Shown: one piece after another, positions 1 to 64,000 of the stretch
Numbering within the stretch: the first letter of the stretch is position 1
How the letters are laid out: every line of letters begins with the position of its first letter
Assembly (NCBI GenBank): GCA_965235115.1
Contig: OZ249436.1
Coordinates: 11,968,001 to 12,032,000, forward strand
Length of the DNA: 64,000 nucleotides
Direction: 5' to 3'
DNA from: Laetmonice hystrix
Lineage: Eukaryota
The notes under the pieces: model-generated
What the model was told of the DNA's origin: nothing
The model's input: the letters and a program-made list of their open reading frames with translations, nothing else
Database searches by the model: none
Program-made: the position numbers and the translations under genes

Positions 1-17
1 ATACTACTCTCGGTGAA

Positions 18-523
18 GAGAGCGCCTTCTGGGAGGTGCGGAGCGCCCGTTGAGAGGTGCCCGTACAGTGGTTAGAGGAGCAGACCATTATTAATATTTC
101 GGGGGTAGGCCTACTATACCGTATACATTGACTCTAGTCGCTTGAGAGTCAGGCTACCCCCAGGGGCCCCCTATGGGAGGGAACCAAACCAAAACCATCC
201 CATCACCTCCCCCTTGATCTAGGCTAGGCCTAGAGTAGACCTAAGATTGTCCCCATCTAATCATTTCGGTCGACTTTTAAGTACGAGTCTGCCTACCTAG
301 AAATGATTAGATGGGGACAATCTTAGGTCTAGGCCTAGCCTAGGTCAAGGGGGAGGTGATGGGATGGTTTTGGTTTGGTTCCCTCCCATAGGGGGCCCCT
401 GGGGGTAGCCTGACTCTCGAGCGACCAGAGTCAATGTATACGGTATAGTAGGCCTACCCCTGAAATATTAATAATGGTCTGCTCCTCTAACCGCTGTACT
501 GGCACCTCCCAGAAGGCGCTCTC
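18..523. repeat. Long near-perfect inverted repeat (foldback element), arms about 225-250 bp, spacer about 32 bp
   Basis: 18-267 is the reverse complement of 300-523 (e.g. ctaagattgtccccatctaatcatttc / gaaatgattagatggggacaatcttag). Confidence 0.9.
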
Positions 524-932
524 GCACGCGCAAGTAGGGTTAGTCGCTAAACGGGTAACCAAATGCTTTAGCCATATCCGAATTTGTTCAGCCATATTTT
601 TTTCTCCAAATATATACAAACCTAGGTAGGTGCACCTTTCAGAAATAGATGGCATGAGATTCGGCCATCTCCAGATTTTAAAGTTTGCCAGCGTGGCAGA
701 AACATGGTGTGGTTTATTATACTCCATTTGCTGTAATTTTCGCCAAAGTGAACGTGGCAAATGGCTAGAAGCCCAGGGTGCCGCTCTCTATTTCAAAGTG
801 TGTGTGCGTGTGCATGTGGGGGGGGGGGGGGGGACAGGCAGCCCAAACACTAATAGCTTTAAAAATCTTAATTTCCCCCAAATACTTTGCTGTGCAGATA
901 TATTAAATAAATCTACAGTATCCGTCTACTAA

Positions 933-1143
933 AGGGCTTGATCCACTAAGGCGATTTCCCTTGCGATGCCCATGCAATTCTTGATTTAATGGTGGAATTT
1001 CATTCTGAAATTTTTCCTGGCTGGCCTTTCCTGTTTAAGGAAATGGGTTCCATCCTTTAATCTCAAAATCACAGTAAAATAAAAGGCTGAGGTCAAAATT
1101 GCATGGCTATCGCAAGGGAAATCACCTTAGTGGATCAGGCCGT
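933..1143. mobile_element. Tourist/PIF-Harbinger-like MITE
   Basis: About 45-bp TIRs (agggcttgatccactaaggcgatttcccttgcgat / atcgcaagggaaatcaccttagtggatcaggccgt); TAA on both flanks. Confidence 0.8.
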
Positions 1144-1359
1144 TAAGTCTAAGTAGAGTGTTTTAACTTTAAGCCAGTTTGATGCACTTGCTATGGGCTG
1201 CTCTGGTCAAGTTTCAACACTCTAGGTCTTTCTGTCAACTTTACTTGGACATCAAACCCTAGGAATCTGTCATCCCTGTGTATGTGAAGTGTCCAATTCC
1301 AGTCACGGTTTGGCAGTGGGTTGCAGAGTTGACCTTTGAAGCCTTTTGGTTGGCCAGTG

Positions 1360-1766
1360 TAGACCCAGTCAAATTCCGTGATCCTTGCCAGGAAATTCCG
1401 TTTTGAATTTTTAAAATTCCGTTTTTTTCCGTTTTAGTATTTTCTCAGTATAGAGGGTGTCCCAAAAAATGCACAACCATATCTGCACACCTGTCACATT
1501 TGCGAGTCCAGTCTGTTTGCTCTAAGAAGAGCTCGAGTATATTCATGACCCTCCCACCCCACTCCTCTAGCGGGTCCAGTCAGGCCAACCCAGGTCCCAG
1601 CTACACTGTATACGGTCGACTGGGGAATTACCAGTAGTAAAAAAACGTTTTCCGTCATTTTCCGTTTTACACTGGAAATTCCGTTTCAGATAGGAAATTC
1701 CGTTTCAAATAGTAAATTCCGCGATTCCGTCCGCGATTCCGTGATCGCGGAAATTGACTGGCTCTA
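1360..1766. mobile_element. Non-autonomous TIR element (hAT-like) with 6-bp TSD and subterminal AAATTCCG repeats
   Basis: TIR tagacccagtcaaattccg / cggaaattgactggctcta; CCAGTG on both flanks. Confidence 0.75.
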
Positions 1767-4483
1767 CCAGTGGGAAGCCAGGGAATCCAAACTGGTTGTC
1801 TGGAAATTAAGTATAATTGCTGAAAAGGACCCCAAAGACCAAAGAATATATGAAGTGCCAATCCTAAGTCTAAGAGCTGATTGTTGAGCTAAATCTACCC
1901 AGAGACCTTCCACAACTAGATCTCCAACTGCAGCATCTGCCTGGACCAAGCCTATGTAACAGGCCTCATTCAGCTCGGCCTATGAGCAACCCCCCTTACC
2001 TTGAAAGATTTTTCCATTCCGCAGGATCTGAGAGAGCACCGTACATATCTATGCCTTTAAAGTGTAGACCTGTAGACACAGGTGTACTGTGTACTGGCTG
2101 CTATTTAGACATAATAAATTATATCGCATGTCCGTCTTGAAGTGAGATTCGCACAAATGTAAACGGGCAGTCGTGCTGAATTCTGTCATGATGGCAGCCC
2201 AGACAAACCTTAAACAAAAAAGTAACCATGGTGACAGATATTTTAACATTTTTTAATTCAAAAATACTTGTTCTTTGCATTGAAATACATTATATTGATA
2301 TCTAGTGTGTTTGAGTTGGATACATTGGTTACCATGGTGAGATATGGTGGGAGATTTGATAGGTGCCATGTAGCACAACCTAGCATTTGTGATGCCAGCC
2401 GCAACAGCCACAAAAAAGGCCTAGAGATAAGCAAACAGCAGAATGGCTAAACCAGAATTACTTAGCAAAACTTGAAGCAATAAGAAGGGAGTACAGAAGC
2501 TATAAATCATTTTGAGAAGGATGTAAGTGAATCTTCTCTGGATTTTTGAAGTACATAAATCATAAATTTCAAAAGTCTTGAGGCACTCGATGCCAGCACC
2601 AGTGTCAGCGTTAGTGACCCACGTCTCTCCCTAACAACTCTTCCCAAGGATGATTGATCTCATGGATCATATTCATCAGTAAAAACAACTTTTGTTGACC
2701 TTCTTTCTGTTCGTTACACTAGAATATGTAGGTGAATTCTAGAGACCATGCCACTGGTCTGTTAGACTGATTAACTGTAAAAACTACCTGTACTATAGTC
2801 CAATGAAAAAGGCTAATCATGGGCATCTGACCATGCATTTTTTTCGGACATGGTATCGTTTTAATTAATCTATTGGTATAGAGTTTTTCTGTACACCCTT
2901 CTTATATGGGCCATACGTGTTGACTCTGTTCAGTTAGGGTGTCACTGTCTGTAAATGCAAATGTTACATACTGAGCATTGACCTACGACTAGTACTTGTG
3001 CCAGCACTTTGTAGGTCGTGACCCTGAGGCAAGTGGGCTCAGGTCCTGGTTATGACAATCATACATTGCGTTAAGGAGATGAATAAACAGAGTAACTGAA
3101 ATTGGCATGTGGGATTCCAACAAGATCGAATCTTATAATTAATACCAAATCATTTTATGACATTTTCATTGACTAGCACCAAGCAGAACTTAAATTGTTA
3201 ATGGTTATAGGCTATATAGCGTTGGGTTAAAGTGGTTCCACTTCCTATCTGACTTCCAGATGTAGGATCAGGAAGGTTGGATTGGCTCGTTGGTTATTTA
3301 ATGTACAATGTGCAATTATTTCGACCTGATTGAATTGTGGGAAGGGACAGTTGGGGCAGGGATCTGTTGGCCAGGCTGAGTCTGATGTCAGATTTTGGAC
3401 CAGCTGAGTTAGCTGACTAAATTGGGGCTCATAGAGACGAGATCTTTTTGTTTTTGTTTGTTTTTTTATTGTGTGGGAGAGAATCTCGTGACATCCTGTG
3501 TCCTCTTGCATCACTGCAGGAGTCAAGGGGCTGCTGAAGACTCAAGTTTAGTGTGTCATCTCGTCACTAGGTGGCAGCTAGTAAATCCAGAAGTCCTTAT
3601 TCGCTTCCTATGTATAGTGTATTCTCAGCTCGAACCTGTGGTGCTAGCATACTGACTGGTTATAAGCCCATCATCAAGAGCTGTTGAATAATTTACACGC
3701 CCACGCCATCAGGCAAGAAGCCTTATTGTGTGCTTCCAGTGGAACCTTAAATTGAGCCATGGCTGAAGCAACTTGACAGTCTGAATAGACATTTTTCAGC
3801 AGTTCTCATCAGGTCAGCAGGTCATGCATAGATATGCTATTTTACACCTCCCAGCTATATGAGACCACGTGTTCAGAATAATGATGCCGTCTGTCAGTGC
3901 AGCTCAATATGCTCAGAGGTTCCAACTGTACTAAGCTGGGCCAGAAGCGATCGTGTTGTGGAAGAAAGAAGTGGATATGATTTTAACTAGATCTATAGAA
4001 TAGAACATGGGAGCTCATTTGATTTACAGTCTCGTATATAATTTCTGGAAACCCATTTTTGAGAAACCGAACTATGGAATCTTTTCTGTCTGGAACCAAA
4101 TTATGTTATTCTTAATGTGCAGCCTAGATTGTAAAATTAAATTTTTTGCCATTAGTCCAGAACTACTGCTGTGCAATTTGTACTCGTCTGTAGTCTGTCT
4201 ACTAGGTTTTTTCACTGTATTTAAGTCCTGTGGCTAAATATGAAAAATTCCTCGTCTGTATTCTCTTTTAAAATTTAACATTGACTGATTGAGAGACTAA
4301 CTAAAAGTTCATTGTTGGCCAAACAGACTACTAATACCCTTTACTTTTATCTCATCCTAGTTTCTAACTTTAGAAGTACTTAGACTACATGGATTATCGC
4401 AGTGTTGGAGCTTATTCTCTGGCAGAACAGATTAACTTTTTTCAGATGATGAAAGTGTTGGAACTTTTTCTCTTGCAGAAAAG

Positions 4484-4675
4484 ATGAACTTTTTCCGCAC
4501 AATAGTGGGTGGCCACCCACGGCCATTGCCCGATTCCCAGCAGGCATCACAAGACAATACCCTTGGCCTCATGCACCTGCGGAAATTGTTTGCTGACTTC
4601 CGCCATCCCAGCCCAAACACCAGCCAGAAAGAACTGGAGGACAAACTTTACAATATGCTGCCATTGTTTTATAAG
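4484..4675 (+). CDS. WDFY3: WDFY3 coding exon 1 (MNFFRTIV...LPLFYK)
   Basis: ATG 5 nt after acceptor tcttgcag (4478); donor AAG|gtaagg, phase 0. Confidence 0.92.
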
Positions 4676-7158
4676 GTAAGGTATACGATTTATGAACTAT
4701 ATCTGCTTAGCTTTACAAATAACCAGTACTAGTGTTCCTGTAGGTTAAGCAAGGTTTGACTGCACATGGCCATGCACATGTTTTCTGGTACAAAACCAAA
4801 ATCGAGGTCAATAAAACTTCAACAGTTTAAACCTTTCAGTCATAATACCTGTATGATTGTTTTTATGATCTTTTTAAAGGTTATGAGATAATTCAGGAAT
4901 ATAATACCATTGTACTTTGTATATCTGTTGGTCCATCAAGTTATGGTATTATTTTTCAACAAAATTTGGTGCTATAAAATCCTGTACTGCTTACATTTTG
5001 GTCGTTGGAGGTCCTGAGATCCTGCAAAAATGTTGTCTTGCAGTTTAAGGGAAAGGTCTCCAGCAGTTACATTTCATTTTAATTGTAGCAAACCTTTCAA
5101 CGGTTTCTAAATAGACAGAAAAAGAAGTGTGTTCTTGGTTTTCTGAATAATCCTAAATGTTTGACCAGGCACTCAATGAAATCCTTACATAGCAATTAAA
5201 AATTTAAGCTGCTTTATATACTTGAGATAGGTTTTCATTCGCTAAGAATGCCTGTACGGAACAGTTGCCTGAATATGAGAAACCCAGCAGGGCAGTAAAA
5301 GTGAAGCATAATTTCACTCCTCTTCCTCACTGAGACAGCAGCTGCATGCTTCACACAGCCCTGGCTTTTTTACATCTCAGTTCTGACACCATTACCTGAC
5401 CTCAATCACTCAGATCCTTTGCCCATTCCATGGTACCTACTGACCCAGCCAAAAGGCTCTCCCAGCACTTGTCGGAAATGCCGGCCTTATCGAGTGACAA
5501 GCTTGATATGCATACTTCCTAAACCGACATGGTTTTTGAAATGCCCTGCTACGCTAGTATCTGCGTAAACCTTACTTACCAGCTCCGGTCACTGAATTGG
5601 GATTGAAACTTCTCCTTGTCCTCGGCCCAGTGAGAAATCTTTGTGGATAATTGGAATTTTATTACTTGTCTAAATACATTTCTATTATATCATTTTGTCG
5701 ATCCGATGCTATTATTATGCTGACGGCAGAATAGCGGGATTCTTTGTAGATCTATAGTTAGGTTAATTTATAATATAAATATTTCCCTCATAGCGCGCAG
5801 AGGGTATAATAGATGATTGCAATCAGTGTTCTGCTGATTTATGGTTCTAAAAATACTGTACAAACAATTGCATCATTTGATGCTGCGATGAAACCCGATC
5901 ATAATCCAGTTTTTCGAGATAGCTGTTCTGTGGTGACTGGAAATTAGATCCATAACGGTTAATACGTACAGGTTGTGATGATGCGGGAAGCCACATTATA
6001 TAGTAAACAGTTTCTTGACAAACAAACTGTACAGTATCCAGCAAAAAATGCAACCCATTTTCAAAATACTTTCTATACAATAACTAGGTATTTTGACCAG
6101 TTTTGCTATTCAACTGCATGTGGTACCAACCTGTACAGTATGTCTGAAGCAATAAACAGGAACTATGTGTTTAATTTCACTGCGCGATATCCAAATTCGT
6201 TATTCAAGAGTCCCTACTGATAGTGTCCATTATTTACTTGGAATTATTGTAACATTTGAAAATATAAGAATCTAGGATTGTAGAACTGGGACACAGTCAT
6301 ATCCTCAGAACGTAGAACTGTTCAATTATTCTTGCGATTCATTAACTATGAAACCTGTCAGTGTCAGTTCTGTGATCATTGTCAGGGTTCTCCACACTGG
6401 TGGTTTTAGCCGTACTGTTCCCTACAGCAGCCAGCGGCACCACCCGAATGTCTGTCCTGCTTCAAACATGTGTGCCGGGGGCAGGAAGTAGGTGTTGATA
6501 TTGAAAAATTATGTAGTCTACGGAGTAAAGTCATTATCAGCGGTACATAGGATGCTACATACATCATATTTCTTTTCATTGGGCAGAGGTGGAAGGAATG
6601 GGCATTGAAATGTCTGCTAAAATTGCACCGAATGATACGAGGCCTATTACTGTTTTACAAATAATTGTGATTCTTCGGGCAAAGACTTGAAGACCACTGA
6701 CCATATTTATTCTGTCATGTCTTTACTCGAGATACATTCATCGCAGTTTGCTTTTTAAAATTAGGACTTCTGCAAGTATTGCAAATTGAAATTGGAGAAG
6801 TTTGTACAGTTGGCTTAAGTTTAGAAATTGAACTGCGGTCAGTTGTGGGCCTGAATGCTGATTAAAGGTCACAAACAGCTATAAGAGCTGCCTTGGGAGG
6901 CTGCAAAAAAATGTTTGGTCCTGATATAGACTTGGGAGAGTGATGATACTGTGGAGGAGCAAGCTTTGATGTGGAACCCCGTACAGTGCTGATGAACATT
7001 GTAATACTAGTGAACTGAAAAAAAATCGTAACTCTACTCACTGATTGAAGAATGTGTGGTTATATTCTTGCAGCAGTTTCTTGTTTATGATTATCGGAAT
7101 ATCTGTTACAATGGCGTCTTTCTTATCACCCCATAAATTTAACTGAAAACTCAATATA

Positions 7159-7998
7159 CAGCCAGGGTTTCAATAAGAAAACAAGTAGAAGGGAAGTAGG
7201 AGGCGGCCCCGGTGCAGCAGCAGCAGGTCGGTGCCGTGCCGACCTTGGGAGGGACCCACTCTTGCTTGGGGGTCTAGGGGAAGCCCCCCGATTTTTTTTA
7301 AATATTTATTTGGTGTCTATAGGTGAACTCTGGTGCATTTTGAGAGTAAAATTGGCATCAATTTGTGAGGCAAATAGATCAGCTCCACTCATATTTATGT
7401 CGGAGGACATATTTGACTAAAAATGATTTTTGATTTTGAGAAAGTTTCCGGCTGTTTTTGGGGAGTAGGCGGGCAAAACCGCCGGCGCTTATTGAGAAGG
7501 GCTGTCCAGTGATCCTACTTTTCGTATTGTTTGGGTTGCCATCTTTTTTTCCTACTTTTTCTTCAAAATATCTACTTTATTGTTTTGCTTTTGCAATTTC
7601 AAAATACCGCAATTTGATGTGAAAATGTGCATATATCCACTTCTATTTACTTATATTATAAAAGTCAGCAATTATGGGAAATTTGTATGTCGATTAATTC
7701 AGTGGGCAAAATTTCAAAGAGCTGTATAATGTGACCATTATGTCAGGTTCATGTAAATTAATACAAAAATACAGACCTGTACTAACTGAGCACCAGATAA
7801 AAAATTTATATTTTTTTCAATAATATCACTTTTGGGATTTCGTACATTATTTATCCAGTATGAGCATGAATAATGTTGGTACGCGTGCTGTTTCAGTCCT
7901 ACTTTTCTTCTTCTATTTCCGTACATTTGTTCTACTTTTTCAATATTTTCATACCTACTTTTGCCCTACTTTTTCATAAGGGTGTGCTGGACAGCCTG
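7159..7998. mobile_element. Composite/nested non-autonomous DNA elements
   Basis: Inner ends cagggtttcaataag (7163) / cttattga (7488); outer ends gctgtccag (7501) / ctggacagcctg (7998); CAATATA on both outer flanks. Confidence 0.55.
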
Positions 7999-10900
7999 CA
8001 ATATATTCTTCTTAATGAAATCTTATTAGCTGCATGTAAGAATAGTCGTTGTACAGAATACATGTACACAAGTCGGCAGCTCTGTCTGGTGTTCTATATG
8101 GGAAATCAGATATATAGCGATAAGCTCAGGCGCCTGCTGCCACAACGTGCACCAGAATGACATTATGCACTGTAATTTATCACTCATACGTGTACCCTCC
8201 TCTAGAGGTAGCCATACACTGCTGACCTGTGTAATAAAGTACGTGTAGTCAGGTTGTCGCTGCTCCCTTGATACACCATCCCATTTAATAGCCAGTTTGG
8301 CATTTCTTTGAGGAAATCATGAAAACGTATTTCCCAGTACATGTACACTGACTCAGATTCAGAATCAGTGAAAATTAATTTTGCCCTCAGGAAAACAAAA
8401 AGGCATGCATTGGGAGTAACCATCGACCTATCATATCGCAGTATTATCACAGTTAACCATCGACTAATATACGGTATTAAAAAGGAGTGCTGCCAACAAT
8501 GTGATACCCGGGCCCGTAGTTAAGGTGGTCTTTCCACCTTTTCCCACCTACTATGGGTCATTTGGTATTATGTAGCTGGACCTAAGGTTTTCAAGGCCGA
8601 GAGACTGAATGTGCTTGCTTTTACAGTGGTGTGTCTATTATGCACAGAAAGAAAAAAGAAATCGCTAAGATTTTACGACTGCCCTGACTATTGATTCAGT
8701 ATGTATACCCAGAGCGAGTCTCTTAGAGCAGAAAGGGCGCCGACAGGGAGGTCTGTATTCATGAGCAGGTTTGGCCCGCCGGTCCGCTACTATCGTCTTT
8801 TACACTAGTGGCAAGGCCAATCAACCCATATCCCCAGCTCCTGTGGTGCAGGTACTGTGTGGAGTACGGCGCGGCATAGAGAAACCATTTAGTAAGTGGC
8901 CAGTAGCAGACTGGCTAGCTGAAATCTATCCCAGAGTCGGTCGGTGAGTGGCAATCATGGTGGGACTCGCTGTCTGCAATGGCTATATCATAAGACGAAG
9001 TATGTCTTAATGATGTTTGTCCGTGAATATCTCCTGTACAACTTGTGGGCTTTTTCAGCACATCCTCCGACGAAGATACTGCAGCCTTGCAGGTGTGCTC
9101 GGGCATGTTACAAAAAAACATTCCTCATTGAACATGAATTTTATATACAGACGTGTACACATGCGTAGCCATACACGAATTTAATGGTACATACATGTAC
9201 TTGGTGAAACTGCTTTTGTAAAGGATTACTCTCAGCGATAATGAGTGATGGTTCCAAGAAGATGCTGAAGATGCCGTCTTTGCTGAAGTAGAACGAGTTG
9301 AATGGAAAGATGGAAAGTCTTGCCAGCCAGCCGATTCTATGTCAATAACTCTGACGAAAAATAAACCAGACATGGCATGTCTCGGCCAGCCTCTATGACC
9401 CATCCCTTGGTTCAAGTCTCCGTACAGACATTGGGGCAATCTGGGAGCATTCTACAGGGAAATGCCATAACGATCTGTGTTGGGATCAGAAGACGGGCAG
9501 TGTGCGGTGGTGTGCGGTTAATTGGGCGGGGCAGGGACAACCGGTGGCGGCGACCACTCAGACTGCACGCCGGGCGAGATGTTTTTGACCGGGCCAAGGT
9601 TGAGACCCCTGGCCCGCTGTGGCAGCCAGGATTGAGGCCTTTATGGCAGGTCGCAAGTCGATCTGACTTCACTTCCTTACACTTGGTATTGAACTCCATA
9701 AGGAGCCGTCAACAAAGATGAATGTACCCCACATTGTACATTATAGGATAACATATCTATTTAGGCGAATAGTTGCCCTGGCCTCGCTTTACAGCCTTTG
9801 TCAGAATCTTGTTCTTGTACCGGGGGTAATTTTTTGCAACCATTTTAATACTCGGTTTAGACTTTACAAGATTATCATTCTTTTAGCTAACTTAGCTCCA
9901 TGAGAAAAAGCTGCTCAACGGAAACATCACTTCTTTAATGCCTGTTTTGCAAAGCCAAAATTCAAATGTCTATACAATGTACTTTTAAATTTGCATAATG
10001 ACAAATTTTGTGGTTTTCTTTATAATATTCTGTTAGAACTCAGTGGGGGGTATCATTTTTTAATATATGAGGTTGTCTTGCTTGCCATCTGATAGGTTTG
10101 TATAATCAATAGACAGATGGTATCTTGCTGCAAACTTGTCAGTACAAAAACCGTCAAAAGCTACAGAATGGAGACTTATGAAGTTATGTAGAGTAGGTAA
10201 TTCTGATTTCTTTGTCTTTTGGCAGTCATAGCAGCCTGAACATGTCTGACCCAGAGGGTGTCCGGAAAGCTAGCCGAGTATTTATTGCGTCTGGAAATCG
10301 TTTCTGGTCTCGGATGCATATTTCAGCACAGTTGTAGGCTACACAGGACAATTGAGTGGTTTGATAGATCGATGTCTGTGGTAGAGGTCTCAAGTAGACG
10401 AGGCCACTAGGAGAGTCGAACATCGCTGCAGAGGTCCCCAGTGACTCGACCTCATTCTCAACAACTGGGAGGCAACACCTCCGACTTCATTACGCAACAT
10501 TCCTGCTCGGTCAGAGAGTGAAAGGGGAATAAACCTGCTTGACGGAGGCAAAATCCCAGATATGATGCGGCAAGCCTTATCTGTACATGGAATAAAGTAC
10601 AAATGTACCGCGTAAAAGGCAAAAAGACAGCAGAGGACAGAATAATTGAATGTAGAAATGTCGGCATAAATTCTGCGAGTGGACTTTTGATATAGAGCTC
10701 ATTCCTTGTTATCAGTGGATCAGTATGGATCTCAATTAGCACTGAATGTGTTGAGGTCGTCTGAGCCAGAAAGGAAGGCCCATTTTTATATACTACTAAT
10801 CTACGACTTTTCTTTGAAGATGCTAAATCCGGCCACGGAAAGATAAACTTTTTAACGGTCTCAGGGTGAACACATTCATGATTTTGGTGGGATGATTAGT

Positions 10901-11263
10901 TATTTAGTGGTTACACTGATCTTAGTAGTATGATTCACCCCATAAATTAGAATGTAATGGATCGTAATCAAAATAAACTGATCAATGCAGTTGACCGGTG
11001 TGAACGGAATGTAAGTCCGCCGGAAAGGAGGTTCACTGGACCTGGATTCCTTGCTTATGCACGTCCTAGGTCATCAACTTCGTGGTATACAAATGGATTA
11101 GGGTTAAGGTTAGGATTATGACGAAATATTTAAATAATACAACATCATGGACTTCAATTCCTAAAAATGAAGGTCCGGCGGACCTACATATCAGGGGGAC
11201 TTGGGATTCCTGTCATACCGGTTTGTGATAATAATGATAAGGGTACTTGTTCTTTGTTTTCAG

Positions 11264-11387
11264 GTGTTCGGAACAGCTCCCATCAACGATATGACAGAAA
11301 AATTTGGAGACATTCTACAGTTCTGTAGTCATGTGTCGCGGCTGATGGTCAGCGAAATCCGTAGGCGAGCCTCAAACCAGTCAACAG
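11264..11387 (+). CDS. WDFY3: WDFY3 exon 2 (VFGTAP...RRASNQST)
   Basis: ttttcag| ... G|gtaagt; phase 0->1. Confidence 0.93.
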
Positions 11388-12689
11388 GTAAGTACTGATG
11401 AACTGTTCTAAAACACTTGCTATACTTCCAGTGAGACCATCTATCGCTGTGTGTAGGTAGCTCCAAGGTCACCGTCATTGCTCCCAATCTATTCCCACTC
11501 GCTGTGAAACAAGTCATTACAAGATACATGTAGATGTATTTGGCTTTTCTGCGTGAAATGCCAGGCTTACTAATGATAACAGAACACTGTACAGTTATAT
11601 TTCACCACAATTCTGACTGGGGGGCGGGGGGGGGAGGTTACAATTGTGTGTTGAGGATTGAGTGTGTCATTGACATCAGAGTAGGTGAAAAGTATGTGTT
11701 TGATAAGTAGACTGGACGCATCAGGATGTGTTTGTGGCTGATGGCTGGTCAGGAAATCTGTGTGTGATGAGTAGGCAGAAAATGTGTGATCTCTAAAGTT
11801 GTGTGACAGCGGTTTGCTGTACACAGCACGACTGTGAGTCATCAAGCAACAAGAAGTGCTCACGCAGCCTCCGTGATCGGCCTCCCATGTAGTATGAGTC
11901 AGTGGAACTCGAAAGCCAGGTTAAATTGTACTGACCAGTACATACGCCATTATTGGCATCTGTTGCAATGGCAGCGTTATTTGGTTTGAGTTTTGATGTT
12001 GAAATTCTAAAAGGAAAATCGCCCAAAAGAAATTGCTTAAAATGTCTTTGTATTATTGTTGATGCGAGTAGTATAAACTGCGGTATCAAGTCCAAGTAAA
12101 ACATGACCGTCGTCCACTCCATCAGCCAGCAAGCCGCAGGTGCAGGTGGTGCCAGTAAAAGACTGTTTCTACTCAGGAGGTAGGCTCAATAAAACTCGCC
12201 CTCCAGCAAGGCGCGTTGTGACAGCAGGACGGCCCACTATGTGTCAGATGTCAAACTTCAATAAGCCTTGCGTGCCTTCACTCAGCAAGACCTAATACTG
12301 GTGGATGGCCTTGGCAGTACATGTACTACATTTCTGTTAGGACGTGTATTTCATTTGCAAAGAAGAACGTTCCAAAAAGTAGAATGTTGCACTAAAAATT
12401 GTTGAAATTTTCAGGGAAAATCTTGGTTTTTGACACTTTGAGGTCTATTTTTAACCACGGTCTGTGGCCAGCGGGGGCGACCAAGGCGTAAGGGGTGCTT
12501 ATAGAATTTAAGATCCAGCCATGTGGATCTTCCAGTGACGAAGAGCTGGCTACTTACATCAGAATCGAAATGATGTTCAATGTTGGGCAATGGTTAAACC
12601 GTGTGTTGGTGAAGGATCCATTAGAGCATGACGCCCAGCAGTGTGAAGGTGTGATGGATATGATTGATTATGTCTGGACTCTGCTCGCA

Positions 12690-12820
12690 ACCCCACCACC
12701 CACCACCCACCCACCCACCCACCCACCCACCCACCCACCCACCCACGGAGAGGCACCTCCCTGGGGAAGGCGGCGGACGTCCAGACAACCCCCGCCGACC
12801 CCCCCCCCCCCCCCTCCCCC
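12690..12820. repeat. (CCAC)n microsatellite plus poly-C tract
   Basis: Visible CCACCCAC run and long C run; explains the spurious Pro/Gly-rich ORFs. Confidence 0.9.
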
Positions 12821-15800
12821 AAAGCCTCCTGCTCCGAGGATACCAACAAATGGGAACGCCACGCTTCCCAGTGATTGGCCACTCAGTGGATGAAGACCAT
12901 GCCGTTTTTATCAGCTCCTCAGTCTCGGAAACCAGCTCAGACCTTTAGAGCTGGCAGAGAGGGACGTGGTCTGAAAGTAAAGAGGTAAACGAATTGGTCA
13001 CCAGCCTGTAGGTTAGAAGGTGCGGTAATTTGTCACTGCCCAGACAGTTGGGATCTTCATTGAATGGGTCATTATCACCTGAGATACCGCCTTGTTTAAG
13101 AGTCGTAACTGACAATTCCCCATTTGAAGAATGCCATTGGATGGCCCTTTGATGTTCTTCACTGAGTATTTTTACAAAGCACGACGTGAAAGCTGGGATT
13201 AATGATAACATTTCTCCTGAAGACACAGTGATACTGGATGAATTTCAAGTATTTGGGAGTGTCTTAGTCCATGGACAACCCTTTAAGTTGCTATAGAAAA
13301 TTGCAAAAATTGGACTACAGATCTATAAACTTGAAACTGAAAGTTGGAAAGTGATCTTCAGATATGCTGTCTAATGCTGTCTTATAGTTGAGAGGCGTAA
13401 TAATATTATCATTTGTTTTGGACCTTTACTGAAATTTACGGACCTCTCTGAAACTACCAAAAGAATGACTGTTGAAAGAGAACAAAGATAGTAATTTCAT
13501 CCTATGATTAAAAAATAAGCAGGTACCGTAATTAAAAACGGTGATGGCAGCAAATACACTAAATGTGGGCTTAAATGGTTCTTCAAACTCCCTAGAAAAT
13601 TGAATAAATTGAAATAAATAACAATAAAAATAAAAATAACAAAAAGGCATTCATATAAGTCATGTTTACCTTGATAGCTAATAACAAGGAGGAGGTATGT
13701 AAATTTTCTGTTTTAAGGAAAAGTGGCATCTATATCACAGAGTACCTTGTCTATATCGCAGGACTGATTTATGATATTCAGATAAAATCGCAAACATGAA
13801 AACTGATTGACTGCATCCCCTTGTTTGATGTGCGTTTCAGGTGCCTTTGTCCTCTCATCATTTGTTTGAAGGGTATTGTGGATACGATCTACATCCACAT
13901 GAAAGACTTTCATATCTGATCCTCCAAAATTTCTCAAAGATTCGCAGAATAGCCAAAGAGCCATCCACACAAGAGTTCTAAGCTGGAACTGGTAGTTGAA
14001 GAAGCGTTCAGCAGTACGCAGGAAACTGATATGCCAGCAGCCTCTTTCCATTTGATTTCTTGTCTTGTCACCAGGGATTAAAGCACATTGATTTCCCGCT
14101 TGCAGTGCTGAAGACATGGTTCTCCCGGCACTGGTACAGACTGGGCCAAGTTAATCTTGTGAACTAAAAGAAGTAGTGATGTACTTCTTGGCGCTGGATG
14201 TTTCTCTTTTATCCTGGTTTGTTGCTAAGGATCCCGGCTGCAGGGACAGGCCTAACTCATGAATGCTGACACCTCTAATTTTTGTGGTAATTTGCAAAGA
14301 CTTTCCATCACGAGTTCACGTATAAGCATATGGACAACATGCACTTGAAGACGATTGCGTCTCTATCGCATTATATTCAGCCCCAACGGACAGCAGTAGG
14401 AATCAGATGCAGGCAGTAAAGTGCCGTTTTCATCCTCAATACACGTTTATGATCACGGCCGTCGGAGAAAACGGATGAAAGCACAATAAATGGCGTATTT
14501 CACCAGATACACGGGGCAGTTAGAGTTCATCCCTAAAAGGTATCCCCAACTTAATTTACATCGACTTGCTGTTTGACCCTTCACATGCATTTAGAAGGAT
14601 ATTCTGAGTTGGGGGGAGACCAACTCCAATGGCCTCACTGGGGGCTAGGTCGGGCCACTATTTATTTTTAGAAACATACCGAATCAGAATTTAATTATTG
14701 TTAACCTTAGGAAAAATTCTGATGACAACCTTCATTTTTGCTGATAGATAGGAGAGGGGTTTGAAGTCTTTACCACTCTTTGATTGATACGCTATAACCG
14801 CGAACCTCCAAGTATCATTGGGGCTTGCCACTCCTTAATAGTATTATATCATGCGAGGCAATCACTGCAGTTGAAATGAACGAGGGTCATAATTTTGATG
14901 GATTATCTCGGCGTTACCGTTGCCTAGCTGCACTGGCCCTCAAACGGCTGAGAGCGGAGGCACCATGGAGGCCCACAGCTATTACAAGGAGATGCTCGAA
15001 TTGTTTATACCAACCTGCATTCAGTTTCAGTTGTGCTGAAGAGGATTGAAAAACAATTGCGGCGTAATAGAGACGGTGATTACGGTTTGTCATGACACGT
15101 GGCTGTCTCCCGCCTGAAGTGCTCGTGTAACCCGAAGGAGCTCCCAACAATCATACAATGTCTCTCTCTCACTGGGCGTCAGGAAAACATTTCAATGCTC
15201 CGTTAATTACGTTCTCAATTATAATGTGGTACTCAATTCTTTTTTTTTTCTTTCTCTTTATTTTTTATTTTTTTTTTTGGGGGGGGGGGGGGCTGTCATG
15301 CCGAGAAAATGTCCAATGAGTTGCCAGGGGATAAAAAAGATGAATTTTGAAAAGCCACCATGTAATTTTAGGATTATGATGATCTCGAGAAAATGTGCGC
15401 TTAATGATATGTTGTTCGTTTACAATGTATGCCCTCATGGAAGACGAAACACTTCGTTTTTAAGGCAAAGGCTCGTTCATTTGTATACGAGATGACTTCA
15501 CCCTGACACTTCACAGATTTGGTTCAGTCAGCGTCTCCCAGTAAGTAGACATGGGATCTGACGCATATGATTGCTCATTTTCTCCGGGGTGATCATGACG
15601 AGGTAAACGAGTGGCCCCTCGTGCAGGAGGCCAGGTTAGCGGTTAACTGGGTTCGTGTCATACTAATATGTTTGCCGGATGCTGACGGCGGCTCCTCAAA
15701 CTGGTCGTCTGCTGCTGTGGCCAGTACGTGAGATCGTTAGGCAGTCATTTATTTCTACTGCTCAAAGTATAAGTCCAACTTGTGACCTGCAATGTTTGTT

Positions 15801-15918
15801 TTGTTTAGGGCGGGAGGGGGGGGGGGTGAGTGGAGGCTTCAAGGGGTTCATATATCCGTGATATTTGAAAAATTATTGTTTCGCCAAAGTATGGGAGACA
15901 TATTACACTGGCATTTAA

Positions 15919-16383
15919 AGCAAACCCTGCATGACTATCTCTTATTTCAATGACTCCAAAATGCGGACATGGGCTGTTAGGTTAGGTAAGGCGTAGACTG
16001 CAAAAATCAGTAAATGTACACCCACAGTGTACCTTGAAATTCAGCATTCCAGTTGCCAGTATGAAGCGATCGTCTTATGGCTGGTTATTGACAAAATAGT
16101 TGACCTGCCATTGACTTGAACAGCCAATGAAATTTATCAGGCAACAAACCTATGAATTTCATTGGCTGTTCAAGTCAATCCAGGTCAACAACCAGCCATA
16201 AGACGATCGCTTCATGGCAACAACAGGCAACTAGGCCCCAGAATGTTGAATTTTATCAGATTTCTCAATTTCTGTGGGTATACATAGGCCTATATTGATT
16301 TATGTAGCATAAGGTGTTATCTAACCTAACAGCCCATGTCTGCATTTTTGAGTCACTGAAATAAGAGGTAGCCGGTGTTTGCT
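15919..16383. mobile_element. Palindromic MITE, Kolobok-like (TTAA TSD, purine-purine termini)
   Basis: TTAA|AGCAAAC ... GTTTGCT|TTAA; inverted arms run almost to the centre near 16145. Confidence 0.8.
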
Positions 16384-16754
16384 TTAAGACTCCCTCTGGT
16401 CGAGTATTGAGTTGCATGTGACTATATCTCATTTCCATACGTTATCCGTATTAGCTTGTAGTTTGCATTAATGAGATGCATGCCTGTGAAGGTTATGATA
16501 CCTGTTCAATATTCATTCAGTAGATTGGTAATTATGGGCATACATCAGCTGTGTAGATCCAGAAATTAACATTTTTATCACTAATATATGATTTGCCTTG
16601 CGTAGCGACCTGGGTGAACGCAGATTGAACGGTAGAAGTAGATTTTTGGTGAGACTGTGAGAAAAGCGGGACAGGAATCGGCCAGTCGTATGGCCTTTAT
16701 TTAGAACGGTGCTTGTGCTGCACGGTCAAAGTTGAACTGTCAACTCGATAGTGG

Positions 16755-17021
16755 CAGGCACGTGTCCAGGATTTTCAGCAGGGGGGGGGGGGGGGTCTCA
16801 GAATTTTTTTTAAATTAGAAGCTCTGAAACGCGATTCCCCGCCATTTTAGGGCATTATATTTTGTAGATTCATCACTCAACAGGTTCAAAACGGCGGAAA
16901 TGCTTAGAAAAAATTGCTGAACGGGTTCAAAACGGCGGGAATGCTTAGAAAAAATCTATGCTCTGGGGGAGCAGGGGGTCCGGACCCCCTGGACCCCCCC
17001 CCCCCCCTGGACACGCGCCTG
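16755..17021. mobile_element. hAT-like MITE with 5-bp TSD and poly-G/poly-C subterminal tracts
   Basis: TIR caggcacgtgtccagg / cctggacacgcgcctg; AGTGG on both flanks. Confidence 0.82.
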
Positions 17022-17655
17022 AGTGGAGTGTAGCGCCCAAAATGATCTCGAGGAAGTTTATTTAAAAAGGCTAGGCTAATTGTTGAACGAAATAGATCAT
17101 CAGTGTTTAAGAAAGGGTGAACCGGTCGCAGCCAACATTTTGTTGTGGTTGAGTATATGGGGGTTGGCCGGGGACATCGGTTCTGGGAGGCCTGCGGCTG
17201 TTGTCGTCAAGTGGGCGGTGCTCCCGGCAGAATGTTATTTCAGACCCACTCAATAAGAACCGAAGTATTTGCCGCAGTCAGTGCTCGAGTCGAGCCGAAA
17301 TCTTGTTAACCCTACCGTGATGTACCATAGTTCAGTGCCGAACCTTCCTCACCAACTGTTCGGGGTCGGATGTCGTGAAGGGCCCGTGGGACGTAGGTAG
17401 TACCGGAAGAATAAATCTATACTTTCATTCTGTGGTCAATATCTTGTCAGTTGCGTTGATAGGCAGTGTTAACTCTCACCAGAATCCGGTATAATATACT
17501 TTGAACATTGTATCACGGTGACATTTGAGAATATTTATTATGATCTAAGTCACAAGCTAGATATGGATGGCCCAAAGAACCCTAATTATCAATCTTGAGA
17601 ATGATATTAACACCATATTTAGCGTCAGGTTCGTATAGTTTGGTTTCTAAGTACT

Positions 17656-17828
17656 CAGGGCCGTGCCCAGAGATTGGTGCAGGGGGGTTATTGGTGGGGG
17701 GGGGGGGGGGGTTACAGTGGACGGATCCAAGTATTAGTTGGGACCTAAAAGGCCTAAAAAAGAAATTTTTGGCACCTAAGGGGGGTTACAGACACCCAAA
17801 CCCCCGCCCCCTCCTGGGCACGGCCCTG
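17656..17828. mobile_element. hAT-like MITE with 5-bp TSD
   Basis: TIR cagggccgtgcccag / ctgggcacggccctg; flanks GTACT/GCACT. Confidence 0.78.
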
Positions 17829-18818
17829 GCACTGGTCATTGGTCTGTAAGCCAACTTCCCATACAGAAGGAATCTGAAAGTCAAGAAAATCGACAGAAGC
17901 ATGGAAGTCTAAGTATGAGAGTTTAAAACACCTCCGTAAAGAAGTGACAAATATGCTGGAAAGGGGATGATAATGGTTTTACGTGCGGTCAGCCGCTCCT
18001 GGTGTAGCAGTATTGGCCGGCTCTAGTGAGAGGATATAATCTGGTGATAGTGACCAGCCGGCACAGAATGGATGATGGGGATGGGCACGACAAGGCTGAA
18101 AGACACAGATCACAAAGACCTCAGTACACGCCATCCCTAGGATATACTGGGCCTTTTCTATCACACAGGCCGACAAAGCCTGCCGGTGTGCGAGTGATGG
18201 ATCGATTCGAAGTGGGCGAGCTATTATATTATACAGGCCAACCTGTTACGATTTTACCACGGGACATCTGGCATTGTTAAACGTAGGATGGGGTGTTTCA
18301 TCATTCCCATTGAAAAATACAAGGGAAACCTCGCGAAAGGAACACTATAGACTCTATGAACCACGTCCACTGCCATGTCAGGCGTCATCCACGACATCAT
18401 TGATTACCATCGCTGTCGGTGATTCTCGGTTCAATAGCAGGTCCCCTGAGCTGGCTACACGCTGGTAATATAGCTGTATTGCTGTAATTTCAACCTCATC
18501 TTAGCTGGTCTCTCCAAGGACTCTTAATTAAGGGATACGTGAAACTGGTATGGACGTCTCCGATATTGAGGTTAATAGACCTCTAGTCTACCAATAGAGG
18601 GTGTTGGATGAACAGGTTCCGGGGATTGTATTATGTTGTAGTTTGAATGGGTAGAAAGAGTGGGATATTCTTAGAGGATTGGTAAAGGAATGGTTACCGC
18701 CACCGCCTGCTGTATAAACTATGATAAACTATGATAAGAACAACTCAGGAACGGATCATGAAAATTTAGGTTTATCTCCGGGCCCTTTACACAACGATGC
18801 GCGACGTTTGGTGCATTA

Positions 18819-19210
18819 TCGTCCATATTAAAGGGTGACCCAGCAAAATTCAGGATGAAATATTTCATGATTTATTACATCATAAATTTTGGCGAGCAAA
18901 GTGAGTACTAATGTCGTAAACGAACGCTCCTATGTGGTAAATGTGTAGAAAAGGGTTGAAATTTATAGTAGTTAGAAGTACTATGTAAAGTCCCATCCTG
19001 AATGTTGCTGGGTCACCCCATGTGTGAAAGGTTTGTCAGTCAGTTCCTTCCCGAAGGTCGGTGGTTTCCTCCGGGCACTCCGGTTTCCTCCACCAAGAAA
19101 AATTAACTTTCATCGTCATCATCATCTTCACCGCCGTGATATGACCCTGGCTGTTGCAAGGCGTAAAACCCCAAATACCCCCCCCCCCCGGTCACCCTTT
19201 ATATGTCGAT
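18819..19210. mobile_element. Foldback/MITE interrupted in its right arm by a SINE fragment
   Basis: gggtgacccagcaaaattcaggatg / catcctgaatgttgctgggtcaccc; arm resumes at 19190 (ggtcaccctttatatgtcgat). Confidence 0.7.
19019..19189 (+). mobile_element. 5'-truncated SINE (V-domain-like core plus Meta-domain-like 3' part)
   Basis: ggtttcctccgggcactccggtttcctccacc core and gatatgaccctggctgttgcaaggcgtaaaacccc 3' motif (family assignment from recall); 8-bp TSD GGTCACCC. Confidence 0.7.
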
Positions 19211-21346
19211 ATGATCATGCTAATTCATGGCCCGAAAAACTCACTTTTATGTAAGAGATAAAACTGGTCATTGACCTTGAAGTGAAGAACGAAAGGGTAT
19301 AGGCAATGTTAGTTTGAATTAACACTTGAATGGCGTCAAGCCCGTTATATTTGGAACGCCAATGCCAGTCAGACTCTGATCAAGAGACTCAAAGTCATTT
19401 GATTTCAGCACAAACCATTAGAAATTGCTTGCACAGGATGACAACATACCAAACTTTAAAGTTGAAGGTTTCAGTTTGTTTCCCCGCGAAGACCCCCAGC
19501 TTTGACGTTCAATAATATCTCATATCAAGCCACTGCTGTTATGTGTGACTGACCGGACAGACTAACCTTGTCCAATGCAATATGAGCCAGGAAGGGCATT
19601 AGGGGCGATAGGAGGAAGGCATCACGGCATTAGTGGCCGCCGATTTTATACGTTGAGGGCCAGCAGGATGAGAGATGAAAAGGGCATCAACGGCCATGGC
19701 CCCGGTCGTGATTTAAAGCAAGGCCGGCCATTATCCGCGACTATACTTTATTAAAGGTCTGACATCTGAATTATTAAACGAAATGTATTAAGTGTTCAGT
19801 AACAGGCTAATGTATTATTACACATCATGTTATTGTTTCTGGAGATGGGATAACTTCCAGCCTGAGTACCGTGTGAAAAATCGCGTGATTTTTTTTTATT
19901 CTTTTTTTATCTAACTGAATATATAGGATGGATATGTCCATGGGCCGGGATTGAAAAGGGTGAGGTTATCCCTCCCTGCCTCCAACGTTTTGAAGCATTG
20001 CAGTACTGGGGGTATATGTCGCAAATGGAAAAAATACTTTGACTATTGCATAGCGTCAAAGGAAACTCCTTCATTGAAACGTTTGGGAAAGACGATGGAC
20101 AAAATTGTGAGGACCTACTCCTTAGCTGGAAAAGGAAAGCGTTTAAAATCGGACACGATGCAGTTAGAAATTCCTGCAACCCCCAGTCGACACGAGTGCC
20201 CCCTGTTGGTTTGAAGAGGTATCAGTGCGTTGTGCTGGCAATGAGGAACCTGTCACAACCAGCCGTCAGTCGGGGCCCGATCATCGCCAATGGTCGTTTA
20301 TCATTCAGGCTTATCTGGCCAGCTGTCTGCCGCCGGCAATGTTGGCTGGTACAGCGCGGCAGATGCGGAGTGTCGCGGGAGGTGTAACGATGAGGTTTAT
20401 AGAAATAATATGCTCCTGTATCGGGCCGTCCATTCTGGCTGCAGGGGGGCTCTGCCTCCCGAGTCGCCGCCAGAAACACCTATACGTCTCATCTGTACAT
20501 TGCCCTATTCGGAGATCGTAGTAACACAAGCTTATTGCACCACACACGCAATCGCATATTGTATACTTCATAGAATATCGGGAATTTAATAGGTGAGGGA
20601 TCCTTTAATCTTCAAGTTTGACCCCGTTTCTGTCACACAATGATAGTATGGTTTCAGAAATATTTTATAATAGCTATCCCAACAAAATTGTGAGCAGTAT
20701 AAACTTTAAAAAAATGTCGCTCGTTGATTAATTCTCCAGGTCGATTAGACCTACAACTTACAAGGGAAAGATGACGCTAGCAGCCGTCTGCACATGTTCA
20801 AGAGGAAAATATTTCTCAATAATTTTCGGGGAGATGTACTTTAAGACTGAATCATTCTTATTTCTCGATACGGCTTCACAGCCTGCCGTTGTCCTTTTCC
20901 ATTGCAGGGCATAAACTCCGGACAAAGCGGATCTGTGTCATTGTCTGCAGGGTTCAGTGGTAATCCCAGGGATTAGTACGTGTATACAGTAAGGAGTGGG
21001 GCAATGATCGACCTTCATTATGGCCCACACTAAGGACGGCACACTCATCCACTTAGATTGGCGCAGTCTGTCGCTCTAATTCACCAAGACATTCTCAAGT
21101 CCACAAGTCGGTCTCATTGAAATGCCCAATCAAAAGGACCCATAGTATACGCACATCTTTGTTACTTGTGAATTAGTGGTCTACGAAAAGATATTTGTAA
21201 TATCAAATGTCGGAACCCACTCGCCAGTGATGCAGAGGGTGGTATAACAATGATAAGAGTGGTGTTCAGTTCCTCCTTTTATGAAAAGGCCTAAAGGGTT
21301 TTTGCCTAATAGCTAATGTAAATTTTATGCCCATTTTCGTTTCTAA

Positions 21347-21853
21347 GGCTGAGTTCACATAGGAGTATACGGCACGGGTATACGGTGCACGTTTTGCAGG
21401 GCACGCGAATAGCTTAAATCGTACAATAGGATCTTATAATACCGGTTCACATCAAAGGGCACTATTCGAAAAGGCCGTATAGCTGCGTATAGTATAGTAT
21501 AGTATAGTTCTTTTTCAGATCTAAGGGCCAATATAGGGGTATTGGCTCTGAAAATTTCAAAGAAATCTGTTTAAGGGAAGGGGCAGGGGGGGCACCTTTC
21601 AATTCATGTCGGGAATTAAGACACTGGCAGGCGGCTTGTATATCTCAGTCTGGGGTGCCTGTGTTTAAAAGTTCAGCCTCATGCAATTCTTTGTATTTTT
21701 TAACCAGATTTTTAGATCTATGGGCAGATATGTAGGGGAATTGGTACGTGTGCTACCGTTTTATGTGACTCGCTGTGCCGGTATAGCGTATAGAGAATAC
21801 CGAATAGCGCTTAGTGAATACTGTATACCGTATACTCCTATGTGAACTCAGCC
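21347..21853. mobile_element. PIF/Harbinger-like MITE
   Basis: TIR ggctgagttcacataggagtatacgg / ccgtatactcctatgtgaactcagcc; TAA TSD. Confidence 0.88.
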
Positions 21854-23573
21854 TAAAGATCCATAATCAAGTGGCAGACGGGTGTAGAGTTGTGCTAAAA
21901 CAGGCTTTATCTAAATCCCAGACAACACACCCCGAAACAATATGTTTCGTGTGTCGTCAGAAAAATCGCTTTGACCGACATCAACCGGTTTTAAATGTTC
22001 ACACTTTGTCCGACCGAGACTGGGTAGATCGAGGTTCTGTCGAGAGGTTGACCTGGAAGGTCGTCGGTTGACATCTGCCGTGGTGATTGGCTGAGCGGGA
22101 CGTGCACTCCCGACTCGTGTCGAGCCCCGTCGTCAGGCGCTGTCAGTGGGCCGGTCAACCAGTGATCGGATTAGTGAAGGCAGCCCCGGGCCGACTGGGC
22201 TGTTTTGGTGTTGGCTTGAGTTACGTCAAATAACAGAGGGACATTTATTTTTGTAGGTTCGATCTGTCCCAGAATTAGCCCAGCCACCCCCTTTTCAGCT
22301 GACAGATGGTGATGAAATATATGTCGTCTTAACTAATCTTGTTAAAATGTCGAGTCTCCAGTCTCCAATAAACGGCTCTATCATACCCAACCAGGCCTTG
22401 ACTACTAAGATTACAATTCACATGGTAAACGGGTTTGATATAATTCATTACTTAATGTCCTATATGGATAAGCAAGGAGATTATATTTAATATGCAGAGC
22501 TTTTCACATGATAAACACGGGTAATTTGAAGTATGCTAGCCTAATGTAACACTACCCATAATTAGATGTAGAATGGACAAACTGTACTATATATTCTCAT
22601 ATATTGCACAGACTAAACGTTTGATAACAACCATGCCATGTAATTAGCACCAAACATGGCTAATTACAAAATTACCCCATGCTTTACAAACCGTATGACC
22701 ATTAAGCTGATCGTAACAAATTGGAAGTTCTTGCGATGAAAAGCCAAAGCCAACCTCAGGATTACATTAATTGATTACGTGGCATGCATCACGACTGAAC
22801 ATTTAATATTAAAGCATCCATTATTTGGTGTTTATCTCTTGGTATGTTTTCTGAAAAACAAAAACTACCCTGGTAGGTCTGACATACTAAATTCTCATTT
22901 TTAATTTACATAGATTTCAGGTTGACTCATTGTTAATGTTTAGAACATTAAATTCAACACTAATTGCATATCCCTATTTTACTCTGCAAATAATTTTGAT
23001 CATAATTGTAAACATTGTATGTTCTAGTTTTAGTGTAAAGTGCGGTTTAGATCCGGGACTTGAATTGCACTTATATTAATTGAATGGCGCATAGGAAATT
23101 AAATACGTTTCCCAGAACCTCCCTTGGTGATATTACGAGCTATGTAACTACTGGCGCCGTACATCTATTACGCAAAATTGCCAAATCGCAATCAACCACG
23201 TCACAGGAAATGCCAATACCTGACTGTATGTTGAAAAAAATGCCGAACTTGGCCTAAGATCTCGTGTGCATTAAAGATATGTACCATAGAAAGTATACGT
23301 ACTATGAAGGGAGCCTAGCCAGGTGTGGACCACCTACCGCCACAGTCTCGGTGCCCCCAGCTGTCCGCCCGCCTGCCTCGCTCGATTTCTCAATGTCAAG
23401 TACCCGGTAGTTGGGGAATTAAATGGTCAGGAAAACACCTGCCATGGGCGACGGCCTGTCAACGGGAACATGAAGAGGGAGGAAGGGAAATATGACTGGT
23501 ACCTACCGGGGTACTTAAAGTCACTTGATAACTTCAATCATAGGGAGGGAAAAATGGTCTTCAATCTGAATAA

Positions 23574-24056
23574 AGCTGCTTTCACACTGCACCCGAATTC
23601 ATTTAATCGGGTTTCCGAAACCGTTCTACCCTCCAAAAATGCTTTGTGTTCACACTGCAAGCGTGCCGAATACCGTTTTAGACGAAGCGTATCGAGGCGC
23701 ATGAAATGGGTAGTTTCGATACCGGTTCCATAAAAACAGTTTCCCGTGAAACGGTTTTAGTAGGCCGCCCTATATTGTGAACATGAGAAGAGTATCGAAA
23801 ACCGTATGCACTGAATATTATGGGATAGCGTGTCTGTGTCATGCGCAGAACCTGGACATGTGCTGGTAAACCCGTTTCCGAAACCGCTTCAGAAATCACT
23901 GTAGTGTGAGCACGGTACCCGTCTCGACAACGGTTCTCGAAACCTGTGAGAAAACCCTTACTTCTGTACAGTGTGAATGCGTAGCGTTTCGAAAACCGTA
24001 TTCTTAAAACAGTTGTAGAAAATGGTTTTCGGAACCTCCGTAGTGTGAAAGCGGCT
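23574..24056. mobile_element. PIF/Harbinger-like MITE
   Basis: TIR agctgctttcacact / agtgtgaaagcggct; TAA TSD; internal GAAACCG repeats. Confidence 0.85.
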
Positions 24057-24434
24057 TAATACAAGAAAATATATTATACAGTAAACTCTTTCTGACGACT
24101 GTATCGCCAATATGACAGCACAAAAGGCTCAACATTTTACAACCAGGGAATCGGGCATCTGCACCCACGTGAATCAGTTCTGGGGTAATTGAAATCTGCC
24201 CAAGAAAGGTGCCAAGACTGCCAGTGCATGAACCATGCGACACCCTTCACCTCTCATGCTTGGACCCCTCTGTCCTGACAACCGTCTTTGACATGCCCTG
24301 ACCTTAGTTGTGTCAGATAAGTCCAAGAAGTATTTGCCTGGTTGTATGTAAGAGCTCTGATCGTGCCTTTATCCTGATTCCCTCTCCATCTCAGTCGAAC
24401 CCCGCGATCACCTAATCCTCTGTTCTCCTTCCAG

Positions 24435-24709
24435 ATGCTGCAAGCTGTGCCATCGTGAAGTTCCTGGAGATTGAGTCGACCGAAGAGTCCAGTAGTGGGT
24501 GGATGCTCCTCAGTACCATCAACCTGTTGTCCACAGGGGCAGACAGCCTCATCGACTGTATGACGGCAGCATCCCTGCCTTCAACCCTAGTCAAGTGTCT
24601 CTACCTCTTCTTTGATCTGCCAGACGTGGAGGATGGAGACAAGCTGGAAACGGGCAGCGAGTTCACGCCCAAAGAACGCAGGGTGCTCCTTCAGAAGGTC
24701 TTTGTACAG
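24435..24709 (+). CDS. WDFY3: WDFY3 exon 3 (DAASCAIVKFLEI...QKVFVQ)
   Basis: ttccag| ... CAG|gtcagt; phase 1->0. Confidence 0.93.
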
Positions 24710-25013
24710 GTCAGTGTAAGCCTAGCAACGACCAACTTGGCCACACTGCTGAAGGTCCTTGGGTAAAGGTCCTTATAGAAGATTCTCAATATATTATGAA
24801 GAAAGATGTACTTTTGTAAAGTTTTTGAACAGATATTATTTATGAAGCTGGCGAACTGAACCTGTGATATACCAGCTTCAGTCTCTTCTTTTGAATTTTA
24901 AGTTTGGATCAATCGGGATCAGTCACGTTCAGGGTAACAGTAATATTGTATTGGGTGTATAACGAACGCTTCCATTTCACGGTATCCTCACCAAGTGTTG
25001 TTGTTGGATACAG

Positions 25014-25206
25014 GTGCTGGTTCGTCTGTGCAGCCACGTGTCCCCAGCTGAGGAGCTGGCAAGGAAGGATGACCTCACCCTTCTCTTCTCTGCCATCACA
25101 AGCTGGTGTCCGCCGCACAACGTGCCCTGGCGAAAGAGTGCCGCCGAGGTACTCATGACACTCTCCCGCCACGGCCTTACCCCCAACGTCGTCACCTACA
25201 TACATA
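25014..25206 (+). CDS. WDFY3: WDFY3 exon 4 (VLVRLCSH...VTYIH)
   Basis: atacag| ... A|gtacgt; phase 0->1. Confidence 0.92.
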
Positions 25207-25518
25207 GTACGTACTATAGATCCCGCCACGCGATACTCTCTTAAAGTTTGCCCAATCCTTTGATAATGGTTGGATGGGCAGCATATTAAGCTAAAATGTT
25301 TAAGCCCGCTAGATTGTAAAACGGTCAAAGAATGCAAATTGGAAAGGAGTAAGATTTTTTCCTACTCAGTGACTGACTGACTGACTGATATTACATTTTT
25401 TGAATTGATAGATTCGTCCAGAATGTGTCTCAAGTGTTTCATATTGTGTACCAGGATATAGGTGAATACAGTGAAGACGAGTTATTCATACAGAAACACT
25501 TTGATTTTTACCTGACAG

Positions 25519-25705
25519 AGAAAGGCTGTACGGCATTGTGTATTGACAACATGCAGAGGGTACAAGAGTTGTCGCCCATTGAGCTGGTTGAGATGTTCGT
25601 CACAGTGTTCTGCTTCCTCAAAGACTCGAGTGAGGTATCACAGCTACTCCTCGATGACTTCCGAACATGTCAGGGGTACATCTTCCTCTCAGAGTTCCTA
25701 CTAAG
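25519..25705 (+). CDS. WDFY3: WDFY3 exon 5 (KGCTALC...LSEFLLR)
   Basis: tgacag| ... AG|gtaagc; phase 1->2. Confidence 0.92.
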
Positions 25706-25751
25706 GTAAGCAGTATGTGGCCGGTTGGGCTAGTCCCAATTATAACAATTA

Positions 25752-26155
25752 TAGGGGGTTTAAGTCTCGTGACCTGGATATGCAAATGACGTTAAATAGC
25801 CTCAAACCAGCTCCCGGTAACGCCGAAAGTGCGCCAAGTGATTGTGACGTCAACAAATTTCCCATAGGATTAACATTGACAGGGCCGACAGGTTCACAAA
25901 AAACAGCCTGTATATTCACAATCTAACTTTCTAAACTATAAAACAAACTTTATCATAGAGTAAACATCCCGGTAATCATGTATTGTAACGCTCAAGATTA
26001 ACAGCGACTTGGCTGCAGAATGAAAATACATGTATTTCAAAGTTGACTGTCACTGTTCCCTATGGCCATCGCAATGTTAAACCAGCGAGGCTATTTGCTC
26101 CTTGTCCCGCTAACGCGAAATCTCTTGAATTCTCGTGGCATACTTAAACGCCCTA
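25752..26155. mobile_element. MITE with short TIRs
   Basis: tagggggtttaagt / acttaaacgcccta, TA on both flanks. Confidence 0.55.
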
Positions 26156-26268
26156 TAACATGCAGTGTATGATTTGTGAATTAAATTGAACATGTTAGAA
26201 CACAGCGGTGAGAGCTCTCTTTGAACATATTGTGTGGTGATTAGATATTGATACAGTGATGTTAACAG

Positions 26269-26435
26269 GATGGAGACAGATGACAACGAGGAATCGGTTC
26301 AAGCACTGCGTAACCTGGTGCTGCTCGTAGGATCGTTGACAACATGTGGATTCATCGAGCTCAAACCTGCAACCACCAGCTCCGGATCTCTCTTCCAGAT
26401 GCCTGGATTCTCTGTACCACAACCTACAGGAAAAG
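26269..26435 (+). CDS. WDFY3: WDFY3 exon 6 (METDDNEE...PQPTGK)
   Basis: taacag| ... G|gtaaga; phase 2->1. Confidence 0.92.
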
Positions 26436-29023
26436 GTAAGACATGGTGGGATTTACGCATATGGACAATTGGAGAATTGCCATCGTGAAAATGAAGATGC
26501 TTAACATAAGAGTGTTAGTAAGAGTCATACTCAAATTTGAGTTTGAAGCGTAGTCTGTCAGACACTTTGTGTGCTGTCCTGTGAGTAGGACCATCATGAA
26601 AAGTCGTATAGAAGAGATGAAGGAGCAACACGAAATGGATCTGCTCCCTGACTGCAATGCGATTCTAAGTCAGTGTCGGCACACAACTATAATTACATTT
26701 ACTGGGCAACGCTAAGGTCTTTAACACACCAAATGCCACCATTAGCGTGAAAGACCTCCATTATTTATTAAAGAGGTTGTCGGCGAAATTACATGTATTA
26801 CCTTTATGGATCTTTATAGTAGAATTAGTATTGTAGCATAACATGTAGAATATGACAGGTTACTCAAGTACATGTAGTGGTAAATAGTAACAACTGGTGA
26901 AGGGCCTAGTTTGTCTTACCTAGAGTGTAATGAGATAGTTTGTACCAGTCTGGTTAAAACGTAATAATGGATAAATTGTCAGTTCAGTATCAATAACTCA
27001 AAAAGAATCAACCAGTACATAAAAGCAATGCCGCTCTTTTTACGCAATCACGGTAGATTGTTTTTATTGTTTGTGCAGTTATATTGCAGTTTACTCTTTC
27101 CATTATCTATGTAGCTAGTTTTGATATTCAAACTGATAGGACAGAAGCCAATAATGTGGAAAGTGTAGTAGGCTGCTAGCATCACATGAGAAGATAGTTA
27201 CCATGCTTCATCAATCCATTTTATCGTATATTTTCTGTCTTTGCCTGTTCTTCTCAATGTAATATCTTGTGCATGAAACTAAAAAGCGTAATGCAAGGTT
27301 TTCGAGTTGGAGGAGGGAACATTATTTCCTTTCACCCCGGCAATGTGAAGATAAGTTTTCATGTCGTTAGCTTTAGCATTGCGTCAGCTTCTACCCGAAT
27401 CTCCTCCCATTTATCAGTATGTGAACCGGTGTGTTGCTTGGGAAGTAGACAAAATTTGGCCATGCTGAGTCACATGAAGAGTGTTGTACAGTTAGTGAAT
27501 ATCAAAACTGTTTCTTTTTCACACTTCTTTTTAGTTGGTCCCTCCGTTTTCGGGTCAGCAGGTAATGCCAGTTTGGACAGTATTTTAGGACTCCCTCCTG
27601 GCTGCAGCACTAACCCCAAAAGCTTAAACTGTAAGCTTCCGTCCCCTAACCAATCAGCCTGATGTGCCCGACGGCCACCAGGGGGTAGCACGTGAAGGTT
27701 GGCTGAAGACGTGTGGCTCGGCCTTTTGAGGAGTTGACTGGGTAGAAAATAAACTGGTGATCTGGGGGGCTGATTATATCCTGAGTGTGCATCTTCGGAG
27801 TGATGGACACGTTGGTGATGACGCAATATGGGACGTGAGCAGGAGAAATTGTTGGATATTGCGCATGATTTTTTTCATTGTCTGCTCTTTTATAACCATT
27901 GACTAGCCGGCCAAGGCAAGTAACAAGCCTGCATGAGTCCTTGCTTCCTCATAAATTCCCACTATCTCCCTCTCATCCTCCCTTTCTCTCCGTCGCTCTC
28001 CCTGTCTCTTTGATTCTGTTTCTTCCTTGTATTGCTCTCTCACTTTCTGATGCTCTGTCGCGTTTCCACACAACAGTAAGCCCCAGAAACACAGTCCATA
28101 CTAATACTGGTTAATGGAGTTGATGATGATTTCGGATCTGTTCATTTTCAATCTAATTTAAAGAGATGCCTCCTGAATTTTATGTTTTAATGAATGACCT
28201 ATGAGACGGGCTAGTCTGTAACATTTAATGATTAACATTTTGAGTTTCTGAAAATAAGTTCAGTTGAATTTACCTGTTTAACAGTTGAGTTGTTTTATAC
28301 ACTACGGCAACATATTTATGGTTAGGTCAGGTGTACCTTATGTAAACAATACATTCTGAACTGACAAGTAGAAATCTCATGATATGGATATATGTTTATT
28401 GGTTATATTGTTAAATTTAGGTTTATAGAAATCTACCAACCCCTAGATCCCGGGTACCATAGGTTTCTTATGTAGGAGCTCTGTTGAATTTTTTTATTAT
28501 TATTTTTATTGAGGAAGAACTTTTTTTAGGTTAAAATGTTAGATTCAATAGCAGTATTGTAAAATTATGATACAGATTGTAATCTAATTCAGTGAAAGTA
28601 TGATATTAGTTTTTTGTTTATTACTATTTCTTTCGAATGAATGATGTTTTGTGTATTAAAGTTGGTAGTGCTAGGCTTTTCATAATCTATGGATTTCATA
28701 GTGACCCTATCAGACCTAAATTTCCTGCAGATATGTACTGGTAATGTCCTCATCGAGATCTCATTGAGATCCTGCTACATGTATACTCTACACATATGGT
28801 TGCACTGAATACCCAATATAGATTATTATAACCAAACTGAAAGATCATTGCTTGGTATCCTGAACTGGAGCAGTATCGCATCCTTGTCTGTTATAATTTC
28901 ATTACAATAGTTGTACTTGCCAACCTCCCTCCTGTGCCAGTATTTTTAAATTATTAGCACTCGTATCATGAATGCAACCATCTTGTCCATTACTACAACC
29001 GGTATTGTGGATTATCCCTTCAG

Positions 29024-29192
29024 GGCCCAGTTTCAGAAAGGTTAGCATGATCTTAACTTAAGCTCTGCTTAGCCTTTTAGGACCCCTGATTGGCTGGTCT
29101 TCTGCTGCTCAGATTCAACCAGTCAATCAGGGGTCCTAAAAGGCTAAGCAGAGCTAAAGTTAAGGTCATGCTAACCTTTTTGAAACCGGGCC
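29024..29192. mobile_element. Palindromic Harbinger-like MITE, copy A
   Basis: About 75-bp arms GGCCC...GGGCC, about 19-bp spacer, CAG TSD. Confidence 0.88.
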
Positions 29193-29408
29193 CAGGATTC
29201 AGTTTTTATATTGCAAATAACTATTGTTATTACAACACATAGTTAGGTGACAGAGAGAATCCAAGCATTGGCTCTGGCACAAGTGCTGATCAGTGCACAC
29301 TTCTAGGCTGGTGCAGTGATTCAGCATTAGCAGACAGCTAGGCTTTACAGAATTTGCACGTATCACAAGGAATCCTTTTTCTAATCTTTCGTGGCATCTG
29401 CATTCCAG

Positions 29409-29464
29409 GCGTGAGTGTCCGAAACCTACAGGCTTTTCAGGTGCTCCAAACAGTCTTCATCAAG
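29409..29464 (+). CDS. WDFY3: WDFY3 exon 7 (GVSVRNLQAFQVLQTVFIK)
   Basis: ttccag| ... AAG|gtaggt; phase 1->0; read directly, too short for ORF track. Confidence 0.9.
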
Positions 29465-29636
29465 GTAGGTATGAAATAGTGTGTTGTAGTTTCTGGAACC
29501 ATGTAGGAACAAGTGATAAATATAATAATCAGTGAAAAAAGATATTTCAAGAAGTATGTATTACATACCAGAAAGGTTTACAATACATGAAAGTCTCCTG
29601 TTATTGCCTAACCTGCTTTGTATGATCGACCTTCAG

Positions 29637-29783
29637 AGCTCATCAACCCATCTGTGCAGTACCATTCTGGATGTAATCAGCAGCATCTACCACCAGGACA
29701 ACGCCAATTACTTCATCCTTGAACCTCAGTGTACACTCTCCCAGTTCGCTGAGCGCATTCACCTGAAAGCTCCTGAAGTCCAG
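29637..29783 (+). CDS. WDFY3: WDFY3 exon 8 (SSSTHLC...APEVQ)
   Basis: cttcag| ... CAG|gtgagt; phase 0->0. Confidence 0.92.
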
Positions 29784-29888
29784 GTGAGTGTCATTCACGT
29801 CTTTTATAAATTATCAGAATAGAGTGTGAAGCATACCGTTAAGTGAAATTACTTACAAATTTTAATGATGACCATTCTATTTTTTCAG

Positions 29889-29986
29889 TACAAGTTCTTC
29901 GAGATGCTTGAGTTTATTGTCTTCAATCTCAACTACGTGCCCTGCAAGGAACTAATCAGTGTATCAATTCTCATTAAGACAAATTT
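29889..29986 (+). CDS. WDFY3: WDFY3 exon 9 (YKFFEMLEF...PCKELISVSILIKTN)
   Basis: tttcag| ... TT|gtaagt; phase 0->2. Confidence 0.92.
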
Positions 29987-30274
29987 GTAAGTAGCTCATG
30001 CCGATTTTACGACTTAAATATCAAATGATTAATACTCATTTATAAATTTATAATATGAAGTTAGTTTGGAGGGTTTTATGTGTTTCAGTGCAGTTAGCTG
30101 GTGTTTCGACTATTCCATGGTGCAGTCATTGATTTAATAAAATCTTTAGATTGTAAAGCAGTTTAAAGTCTCTAACAGATGGAATTTGAATGAGATTAGT
30201 TATAGTAAAACTAACATACAAATGTATTAGAGTTACAATATATCGCTTGACCTGTGTGTTTGTGGTTGGTTCAG

Positions 30275-30432
30275 GTCAGTTGAGTGTAGCAAGTTGTGCA
30301 TGCGGACTCTACTGAAGATACTGAGGCACCACGCCGTCTACAAGGACGTGTTCCGTGAGGTGGGCCTGCTCGAGGTCATGGTCACGTGTCTGCACCGCTA
30401 CGCTGCACTCCTCAAGGAGCCAGAACGAAGTG
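30275..30432 (+). CDS. WDFY3: WDFY3 exon 10 (SVECSKLC...KDVFREVGLLEV...PERS)
   Basis: gttcag| ... G|gtacgt; phase 2->1. Confidence 0.9.
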
Positions 30433-32969
30433 GTACGTTCAACAAGCTATCCATAGCAATTACAGATTCAGAACACACTAGCCTAAAAACTTATATTACA
30501 TGTGTATGTATGTAAAGGCCTTTGTGTTTTATCTGGAAAAAAACATACATATCTCGTAATAGAAATTCGTGAGGATTTTGCACGAATATGGGAAAGTGAT
30601 TCGGAAAATTGAGGACAAGGTTCTGAATATAAATGAGAAACCTTGATGTATCTTACTTTCCCTTCTAAAGAAAGCTGCAGACACAAAAACTGGTAGTCTT
30701 AAGTCATTTTGCTCACAATAGAATACTGTATTGTTGTCAAGACTAAAAGTTATATCTTGAGGTACATGTATACTCAACCTATTGTATCACGGGACTTATT
30801 TTGGTCTGGGTTACAAAGATTCAATTCCATCTCCATAGCTTTGGTAATGTGGTGGTTCTTTAAAACGTGAAATACCGTTATCTTTCAGGTAGTTCAGACT
30901 AACACTACATCCGAATAATTATGTGCAGACGTTGGACTAGAGAGGATAGTTATTAAAAGGAGGAAAATAAGAAGAGAAACTGGTTTTGTATTATTAATGA
31001 TTACTGACATGAAGAAGCCTTTCAGAGTTCGGCCTTTGCCATGGTGTTAGGAGAGATCGAGTCAGGCCCCATGCTCAGCGTGTGTTCCCTGGATATGAGT
31101 CCAGTCACAGCAAACAAACGGCGAGGTCTGACAGCCCCATATTGCATGTGACCCATGTAATATGTTTTCAGATGGAGGGGATACGGATGGAGATTATTAT
31201 GATGATGATGAGTATGATCCTGAGGTTCCCCAGGGATACATCGTAGGTAAGATGCGTGCAGGTGCTGCTTCACCTTGCAGCCCTGTACACACAATACCCA
31301 CACACAGAATACACACACACGCCGGCCTAGGAAGGTATAATACCGGACCGGACCTGGCTTCTTCTTACAAGGGTGGAGAGTGTTAAGACAATCTGTCCCT
31401 CTCTCTGTCTCTCTCTCATGCTTTGGGAACCCGTTGTCCCTTTCAGATGGTAAGATACCGGTATTTGGTGGCCAAGGGTGATGCTTGACTATGGTGTTGG
31501 TTGGCTCCGGTGAAGCTTCGGACCATTTCCTGAATCATTATAATCTTTTTGATCATGGTGCTATTGAACATCATTTCAGAAATTGGACATTTCTGTTATG
31601 GTAAACAGTTATTTGTATTGCTGGGCATGCAAAATATCTTGCGTCTTTTCTCCTTGAAAAGCAATTTTCCGTTTGTGATTAAAATTTCAGCTAACCTTTT
31701 CACTTTTTTTGTATTTTTTTACAAGTATAAGACATCCTGGTTTATTTTTTGCTGTGTAGGTACTAATCATATTAGTTTTTATTTAAAGTCCGCTGCCTAT
31801 TTGGTCGAATAATTTGCCTGAAAAAGCAGTTGAACTCCTTTGTGAATCATAGGCCTAACAATCAGAAAGACCTGACTGTAGACACTTATATTTCGCAATT
31901 ACTACTTATCCAGTTAACAACAGGTACCATAGTTAGTTGACTTTCCTCGGCCGCATCTACTTTTCTCTCTTTCTATTTATTACTAAAGCCTAAAAGAATT
32001 ACAATGCTTACCTTCTAGTCGCAGGCAGTTCAGTTATTTTCACAACACATACTAACACGATTGCATACATTTGTTAGATTTTAAGTTCATATATTTATAA
32101 ATGATACACTATTTTATATCACAAGAGTAGATTATATGATTTTGCATTTTGTTTAGTCTAAGATTGTTCATCTGTAAAAATAAGGAAAGTGCAGGCCGAA
32201 GATTATCCCACTGGATACCTCTATTGTTTTAAAGAGATTAAACTCGGGTACCTTTGTGTACTTGGCTGTTTTGCACGTTAAATATATGATATTCTACTCA
32301 AATCATGAAGGTCGCAGGGACATGAACTGATTTTTCCGCAGACCAAACAAGTGTGATAACTCTTAGCAACAGTCTGGCTTATTAGTATGATTTGCCTGTT
32401 TCAAGTCCGCATGAGAAACCCTCCCCAGGAATGTAGCATCTGTAGCACGAGCATGCATCTTATATTTTCTTTCCTTTTGCTGCCCCTTATGTTGACATTG
32501 ATTCAGTCATTATTGGACCCATAATCAGCCTGGTTGTTCCCCCGTTCTGTCCATATAATTTGTTTTCAGCAGTGATTCTCCTATATTGTGTCAGAGAGAA
32601 AACGGAGGTAGCAGCCTGTTTGAGACACGCTGTATAATGGTTGTACCAGGTCACCGACTGAGTGTGCTAATGTCCACGACCTATTGACTTTCAGGTGACC
32701 TCATATTATGTGCTGTGGTGTGAATCTTTGGTGGCTCCGAGTCTATTGAAGTATTGTGACCCCATGGTCAATGGTCCTCTGTGGTGCTGGTGGAGAGTAG
32801 GTATCGGCAGTCCCGATGGTGAAGGTGGTGGTGGTGGTCCTCTCCGACGCTCCCTCTGGTGTCGTACATTGCTCCTACCGTCAGTTTGGTATAGTGATGG
32901 TAGCGCTCCCTGGTGGTAGTATGTCAAACTAACAGGATCTTCAATGTTACGTTTTTGTCTTTACTATAG

Positions 32970-33062
32970 ATTCTGCAGACATCCCCGAACCTGAACAGGA
33001 GATGGGATTTTTGGTGATGGAAGCACTCGCTGTACTGCTCAACTCTAACTCTCAGAATGCAG
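32970..33062 (+). CDS. WDFY3: WDFY3 exon 11 (DSADIPEP...LVMEALAVLLNSNSQNA); alternative in-frame acceptor at 32979
   Basis: ctatag| or ctgcag| ... G|gtaaaa; phase 1->1. Confidence 0.85.
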
Positions 33063-33206
33063 GTAAAATAATGTTCTTCAATCTGAGTTGAAATATTTAT
33101 GAACTAAGGCTATATTACTGAATAACTTTCTATAACTTTCTATTCTATTGAAAATAATATTTTAGCCTGTGACAAGCTTTCACTTGTACTGTATGTGCCC
33201 TTTCAG

Positions 33207-33400
33207 GTGTGTTCCAAATGTGTGGGGGTGCCCGGTGTGCCCACAACATGGTACCCTACCCCCAGTGCCGACACCAGGCCCTCAGTATCGTTCAACAACT
33301 CGTCCTCTCTAATGGGGGCGAGGATGATATGGGCACCTTGCTCGGGCTCATGCACACAGCACCAACAACAGCACTGGAACTCAAAACACATATACTCAAG
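33207..33400 (+). CDS. WDFY3: WDFY3 exon 12 (VFQMCGGARCAHN...KTHILK)
   Basis: tttcag| ... AAG|gtattt; phase 1->0. Confidence 0.92.
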
Positions 33401-33604
33401 GTATTTCATATCTCTTTCTGCAGGATTTCTGTGTGAGATAATGTTAAATAAGGTTCATTAAAGGTTTAGCTTGAGGAAATCATTCATTGTATCAGTTGTA
33501 TTATTGAATTTTGTCAGTTGTAATATGCTTTTCTTGAAAGAGTCTGATTACATTGTACTTGCATAATTTTTAGACTTCTTAAATTTGTCTTTATTTCATT
33601 GCAG

Positions 33605-33743
33605 TCATTGTTGAATGTTTTACGAGAAAGTCATCGGACAAGAACCTTGTTCAGAAAGGTTGGAGGGTTTGTGTATGTAATGTCAGTACTTGTCTCCATG
33701 GAAGGCTGCCTGGCTGACCCACCCAAGGCACCGTGGGACACAG
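33605..33743 (+). CDS. WDFY3: WDFY3 exon 13 (SLLNVLRESHRTRT...PWDT)
   Basis: ttgcag| ... G|gttggt; phase 0->1. Confidence 0.92.
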
Positions 33744-34095
33744 GTTGGTCCATCCTTACCAATGTTCAGTTCTGTCTCTCAGTAAACTCTTGTCTCAGTG
33801 CCATAAGGCTTTATATGATAAGAAATCAACAAGACCTGCGAGATGAACTCATGACTAAAGACCTTGTTAGTATGAATTCATAAACTACTGTAATGAAATT
33901 TGATTGTCATTCATCCTCATGGTGACTCCAAAAAAAATCCCAAACTTTGCTGCCTCTTAACTCTGCATCCCTGTATTGAATGTATCAGATTGGGTGTAGT
34001 AGCAGTAAAATTGATTATATTAGAAGGGGAATCAGATCAGACCTTTGTGTGTTCTGTGGTGAAGTATATTATTTGATGTTTGTTATGAACGCCAG

Positions 34096-34196
34096 CCAAG
34101 AGAAAGGATGTCATCACTCTCCTGAAGACTGTCTTCAGCACGCTGACAGTTGCTATGAGATACGAACCAGCCAATGCAAAGTTCTTTGCCACAGAG
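34096..34196 (+). CDS. WDFY3: WDFY3 exon 14 (KRKDVITL...AMRYEPANAKFFATE)
   Basis: cgccag| ... GAG|gtaaga; phase 1->0. Confidence 0.9.
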
Positions 34197-34522
34197 GTAA
34201 GAAATACATGGTGGGATCACTTTGAGGATAGAAAAGCTTTTGTTTAAACCATCAAGCAAATTGCAGCCCTTGACATTGGTTTGATGTATTCATTGGCATG
34301 GAAATACTTAACGTTTTAAAAGTTTGTGATTGTTAGACAGATTATTATAATTAGTCAACAGTAATACTTATTACCGGGATAAGGTTGTGCATGGTCATAC
34401 CTTTCTTACTTTACTCCAGTTTTAACATACCATACATTATTTGTACATGTATTGTTTTATGTGATGAAAGTGTGACTACCCTAAAACTGATTGTGATTTG
34501 TTGGTATATACAACTCTACTAG

Positions 34523-34665
34523 GTCCGCTATGCAAGTTTGACAGAGGCAGTGAGGCTGTTAGGATGCTTTGCAGGCGAGACGGACATTCAGGTCTTGAAA
34601 AAAGGCATGATACCACATGAGGACACTGCACTTACTGAATTCTTTTATAATCTCAAAGAGAGCAG
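34523..34665 (+). CDS. WDFY3: WDFY3 exon 15 (VRYASLTEAVRLLGCF...)
   Basis: tactag| ... AG|gtaaag; phase 0->2. Confidence 0.9.
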
Positions 34666-35012
34666 GTAAAGCAGATTGTGAGCTTAATAACAACATCACT
34701 AAAATCATTAATATATTATGAGACCCTCAAAGTCTTGAACCTGGGGTGACCCCAAGGGTATTTCTTCTTTTTTTTTGGGGGGGGGGAGGTAACAACTTTT
34801 TTTCGGATGGTTGGAAAAACCATGTTTATGCACATTTGGAGGTATGTTAGATAAATATCAGGGACAGGTCCCTTGATTGAGGCTGTTGAGCATAACACAT
34901 AGGAAATCATGATTCTGGTTGCATCTTTAAACACTTTGTCTTTTGATAAATTCTCAGTTTATCAACGTGGATCAAGCTCATAATGTTAACCCTTATGTTG
35001 GTTTTTTTTCAG

Positions 35013-35126
35013 ATTAAAAGCTGACTTTCCACGTAGTCTATTGTCAGCAACATTGATGTTGAGATATCTGTATGATATGGCTCTGGATAATTTTGACAAG
35101 TTCATGTCAGACCTGGAAATGGACAA
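35013..35126 (+). CDS. WDFY3: WDFY3 exon 16 (LKADFP...RYLYDMALDNFDK...)
   Basis: tttcag| ... AA|gtaagt; phase 2->2. Confidence 0.88.
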
Positions 35127-35256
35127 GTAAGTAGATTTATAGAATCTTTTTAGTCTGTTACGACAACATCTCTCACCTTTAACATTGTCCAGGCAATGAA
35201 AGGCCCAGTTTAGTTGCTCTGTGCTTGAACTTGAGATTTTTCCTTCCTTGACACAG

Positions 35257-35515
35257 CGCCCCATGTTACAGTCGACCAGTGGTGACCCAGATAGAAAACA
35301 CTTCACCCAGTATGAAGAGGATATCCTCAGTTCTCGAGACAAGCACTGAACCACACGATCCCCCGCAGCCCCCACATAGCCTGGTGAAACGGAACAGTAC
35401 GGGTAGTCTGACTCTCAACTCCACCCCACCTCCTCCAGAGCCTATCATCGTACACGCTGGAGCAGTCATCTCAATGTTACATCTAGTCCCTGGCATTACC
35501 TGCAGTGATCAACAG
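35257..35515 (+). CDS. WDFY3: WDFY3 exon 17 (APCYSRPV...IIVHAGAV...SDQQ)
   Basis: acacag| ... CAG|gtagtt; phase 2->0. Confidence 0.88.
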
Positions 35516-35735
35516 GTAGTTTAGCTTTCAGGGACATTATTTACAATCGTGGCAATCCATAAACTGGATAATGGTACATTCTTTGCTAATATGGCAAAGA
35601 AGGCAGGTTAAAACAGTAATGTGGGTTGTTTGCAGTATAGAGGACATCAACTATTTAACTAAAGACCAAGTTCAGATTGTGAAATTTTCACTAGAAAGTA
35701 TTCGATTCTCAGGATTCTGGTGTTGCTGATTTCAG

Positions 35736-35950
35736 TTGACTCTGGACCTACAAGCTCACACATGTGAAGTACTCAAGTCCCTGGTACGGAGTGAACGTAA
35801 CCAACAAGTTATGTGTGAGGCTGGTTTGCCGCATGAGTTACTGGCCCATGCAAACGTCACGCTGGCCGATGAGTCTCACCAACTCCACCCACCCATACAG
35901 TATATGTTTGAACGACTCGCTGCCCAATGTCTCACACCCAAGGACCTCAG
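35736..35950 (+). CDS. WDFY3: WDFY3 exon 18 (LTLDLQ...ERNQQVMCEAGL...PKDLR)
   Basis: tttcag| ... AG|gttaat; phase 0->2. Confidence 0.92.
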
Positions 35951-36219
35951 GTTAATAAGGATTCTTTTAACATGATCTCATTTCAGTGTTTAAAAGTCAG
36001 CCAAGCTTCTACTATTCTATGGGTAATTCAAAGATTAAACAAAACTAGATATTTGTTTTAATTTTATGGTAATCGGGATTGTAATTTACTTGCATCATTA
36101 ATGAAACCTCTTGATGAAGTTTAAGATTGTTACATTTTACTGTTTGTGCAAACCAGTAGCAGTTTTGTCATCTGTAAAATTTCCATTGGCAATAATTGTG
36201 TTTATTTGGTATTTTACAG

Positions 36220-36623
36220 GGACTTCCTACGTCTCGCTGACCCTCTTTGTTGTGCAGCAGAAAGTGAAGTAGATGGACAAAATCAATTAGAATCGATTCC
36301 AAACTACCCAACTTTTACCCCAGACAAAGCTCCGCTTTTAGAAAAACGAACAGCTCTGGATATCAGCAAGAAGTTAAAGACCAATGGTGGGGCTGTGCCA
36401 CTAACTCGGGTCAAATGCCTTGTATCCATGACAACACCCCGTGACGTGCGACTCCACGGAGCATCCATAACGCCAGCCTTTGTGGAGTTTGACCTGAGTG
36501 CAGAAGGTTTCGGTTGCCTCTATCTGGCCAGTATAGCACCTCAGGGACCACCAACGCCCTCTGTTGTTGGAGCGGGTATGATCGGTGGATCTGATCCCGG
36601 TGTGGTTGGAGGTATTGGCACTG
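36220..36623 (+). CDS. WDFY3: WDFY3 exon 19 (DFLRLADPLCC...VPLTRVKCLVSMTTP...GGIGT)
   Basis: ttacag| ... G|gtaagc; phase 2->1. Confidence 0.93.
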
Positions 36624-36873
36624 GTAAGCAAAAGTGTTAAATTGTTTCCCAATTTCTAATGTATTTTTAATTTTAAATGATATTTAAACGATTTTAAATG
36701 ATATTTAAACGATTAGTGAGAGTTTGCTGGTTGTTTTGATGACCTACCAGGACACAAAGCTTAGAACTAAACACTTCACACTTTGTCAAAATTTCGATAA
36801 GATTTGAAACATGCTATGGGTGTTGGCAACATTAGTGTCTTCCTTGCTCTAGTCACTGACCTTGTATCCCCAG

Positions 36874-37095
36874 GTGAACGGCTCTTCCCACCACAGTCAG
36901 GCATGACGTTCTCGTCATGGATTTGTGTGGACAAGTTTAGTATGGCTGTTACTGACCCTCACCCTGTACGACTACTGACCGTTGTCAGGAACATCGCCGG
37001 CCGTGACGATAACCTTATATGTCTCAGTGTTCACCTTGCACCACGTGACCGAGCACTGTTTGTGTCTACACAGGAGAAACATATGCCTGCTGCAG
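36874..37095 (+). CDS. WDFY3: WDFY3 exon 20 (ERLFPPQSGMTFSSW...), start of ConA-like region
   Basis: ccccag| ... G|gtgggg; phase 1->1. Confidence 0.9.
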
Positions 37096-37373
37096 GTGGG
37101 GTTCAATCACAGTTAAACACAGCATCGAAATTACTGCATTGATATTTTCAGGGTAGATTTTAAAAGTTTCATTGCACATATATTTTAAAGAATAAAGACA
37201 GGGACAAGCTCATATTGTGAGGTGTAATACGTTTTGTGTTTTTTTTGTCCAGAGAAATATTTTGTCTTAAATTTGGAAGACTTTACGTGAGGACATATGT
37301 TAAGAACGTACAGTATAAATGTAAGAATAGGTAATAGCAAACTTGTGATAACCAAGACGAACTGTAACGGCAG

Positions 37374-37552
37374 GAGGCAGTGACCTGGAGATGGAACCCA
37401 TCCTCAATGATACCAACGTCAGGTTCTGGTGCCCGGAGTTGACCCAGGAAGGACAGTGGCGCCACCTGGTACTCCTTTTTAACAAGGCAGGAATCATGAA
37501 GAACTCCTCGGTCAGCCTCTTTGTGGACGGACAGCACATCAACACCCAAAAG
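37374..37552 (+). CDS. WDFY3: WDFY3 exon 21 (GSDLEMEP...GQWRHLVLLF...VDGQHINTQK)
   Basis: cggcag| ... AAG|gtaagc; phase 1->0. Confidence 0.88.
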
Positions 37553-37578
37553 GTAAGCATGTCATCTTCTGGGTTCTG

Positions 37579-37747
37579 GGCCCGGTTTCAGAAAGGTTAG
37601 CATGATCTTAACTTAAGCTCTGCTTAGCCTTTTAGGACCCCTGATTGGCTGGTTGAAGCTGAGCAGCAGAGGACCAGCCAATCAGAGGTCCTAAAAGGCT
37701 AAGCAGAGCTTAAGTTAAGATCATGCTAACCTTTCTGAAACCGGGCC
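37579..37747. mobile_element. Palindromic Harbinger-like MITE, copy B (inverted relative to copy A)
   Basis: Same arms as 29024-29192; spacer is the reverse complement of copy A's; flanks CTG/CAG. Confidence 0.88.
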
Positions 37748-37901
37748 CAGAACATGAAGTGCACCATACGTCTAGCATCTGATTATATTTGAATTGAATC
37801 CACTAAATTTCTCCTTATTTCTCAGCATTGAGTGATGATAATTCTAGTTGATGCCTCAGGTCCTGGCTGATGTTGTATATCTCTAACCTCGATTCCTCCA
37901 G

Positions 37902-38130
37902 CTCCACTATATCTCCCCAAACCTGGGCAGTGGAGGTACCGCCAGCCCCAACGCTGCTACATCAGTGTTTGCATACATTGGGACACCACCACAGCTGCGT
38001 CGTCTCTCCCGCCTGGTGTGGCGCCAGGGACCTAGTCATCTTCTGGAGGATATCATCTCCACCTCTGCAGTCCAATTCCTCTACCAAATAGGCCCAAATT
38101 ATGTTGGCAGCTTTCAAGCACCAATTGGTG
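37902..38130 (+). CDS. WDFY3: WDFY3 exon 22 (LHYISPN...AYIGTPP...GPNYVGSFQAP)
   Basis: ctccag| ... G|gtaagg; phase 0->1. Confidence 0.92.
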
Positions 38131-38421
38131 GTAAGGTCATTGAATTCTCCAAGCTTGATCGGATATCGTAGAGGGGTGTTCCAGAGAATAATATCTTTGG
38201 GGTCAGATTTTAAAGGAATACCCCCTAAAGTATTAACCATCATATCACAACAATTGTGTTTACCAAGTCCTGCTTACCCCAACCCCCTTGACCTAAAACC
38301 TGGACCTGCCACTATTAATTAACTACAACTTCACGGTTTTACTTAGGACAGTGCAGATCCATCTAAGTGTTAACCTGTTGATCCTAAGGTACCTGCATTA
38401 GGGTGATCTTTATTGTTACAG

Positions 38422-38561
38422 ACAAAAATGAGCTCATGCCACCAGTGGTGTCGGAAGACAAGATCATGTTTGGCGTCCATGCACATGCCATGTCTCTAAT
38501 GACCATCGCAAAGATAAGAAAGGTCTACAACAAGGTGGATGCCAAGACTATAGCGAAACAG
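38422..38561 (+). CDS. WDFY3: WDFY3 exon 23 (KNELMP...KIRKVYNKVDAKTIAKQ)
   Basis: ttacag| ... CAG|gtcaga; phase 1->0. Confidence 0.92.
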
Positions 38562-38780
38562 GTCAGATTTCTTATCTTCTTATTTGTAAGTCATAATACA
38601 AAGGACATTAAGATGTCAATTGTAGGGGCATAATACTAAGTTTGTTCTTGGAATATGGCATTTGTTCTGACTGGAAACCCCCTGATCAGACGGATTTCTC
38701 ATGCAAGGGCCTTCGGTTGTAGCATAGAGTCAGTCCCAGAAAATTTGGAAAGGATTTCATTTTGGTCCATTTGAGAAAAA

Positions 38781-39615
38781 GCCATAGTAGCAGCCCATAG
38801 CGCTGTGGTATGACTCTAAAGCCATAGTAGCGGCCCATGGCGCTGTGGTATGACTTTAAAGCCATGGTAGTGGTCCATGGCGCTGTGGTATGACTCTAAG
38901 GCCATGGTAGTGGTCCATGGTGCTGTGGTATGACTCTAAGGCCATGGTAGTGGTCCATGGCGCTGTGGTATGACTCTAAGGCCATGGTAGTGGTCCATGG
39001 CGCTGTGGTATGACTCTAAAGCCATGGTAGTGGTCCATGGCGCTGTGGTATGACTCTAAAGCCATAGTAGCGGCCCATGGCGCTGTGGTATGACTCTAAA
39101 GCCATAGTAGCAGCCCATGGCGCTGTGGTATGACTCTAAAGCCATAGTAGCAGCCCATGGCGCTGTGGTATGACTCTAAAGCCATAGTAACGGCCCATGG
39201 CGCTGTGGTATGACTCTAAAGCCATAGTAGCGGCCCATGGCACTGTGGTATGACTCTAAAGCTATAGTAGCGGCCCATGGCACTGTGGTATGACTCTAAA
39301 GCCAGAGTAGCGGCCCGTGGCGCTATTGTGTGACTCTAAAGCCATGGTAGCGGCCCATGGCGCTGTGGTATGACTCTAAAGCCATAGTAGCGGCCCATGG
39401 CGCTGTGGTATGACTCTAAAGCCATAGTAGCGGCCCATGGCGCTGTGGTATGACTCTAAAGCCAGAGTAGCGGCCCGTGGCACTATTGTATGACTCTAAA
39501 GCCATGGTAGCGGCCCGTGGCGCTATTGTATGACTCTAAAGCCATGGTAGCGGCCCGTGGCGCTATTGTATGACTCTAAAGCCAGAGTAGCGGCCCATGG
39601 CGCTATGGTATGACT
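38781..39615. repeat. 40-bp minisatellite, about 21 copies
   Basis: Unit gccatagtagcggcccatggcgctgtggtatgactctaaa with variant blocks. Confidence 0.97.
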
Positions 39616-40673
39616 GCCAGAAGAGGCTGGGAATTGAGGTGAATGTATCTCCTCGGCTAGGATGAGATGGCAGAGGTACTTACTGATGGGATTCGCAGTG
39701 CTATGATTGACTCGTTCACCAGTTTTTTCATCCAGAAGGTAAGAGTTTGGAGCACAAGCCCCTGGAAGGCAATCCTTACGCCAAGGCTACGTGTGCTTGC
39801 CTATGGGCCAATCCTGGGTGAGCAAAGGATTGATCATGGCATCCTGAGGGCTAAATACTGCTTGGAATCAGATCCTGGGGCATTAGCATCATCAGTACTG
39901 CCCAGTGCTGGTGAACTGCTTCTAGTCCCCCTCCTGGCCTGGCTTGGAGGACCAACTAGTTTATTAGCGTATACCATAAACATCCCAGTAAAGGTTAGTT
40001 TGTGGTATCACAGCATCCTTAGATCTCTGCGTGTGTCTGGTGTGCAGCTTGAATAGTTACTATGGTAGGAGAAGAGATTTGCTCTCACTAAGGTCAAGTG
40101 TTACTATGGTAGGAGAAGAGATTTGCTCTCACTAAGGTTTAAGTCCTAGGTCTGACGGGTCAGTGTGACCTTCTGGGAGGGGAGTTCATTGTGTAATCGT
40201 TATGTTATATTATAAGGTCTGGAATCATACTTGATGGTACCATTGGTAAGATTACCGGTATAATTATGCAAATTGTCACGACATATCTCTATCCTATTAC
40301 TTGATGTACTTGAATTTCAGTGTTCAGAGATTTATATAATGGCATTTATATAATGGCATCATATATAAGAGTTATCGTTATAATGATCACTCAAGGTGTT
40401 ACTTGGTATTTGGTGTACATACATGTAGTTTGTTTACAGGTGTTTGATAAGTATTTCTCATTTTTCAGTCTTCAGCTGTTTTCTAGATAGCTACACATGT
40501 ATAGGTGTTTAGTAATGTCAAGTATAGCATTAGTTGCCGAAGCAAATTTGAGAAACGCAATACCTGTACATTTTGATCCACTAACAGTGGTAAATATATA
40601 AAATGCTGGTAGAATTTGGAGCACAATATCATGGAATATTAGAGAATTTTCAGCTTTCATTGTTTACTTTCAG

Positions 40674-40785
40674 CTGGGGATGTCAGCCCACGAGAATGCA
40701 ACCCCCATCAGGATCCTGCACAACTCAGCAGGCCACCTGAATGGGCCAGCTCGCAGCTTTGGCGCTATTCTCATGGGCTACCTAG
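40674..40785 (+). CDS. WDFY3: WDFY3 exon 24 (LGMSAHENATP...MGYL)
   Basis: tttcag| ... G|gtcagt; phase 0->1. Confidence 0.93.
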
Positions 40786-40964
40786 GTCAGTGCCAGCACA
40801 GGCAGTAAATGGGCAAAGCCAGTTGGCAAACATTGCTTAGGAATTGTAATTTTGTTATTGTAATGTAAAACTGTAAAATGACTACAACACTTTGAATGCT
40901 GGATGAACGTGCCCACCAGAGTATGTGTAGTGTTTGAATTAATGTGATGTCGTGAATCTCTCAG

Positions 40965-41155
40965 GGGTACGAACATTCTGTCCAAGGCCTGTCGCAAAGA
41001 TGATTCTGAACGTTGGAGGTACATCAGCATTACTTGGGTTGATTGCCATGGCAACAGACGTGGAAGGACTGTATGCTGCTGTGAAGGCATTGGTGTGTGT
41101 GGTCCGAAGTAACAGGGTGGCACAGCGTGAGATGGATAGAACTCAAGGCTACCAG
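40965..41155 (+). CDS. WDFY3: WDFY3 exon 25 (VRTFCPRPVA...TQGYQ)
   Basis: tctcag| ... CAG|gtattg; phase 1->0. Confidence 0.93.
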
Positions 41156-41303
41156 GTATTGTAGAATGTTTTTATAGTTTTCAAGTTTGCCTTTTAAAGT
41201 GTCTTTTCAGATAAGAATGGTGCTTGTCTTGTGTCTAGTGTCCCGTCCTGGATACTGTGTAGGAGGAATCAAGACTTGATACGTCATCCTTTGTCGTTTT
41301 TAG

Positions 41304-41456
41304 ACACTGGCAATGTTGTTCAAGAAGAAGCGCCACCTGTTGAACAGCCACATTCTTCACCTAACCTTCTCCCTGGTGGGAACCGTAGATAGTGGACGAG
41401 AGAGCACCGTCATTCCAAACAGTGACGCATTCCAGGACTTACTGTGTGACCTCGAG
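41304..41456 (+). CDS. WDFY3: WDFY3 exon 26 (TLAMLFKKK...FQDLLCDLE)
   Basis: ttttag| ... GAG|gtaact; phase 0->0. Confidence 0.93.
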
Positions 41457-41647
41457 GTAACTCTACAGTCACATTACATTAGACATCTGAAGTTTTAGTC
41501 ATATAAGCTTCATTTCTAAAGTTTAAAGAAAAATATATGCTGTTTCGTAAGGCGATGGCTAGTTAAAAAGAAATCGATGACATATTTAGGATGGAATGAT
41601 CTTGGAGGATCTTAGATTTTTTTTTATTTTCCACCCCTCTTACTCAG

Positions 41648-41721
41648 GTATGGCATGAGGCCCCAGGCGACCTCCAGAGGTCCCTGTACGAACACTTCTT
41701 TGAACTTCTCACTGAAAGCAG
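41648..41721 (+). CDS. WDFY3: WDFY3 exon 27 (VWHEAPGDLQRSLYEHFFELLTES)
   Basis: actcag| ... AG|gtttgt; phase 0->2. Confidence 0.92.
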
Positions 41722-41841
41722 GTTTGTACCCATGACTATTTGAGCCATCATTGCTTGGAAACATACCATTTATATTGGACATATTCCAATATAAAGGCTG
41801 TCCCAGGGAGTTGACTGACTGTTATTCTCTCAAACCTGCAG

Positions 41842-42000
41842 TGAGCAGAAGCTGAACTTGAAGTTGATGCAGGAGCTTGGGTTGGTGAGCAAGCTACTGC
41901 GCATCTTGCGTGACCCGTCGCTGACCCACCCCACTGTGCAGACCATCTCCAGTGTACTGACTGTCCTCCTGGGTAACGTCCATTCCACGTCACTCCTCCG
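41842..42000 (+). CDS. WDFY3: WDFY3 exon 28 (EQKLNLKLM...STSLLR)
   Basis: ctgcag| ... CG|gtaagt; phase 2->2. Confidence 0.92.
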
Positions 42001-42236
42001 GTAAGTCCCATTGGAACAGTATTATTCAACAGTATGAATGAAATCGACCTGTATCTATGGAAATTTTACATTTAGAGTAAATATTAATGGAGGAATGAAC
42101 CTGTATTCTTGTGCAACACAGTTCATTTAATGAATTATTTGAAATCAGTTTGTAGCCTTTCTTGCTAGGTTTTGAAGTGTTGAGACGATTTTTAGCTCGG
42201 ACAGTAGGTATTACAGATGATTTTATGTTGTAACAG

Positions 42237-42364
42237 GTTTGGACAGTTTGTAGTATCCACTCTACCAGCATACAATGTTTCTGAGAAAGGCATCGCCCTG
42301 ACCGAGACTGAGGTTATGTTGGATGGAGTTGACAGGAAGCTCTTGCCTAACACAGACGTTACAG
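42237..42364 (+). CDS. WDFY3: WDFY3 exon 29 (FGQFVVSTLP...TDVT)
   Basis: taacag| ... G|gtcagt; phase 2->1. Confidence 0.9.
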
Positions 42365-42603
42365 GTCAGTGCATCAGATAACAGCGCTTCCTACCAACTC
42401 AGGCCTTCTAATGGTAACAGTATTAGTTTTAGGGGAACACATAGGTCATCTATATATCGGTATTAATGCCGTAACTATCTACATTACAGAATGATACACA
42501 GGAGCTCACAGAAATCTTAGTATTATAGATTCAGTAAGTATTGTAATACCCAGACAAAGAGTACAGTATTGTAGTCTAATGAATTGTTACCTGTTTCGTG
42601 CAG

Positions 42604-42715
42604 ATGGTGAAAACGGAGCTGTGTTGATCCACAACATCCAGCTGCGCAATCAGCTGTTAATGATCCTGTTTAAGCTGCTGCAGTCCCACCCGACAAGTCA
42701 TGGGGTTAACATGCA
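42604..42715 (+). CDS. WDFY3: WDFY3 exon 30 (GENGAV...IQLRNQLL...GVNM)
   Basis: gtgcag| ... CA|gtgagt; phase 1->2. Confidence 0.9.
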
Positions 42716-42901
42716 GTGAGTAGCTGAATAATGGCATGATAAAATATTCCATCTGAGAAAATTGCCTTATGTTAATACTGGAATATATTTTAGATTCTAT
42801 GATAAGTACGCCACTTAAAAAAAAGATATGTAGAATCTAGTCTCGTACTTAGTCTAATGATTTGAAAAAGGTTTTATAAAGGAGCCACTTTCCTTCAACA
42901 G

Positions 42902-43119
42902 AATGGTAGAAGAACTTCAACGAGTGCTCGGGTTTGACTGGCTGACGCTGTTCATGCAAGGCGGGCTGCATCCGTCAACTGTTGTGTTGGCCATGCGCAT
43001 GCTGGTGGTCCTGCTGGCCTGGCCCTCCGCTATGAACAAGTTCCGTGAGGGGCTGTGTGGCGGCGGCTGGTTGAGTGAGACCGAGTGTGTGCTCCAGAAC
43101 AGGATTGGCATGGTGCTAG
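42902..43119 (+). CDS. WDFY3: WDFY3 exon 31 (MVEELQRVLGFDW...GGGWL...IGMVL)
   Basis: caacag| ... G|gtaagt; phase 2->1. Confidence 0.93.
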
Positions 43120-44148
43120 GTAAGTGGATGGATTCGTGTATTCCTCACAAATCGTCTGCCTGAGCAATTTGATGATTACGGTGTGGCGTGTACAGTGACT
43201 AAGGTGTCCATTTTGATGTGGTCTTTGTTTCTGTCCCATATTTTACTTATCAATGTAATTAAAAGTTGTGTCAAAGCTAATATGTAACATTTACCGGTAA
43301 GTGAAACAGTTAAGCCCATGTAATTGGACACGAAACCGAGGTTAAATCTGCAAGTTCTGTTCTGAAAGTCTTGCTTTGGCTTCCACTGACTGTATACTCC
43401 ATAATAAAACATGAAGACAGTCATTCAGATTTAGGGATTGAAATTCTGTGTAAAATCCAGAGAAGTTGACCATACCTGCCCTGACTTTACTTCCTACAGT
43501 CAGCTCAGAGAGTACTGTGAAACGTGAGCACTTTGTGTTCTGAAGTAACTCAGTGTTTAGATGTCAATTTTGGTATAGAAACACATTTTGAGCACCTTTT
43601 GTCGGTAGTCTGCTCAAGAAATATTCTACAGAAGAATATTACATGGAGAACCTGTATCAACCTTGGCTACCACATTTTGTAAATTGGCACGATATCTTCA
43701 GGGGATTTTCATGTGTGAAGAATTCAAACATCCTATTTTTGTCTCTTTTGGATGTTGAATTCCGAGTAACCTTATTTTCAAGCCATGTTGTGCACTCTTG
43801 CCATCTCAGCGTAGAAAACTTCCACAGGTACTGGTGTTCTAGGGCACTTCATTTCCATGGTTTACATTATGGCCAGAGCTGACTGAATGAGCAAAGGACT
43901 TGTGAACCTGTTGCTCAGAAGCATAGATTATTTTATTGCTATACTCCGACTTCTTTCTGCTACCTAATTTTTTTTGTGTATTTCCCTGCTTGGTCCCTTA
44001 CTCGCTTTAACCCTCATTCTCTGTACGTATCAGATTATTACATTTCTGTCTTACCAACAAACAGCCGTATCTCTCCTCAGAGATAATTCTGTCAGTAGTG
44101 CATGATATTCCACTGTTATGTTGTTCACCTGTCTCAGACTGTTTTATC

Positions 44149-44425
44149 CTGATACTGTTGGTGATGCTGTTTTATCTAACCTGATACTGTTGGTGATGCT
44201 GTTTTATCTAACCTGATACTGTTGGTGATGCTGTTTTATCTAACCTGATACTGTTGGTGATGCTGTTTTATCTAACCTGATACTGTTGGTGATGCTGTTT
44301 TATCTAACCTGATACTGTTGGTGATGCTGTTTTATCTAACCTGATACTGTTGGTGATGCTGTTTTATCTAACCTGATACTGTTGGTGATGCTGTTTTATC
44401 TAACCTGATATTGTTGGTGATGCTG
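44149..44425. repeat. 32-bp tandem repeat, 8 full copies plus 1 partial, abutting the exon 32 acceptor
   Basis: Unit ctgatactgttggtgatgctgttttatctaac. Confidence 0.97.
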
Positions 44426-44429
44426 ACAG

Positions 44430-44617
44430 GGTTCAGTCTCAACGCGAGCGGTAACCGTAACCAGAAGCGTGAGATTAACGTGGACACGTGTCACCTGCCC
44501 GGCTTCACGGCCCTCCAATGGCTGCTACCGAAACATACCGACATCCCGACACTCTACTTCCTACTTATGGCGCTGCTGCTCGGCCAGCCCGTCAAGGTTC
44601 TCCCCAAACACATCCAG
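44430..44617 (+). CDS. WDFY3: WDFY3 exon 32 (FSLNASG...PGFTALQ...LPKHIQ)
   Basis: tgacag| ... CAG|gtatgt; phase 1->0. Confidence 0.92.
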
Positions 44618-44944
44618 GTATGTATCATTTGCGAGTTACATGGTCTTTTCTTTGTTAAATTCCCGTGGAAAAACATGGGAGATTTAACAAACGGAGAGTC
44701 GTGCGACTGGCGCCAGGCCATGACATGGAAATAAGTCACAGAAGGGTACAGAGGAAGGTGCTGGATCTGTACTCGAGAAAATAAAGTTCAATAAACTGTA
44801 AGAATGATGATTTATCACAAAGACTAAAAGAAACGGCGGGATCTTTTTCTAATATATATTCTAATATATAAGGTTGTTAAGATTTTCCCAAGAGGAAATG
44901 ACATGTTGTTAAGTCTCGTGATTCAGGTTTAATGTCTCTTACAG

Positions 44945-45091
44945 TTTGACCTGGATTCGGTCTTGACCTATGTGTTTGGTGCACCTGCAAACCAGCCTAC
45001 CATTGCCAGACAGCGCAAAGAAACAAAGGCCGAGTTTTGTGCTGAGGCAGCCATTGTCATACTCGCCATGATCCGCTCCATGCTCAATCAG
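44945..45091 (+). CDS. WDFY3: WDFY3 exon 33 (FDLDSVLTYVFG...RSMLNQ)
   Basis: ttacag| ... CAG|gtgggt; phase 0->0. Confidence 0.92.
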
Positions 45092-45378
45092 GTGGGTACA
45101 TCAGCCCCTCCCGCTCCCGAAAGAAAATATTCTGGATGATGTCATAAACAGACGCCTTCACCCTACCCTTAGATAAATTCTTGAATGCGCCCTCAACTTA
45201 TCTGGTCGTCTTGTCACAGTCTAACCATCTCCCCATTGGATTAATCAACCTAGTGTTATGGCAAAGTCTCATTAGCTAAGGCTGTGATCAGAAGGACCAA
45301 GAATAAGCTTACTAGCCAGTGAGACATCCGATACCCTTGTCCCTGACATTACTGACACTGACTGCCTTGTAATTACAG

Positions 45379-45588
45379 AGTTGGGAGCCTGATGATGGCC
45401 AGACGTGGCTCCAGGAGTACCCTGTCATCCTGATGCAGTTTCTCCTCTTTCTCTACCACAACCAGGGAGACTTCGCGCCACTCTGTATGGGTGGGGACTT
45501 CTTGTGTGGCCTCGCTGCTACCCTGTTTCCTTACAGATTCCTAGCCGACAGTAGTTCCGAACTCTCCCTGCCCATCGAGGACTTCAAG
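45379..45588 (+). CDS. WDFY3: WDFY3 exon 34 (SWEPDD...WLQEYPV...IEDFK)
   Basis: ttacag| ... AAG|gtaata; phase 0->0. Confidence 0.92.
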
Positions 45589-45812
45589 GTAATAATACCT
45601 CGATAGACAGCTCACAATATATACTTGTAGACTGTCATATGAAAGATTGAAGACCATATAAGGCAGCTATTTTTTAAAAAGTTATAATTCTATGAAAAAA
45701 AAATACAAAGAGTGCTGTCACTTTTTATTCTAAACGGTGATTTTATTTTCTCGTTAGGTATTTTTGTGCAAATTCAGGTCTTTTTTAAAATCAAATATTT
45801 CTTATTTGGCAG

Positions 45813-45876
45813 CCATTCCCTGGATCCGACTCCATGCTATTTTTCAAGACCCAAGACAACACTACAGTTCCACAAA
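45813..45876 (+). CDS. WDFY3: Probable WDFY3 exon 35 (PFPGSDSMLFFKTQDNTTVPQ)
   Basis: cttatttggcag| ... A|gtaagt; open in phase 0->1; poorly conserved linker so homology cannot confirm. Confidence 0.65.
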
Positions 45877-46252
45877 GTAAGTTCCACCATGTTCAGTAGT
45901 TTTCTTGCTATTGTCAGAGCAGACCAATAAGTCCTAAATTTGAAAAGTGTAGTTCGTGTAGTACCCACCAGGTGGCATTTGAAAATGCGTCCTATCATAA
46001 TTAATTAAGGGTGCGCAGTTACAGTCCATCTGTTATTTAGGGTGTACAGATGATACAATTTTTCCTATTGAAACTGACTTACGGTCCTGAAACTGACTCA
46101 GTGAGTTAGTTAATCAGTGATGAAGGAGTCAAGACAGACTAGTCACAGTCCAGGGGTTTCCCAGGAAATGGATGACTTGGTTAATTTAGGAGCTGGAAGG
46201 TTTGAACAGGAAAGCAGGAGCTTTTAAACTTAACTAATTGTGTATCTTCTAG

Positions 46253-46300
46253 GCGAACATGTCAAGACTCCTATGTTCTGCAGCGAAGGCAATATTACCC
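46253..46300 (+). CDS. WDFY3: Probable WDFY3 exon 36 (48 nt; SEHVKTPMFCSEGNIT in phase 1)
   Basis: Branch-like ctaat, tcttctag| ... C|gtgagt; length is a multiple of 3 and the frame is open. Confidence 0.55.
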
Positions 46301-49300
46301 GTGAGTTGGTTCCTTACCGTTTATGAAGGGAACACTGGTGCCACCTACTGGAACTTGCTGAAATTAATACCCACTAATTTACAAACTTTAAATTCTCTTT
46401 CACTAACAGCAACCGCGTCTTATGGGTACTACGTTATGAACTTATCAGGCTGTGTAACTCCTGCCTGGCATGGATTACTTTCTTCCTTGTTTGTAGGTCA
46501 TCGGTATCGTGGAACAATTGATAATACTCAATCGTAGTGTGCAACTATTTTGCATACTTTGATCAGGAAGTGCATGATATATGTATAAATCTAGTTAAGC
46601 TTGAGCTGATCTATTCCTAGGAACATTTTACCCATACAAATTGTCATTCTGGTCATAGAGGCATGTGTGATTGTCCCACGACTAACAAAGTTCCTACGGT
46701 TATCATTCTTTGAGGGTCTGGGTCTCCCACGCTTTTTAGTGGTAGCAACCTTTGAAAAAACAGCAACTTACTTACCAGTACTTTTCAGGTGGCTTTGGTC
46801 GGTCACGTATGTTTTGTCATTGACAGAATACAGCAGGAATGGAAGAGCGTTCATGTTGAAACAGTTAACGACCGTTTTTTTTAGTACTTGGCCTTTGTGT
46901 TTTGTCCCTCGTATTTTGTTCTTCCTGGTGTATTAATAGGAAGTACAAATGTACATGTTTCTTCCTATAACTGCAGCAGTAGTAGTGTAACATTTAACTT
47001 TTAAAAAAGTACTTTTTGCTCACGTCATGATATTTTTGTGACGAGGAAAAGATCCATAAACACATCCCACACCATCCCTGATCTTGCTTTATGTCTGTTT
47101 TAGTTTTTAAATATTTTGTTGTCTTAAAAACAACAGCAACAGTGTGGAGTAACTAAGGTGTAATAAATTACTTAGATTTGCAGACTTTACATTCTTACTA
47201 GCAAGTGACGGCGATGGTGCTAAATGCATTCTTTGGGTGTTAGAAATGTTGTAATGTTAGTCATGTCGAAATTTACGAACATTGAAAAAATGTATCTTTA
47301 CCTAAACTAGAGAGCGGGGAAAACATAAAATGGGAAACGTGTGTCCTACAGGATATAAAGACCAAGCCCACTTATGATATGTAGCCTTGGGACCCGTTGA
47401 AGTAGCATTAATACGAGCTGTCTAGGATACAGAGTAAGGTAGATGTCATAATCTCTTCCGCATTCCTGAAAATTGAAGTGAAGGAATTCGCCTTTTAAAT
47501 TATTGTTTCTGTTTCCATACTTCATAACAAGAGCCTAAGATTGTTATAAGAGAATGTCCATAGTGGACATACAAGGTGTGAAGTGGTAACCACGGTCAGT
47601 TTGGGGTTCCATCCAGCAGACGCTCTGAGGTATAGAGAAAAATATATGTGAAACTTAACACCTTTAACTAAACAAACGAAAATAAAGAATGTCTATAGGA
47701 ATATAAGAACAGCATAGCTGATGCTGTTGTTATTTGGCAATATTCAAGGGGAAGAGGAGGGCGGGAACCGATTCCCACCTGGCCCTGTCAAGGCCCACAT
47801 GTTGTAGTTGTGAAGTATTGACAGGTCAGTGCTGAATGACGGACTACCTGGCCAGGTGGTTGGCTGACGACGGTCGTCAAGGAGACGGATGACGCAGGCC
47901 GCCGGCCGGCGGGTGTTGACACGGCGGTGATGTAATGATACTGATAGACAAGGAGATCAGAGTATGTCTGACCGGTGGGTTACACATCACTCATCCCCAG
48001 CTGTATCTCCTACCAACAGCACCAGGTCAACATACATAAAGTAGGACGGAGCGTGTGAGCTTCTTCACCTACTACATCCATAATGTCAAGGAGTTCAGTT
48101 GATGGGTACGATTTGTGGCCCGTAACTGTACATCGACATTGGCACACAATGATATTGCCCTTTTCGAAATTGAATAATCTCCTTTATCTATAAATTGTTT
48201 ATCTGGGAAGCTTGAGCTCTAAAAGAGATTAAACGTCGGTTGGCGGTTACATATTCTGTAAGGCACGAACCCATGCCTATATTTGAAGTGTTATGGGGGA
48301 TTATCCAAGTTATTGGAAGAGGGGAAACAAAAAACAGAAAAAAGGTTGGCAGCAGCGCAGTATATTTTTGTCAAGTTGCTCAGAATAACGCAATACTGAG
48401 AGTGCATTGGCAGGTTCTGAGCTGGGTTCCGTCCAAACAAACGAACCAGAAGTCAGACCTGACGTAAACCGAGAACTAAAATCCTCACGAAGCGGAATGG
48501 TATTCGCTAACGTAAGGTCACAGCCAAGAAGTCCGCTGGATCGAATACCACGCATTGACTCGGACACTTCATTAACCATGCTGCTCATGGCTGCGGAAAG
48601 ACCAACTCAGACCAACGCTGCACTTTGTCCATCGCATCATATATTCTAGAAACCTTATGTTAAGTATGAGAAGTGGTTTTCATGTTTAACCATGACCATG
48701 TTTGGCAGTAAGCCGATGTGTTTTGTTTTATTAATATAGTGGGGCACATAGATAGAATATAAAACATTCATTGCAAATATGTATCACTGCAACACACACA
48801 GAAAAACTTAATCGCAGGCTTAATTTGAGGATCACGAAATACTTCTAAGACTTTTTTTAAGTTTCGTTCTTGTGTACTATCCCGTAACCCCCCCCCCCCC
48901 CCCCCCCAGTATTTTTTAGAATCAACCTTCTGAATTGAGGGCATGCTGCCCTGCTAACGCTGGGGGTGAACGTGGTCTAAGATACCTGCCAGGCGACCTG
49001 CCTCTCACAGGGCTGTTAGGCAGCCTCAACGCACAATATTCAAACCAGTCTGAAAAAATGGCAGGCCAGGCGAGAAGGGGAGCGGGGGGGGGGGGGATTC
49101 ACAGACTACTTGAATTGAGTGCTAGCCAGATATATAGGGAGTTTAAAAGTGGCTACCATTGCTGTGGCTGAGCTTGACAGACCGGTACGCAGTAACGTGG
49201 AAAAATTCTAATTATTTCATGAATCATACTTAAATATACCTCAGCCAGCTTTTTGTGTTATTTTAGATATAGTTGTTCCATTCCTAAGTTAAGTGCATGA

Positions 49301-52300
49301 AACCTTCCGAGGAAGAGTCTATTGTGCTATATCGGACAGTTTCTGATGTTTGGTAGCAGTTTACACATATAGGCGGGTGGTGCTACCAACAAATGGAGAG
49401 TCGGGAGGCGGGGTGCGATGGTGTTTGGGGTGGTTTCACGGGCCATTCCGTTAGTCGGACACTGTCTGCACACGTCCAAAATGTTGTTACGTAGAAATAA
49501 GGCTGGTTTTAGTTTTCATTACGGAAGGGCATAAAACCCGGTTTTATTAATTATTCCTGCACACTATAGCGTATGATGATACATCTATAACTATCTATAA
49601 CTATACGCGTGTTAAAACGCTGTTTTACCAATAGAAGAATATCTATGCCGTTATTTATGATCATGATCTGATGGTAATAGGCATGCTAATATTTTGCTGG
49701 AATAAAGACGTCCAACTAGGCATAAGCACTTGGATTTACAAATTCTAAATTCAAAAATATTCTGGGGGAGGATCTCCTGGGAGGACCCCCAGATCTTCTC
49801 CGGCTCGAGGGCGCCCCCCCCCCTTTCCTCCAGTGCTGGATCCGTGCATAATTGTGGTATGTCAGTAAATAAGGGCGGAATTTAATAACGGTAACTGGAA
49901 TGCGGTGGTGTAATTTGTGGTGTAAACACCCCTCCTACTTCCCTATTCCTCCGTGGTATCCAGCACAATTGTCTTCCGTATGAGGGACCCGCAGGTCTAA
50001 TCAGTGGTTTCCATGGACCCAAGGTGTGGTTGGCTGGTGAAAAGTTTGTGGTTATTGGTAACATGCTGGACAGAGCACGTGGCACCGGGCTAGTAAGGGC
50101 TGGGGCTGGCTGTCTGGGTCAGGTCCATACATCTCCTGTGTCAGCTTGCCCCACAAACACATACACGTGACTCGGCTATTGTCAGCCACAAACTGGTGAT
50201 AGGACATGTACACAGACATCCAGATTGTCTCCTAATAATCTCTACATAACCATCAGCTGTTGCAAATACTAATGTGCAATCCTCCTTTGTAGCCAGCTCT
50301 TTCCTTATGCCGCTAGAAAAGGATAATTAAGCACCTTTTGTAGGGAATTTTGTAGGATGATAGTCAGTTATAGAACTCAGATAGTTAGTGGATATTGTTG
50401 TCATATGCTGTCCATGCATGCTTTGGGTGGGTTAATATGGAATCGCTCTGAATAATGGAGATCTACAGGAACAATTTGGAGATCGGGGTACTAGCCAAAA
50501 TGATAGCCAAAATAAAATGTGTTTCTTTTCTTTTTCTTGTCGGAAAATGCGGGGAGGGGTATGGTCAGTGCCATACTTGTTCTTTCAAACATGACTAAGA
50601 CTGCGTGTAATTAGGTTAGCACGCTGTATGAGGAATGCCCTATATACCGTGAAGTACCTAGGCTGCATCAAATATTCTACACCCAAACAAATTATACACA
50701 GATTTCATGACAGCACTTGTAGGCTGCGCCAAGATTACATCTGTTTACATTGCTATGCGGTCCCTATTTGCACTTGTGGGGGAGATAGGAGGAAATGGTT
50801 AGTATCTGGGTTAAAAGCCAAACGCAATGTGTTTGACAGGGCAGTCTTGATAGTGTCCCATGTTTGCGGCGTGAATTATGTATGTGTTTGTGGGGGATGT
50901 CATTCTGGCTGGACTAAGTTCCTGCTGACCGGTCTGATCCTTACCACAACGTCCAATGGGCAAAGTGTTGGCATACCATGTGACCCGCCAGAGGTCGGAG
51001 GTCATGCCGTACTGTGTGAGGGAATGGTCATTGGCTGGTAGACCCTGTTGGCCAGGTGCCAGGTATGTTAAGTGGTTGGCAGGGCTATCATGATAGCAGG
51101 TGAATTCATGGATCGTACAGAACGGTTCACGGAAACAGTTCTCTGGACAAGTGAAAAATCAACTTCGATTGACGCAGGGTCAAAGAATGCTAGTAATGCA
51201 AATATGGATATCGCAATGGAGAGCTACAATTGCCCCTACTCTGGCAAGGCAAGCCGGCATCTAAGCACGCCATAATTTGTAACGGTGTTTTAGAACTAAA
51301 AGAAAGGTTGAAAATGGGAAATGCCTTGGGTATCTCCTCTAAATAATGGTACTCTATACTGTGTGTCCATGCAGCAGCAATATTGTGGATTTGTAGTGAA
51401 CGAACAAAATCCAGAGGGCAAAAACCTGGCCTTGCATGACTGGGATTTCTGTAATGGTAAATATCGAGATTGTTGAAGGCTGATCACAGAGGTTGAAAAG
51501 AACAGCTATATATAGAGCAATGTGCAAACAAAATACAGAAGCTTTTGAGGCGTATCCGATCCTAAATGTGTGAGTGTCCGTGTACAGCATATATCACACA
51601 GCCTTCAATAAATGCTGGTATTGGAGCCGAGGTTTGGGTTCTCAATGTGAATGGAGGGAACGATTGATTTACCATCTAACATATAACCTATCTGGTTGAT
51701 CATAATGTTGTATTAGACATTAGTTGTGTGATAAGAGTGATCTGAAGTCATGCCTCTGACACTAAAAGTGTATACTGTGCCGGCATTGCGAGTATAGGTA
51801 TTCACTTAATCTAGGTTGTTTAGACGGTGCTTGAGTCGCAGGTATGTCTGACAGTACATCAAGGGGGGAAACTCTTACATCACCTTTGTAAATCACCTTA
51901 AACTTTTATAACTCAATTTTCGTATATATCTTTGGAATCGTATTGAGGTTAATAAGCACACTAATGCACCACGGGGGGACGGGCGACCGGGGATGGGAAG
52001 AGGTGGCCATGGGTCAGCGTGCAGATTAAAATACATCACGATAACTCCATACGGGACAGCGACCGTCTTTGCTATCCCATAATATCAGCAGGTGGCCCTG
52101 TATCCAATGAGCGTGACAAGTGGGCCCAAACCAGTTGTCACCTCCACTGCCCCCCCCCCCCCCCGCCAATAATGTCTGTTGTTATAATGAGTGCCGTATG
52201 AGCCGGTGGATGCGAGAGATTGAACACCGGAAAAGACCTGAAGGAAATGGGGCGATAAGGACACCCCCATCTACCTGTAACATACCACCGGCATTATTCA

Positions 52301-52678
52301 TACCTGTAGAACACTGAAACCCTTAATAAGGCACGTTTACCATTGGCCTTAGTCGTGTGTGATTGTGGCGAAGATATCACTACGGTAAATAGTTACTATG
52401 TTCTTAGTCAGGTGTTTTTACTGGTGTTTTCACAGGTGTGAGGAACCAAATTGTACATCGGTCTCAGATGAAAGCATCGTGGTTCTACGTTTACTATTAA
52501 AATCTAATTACTGAGAAAAAGTCCACTTTATTTCCACCTGAATTACTAGCTGCATGTAGGTGTCCTTCTGTGAACCGCGAGATATTCAGTGCAGGACTCG
52601 AACACAACATGATATGCGTACATCATAGTCTATACAGTACAGGTTCCAGTAGAGGCCTCAGGAAATGGGACTGTGCGC

Positions 52679-52897
52679 AATACATGGTGATGGAAGAGAG
52701 TTTATCTTTCTGTGAATACATGGTGATGGAAGGGAGTTTATCTTTCTGTGAATACATGGTGATGGAAGAGAGTTTATCTTTCTGTGAATACATGGTGATG
52801 GGAGGGAGTTTATCTTTCTGTGAATACATAGTGATGGAAGAGAGTTTATCTTTCTGTGAATACATGGTGATGGAAGGGAGTTTATCTTTCTGTGAAT
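52679..52897. repeat. 36-bp tandem repeat, about 6 copies
   Basis: Unit aatacatggtgatggaagagagtttatctttctgtg. Confidence 0.95.
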
Positions 52898-55800
52898 TTC
52901 ATTCAGGAAATCAGTGTTGTTTCTGGGTTATAGTGCAGACTCCAATCACATTTTAAGGAGCAGCATCTCTTGAAAGACATTTCATTGCTGATTAAAGATT
53001 TATTAATTTTATTTTCCAATTTCTTCCAAAGGGAGTGACTGATTAACGTGTTGTTAAGCTACTGTCAGATACATGAGGTGTTCTTAATTGTCTAAAAACC
53101 TACACTATCAGTTTTATCGCTTTTAAATACGTATACGTACAATGAATGGCTTTAATATAACTACATTAAATTAAACTTACTTTTGTTAACCAGTTTTGCT
53201 ATAGCGACTCTGAAAACTTGAATGAGGGCTGCCTCGTACGTGTTAGGTATTGTTTAAGTCACGACTAACGCCTACATATTCTCATAGAATACGACTAGAA
53301 GTTCGACCCCATATATTTCCCAAGGTTAAGTCAACCAAGTTTTTGACACAGCCAACACAGATACCTTTGTCATTTACCTCAAGTGAACATATTCAATCGG
53401 ATAAGCCAAACCCAACTGAACCAATGGATGTGTCTGACAATTTGACGATTTCTACCATATCATATGCCTGTGTGGGTGTACACCGTCACGGTCGGGTATA
53501 GCCGGAGTTGATCGGCCGGCCGAGATGGCGGAGTGAGGTATATTGGGTGGGAGGCGCGGGGGGCACGGGGGCGCCCCCCCCCCTCCCCTGAATCATTACA
53601 AAAGCGATTGCTGGCGGTCGTCCAACCTGTTCGGGGGTGACCGTCAAGGGGGTGTAGGCCACCCGCCCAACCAGTGGCCCAGTACATGTACATTGTACAT
53701 GTACACCCGTACTCGATATATCTGGGTCTCCTTCAGGCGCACCCTCCACCCAGCAGACAGGAAAATCTGCCTGGTTGTGTGCGAACCTTGGAGCCTCCAC
53801 CTCATGAAGCATGACGCTGTGTTCGTCTGTTATTGCCCGTCCTCGAAACATCAATGGCATGAACGGACGTATGGTGTTGTATGGACCCCTGTTGCCGGCC
53901 ACCGGGGACGAGAGGCGCTGGGGGCTAAAGGCCGCGGCATACTGCCAGCCAATTGCCAAGTCACTTCATGACTACAGTAGTCATAAAATATCCCGATGAT
54001 ATGGAGGTCACAAGGAAATGGAAATCCGTGGTGATATTTCGACCTCGTGAATCTGTTGACCGTAGGTGGTCCTTTAGGACATGATCGCAGGTGAAAGTGG
54101 GGCAGAAGTAAAGTCACCCCGGGATGGGCTTCCCCGCTCTAGTGGAGCCTAGAGCCTCGCCATCCTTCACCGGCCTCAAAAGGAATGTCACATACGGTCT
54201 TGCAAAATATAGAAAATAAGAGCACATACGTGTAGAAGGATTGGCATAGACTGAATAAATGCTGCAAGTGCCAGCTCTCTTAGTTAGGCATAAAAAAGGA
54301 AGTACTTACTCAGTAAGCCAGCAATTATAGTTAGTTTATTATTCTCGACAATACGTTCTACTGATGCGTTTGTAGTACGGTGTGAAAATACAAAAACCTC
54401 ATCGTCATTTTGCTTTTTTTTAATAAAGCGAAGAACTGGGCAAGTTTGGCCCATCAGCTGACTGGTTCTTGTCCTTACTAAAGCAAACGGTTCATAGCAT
54501 CGCTGTTAATGCTTTTATGTCACAGCAACTCGTTACAGATAAGTCGTCACCTGTTTTGTCGTTAGTTTCTTTTGAAGGAGAACTTTTATGTTCCACATAT
54601 TCAGTATATTTGTAATCTGGGTGAAATGCATCCAGTCACTTCGTATCCCCCCAAAGAGACATGTTCATTTTTTTTCATTAACTTCAGTTGTCTCTGCTCC
54701 CACATTATGCTCTGGATAGCACCAATTTTTATATTTATAGGGCACATAAGGCACACAGTTTCATAGATGTTCAATACATGGTAAGCTCTTTCACCCAGCT
54801 GTTGTTTTAGAAATTAAATAAATTAGTATTAGAAATGCTAATATAAATGTAGTCGAGTTTTAGGATGTTTCCTACCAAAAATGACAGCACACTTTGAGAT
54901 CGAGAAGCTGGTAAATACAAATTGCTGTGACTGAAGACGTGTAGACTACTGTTAATGGCCAGCACATTAAGGCGCACCTTACAGTGGTGTACCGTTTCAA
55001 AGGTGACGCTGACTAAAGGTCACAATGGGGGAAACCCAGAGAACACAAGTAAAGTCACCATAATGCCTGAGGTCCAGTGACCTGTAACCTCTCACAAATT
55101 TGAAGAAAGTTATTACTTTGGACAGAAGTGATTAACCTAAATGCTGTTTTGTGAAAGGAGAAATGAGGTTGATGTTTATTCCGCTTCAACATTGAACTGA
55201 TTGAACTCTAGAATGCAACAGTAGATTACAGCTAAAGTTTTAGAACCTGTTGCATTTCTATGGATACTTTCTTCGAAGTTGAAACATGACGTGAATTTAT
55301 ACAAGACACTCATGCTCGTGAGACGAGAATATGTAAGTTGTCTTCAGTGTTATTAAATACGGGCACTCGTTATTATATGCTTCAATGTTTAAAATCTATG
55401 GGGCTGGTAGCTCAGCAACGCAGATGTTTGAGTAGAAACGAAAGTTTTAATTTACGCCGTCTTCAGCATGTTGAGTAAAATTTACATAAGTAGTGTACCC
55501 ACTTGACTTTTTGAACAACTTATATACCAGTTTATTATTTTAGAAAGTTAAAAGCTAAGGTACATTAAAAGCGTATGATGTATCCGTTGATAGACGTCTC
55601 TGAAATAAGTTAATAACGTTGCTAATAGTGTATAATTACATTAGATCTGTTGGGTTTATTCTTTTCAAGTATTTCATTTACCACACTGTTTTCCAAAAAA
55701 GGTTGACACAGTTGCTTCAATATGGACTAAAGTTACATCATTGTAGTTCAGTAGACTAATGATATGAAACAGCCCAAGAGTCCAGTACGTTGATGTGTAC

Positions 55801-57348
55801 ATCTGCAACGCCTCCCGCTGGATGGGAATGACGAGTAGAATTGCACTGATTTACTTTATACCGTACATGTATACAATATGGAAGGCAACTTAGTCATTGG
55901 CAATGGCTAAGGTAATGGCTTAAATTCTGGTGACCGTAGGGTAACCAGAAGGCGGACGGGTAAACTGATTTTACATTCTCATATATCGTAGAGTTCTAGA
56001 CTCTATAGATAAATGAACCTTGGATTGGCCTGATACTGGCCTAGAAAAAACTAGCTTTCCTTCCAGTTATCAGTAGTCATAATCGTTTGTTGTACAAAGG
56101 ATTTCACCAGCAAGTATATTGCTACTATGTGTATTACTAGTATGTCAGTAAGAATATTTTCCGGAAGGAATGTTTGTACATATCCTTGTGATAAGATGAT
56201 GGAAACATACCAGCCTATTAAACATTTGACAAACGAAAAGTTAATGTTTAAATAAAGGAACTAAGAGTCATGTTAGTATCTTTCTTATTATAGCGCACTA
56301 GGGCAACTAGGGGTATATCATTTATCCTTTTAGGTCAGATCATTCAAAACTCAGTTTTAGCTCTGTAAATTATTGTTACTTTTTTAAACCCACGACGCCA
56401 CAAAACATTGAAGAAATCCAAAGTCTGGTTGCAGTGTGAGCGTGCTAGACTGCACCACCGACATAGACATAGGGTTATGAGATGTTATTGCACTGCAAAG
56501 CCAAGAATCGTGTCTTTGCCAAAGCTGCGTTGTCTTTAACTCACGGAGATGTTTCCAGTAGAAAATGGTAGTTCACTGTATAAGTGGTACCGGTGTTTAT
56601 AAATGGATCACACAGGTAAGAGTGTATGTCAGGTAATATCGGTATTTGCCAGATCAATACTCAACACTATGTACACTGTACAGGTCGTAACCACTGGAGA
56701 AGACATCACAATTCCTCTCGCAGTATATCATCACATATGGCATTCATTTCACGCCTTCAAATGTCAGTGGAGTTGTCAGTGTCCTGCCCAGGATTAATGC
56801 AGCTGTCAGAAAATGAATGCCACAAATTGCACTGGTTGAAACCAGAACTTCTAGTACACGTTGGCATGCCGTACTGTAGAACGAAAAAAACTCAAGCAAG
56901 ATTGTGGTGCAGATTATGTTCTTTGGCTGCCTTGTGTTCCGCCAACCTCCCACATCGAATGGTTTCTATATACAGGTTCCTGACAAATGACCATGGCCTG
57001 CATGGTAACACGAACAGGTGAAACAGCATTCCATATGTGCATAGTTAATCCTCAATCCCACTCAATGCTAGTCCCCAATACTTACGTTCTGTTGCTGAAT
57101 TCTACAGCAACTGAATGGGAGCATTTCCAATAAATGCGAGCATACAAAAGGATGTAGGCATTTTGCTTATGATATGAATTTTGTTCAAGCCATTCGTCCC
57201 AGTGGGGCACATTACTATATTAATGTGATAACATTCTGTGTAATATCAGTGATAATATAGGAAGCACCTGACCTGCAGGGTAACCTTTTATCGTAAAACC
57301 TATAAAAACGGTGGCTATAAAATGAGATTCCAAAAAGCCTATTATTTG

Positions 57349-59811
57349 TTAATACATTGGAAATCCAGTGTCATTGTTGGGAGAAAAACTGTGACGATAG
57401 TCATTGTCCTCATATGCTGTCTTCATATAGTTATACCCAGGAGACCGTAGTTCATCGTTTGTATCGCGGGCAGTGTCCGGGTTTGAGCTTTCTTCCTCGC
57501 TGGAAGAAGCGTCATCGTCTGAGGTATCAGACTCTTTGTCACTTTTCGATAGGTCATTCTCGGGTGTGACCTCAGAGGTTGCGGAGCCCTCCTCGGGTTC
57601 GTCCATGGAGGTTTCATGGACTTCTCGACCTTCATCTATTTTGTTGGTGTCGTTGATTGTGTCCATGGCAACACTAGCAGCATAAACATCATGATAGGGA
57701 TTCTTCTCTTCGTCACCGGAACCTGAGCTGGTGGAAGACTTCCCTTGCTTCTTGTATTTTTCCTTCTTGCCGTCAGGTTTAGGTTCCACAGAATTCGATC
57801 TGACAGCAGGTACCCGGTCCACGTAATGAGTACCTGTATCCGACACGCGGTGTTCATACGCGTGTACCAAGTCTCCATTCCTCTTGACGTCGTTACCGTC
57901 TGAGTAGCCGACGACGCGAGCGTTCACGTCGGCGTGTTTGTTGTTAGGGTACGGGTCGTCATGATCGGCACGGTGTGCCGGGTTGTCGTAACCGGAAGTA
58001 CGCATGACCTCTGCTCGTTTGCTCCTGTTCCTCCGCTCCAGACTTCCCATCTCGGGATCGATGTACATGTTGGGTTCTCGCGAGCTGGAGAAATACGTCA
58101 GCCAACTTTTGTCTTCCTTGTCAGGCGTGGGTGGAACGCCTCCTGGAGGTTGTTGGACTGGGGGCGGCTTCCAGAAGGCGCACCGTCGACGGCGGCAGTA
58201 GCATATCAGAATGACGAGTAGAATGATGAAAACAACTATGCATATAGCTGCAATGATGCCCGCTTTCTGTACATCGCTCAGTTTTATTCCTGTGCTTCCT
58301 TCCTCGTCAGGTTCAAGGCTTACCGGCTCCCCTGTCGGTTTAACTGCTGCTGGTGACGGTTCACCTTTTCCACCAATGGGCTTTCTGACAGACCCGGTCG
58401 TGTCCTCCGGATCAATGACGGGTGGGGAAGGTGAGGGTAGGCGGCAGTTGTAATAGTACTCCCGTGCGTACTGCAGCAGAGACATGTCTATATTGGAACA
58501 TTTTGTCTTCAGTTCATTACCAAAGTTTCTACCTTGGCTCCAATTGTGCATCCAGGTCATTTGGCACGTGCAATGCCAGGGATTTTCTGAAAGATCTAAA
58601 AATCCGAGCATTTTAAGCGGGTCAAACACACCAAGTGGAATTGTTCGTAAGGCATTCTGTTGAAGGGTTAGAATGTTCAGCTTCTCAAGGCCACTAAAAG
58701 TGTTGACGTGGATGGATGCAATCTTACTGTTGTGAAGATGTAGGGAGGCTAGGTCTGTCAGATCACGGAAAATGCCGTCTCCCAGTGCTGTGATATTGCT
58801 GTTGTACATGTCGAGATACACTAATTTGCGTAAGCCCTTAAACGTCCTTGGGGTGAACTCAGTAAGGTCATTGTTAAAAACCTCCAGGAACTGCAAGTTT
58901 GAAAGGTCAGTAAATGCATCATCCTCAATGGCTGAAATCTTGTTGAAACTCAGATCAAGCGAATCAAGCCCAGTCATTGATTTAAACATTGTCTTGTCAA
59001 TTGTTTCGATAGCATTCTGCTGAAGTTTCAGTGTCTGGAGGGACGAGAGGCTTTGGAGGCTGTTTGGAGCAATTGTTTTGATGTCATTGTTTTCTAGATT
59101 TAGGATTATTAGATTGGGGAGGTTCCCAAATGTCTCAGGGTTTAAGGCACTGAGCTTGTTGCCTGAAACGTCAAGAGTCTCAAGGCGGAGGAGGCCGAAG
59201 AAAGAGCCGTCGGCGATGGAAGTCAGACTGTTCCGTGAAAGTTTTAAACTGACAAGTGATGTTGTGTTTGTGAAGGCTGATGTAGGCAAGGAGGTGATGT
59301 CGTTTTGCACAAACTCGAGTGTCTGAAGGTTAGGCAAGTGATGGAAGGTTGCCGGGTCGATTTGGTTGATGCCGTTTTCCTGGACTGAGAGCTTGCTGAG
59401 CCGGGCGAGCCCGCTGAACACCCCGGCCTGCAGGGTCTTGGAGCGCAGAGGTCGCAGGTTGTCCGAGTCGGTGAGGATGAGCGAGGCGAGGCTGTCGAGG
59501 TGCGTGAACGTACCCGGCTGGATGGCGTTGATGTGCTGGAGGTCGACTGTAAGCAGGCGCAGGGCGGGCAGGGCTGGGAAGGCACCCGGCCCCAGGGACA
59601 CGCGGTGGTTGCTGCGGAAAGCGACGTGCAGGGCGCTTACGTTGTTCGGTAGGGCCATGATATCCGACTGGACCGACACGATGCACTTTGTGCCATCCTG
59701 CAGGGTTTCACATTTAGGGGCCGCTGACACGGCCGACAGACTCACCTGAAGACAGAGCAGCACGGCGGCCACCCAGGCAAGGTGATGGGGATAGCGTAAT
59801 CCAAACTCCAT
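57349..59811 (-). CDS. Single-exon type I transmembrane leucine-rich-repeat protein (820 aa): signal peptide, about 15 LRRs, LRRCT, Pro-rich stalk, TM helix, long acidic/Ser-rich cytoplasmic tail, no TIR
   Basis: 831-codon ORF; first ATG at 59811 (MEFGLRYPHHLAWVAAVLLCLQVSLSAVSA, signal-like); LxxLxLxxNxI repeats; NPWHCTC LRRCT; TM AGIIAAICIVVFIILLVILICYC followed by RRRR. Confidence 0.93.
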   Translation of the reverse strand: MEFGLRYPHHLAWVAAVLLCLQVSLSAVSAAPKCETLQDGTKCIVSVQSDIMALPNNVSALHVAFRSNHRVSLGPGAFPALPALRLLTVDLQHINAIQPGTFTHLDSLASLILTDSDNLRPLRSKTLQAGVFSGLARLSKLSVQENGINQIDPATFHHLPNLQTLEFVQNDITSLPTSAFTNTTSLVSLKLSRNSLTSIADGSFFGLLRLETLDVSGNKLSALNPETFGNLPNLIILNLENNDIKTIAPNSLQSLSSLQTLKLQQNAIETIDKTMFKSMTGLDSLDLSFNKISAIEDDAFTDLSNLQFLEVFNNDLTEFTPRTFKGLRKLVYLDMYNSNITALGDGIFRDLTDLASLHLHNSKIASIHVNTFSGLEKLNILTLQQNALRTIPLGVFDPLKMLGFLDLSENPWHCTCQMTWMHNWSQGRNFGNELKTKCSNIDMSLLQYAREYYYNCRLPSPSPPVIDPEDTTGSVRKPIGGKGEPSPAAVKPTGEPVSLEPDEEGSTGIKLSDVQKAGIIAAICIVVFIILLVILICYCRRRRCAFWKPPPVQQPPGGVPPTPDKEDKSWLTYFSSSREPNMYIDPEMGSLERRNRSKRAEVMRTSGYDNPAHRADHDDPYPNNKHADVNARVVGYSDGNDVKRNGDLVHAYEHRVSDTGTHYVDRVPAVRSNSVEPKPDGKKEKYKKQGKSSTSSGSGDEEKNPYHDVYAASVAMDTINDTNKIDEGREVHETSMDEPEEGSATSEVTPENDLSKSDKESDTSDDDASSSEEESSNPDTARDTNDELRSPGYNYMKTAYEDNDYRHSFSPNNDTGFPMY

Positions 59812-62800
59812 GACGCACCGAAAAGTTCCAACACAGACACACACAAATCCACTTCAACCAAAAAGGGTGAAGCTGATAGAGAGTAGAATGTATATTCACT
59901 CTCAAGTGGAGTTTCACTTCTGAATTCTATCCTCCGTCTTAACTACACATAGCAAGTGTAGGGATATGAGGACATTAATGTAAAGATGTACGTCCGTACT
60001 CCGCAGTGGCACTAGAGTGAATGAGCGGCTGCCTGCCTGCCGCACAGGCCGGGGCTGGGAATATAGCTATATATGCATCTACCTGGCCGCCCACATGACC
60101 TAGATGTGGATCGGAGTGTCACACCTGGCTGCCTGCCGGTGTGATAAGTCATTAACGTGTAAGGTACACCAGTGGTCACTTCTGTGGATTCTTCCCGGGA
60201 AAACACTCACATAGAACTTCTCCTGTGATTGGAATGTAGGTGTTTACCGACGTGGGTGGTCACTTTTACCGGCTTCTCTGGTATTGTTGAGTGAGTGACA
60301 CGACTGTTTACACTGTCTTGTAGACGGTGCAGTATAGTGGTGATATATATAACTGTAGTTAGGCCATCATTGAGGTCCCCAAACGTGACCCGCCATCGTT
60401 GACTGGAGAGACAGGAACCAGCGTGTTTGGCGGACACCTGCGAAGACAGCCTCCATGTTGAGACAAGGAGGCGCTTCAAACACGTGCGACATTGCACCGA
60501 GAGTCTTGGCACGCCGGCCAGCTCCTCCCTCCAGTACGGGAGGTAGACTGAGCACCACACGGTCCTTGGCAGGTCTCCTTGTGATTGGGCTGCCAGTCTG
60601 TGTATGGCGGCACATCCATGGAGACCGGTGGCGTCAGTTGATGCTAGAGGGTAGTGAGGCGGGTTCCTGGATCAGACTGATTGGTACTCCTCCAGTAAAC
60701 GTTGCTGGAGTCGGACTGAATGTCTGATTCCAGCAACCGACCCAACCATCGCCCAACCACGGCGAAGTGGAGGCTGGAGGGGTGGCAGCAGCGGTGGGTG
60801 ACGCTGTCGTGTTGGCGAGTGATGCGATGCGTGTGATGGCGAGTGGGTCACTTTTAGTCACTCACTACTCCAGGCTCCGCTGACTCTGTCAGGGATGGCC
60901 TCTACTGGAGGAGGGCAGATAGTAGTGGGGGTCCCCTCCTACAGAGGGGGTGGGGTGGCGAGATATATCAGTCGGGTTTCACCCCAAACGGTTGGTGTGG
61001 CGAGGTTTACATGGTAACCTGTGCCAGAGTCACAACTGCTCTGGCCATGCATGCTGATCGAACTGTCAGCTGTAGGAATCACTGTGGTTGAACATTTACC
61101 AACGTTGTCACATGTGCTGTACTGCTTCACCCGTTACCGACATCTGTGAAGTATCACATTTCATCGGCCATAAATACCGGGTGCACATGCTACTACAACC
61201 ACAAAGACATACCAAGTCAACCCAGGCTAATACCAGGGTTTGTTCTCGAGTTCAGCAACTCGTAGCAGACTTAAAGGATCATCTACTTTCGATGTTATAA
61301 AGTGGGCGATGGACTCGCGTGGAATTAGGAAGAGCGGGTCGTGATGCATGTCGGATTGTGGTCCTAGGATTGTTCCAAATACCCACTGCCCCTATTGATG
61401 CTACGAGAGCAGTAGGCTAATGGGGTCGTAATGAATATAGCAGGCGCGTCCTCATCCAGCAGCGGATACTTTACTGACGAGTTTGGCCGTAATCAGTCTT
61501 GGACATTAGACAATTAATGAACCCACATCTTACTGCTGTATATAGTTAGATCTTTGTCGCAGTAAAACCTGGCCGAAGTTATATAAGTCAGAACATATCG
61601 ATGAGGGTAGGAAATGGGAAATGTCTTTCGAAGATAGAGCCCCCCCCCCTCCCCCACCCCACCCAGCCTAACTCACTGGACCGACCAAATTCAGCCCGTA
61701 TACACCTTTGCCTTTAGTATCAGTGAGTCAAAAGATGCACCTTCACTTCGGTTAATATTTGAATTTTGTGGGGGTCAAAATTGTTTTTGCTTCAATATTT
61801 GGCTGTTATAACAAATGCATAATAAACATCAAACCGCTTCAAACATTCGCTCCCGAGATTCATTGGTATAAAAATGGATGATTGGAAGCAGTAATCGTTT
61901 GTACAGTTTTAAAAACATGAAATGTTATTGGAGAATATTAAGGGTTGAATTGTAAATAATCTATGTGCAAACAATAGATCTACACCTTTTCTGCTTGTGT
62001 CAGTAATGACTAAAACAGGTGTGACTCATGGTAACCATCTGTCACAAACTTAGAGTTTATCACGCAAGTCGGAATCTTTAGGGCCTAATGAACTTGACAA
62101 CGTGTTGATGTTTGAGATCGGGGTTGAGATTTCTTGCAACTTTTTCAGGGCCAGAGATACGAGAACGAGTCGGACTTGGTGGTACCGTTGGGTGGATAGT
62201 TTGGTATTCAGTTACACACCACAGCTACCACAGATAACACTGTCAGCTGACCCATTTATCATTCGCGTGTATATTTGAACTTTTTTCGCCAGAAGACATC
62301 TGGAAGCAATTCCCCGTTCTTAAAGATGAGGCAAGAAAGGGGAATCACCCCATATAAAGAATGTCGGACTTTTCTAAATAATGACATCATTTATCATAAA
62401 TCAAAAGGCCTCATAACGTCAAGTGGCAGTTTTGTCTGTGGCTCTGTGTCAAATAATGGCCAGATGATTTCTTGTTTGGGACGGAGATCTGTTGGTAGTT
62501 CACGTTGACCGTTTTACCATATATCACCAGAAGACGCATCTCGCCTTTCCGGCTCGTGTCCACCCATGTCTGTCCAATTTATTCTTCCAAGAACGACTAC
62601 CGAGTTCGGTTATATTCATAGATTCGACCAGTCGTGACCAATTGACTCAAAGAATAAAAGTTTGTTTGATTCCTTAAAAAGGCGCCCGATTTTATTTTTA
62701 CTAAAATGTATATGCATCAATGGGTCAACAGTGTTAGTAAATGGCTAAGATAGGGTTCCCGGTGACCGGATATGTTATTTGTGGAGTTATGTCTGAGGTT

Positions 62801-63672
62801 AAATACTTCGTCAGTCAGTCACTGGCTGGGATATTTCCTGACCGTGGCAAAATGCTATGAGGAAATATGGTTACTGGAAGATTACAAGTCTTAATCATCG
62901 ACTTAGACATATGGAAGCTGTTAAAATGTTTTTACTCTTCCCCCACCAACCACAGAAAAAAAAGGCGGAAATGAATCCGGGTCCCAGCGGAGTAGTCAAG
63001 GATTTGGCATACATGTACTGATACTTAAAAAAGTGCTGATATTAATTTGACACGATTGGAAGTGCACTTCGAAAAAAAAGTTGTCATTTTATTGCGCCCC
63101 CCCCCCCGTGTACGTGGCCGTTGGTTGACGTACATGTATATCGTCCCGCGTACAATCACTTGGCACTCGGTAACAACCCAAACCCTATGTACACCAAGGT
63201 GTGTCAAGAAGTGACTGTCTTTGAAAGCAAGGAAGATCGCGACCTTTTGTCGGAAATTAATTATTTAATTGGACATTTTTGACCTTTAACCACAAAGACT
63301 GCTTCACAGGCATCTTTAGTCTAAGTGACTGGATTGCGAGAGTAAAATGGAAAATGAAGTTAATTCGGTTCTCCTGGAGAATTTAAAACATGATCAGCAG
63401 GCTGTGCAACCGGCAAAATAATGTGGACCTGCAAACTGTCTCCTGGAATGAGATCTAGGCTGCTATTGTCGGTACAGCCTTCCGTTGGGTATACTGTCTA
63501 TAAGGTGGAAATTCGGGAGACATACAACGGTTCACTGTGTTACACGGTGGACTACTCTAAAGTAGCGGTCATAAAAGGTGCCTATTGTAAAGCTGGCTAT
63601 ATGGCACAACGGCACACAGTTTGACGACAATAACGTATCATTGAAGGGTTGATTCATGCAGTTATATACAGT

Positions 63673-63951
63673 CAGTGACCGAGCCATCATAGGGCGTACC
63701 CGGCGTACGCCCCCCCCCCCTTGTTGGACCAGCGTTTGTAAAATGTACTGGGCTCATGCATTAAATATGTGCTAAAACATACCTTGAAATATTATTGTTT
63801 GCAGAATGCATCAGATAGCATGAAGTAGGATCCTACATTTCAAAAACTTTCGGGGGGGGGGGGGCATACCTGCCCCCCTCTCGAGATTAGGTGTACCTTT
63901 GGCACCCTTATTACCCCCCCCCCCTTTGGTGGATTCCTAGCTATGTCACTG
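63673..63951. mobile_element. hAT-like MITE with poly-C/poly-G tracts
   Basis: Ends cagtgaccgagc / gctatgtcactg; TSD degenerate. Confidence 0.55.
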
Positions 63952-64000
63952 ATGCAGGGATACCGAAATTATGGAGGGACCTTTTTCTCCATCCATGACC

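What the first reader, a model, noticed from the sequence alone, without database searches (positions are those of the whole stretch)
26436..44429. A hidden frame-preserving micro/cassette exon programme across the WDFY3 N-terminal half
Seen: six intronic AG...GT segments (27, 33, 75, 3, 78, 24 nt) are all multiples of 3, stop-free in the phase of their host intron, and mostly have good pyrimidine tracts. They sit in the four introns over 1 kb (6, 10, 23, 31) among otherwise short introns in this part of the gene. Established: Alfy/blue cheese is a selective-autophagy scaffold with neuronal roles. Inference: combinatorial splicing could remodel loops of the scaffold in a tissue-specific way. 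I know of no description of this for an invertebrate WDFY3 but cannot search. Caveat: I picked these by eye, and pseudo-exons arise by chance in long introns.
Basis: partly seen in the sequence, partly recalled or inferred. Interest (0 to 1): 0.7.

Follow-up and report, generated by a model that had tools for sequence, protein, structure and literature searches.

The report
Tiny optional exons in worm Alfy
In a segmented worm's gene for the cell-cleanup scaffold Alfy, one intron hides very short optional exons, including a 9-base one shared with two other worms, a new example of a known kind of fine-tuning by splicing rather than a gene-wide hidden programme.

Summary
The window holds 34 coding exons of an annelid WDFY3/Alfy gene. 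All six segments exist as described: AG…GT, 3n, stop-free. Strong frameshifting pseudo-exons are just as common, though (3n in 71 of 205 and 15 of 44 pairs), so 3n length alone shows nothing.

Comparative data support intron 6. It is the longest local intron in three other lophotrochozoans. Five of 26 lophotrochozoan orthologues (all molluscs) and a spliced annelid contig carry in-frame inserts at exactly this junction. A bivalve contig holds the matching 33-nt exon.

The 33-nt and 3-nt candidates carry the CU-tract, UGC and long AG-free signature of neural eMIC microexons (only 2 of 96 comparable sites have such a CU-rich tract). The 27-nt and 75-nt candidates are plausible, and the 24-nt is unsupported. 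The 78-nt is doubtful: its junction has no indel in 120 orthologues and its intron is absent in the nearest relative.

No RNA of this species was available, so inclusion and tissue specificity are untested. Verdict: a real intron-6 hotspot of a known kind, not a demonstrated gene-wide programme.

The parts
26269..26435 (+). WDFY3 coding exon 6 (upstream flank; phase-1 donor)
   Evidence: Gene model; orthologous exon 71-84% identical in L001-L004
26436..29408 (+). Intron 6, the alternative-exon hotspot
   Evidence: Longest local intron in L001 (674 nt; introns 1-5 and 7-14 are 87-181), L002 (1959 vs 232-709) and L004 (4550 vs 547-902); inserts at this junction in 5 molluscan proteins and P0229
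27535..27561 (+). Candidate A, 27-nt cassette; plausible (about 0.55, my estimate)
   Evidence: Donor 8.9 bits, acceptor 4.6, AG-free zone 37 nt, no UGC; lies in the stretch without listed variants; no homologue shown; a 3-nt reading (27559-27561) uses the same donor
27907..27915 (+).
   Evidence: Same length and same -2..+7 donor word in L001 4131-4139 and L002 2685-2693; 1 of 1500 dinucleotide shuffles; AG-free zones 59, 140 and 51 nt; UGC at -24 here and -28 in L001; in frame in all three; own acceptor weak (-0.3 bits)
27937..28076 (+). CU-rich, AG-free 3' splice-site region of candidate B
   Evidence: 137-nt AG-free zone (P about 0.01 in Markov simulations; intron 1 also holds a 153-nt zone), 15 CUCU/UCUC, UGC at -26
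28077..28109 (+). Candidate B, 33-nt cassette; likely (about 0.7)
   Evidence: eMIC-like 3' region; its donor is the only one of 2.5 bits or more within 120 nt and gives an open 3n exon; L001 has a strong CU-rich acceptor in the same order after its 9-nt exon, but only a weak in-frame donor; poor coding-likeness
29023..29197 (.). High-copy inverted-repeat element (MITE-like) inside intron 6; a source of false splice pairs, not an exon
   Evidence: 76-nt arms, 93% complementary; summed contig depth 31,000-98,000 against 27-91 elsewhere
29409..29464 (+). WDFY3 coding exon 7 (downstream flank)
   Evidence: 83-100% identical in L001-L004
31172..31246 (+). Candidate C, 75-nt acidic, Tyr-rich cassette in intron 10; uncertain (about 0.5)
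   Evidence: Donor 8.5 bits, acceptor 4.0, AG-free zone 35 nt, UGC near -29; coding-likeness in the top 12% of stop-free intron pieces; no homologue among 314 proteins; a stronger acceptor inside it gives a 13-nt frameshifting exon
31350..31449 (+). Candidate D, 3-nt microexon (31447-31449) with its CU-rich tract; likely (about 0.7)
   Evidence: Acceptor 8.0, donor 7.4, AG-free zone 57 nt, 12 CUCU/UCUC, UGC at -28; inclusion would give the +1 loop length seen in 11 of 26 lophotrochozoan orthologues; no counterpart found in L001 or L002
32443..32466 (+). Possible long-range pairing partner of the donor of candidate C (approximate ends)
   Evidence: 19-nt inverted repeat; -28.9 kcal/mol, top 0.3% of intron windows, 1 of 15 sites tested
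39661..39738 (+). Candidate E, 78 nt in intron 23; doubtful as a coding cassette (about 0.2)
   Evidence: Donor 9.7 bits but acceptor 2.6; better acceptors give 3-, 16-, 40- or 118-nt exons; no indel at the junction in 120 of 120 orthologues; intron absent in L001. In its favour: coding-likeness in the top 4%
43500..43523 (+). Candidate F, 24 nt in intron 31; unsupported (about 0.3)
   Evidence: Acceptor 6.8, donor 2.9, AG-free zone 32 nt, UGC near -23; junction lies in a length-variable, low-confidence loop; no relative's genomic copy of this intron was available

Best explanation
Intron 6 of lophotrochozoan WDFY3 is a long-lived site of alternative splicing. In this annelid it holds a small cluster of normally skipped, frame-preserving exons: a 9-nt GC-donor microexon conserved among annelids, probably the 33-nt exon, and perhaps the 27-nt one. 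Intron 10 probably holds a lineage-specific 3-nt microexon and perhaps the 75-nt exon. Proposed mechanism (inferred): weak splice sites keep these exons out by default. A long AG-free, CU-rich tract with a UGC next to the 3' splice site lets an eMIC-domain Srrm234 protein, which is neuron-restricted in invertebrates studied so far, bring them in. This adds 1-11 residues (26 if both intron-10 exons are used) to two surface loops of the helical solenoid without breaking its fold. The 78-nt and 24-nt segments are most likely pseudo-exons or low-level events. Shown: the sequences, the cross-species conservation at intron 6, and loop location on a predicted model of a related annelid protein. Inferred: inclusion in this species, neural regulation, and any effect on function.
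For: (1) In-frame inserts at exactly the intron-6 junction in 5 of 26 lophotrochozoan full-length proteins (+3, +8, +10, +11, +14). The flanking residues of three of them fit only a phase-1 cassette, not a shifted splice site (inference from the codons). (2) An intronless annelid contig (L003/P0229, 86% identical to the window model) carries an 18-nt insert there. (3) Bivalve contig L004 has an AG..GT 33-nt segment whose translation matches the Mya insert at 10 of 12 residues. (4) The 9-nt GC-donor exon is shared by the window, L001 and L002. (5) Intron 6 is the longest local intron in all three genomic relatives. (6) Of 96 AGs with an AG-free zone of 50 nt or more in the window's long introns, only B and D have five or more CUCU/UCUC. 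Both have UGC at -26/-28 and an open 3n first donor. CU tracts number 3 on the sense strand and 0 antisense. This matches the eMIC signature described in bioRxiv 10.1101/2021.02.24.432780, section 9. (7) None of 14 listed variant events in intron 6 falls in the A-B zone (P 0.0075). (8) Junctions 6 and 10 are coil between helices in the AlphaFold model of P0001.
Against: No transcript of this species was seen, and no protein in the searches carries any of the seven inserts, including the annelid 3-residue one. The annelid, gastropod and bivalve inserts are not alike in sequence, and the 18-nt exon of L003 has no match in the window. 3n length is not enriched overall. The shuffle P for the 9-nt exon depends on the donor-word length, which was chosen after seeing it: 0.0007, 0.013 and 0.17 for 9, 7 and 6 letters. 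One 9-mer shared by the three introns is expected 23% of the time on its own. L002's copy has no UGC within 40 nt. The UGCs lie 24-28 nt from the AG. L003 has an in-frame stop near its end, so it may be an error-bearing contig or a processed copy. The variant table hid 39 rows, and the three runs are one sample; the C-D zone test is not significant (P 0.25). Intron 10 is short in L001.
Confidence: 0.62

Rival explanations
1. All candidates are chance pseudo-exons in introns lengthened by repeats and neutral sequence; the reader simply picked the 3n ones.
For: 3n fraction 34-35% among strong pairs; higher-scoring frameshifting pairs exist; tandem arrays and an inverted-repeat element inflate introns 23, 31 and 6; no homologous peptide for any of the five candidates long enough to search.
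Against: Does not explain the 9-nt GC-donor exon in three annelids, the inserts at junction 6 in molluscs and in L003, the matching genomic exon in L004, or the consistently long intron 6. It remains the likeliest reading for E and F alone.
Confidence: 0.1
2. One reading: all six segments are real and form one coordinated, tissue-specific programme across introns 6, 10, 23 and 31.
For: All six are open 3n exons; A, C and D stand out under the AG-free-zone plus strong-donor filter; E is coding-like in the right frame; F has a fair acceptor with UGC.
Against: Junction 23 has no indel in 120 of 120 orthologues and the intron is lost in L001; E's donor has better acceptors of other lengths; only B and D carry the CU-rich signature, so a common regulator is not indicated.
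Confidence: 0.08
3. The intron-6 and intron-10 exons are real but not neural eMIC targets. They are controlled otherwise (muscle or stem-cell programmes such as MBNL/RBFOX/CELF, or RNA pairing over the donor), or some donors serve frameshifting 'poison' exons that tune Alfy levels.
For: Human WDFY3 exon 46 depends on MBNL1/2 and RBFOX2 (PMC5453322, passages); the donor of C can be masked by a strong long-range duplex; the donors of C and E pair best with acceptors giving 13-nt and 3/16/40-nt exons; A and L002's 9-nt exon lack a UGC.
Against: B and D show the long AG-free zone, CU tract and UGC together; the conserved exon is 9 nt and in frame in all three species.
Confidence: 0.2

Closest known systems
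eMIC (Srrm234 / SRRM3-SRRM4)-dependent neural microexons of bilaterians
   Same: Very short, frame-preserving cassettes with weak sites, long AG-exclusion zones, CU-rich tracts and a UGC near the 3' splice site (bioRxiv 10.1101/2021.02.24.432780 section 9; PMC8797185 passages). B and D fit; the 9-nt exon fits in part.
   Different: Neural inclusion and eMIC dependence are untested here. Fly targets have short flanking introns, whereas these sit in 2.5-3 kb introns. The conserved exon uses a GC donor. Fly bchs is not in the paper's Table S2 (0 hits).
Vertebrate WDFY3 alternative exons (mouse 84-nt MmuEX0051785, listed as eMIC-sensitive; human exon 46; RefSeq 5-, 15-, 18- and 28-residue cassettes)
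   Same: Same gene, frame-preserving cassettes in the region before the BEACH domain, one of them eMIC-sensitive.
   Different: They map to junctions 2, about 16, 29 and 32 of the model and beyond, none to 6, 10, 23 or 31. Equating the 28-residue difference with the mouse 84-nt exon rests on length only.
Molluscan WDFY3 RefSeq isoforms with inserts at the exon 6-7 junction (Gigantopelta, Haliotis, Aplysia, Biomphalaria, Mya)
   Same: Same junction, same phase, 9-42 nt, in frame; a genomic exon is confirmed for the Mya-type insert in L004.
   Different: No sequence likeness to the annelid exons; these are automatic annotations, and no paper describing them was found.
Recurrently evolved tissue-specific exons in orthologous genes (for example fly syd and spg; bioRxiv 10.64898/2026.09.05.749416)
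   Same: Small exons arising repeatedly in the same gene in different lineages (passages).
   Different: That main text has no mention of WDFY3 or annelids; its supplements were not seen.

Membership tests
WDFY3/Alfy (blue cheese) orthologues | Colinear N-terminal solenoid homology to WDFY3 proteins, grouping with animal orthologues | tested here: met
   64-71% identity over 1,907 aa to lophotrochozoan WDFY3; groups with Ridgeia and Helobdella, 95/96 support
WDFY3/Alfy (blue cheese) orthologues | C-terminal PH-BEACH-WD40-FYVE domains | not testable with these tools
   No exon after exon 34 was modelled in the window and no genome is held; the orthologue P0104 has them
Alternative cassette exons (intron 6) | Both skipped and included forms exist at the junction | tested here: inconclusive
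   Across species both forms occur (21 without and 5 with, of 26; L003); within one species not shown, because isoform lists and RNA were unavailable
Alternative cassette exons (intron 6) | Exon conserved across species in the same intron | tested here: met
   9-nt exon in the window, L001 and L002; 33-nt exon in L004 and Mya. Not met for A, B, C, D
eMIC-dependent neural microexons | Short and frame-preserving | tested here: met
   3, 9 and 27 nt fall in the 3-27 nt class; 33 nt is near the 31-nt fly median; C and E are longer
eMIC-dependent neural microexons | Long AG-exclusion zone, CU-rich tract and UGC near the 3' splice site | tested here: met
   Met for B and D; partly for the 9-nt exon (AG-free zone and UGC, little CU); not for A or E
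eMIC-dependent neural microexons | Strong branch-point motif | not tested
   No branch-point scores were reported by my scripts
eMIC-dependent neural microexons | Neuron-enriched inclusion | not testable with these tools
   No RNA holder listed for this stretch
eMIC-dependent neural microexons | Inclusion lost without the Srrm234 eMIC domain | not testable with these tools
   Needs knockdown or a minigene assay
Coding cassette in a tolerant loop | Insertion point is a loop or varies in length among orthologues | tested here: met
   Met for junctions 6, 10 and 31
Coding cassette in a tolerant loop | Same test for junction 23 (candidate E) | tested here: not met
   0 of 120 orthologues with an indel; the model of this part was unresolved

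The most novel reading that the evidence does not exclude
The loop encoded at the exon 6-7 junction of Alfy has been a regulated splicing switch throughout Lophotrochozoa. The intron position persists while the microexons in it are replaced lineage by lineage, with one GC-donor 9-nt exon kept across annelids. In this species a stacked 27/9/33-nt cluster and a 75/3-nt pair, gated by an RNA duplex over a donor, give neurons a combinatorial set of Alfy isoforms with different partner binding in selective autophagy.
Probability: 0.25. Interest if true: 0.62.

Novelty: new member of a known kind. Interest (0 to 1): 0.42.

Why it matters
Alfy/WDFY3 is a scaffold for selective autophagy (PMC5453322 and PMC9117662, passages) with neuronal roles (own knowledge), and no solved structure matched its large N-terminal solenoid. 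A loop that annelids and several mollusc lineages repeatedly remodel by microexons points to a candidate interaction surface that can be tested in any animal. It also gives a clean lophotrochozoan example for studying how microexons turn over at a fixed intron; the cross-bilaterian splicing preprint read here does not mention annelids. In practical terms, GT-only, protein-guided annotation misses such 3-nt and GC-donor exons. It is not a new mechanism.

Tried and rejected
- No whole genome is held for this window.
- No RNA holder was listed for 29400-38600; this says nothing about expression. The three listed runs are contigs of one sample that cover the introns and showed no joint at any candidate.
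- Isoform lists per species could not be queried, so within-species skipped/included pairs are unverified.
- The rest of the contigs behind L001, L002 and L004 could not be reached, so intron 31 has no comparison.
- Five candidate peptides (A, B, C, E, F) against 314 fetched proteins gave no convincing match.
- Six foreign junction-6 inserts against window intron 6 gave none.
- The profile search with P0229 (best 150 of 1,191 hits; 78 new proteins scored at junction 6) gave no further lophotrochozoan cassette. The long inserts of +18 to +52 look like read-through of introns and were set aside.
- Local DNA alignment between the four intron-6 sequences scored no better than shuffles overall; only the donor word stands out.
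- Rfam over 24000-46000: 0 matches. No stable fold between A and the 9-nt exon (z +1.4).
- Pfam and the ESM Atlas gave nothing usable for E, its longer ORF or C.
- The long AG-free zone before 44034 in intron 31 has no donor above 1.8 bits.
- The second structure model did not resolve junction 23.
- Literature: WDFY3 + microexon, 0 papers; Alfy/WDFY3 + splice variant + invertebrate, 0; bchs + alternative splicing, 2 listings, not read; further searches. The library lacks most subscription papers; VastDB and bioRxiv supplements were not visible and may list these exons.
- Earlier scan notes: nothing.

Full report
GENE AND ORGANISM. Exons were placed by coordinate and checked by translation. The window holds 34 coding exons on the + strand (4484-45588), 1,907 codons with no stop, and every intron is GT-AG. 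The product is a WDFY3/Alfy N-terminal half, 64-71% identical to the nearest lophotrochozoan orthologues. It groups with the annelids Ridgeia and Helobdella (95/96 support; 24 rows). No further exon was modelled after exon 34.

THE OBSERVATION. I label them A (27 nt) and B (33) in intron 6, C (75) and D (3) in intron 10, E (78) in intron 23, and F (24) in intron 31. Scored with matrices from the gene's own 33 introns, a small training set, D, A, C and E rank 5, 19, 27 and 32 of 4,603 pairs; B and F are outside the top 45. With repeats masked, strong pairs are 3n in 71 of 205 and 15 of 44 cases, which is chance. Only the filter 'AG-free zone of 30 nt or more and donor of 7 bits or more' gives an excess: 4 of 6 open 3n pairs on three donors, against 0.6 in shuffles and 2 of 6 on the reverse strand. 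It was one of eight settings tried. The list as a whole is therefore not validated by its lengths.

REGULATORY SIGNATURE. eMIC-dependent neural exons are described as having weak sites, long AG-exclusion zones, UCUC-rich tracts and a UGC near the 3' splice site (bioRxiv 10.1101/2021.02.24.432780; I read section 9 and passages). Among 96 AGs with an AG-free zone of 50 nt or more in introns 1, 2, 6, 10, 23, 31 and the stretch after exon 34, only B (15) and D (12) have five or more CUCU/UCUC; the next has 4. Both have UGC at -26/-28, and in both the first usable donor gives an open 3n exon. Dense CU tracts number 3 on the sense strand and 0 antisense over 64 kb. This picks out B and D without using length, but CT-rich tracts also arise as microsatellites.

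ORTHOLOGOUS PROTEINS. At junction 6, 5 of 120 full-length proteins carry an insert, all molluscan RefSeq isoforms (+3, +8, +10, +11, +14), and 3 have a 2-residue deletion; that is 5 of 26 lophotrochozoan proteins. The junction residues of the Haliotis, Mya and Gigantopelta inserts cannot come from a shifted donor or acceptor, so they imply cassette exons (inference). P0229, on the intronless 1,775-nt contig L003 and 86% identical to the window model, has an 18-nt insert at the same place; that contig also has one in-frame stop near its end. Junction 10 is a loop of variable length. The commonest lophotrochozoan length is one residue longer than the direct exon 10-11 join (11 of 26), which D would supply; this is weak evidence. 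Junction 31 is variable. Junction 23 has no indel in 120 of 120.

GENOMIC RELATIVES. On a tree L001 is nearest to the window and L003 next, with weak support; L002 groups with Helobdella (90) and L004 with Mya (99). Intron 6 is the longest local intron in all three genomic loci. Intron 10 is ordinary (124 and 592 nt) and intron 23 is absent in L001. L004 holds an AG..GT 33-nt segment matching the Mya insert at 10 of 12 residues, so that annotation is a real, conserved exon.

THE MISSED EXON. The window, L001 and L002 each hold a 9-nt in-frame segment after an AG-free zone of 51-140 nt, followed by the same GC-type donor word AG|GCAAGTA. The places are window 27907-27915, L001 4131-4139 and L002 2685-2693; the pattern occurs nowhere else in these sequences on either strand. 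Shuffling the two foreign introns reproduced a shared length plus 9-letter donor word in 1 of 1500 trials; shorter words give 0.013 and 0.17. The exon lies between A and B. It was invisible to a GT-only reading, and no fetched protein shows it included. After it, L001 has a strong CU-rich acceptor in the position of B, but its in-frame donor is weak; I count this as a lead only.

VARIATION. Contigs of one sample laid on 26200-33800 differ from the window at 40 listed substitutions and 12 listed indel rows, with 39 and 7 rows hidden. I used the 40 substitutions and 10 indel positions, leaving out the two indel rows inside the repeat element, and merged them into events. None of 14 events in intron 6 falls within 150 nt before A to 100 nt after B (P 0.0075), and none of 6 in intron 10 falls near C-D (P 0.25). 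Hidden rows and shared haplotype blocks make this weak support.

STRUCTURE. In an AlphaFold model of the Ridgeia fragment P0001 (mean pLDDT 73), junction 6 (about residue 113) is in extended coil and junction 10 (about residue 267) is in a short loop between two helices. In the P0072 model, junction 31 is in a low-confidence loop and junction 23 is unresolved. No solved structure matched this half of the protein.

C, E AND F. C has a strong donor, a modest acceptor, coding-likeness in the top 12%, and a stronger internal acceptor that would shift the frame. Its donor can pair with 32443-32466 at -28.9 kcal/mol (top 0.3%; 1 of 15 sites tested), a testable hint of control by RNA structure. E is coding-like (top 4%) but has a weak acceptor, an invariant junction and an intron lost in the nearest relative. 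Its donor pairs best with a 3-nt reading at 39736-39738, the top pair of all 4,603. F has only local features.

WHAT IS KNOWN. Mouse Wdfy3 has an 84-nt exon listed as eMIC-sensitive (PMC8797185, one row of Table S2; passages). Human exon 46 is regulated by MBNL and RBFOX2 (PMC5453322 and PMC9117662, passages). Vertebrate RefSeq isoforms differ by cassettes at junctions 2, about 16, 29 and 32, not at 6, 10, 23 or 31. Recurrent gain of small neural exons in the same gene is a described pattern (bioRxiv 10.64898/2026.09.05.749416, passages; supplements not seen). Nine searches (listings only, unless named above) found no description of invertebrate WDFY3 microexons.

VERDICT. There is a real alternative-splicing hotspot in intron 6 with a newly found conserved GC-donor microexon, probable microexons B and D, uncertain A and C, and doubtful E and F. 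It works like, and probably is, ordinary bilaterian microexon regulation. Membership of the neural eMIC class rests on sequence features only. The probabilities given per exon are my estimates.

Noticed in passing
window 57352-59853, - strand: An 834-codon open reading frame for a leucine-rich-repeat protein (Pfam LRR_8, E 7.5e-68) on the opposite strand, probably nested in the long intron after WDFY3 exon 34.
   Followed up: partly
window 29023-29197 and about 37580-37750: Two copies of a roughly 175-nt palindromic element; the intron-6 copy is very high in copy number in the genome. The second copy, in intron 21, was seen by eye.
   Followed up: partly
window 38778-39615, 44148-44425, 52679-52897: Tandem arrays of 40, 32 and 36 nt. 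The 32-nt array runs up to the acceptor of exon 32, giving a 290-nt AG-free zone.
   Followed up: partly
window 39736-39738: A 3-nt AG..GT reading on candidate E's donor is the top-scoring pair of 4,603; it would add one residue at an invariant junction.
   Followed up: partly
window 43925-44033: A 105-nt AG-free, pyrimidine-rich zone ending in a good acceptor (6.6 bits) in intron 31, with no good donor downstream.
   Followed up: partly
L001 6698-7509: Intron 15 is the only other long intron in this compact gene and holds a 69-nt in-frame AG..GT candidate at 7156-7224; the window's intron 15 is short.
   Followed up: partly
L001, junction 23 (about 10710): Intron 23 is absent in L001, and the sequence also runs on without a break at junction 27.
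   Followed up: partly
window 27907-27915 and 29409-29417; L001; L002: In L001 and L002 the 9-nt exon begins much like exon 7, which may hint at origin by duplication of the exon-7 acceptor; the window's copy is less alike.
   Followed up: no
window 31172-31246: Candidate C would encode an acidic, Tyr-rich peptide loosely like an FFAT motif (motif recalled, not tested).
   Followed up: no
P0095, P0102, P0112 at model residue about 1519: Scallop, nemertean and millipede proteins carry 7-12-residue inserts at junction 27, possibly another splicing hotspot; the window's intron 27 is only 120 nt.
   Followed up: no
P0110 (Mya) at junction 10: Five residues longer than the Mactra protein at the position of intron 10, compatible with a 15-nt cassette.
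   Followed up: no

Follow-up and report, generated by a model that had tools for sequence, protein, structure and literature searches.

The window, the whole 64-kb stretch of DNA analyzed here, carries the autophagy scaffold gene WDFY3 (WDFY3/Alfy/bchs). The locus is collinear with WDFY3 proteins and shared 52-70% identity with 28 named or labelled WDFY3 homologs in tblastn searches. A gene model of 34 exons was fitted to five homologs; it covers the first ~1900 WDFY3 residues only and is stop-free across 1907 codons. A quick maximum-likelihood tree of 24 proteins placed the WDFY3 of the window with those of the annelids Lamellibrachia and Helobdella (SH-aLRT 96). While 27 of the 33 introns measure 105-563 nt, six exceed 1 kb, intron 10 included. 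The model agrees with the first-pass annotation, which had assigned 30433-32969 to WDFY3 intron 10, in phase 1. The exon 10/11 junction is built as follows:

30275..30432, + strand: WDFY3 exon 10, constitutive, ending in phase 1 (gene model; 64-88% identity to WDFY3 homologs)
30433..32969, + strand: host intron 10, phase 1, 2537 nt (gene model; position and phase common to the WDFY3 of other animals)
32970..33062, + strand: WDFY3 exon 11; a second in-frame acceptor may lie 9 nt further on, at 32979

Within intron 10, a candidate microexon is framed by two splice sites:

31445..31446, + strand: 3' splice site AG (cag), score 8.3
31447..31449, + strand: candidate 3-nt microexon ATG, which would add one Asp (letters, phase, frame)
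31450..31455, + strand: 5' splice site GTAAGA, score 7.5

Re-reading of the sequence returned cag-ATG-gtaaga at 31447-31449, the same letters and coordinates as in the first-pass annotation. Because intron 10 is in phase 1 (G+AT), inclusion of the ATG would add an Asp without a change of frame; recomputation of G+AT = Asp from the gene model bears out the earlier claim that the frame is kept and one residue gained. Placed between a canonical AG and GT, 3 nt long and frame-preserving, the candidate fits the 3-27 nt range of eMIC microexons.

Splice sites were scored with matrices trained on the 33 introns of WDFY3 itself, a small training set. The acceptor, correctly reported before as canonical, exceeded 9 of the 33 constitutive WDFY3 acceptors. 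The donor had been called strong, which was overstated: its score exceeds 6 of the 33 constitutive donors, or 15 of 33 when the intronic part is taken by itself. Inside intron 10 the acceptor ranked second (tied) and the donor third, the two being separated by 3 nt. Both sites are usable and neither is exceptional. The same GTAAGA could instead close a longer exon starting at 31372 (78 nt) or 31381 (69 nt), with ATG as its final three bases. Both versions are in frame and stop-free, and the 3-nt islands at 27559 and 39736 resemble the ends of longer candidate exons. However, the upstream AGs concerned score 0.6 and -10.4, as against 8.3, and pair poorly with the donor, and the CT repeat described below would become coding sequence. 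We consider this reading highly improbable.

An ATG directly 5' of a donor is a common layout of first exons. An alternative promoter in intron 10 could give rise to an internal first exon that includes a start codon and closes at ATG-GT. This arrangement is contradicted by the good acceptor that immediately precedes the ATG and by the frame of exon 11, which from this ATG would be wrong because intron 10 is in phase 1. An internal first exon thus appears extremely improbable.

Upstream of the candidate acceptor the following elements were found in the sequence (negative positions are counted upstream of the candidate):

31388..31444, + strand: AG exclusion zone, 57 nt
31392..31417, + strand: CU-rich tract, an interrupted CT repeat with 12 UCUC/CUCU words
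31419..31421, + strand: UGC at -28, overlapping a YUNAY match, CTCAT, at -32

The AG-free zone of the candidate compares with 10-55 nt at 32 of the 33 constitutive acceptors; at the 33rd it measures 290 nt and is a tandem repeat. The long CU-rich tract pointed out in the first-pass annotation was confirmed by counting, with 12 UCUC/CUCU words in the 60 nt upstream of the candidate versus 0-5 at all 33 constitutive acceptors. The tract is set back from the AG and contains UCUC repeats, as expected of the eMIC type. In the accessible text of PMC8797185, a long AG-free zone together with a UCUC tract is characterized as mostly restricted to eMIC exons, and in the accessible text of bioRxiv 10.1101/2024.09.17.613571 the mammalian enhancer of eMIC exons is given as UCU_CUC[N1-50]UGC. 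Note that the AG-free zone and the UCUC tract had been named as features of eMIC exons before the candidate was scored. The UGC, also part of the earlier claim, is indeed present, but it is weak evidence because 10 of the 33 ordinary WDFY3 acceptors carry one at -45 to -6. According to the same portions of the preprint, UGC lies between branch point and AG in 74-79% of human eMIC cases.

No CUAAY branch point was found within 110 nt upstream of the candidate. The only YUNAY matches there are CTTAC at -83, which sits behind four other AGs, and the CTCAT at -32, which lies downstream of the CU tract. The accessible text of PMC8797185 describes a strong CUAAY branch point as enriched, not absolute, in eMIC exons, and very weak 3' sites as typical of fly eMIC exons. 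Intron 10 contains one TGCATG (RBFOX motif), in line with the 23 present in 64 kb, and the local fold of 31360-31480 was ordinary (z = -0.28). The phase, frame, AG-free zone and UCUC tract of the candidate support it as a putative eMIC-type microexon.

The CU tract is at the same time a microsatellite, and AG-ATG-GTAAGA downstream of it could be a chance motif, spliced in never or as noise. Chance expectation was gauged by simulating the 31,369 intronic bases with Markov models, 150 times at order 3 and 150 times at order 6. At the splice-site scores of the candidate, in-frame islands of 3-27 nt arose 0.31 (order 3) and 0.23 (order 6) times per run, and 3-nt islands 0.033 and 0.047 times, respectively. 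The former values are in favor of chance as far as the splice sites alone are concerned, and so is the missing CUAAY. In contrast, islands with an AG-free zone of at least 40 nt, at least four UCUC words and a UGC occurred in 0 of 300 runs at these scores and twice in 300 runs with looser scores, the true chance rate being higher than simulated because the candidate itself supplied the thresholds and microsatellites are under-represented in Markov sequences. In the real sequence, two islands at the scores of the candidate were present in the + strand introns, 31447-31449 and 39736-39738, and none on the window's minus strand. Only two places in 64 kb, 15161 and 31399-31417, had a (CT)n/(GA)n run of at least four units, and intron 10 is long in an otherwise compact gene; both observations speak against chance. 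The combined anatomy of the candidate is unlikely under simple chance models.

Intron 10 contains a further candidate exon, absent from the first-pass annotation, 200 nt upstream of the ATG microexon, and next to it an arm of a long-range duplex that was identified post hoc:

31172..31246, + strand: further candidate cassette of 75 nt with an open frame in phase 1 alone; it would encode 25 acidic, Tyr-rich residues
31247..31268, + strand: 5' arm of a long-range duplex, the strongest detected in intron 10; it covers the donor of the 75-nt cassette
32441..32462, + strand: 3' arm, partner of 31247-31268, about -32 kcal/mol

The putative 75-nt cassette has a weak acceptor (3.7), with CTGAC at -44 and UGC at -29, and its donor GTAAGA (8.7) is the second-best in intron 10. 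The predicted pairing of 31247-31268 with 32441-32462 would loop out the microexon, a configuration that also fits a real 3-nt exon that is non-neural or eMIC-independent, for example muscle-enriched, broadly included, or controlled by the duplex jointly with the 75-nt cassette. The acceptor, which is not weak, and the poor branch point are in line with such an exon. Moreover, the human counterpart of the zebrafish vdac3 3-nt exon is not neural-regulated (dPSI 1.6) according to the accessible text of PMC12626424. However, the UCUC tract and long AG-free zone are the very features described as largely eMIC-specific (accessible text of PMC8797185), and we regard a non-neural or eMIC-independent exon as very unlikely.

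Intron 10 might even operate as a two-cassette switch, in which an acidic 75-nt exon with a duplex-hidden donor and an eMIC microexon in the duplex loop would generate four isoforms. We consider this model distinctly unlikely; if true, it would provide the first worked annelid eMIC target and a recurrent exon-birth hotspot in WDFY3. An origin of the microexon by duplication of the 75-nt cassette was rejected, the likeness of their upstream flanks being no greater than that of 55% of 528 constitutive pairs. A duplex over the microexon's own donor was likewise dismissed as ordinary (equalled by 53% of 229 windows). Separately, a 19-nt acceptor-like stretch is repeated at 31153-31171 and 32551-32569 with 89% identity, with no in-frame exon behind the second copy.

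We next consider conservation. A metagenome scan yielded 47 animal WDFY3 loci, of which 4 lacked the anchor and were left out. The donor of the homologous intron was located in 43 loci (28 complete and 15 partial introns, in 22 sequence clusters); the introns of loci L028 and L044 were wrongly delimited by the search patterns, L028 really having a short intron. An AG-ATG-GTAAG island was found in 0 of these 43 homologous introns, all from distant animals and several just 100-180 nt long. None of the surveyed introns aligned to intron 10 of the window, except for GAT repeats. Loose AG-NNN-GT islands were common, for example AG-ATG-GTGGTT in L008 and L009, absent from related loci. Two longer islands were rejected as support for the candidate: a 9-nt island in L003 (beginning with ATG, donor GTAAGAT) is missing from other clusters and was counted as background, and another island of 9 nt, in frame and accompanied by a long U-rich tract (L030, 2781-2789; L031, 2762-2770; L032, 3979-3987), is confined to the cluster of those three loci.

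Both the lack of a conserved island and the frequency of loose ones favor a chance motif. The statement of the first-pass annotation that the programme is shared across bilaterians holds for the regulator but not for the target exons. From one phylum to another the set of targets is rewired almost completely, and flies and mammals have no more than four exons in matching positions (accessible text of PMC8797185). Because of this rewiring, and because the surveyed loci are distant only, absence of the island weighs just mildly against the candidate. On balance, we regard a chance motif as somewhat unlikely.

Protein isoforms were compared in 30 clusters, with up to 15 members listed for each. 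Among the members listed, 4 of the 30 clusters showed within-species differences at the exon 10/11 junction: +1 Val in Mytilus, +5 in Mya, +54 in Priapulus and 3 residues in Amblyraja. The Val of Mytilus would be equally explained by a tandem (NAGNAG) acceptor. In the window, a tandem acceptor was rejected: exon 11 begins ctatag/attctgcag, with no two AGs 3 nt apart, and without a NAGNAG it cannot give the extra Asp. Among the members listed of the 30 clusters, none gained just one Asp at the junction, and the sole annelid cluster (Ridgeia/Lamellibrachia) had no isoform difference there among its listed members. Further annelid proteins spanning the junction carried neither an extra Asp nor an acidic peptide among those found. 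The comparison shows an apparently tolerant, often alternatively spliced junction, with no recognizable ortholog of the candidate exon among these cases. A single-Asp difference was seen elsewhere, between the Bradybaena WDFY3 isoforms P0066 and P0366 near residue 2567, beyond the modelled part of the gene.

Three contig sets of a single sample gave at least 27 variant events in intron 10, none of them listed at 30583-31702 (31391-31423 skipped), a count to be read with the caveat that contigs drop alleles. These contigs contained no joints, an outcome that has no bearing on expression. After merging the events to 11 clusters, the gap had P = 0.02. Low variation continues upstream through intron 9 as far as 29810, and the whole may be a block of recent ancestry. 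The variant-free stretch is a weak hint for the candidate.

The Ridgeia homolog was modelled with AlphaFold2 (mean pLDDT 73.5); there the junction corresponds to an 8-residue loop between helices 246-265 and 274-291. This linker varies in length and sequence across WDFY3 homologs, and that of the window is unlike the amphioxus one; amphioxus was rejected as the host. An added Asp would be tolerated in the predicted inter-helix loop, and its effect on WDFY3 is probably small.

Several other features of the window were recorded. Intron 6 contains two candidate in-frame exons on the + strand. The first, of 27 nt (27535-27561), has an acceptor of 4.0 and a donor of 9.0. The second, of 33 nt (28077-28109), has weak sites (2.3 and 5.4) and follows 137 nt of AG-free, CU-rich sequence in which UGC occurs at -44 and -26; in molluscs, inserts of 5-14 residues are annotated at the intron 6 junction. 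In intron 23, a candidate 78-nt phase-0 exon (39661-39738, + strand) has a weak acceptor (0.7) and a strong donor, and its last 3 nt also form an AG-AAG-GTAAGA island with high scores (9.4 and 10.0). By eye, tandem repeats at about 38780-39610 (~39-nt units) and 44150-44420 (~28-nt units) contribute to the length of introns 23 and 31, and 29034-29196 and 37580-37750 appear to be two copies of a palindromic MITE-like element. On the minus strand, opposite to WDFY3, an 834-codon open frame (57349-59853) resembles a leucine-rich-repeat membrane protein and is possibly nested in a WDFY3 intron.

In conclusion, the ATG at 31447-31449 is probably a real microexon, and we lean slightly towards its being an eMIC-type neural 3-nt cassette exon. 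Its default state would then be skipping, and the eMIC isoform of Srrm234 would bring about its inclusion in neurons. A length of 3 nt is presumably too short for ordinary exon bridging; instead, the distant CU tract and UGC may recruit the eMIC together with U2AF/SF1, and inclusion is expected to be neural. One Asp would then enter the predicted inter-helix loop of the WDFY3 helical solenoid. The exon would be lineage-restricted, in an intron that appears to show isoform variation in other animals too.

If the exon is real, a programme of neural microexons known chiefly from work on vertebrates, amphioxus and flies would gain a concrete annelid target. The eMIC cis code would be readable directly from the DNA letters of a phylum on which we found no such study, and WDFY3 would become another gene that acquires eMIC exons at positions that differ between phyla. 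Even then the known mechanism would be unchanged, and a single Asp may have little effect in so variable a loop. Our literature search found no paper linking WDFY3 to microexons and none on this exon, nor an annelid or lophotrochozoan microexon study of this kind or an annelid eMIC target. Fly bchs had no match in the supplement tables of PMC8797185.

The candidate resembles the neural microexons of the SRRM3/4 / Srrm234 eMIC system in its length within 3-27 nt, preserved frame, long AG-free zone, UCUC tract and upstream UGC. It differs from the eMIC exons portrayed in the accessible text of PMC8797185 and bioRxiv 10.1101/2024.09.17.613571 in that it lacks CUAAY and its acceptor is not weak. 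Unlike fly eMIC exons, which have short surrounding introns, it is surrounded by long ones. Within the WDFY3 family, a vertebrate Wdfy3 exon of 84 nt is listed in supplement rows as 'eMICsens' in mouse (MmuEX0051785) and as neural in zebrafish (DreEX0084871). The family thus carries a neural, eMIC-sensitive cassette in vertebrates. A 28-residue isoform difference near residue 800, which we infer to be the peptide of this event, suggests that it resides in another intron; the exon is also of a different size and apparently not orthologous to the candidate. The WDFY3 proteins of Mytilus, Mya, Priapulus and Amblyraja share with the candidate a length variation at exon 10/11, and differ from it in residues and sizes.

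The closest likeness in length is found among single-codon exons. The single-ATG exon of VDAC3 was reportedly described by Sampson in 1998 and by Decker and Craigen in 2000. In the accessible text of PMC7831034 and PMC3106191 it appears as a single-ATG cassette exon, and that of PMC12626424 lists the zebrafish 3-nt exons of vdac3 (DreEX0084235) and cltcb (DreEX0022266) as neural. Like these, the candidate would be a 3-nt cassette contributing one residue, and with VDAC3 it shares the identical letters ATG. In contrast, the ATG of VDAC3 adds Met, whereas phase 1 would give Asp in WDFY3, and gene and phylum are different; the VDAC3 and cltcb exons are proven by transcripts, whereas the candidate has been read from genomic letters. 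One-codon neural exons are therefore already known, and by its anatomy the ATG of WDFY3 intron 10 is a likely addition to that class.
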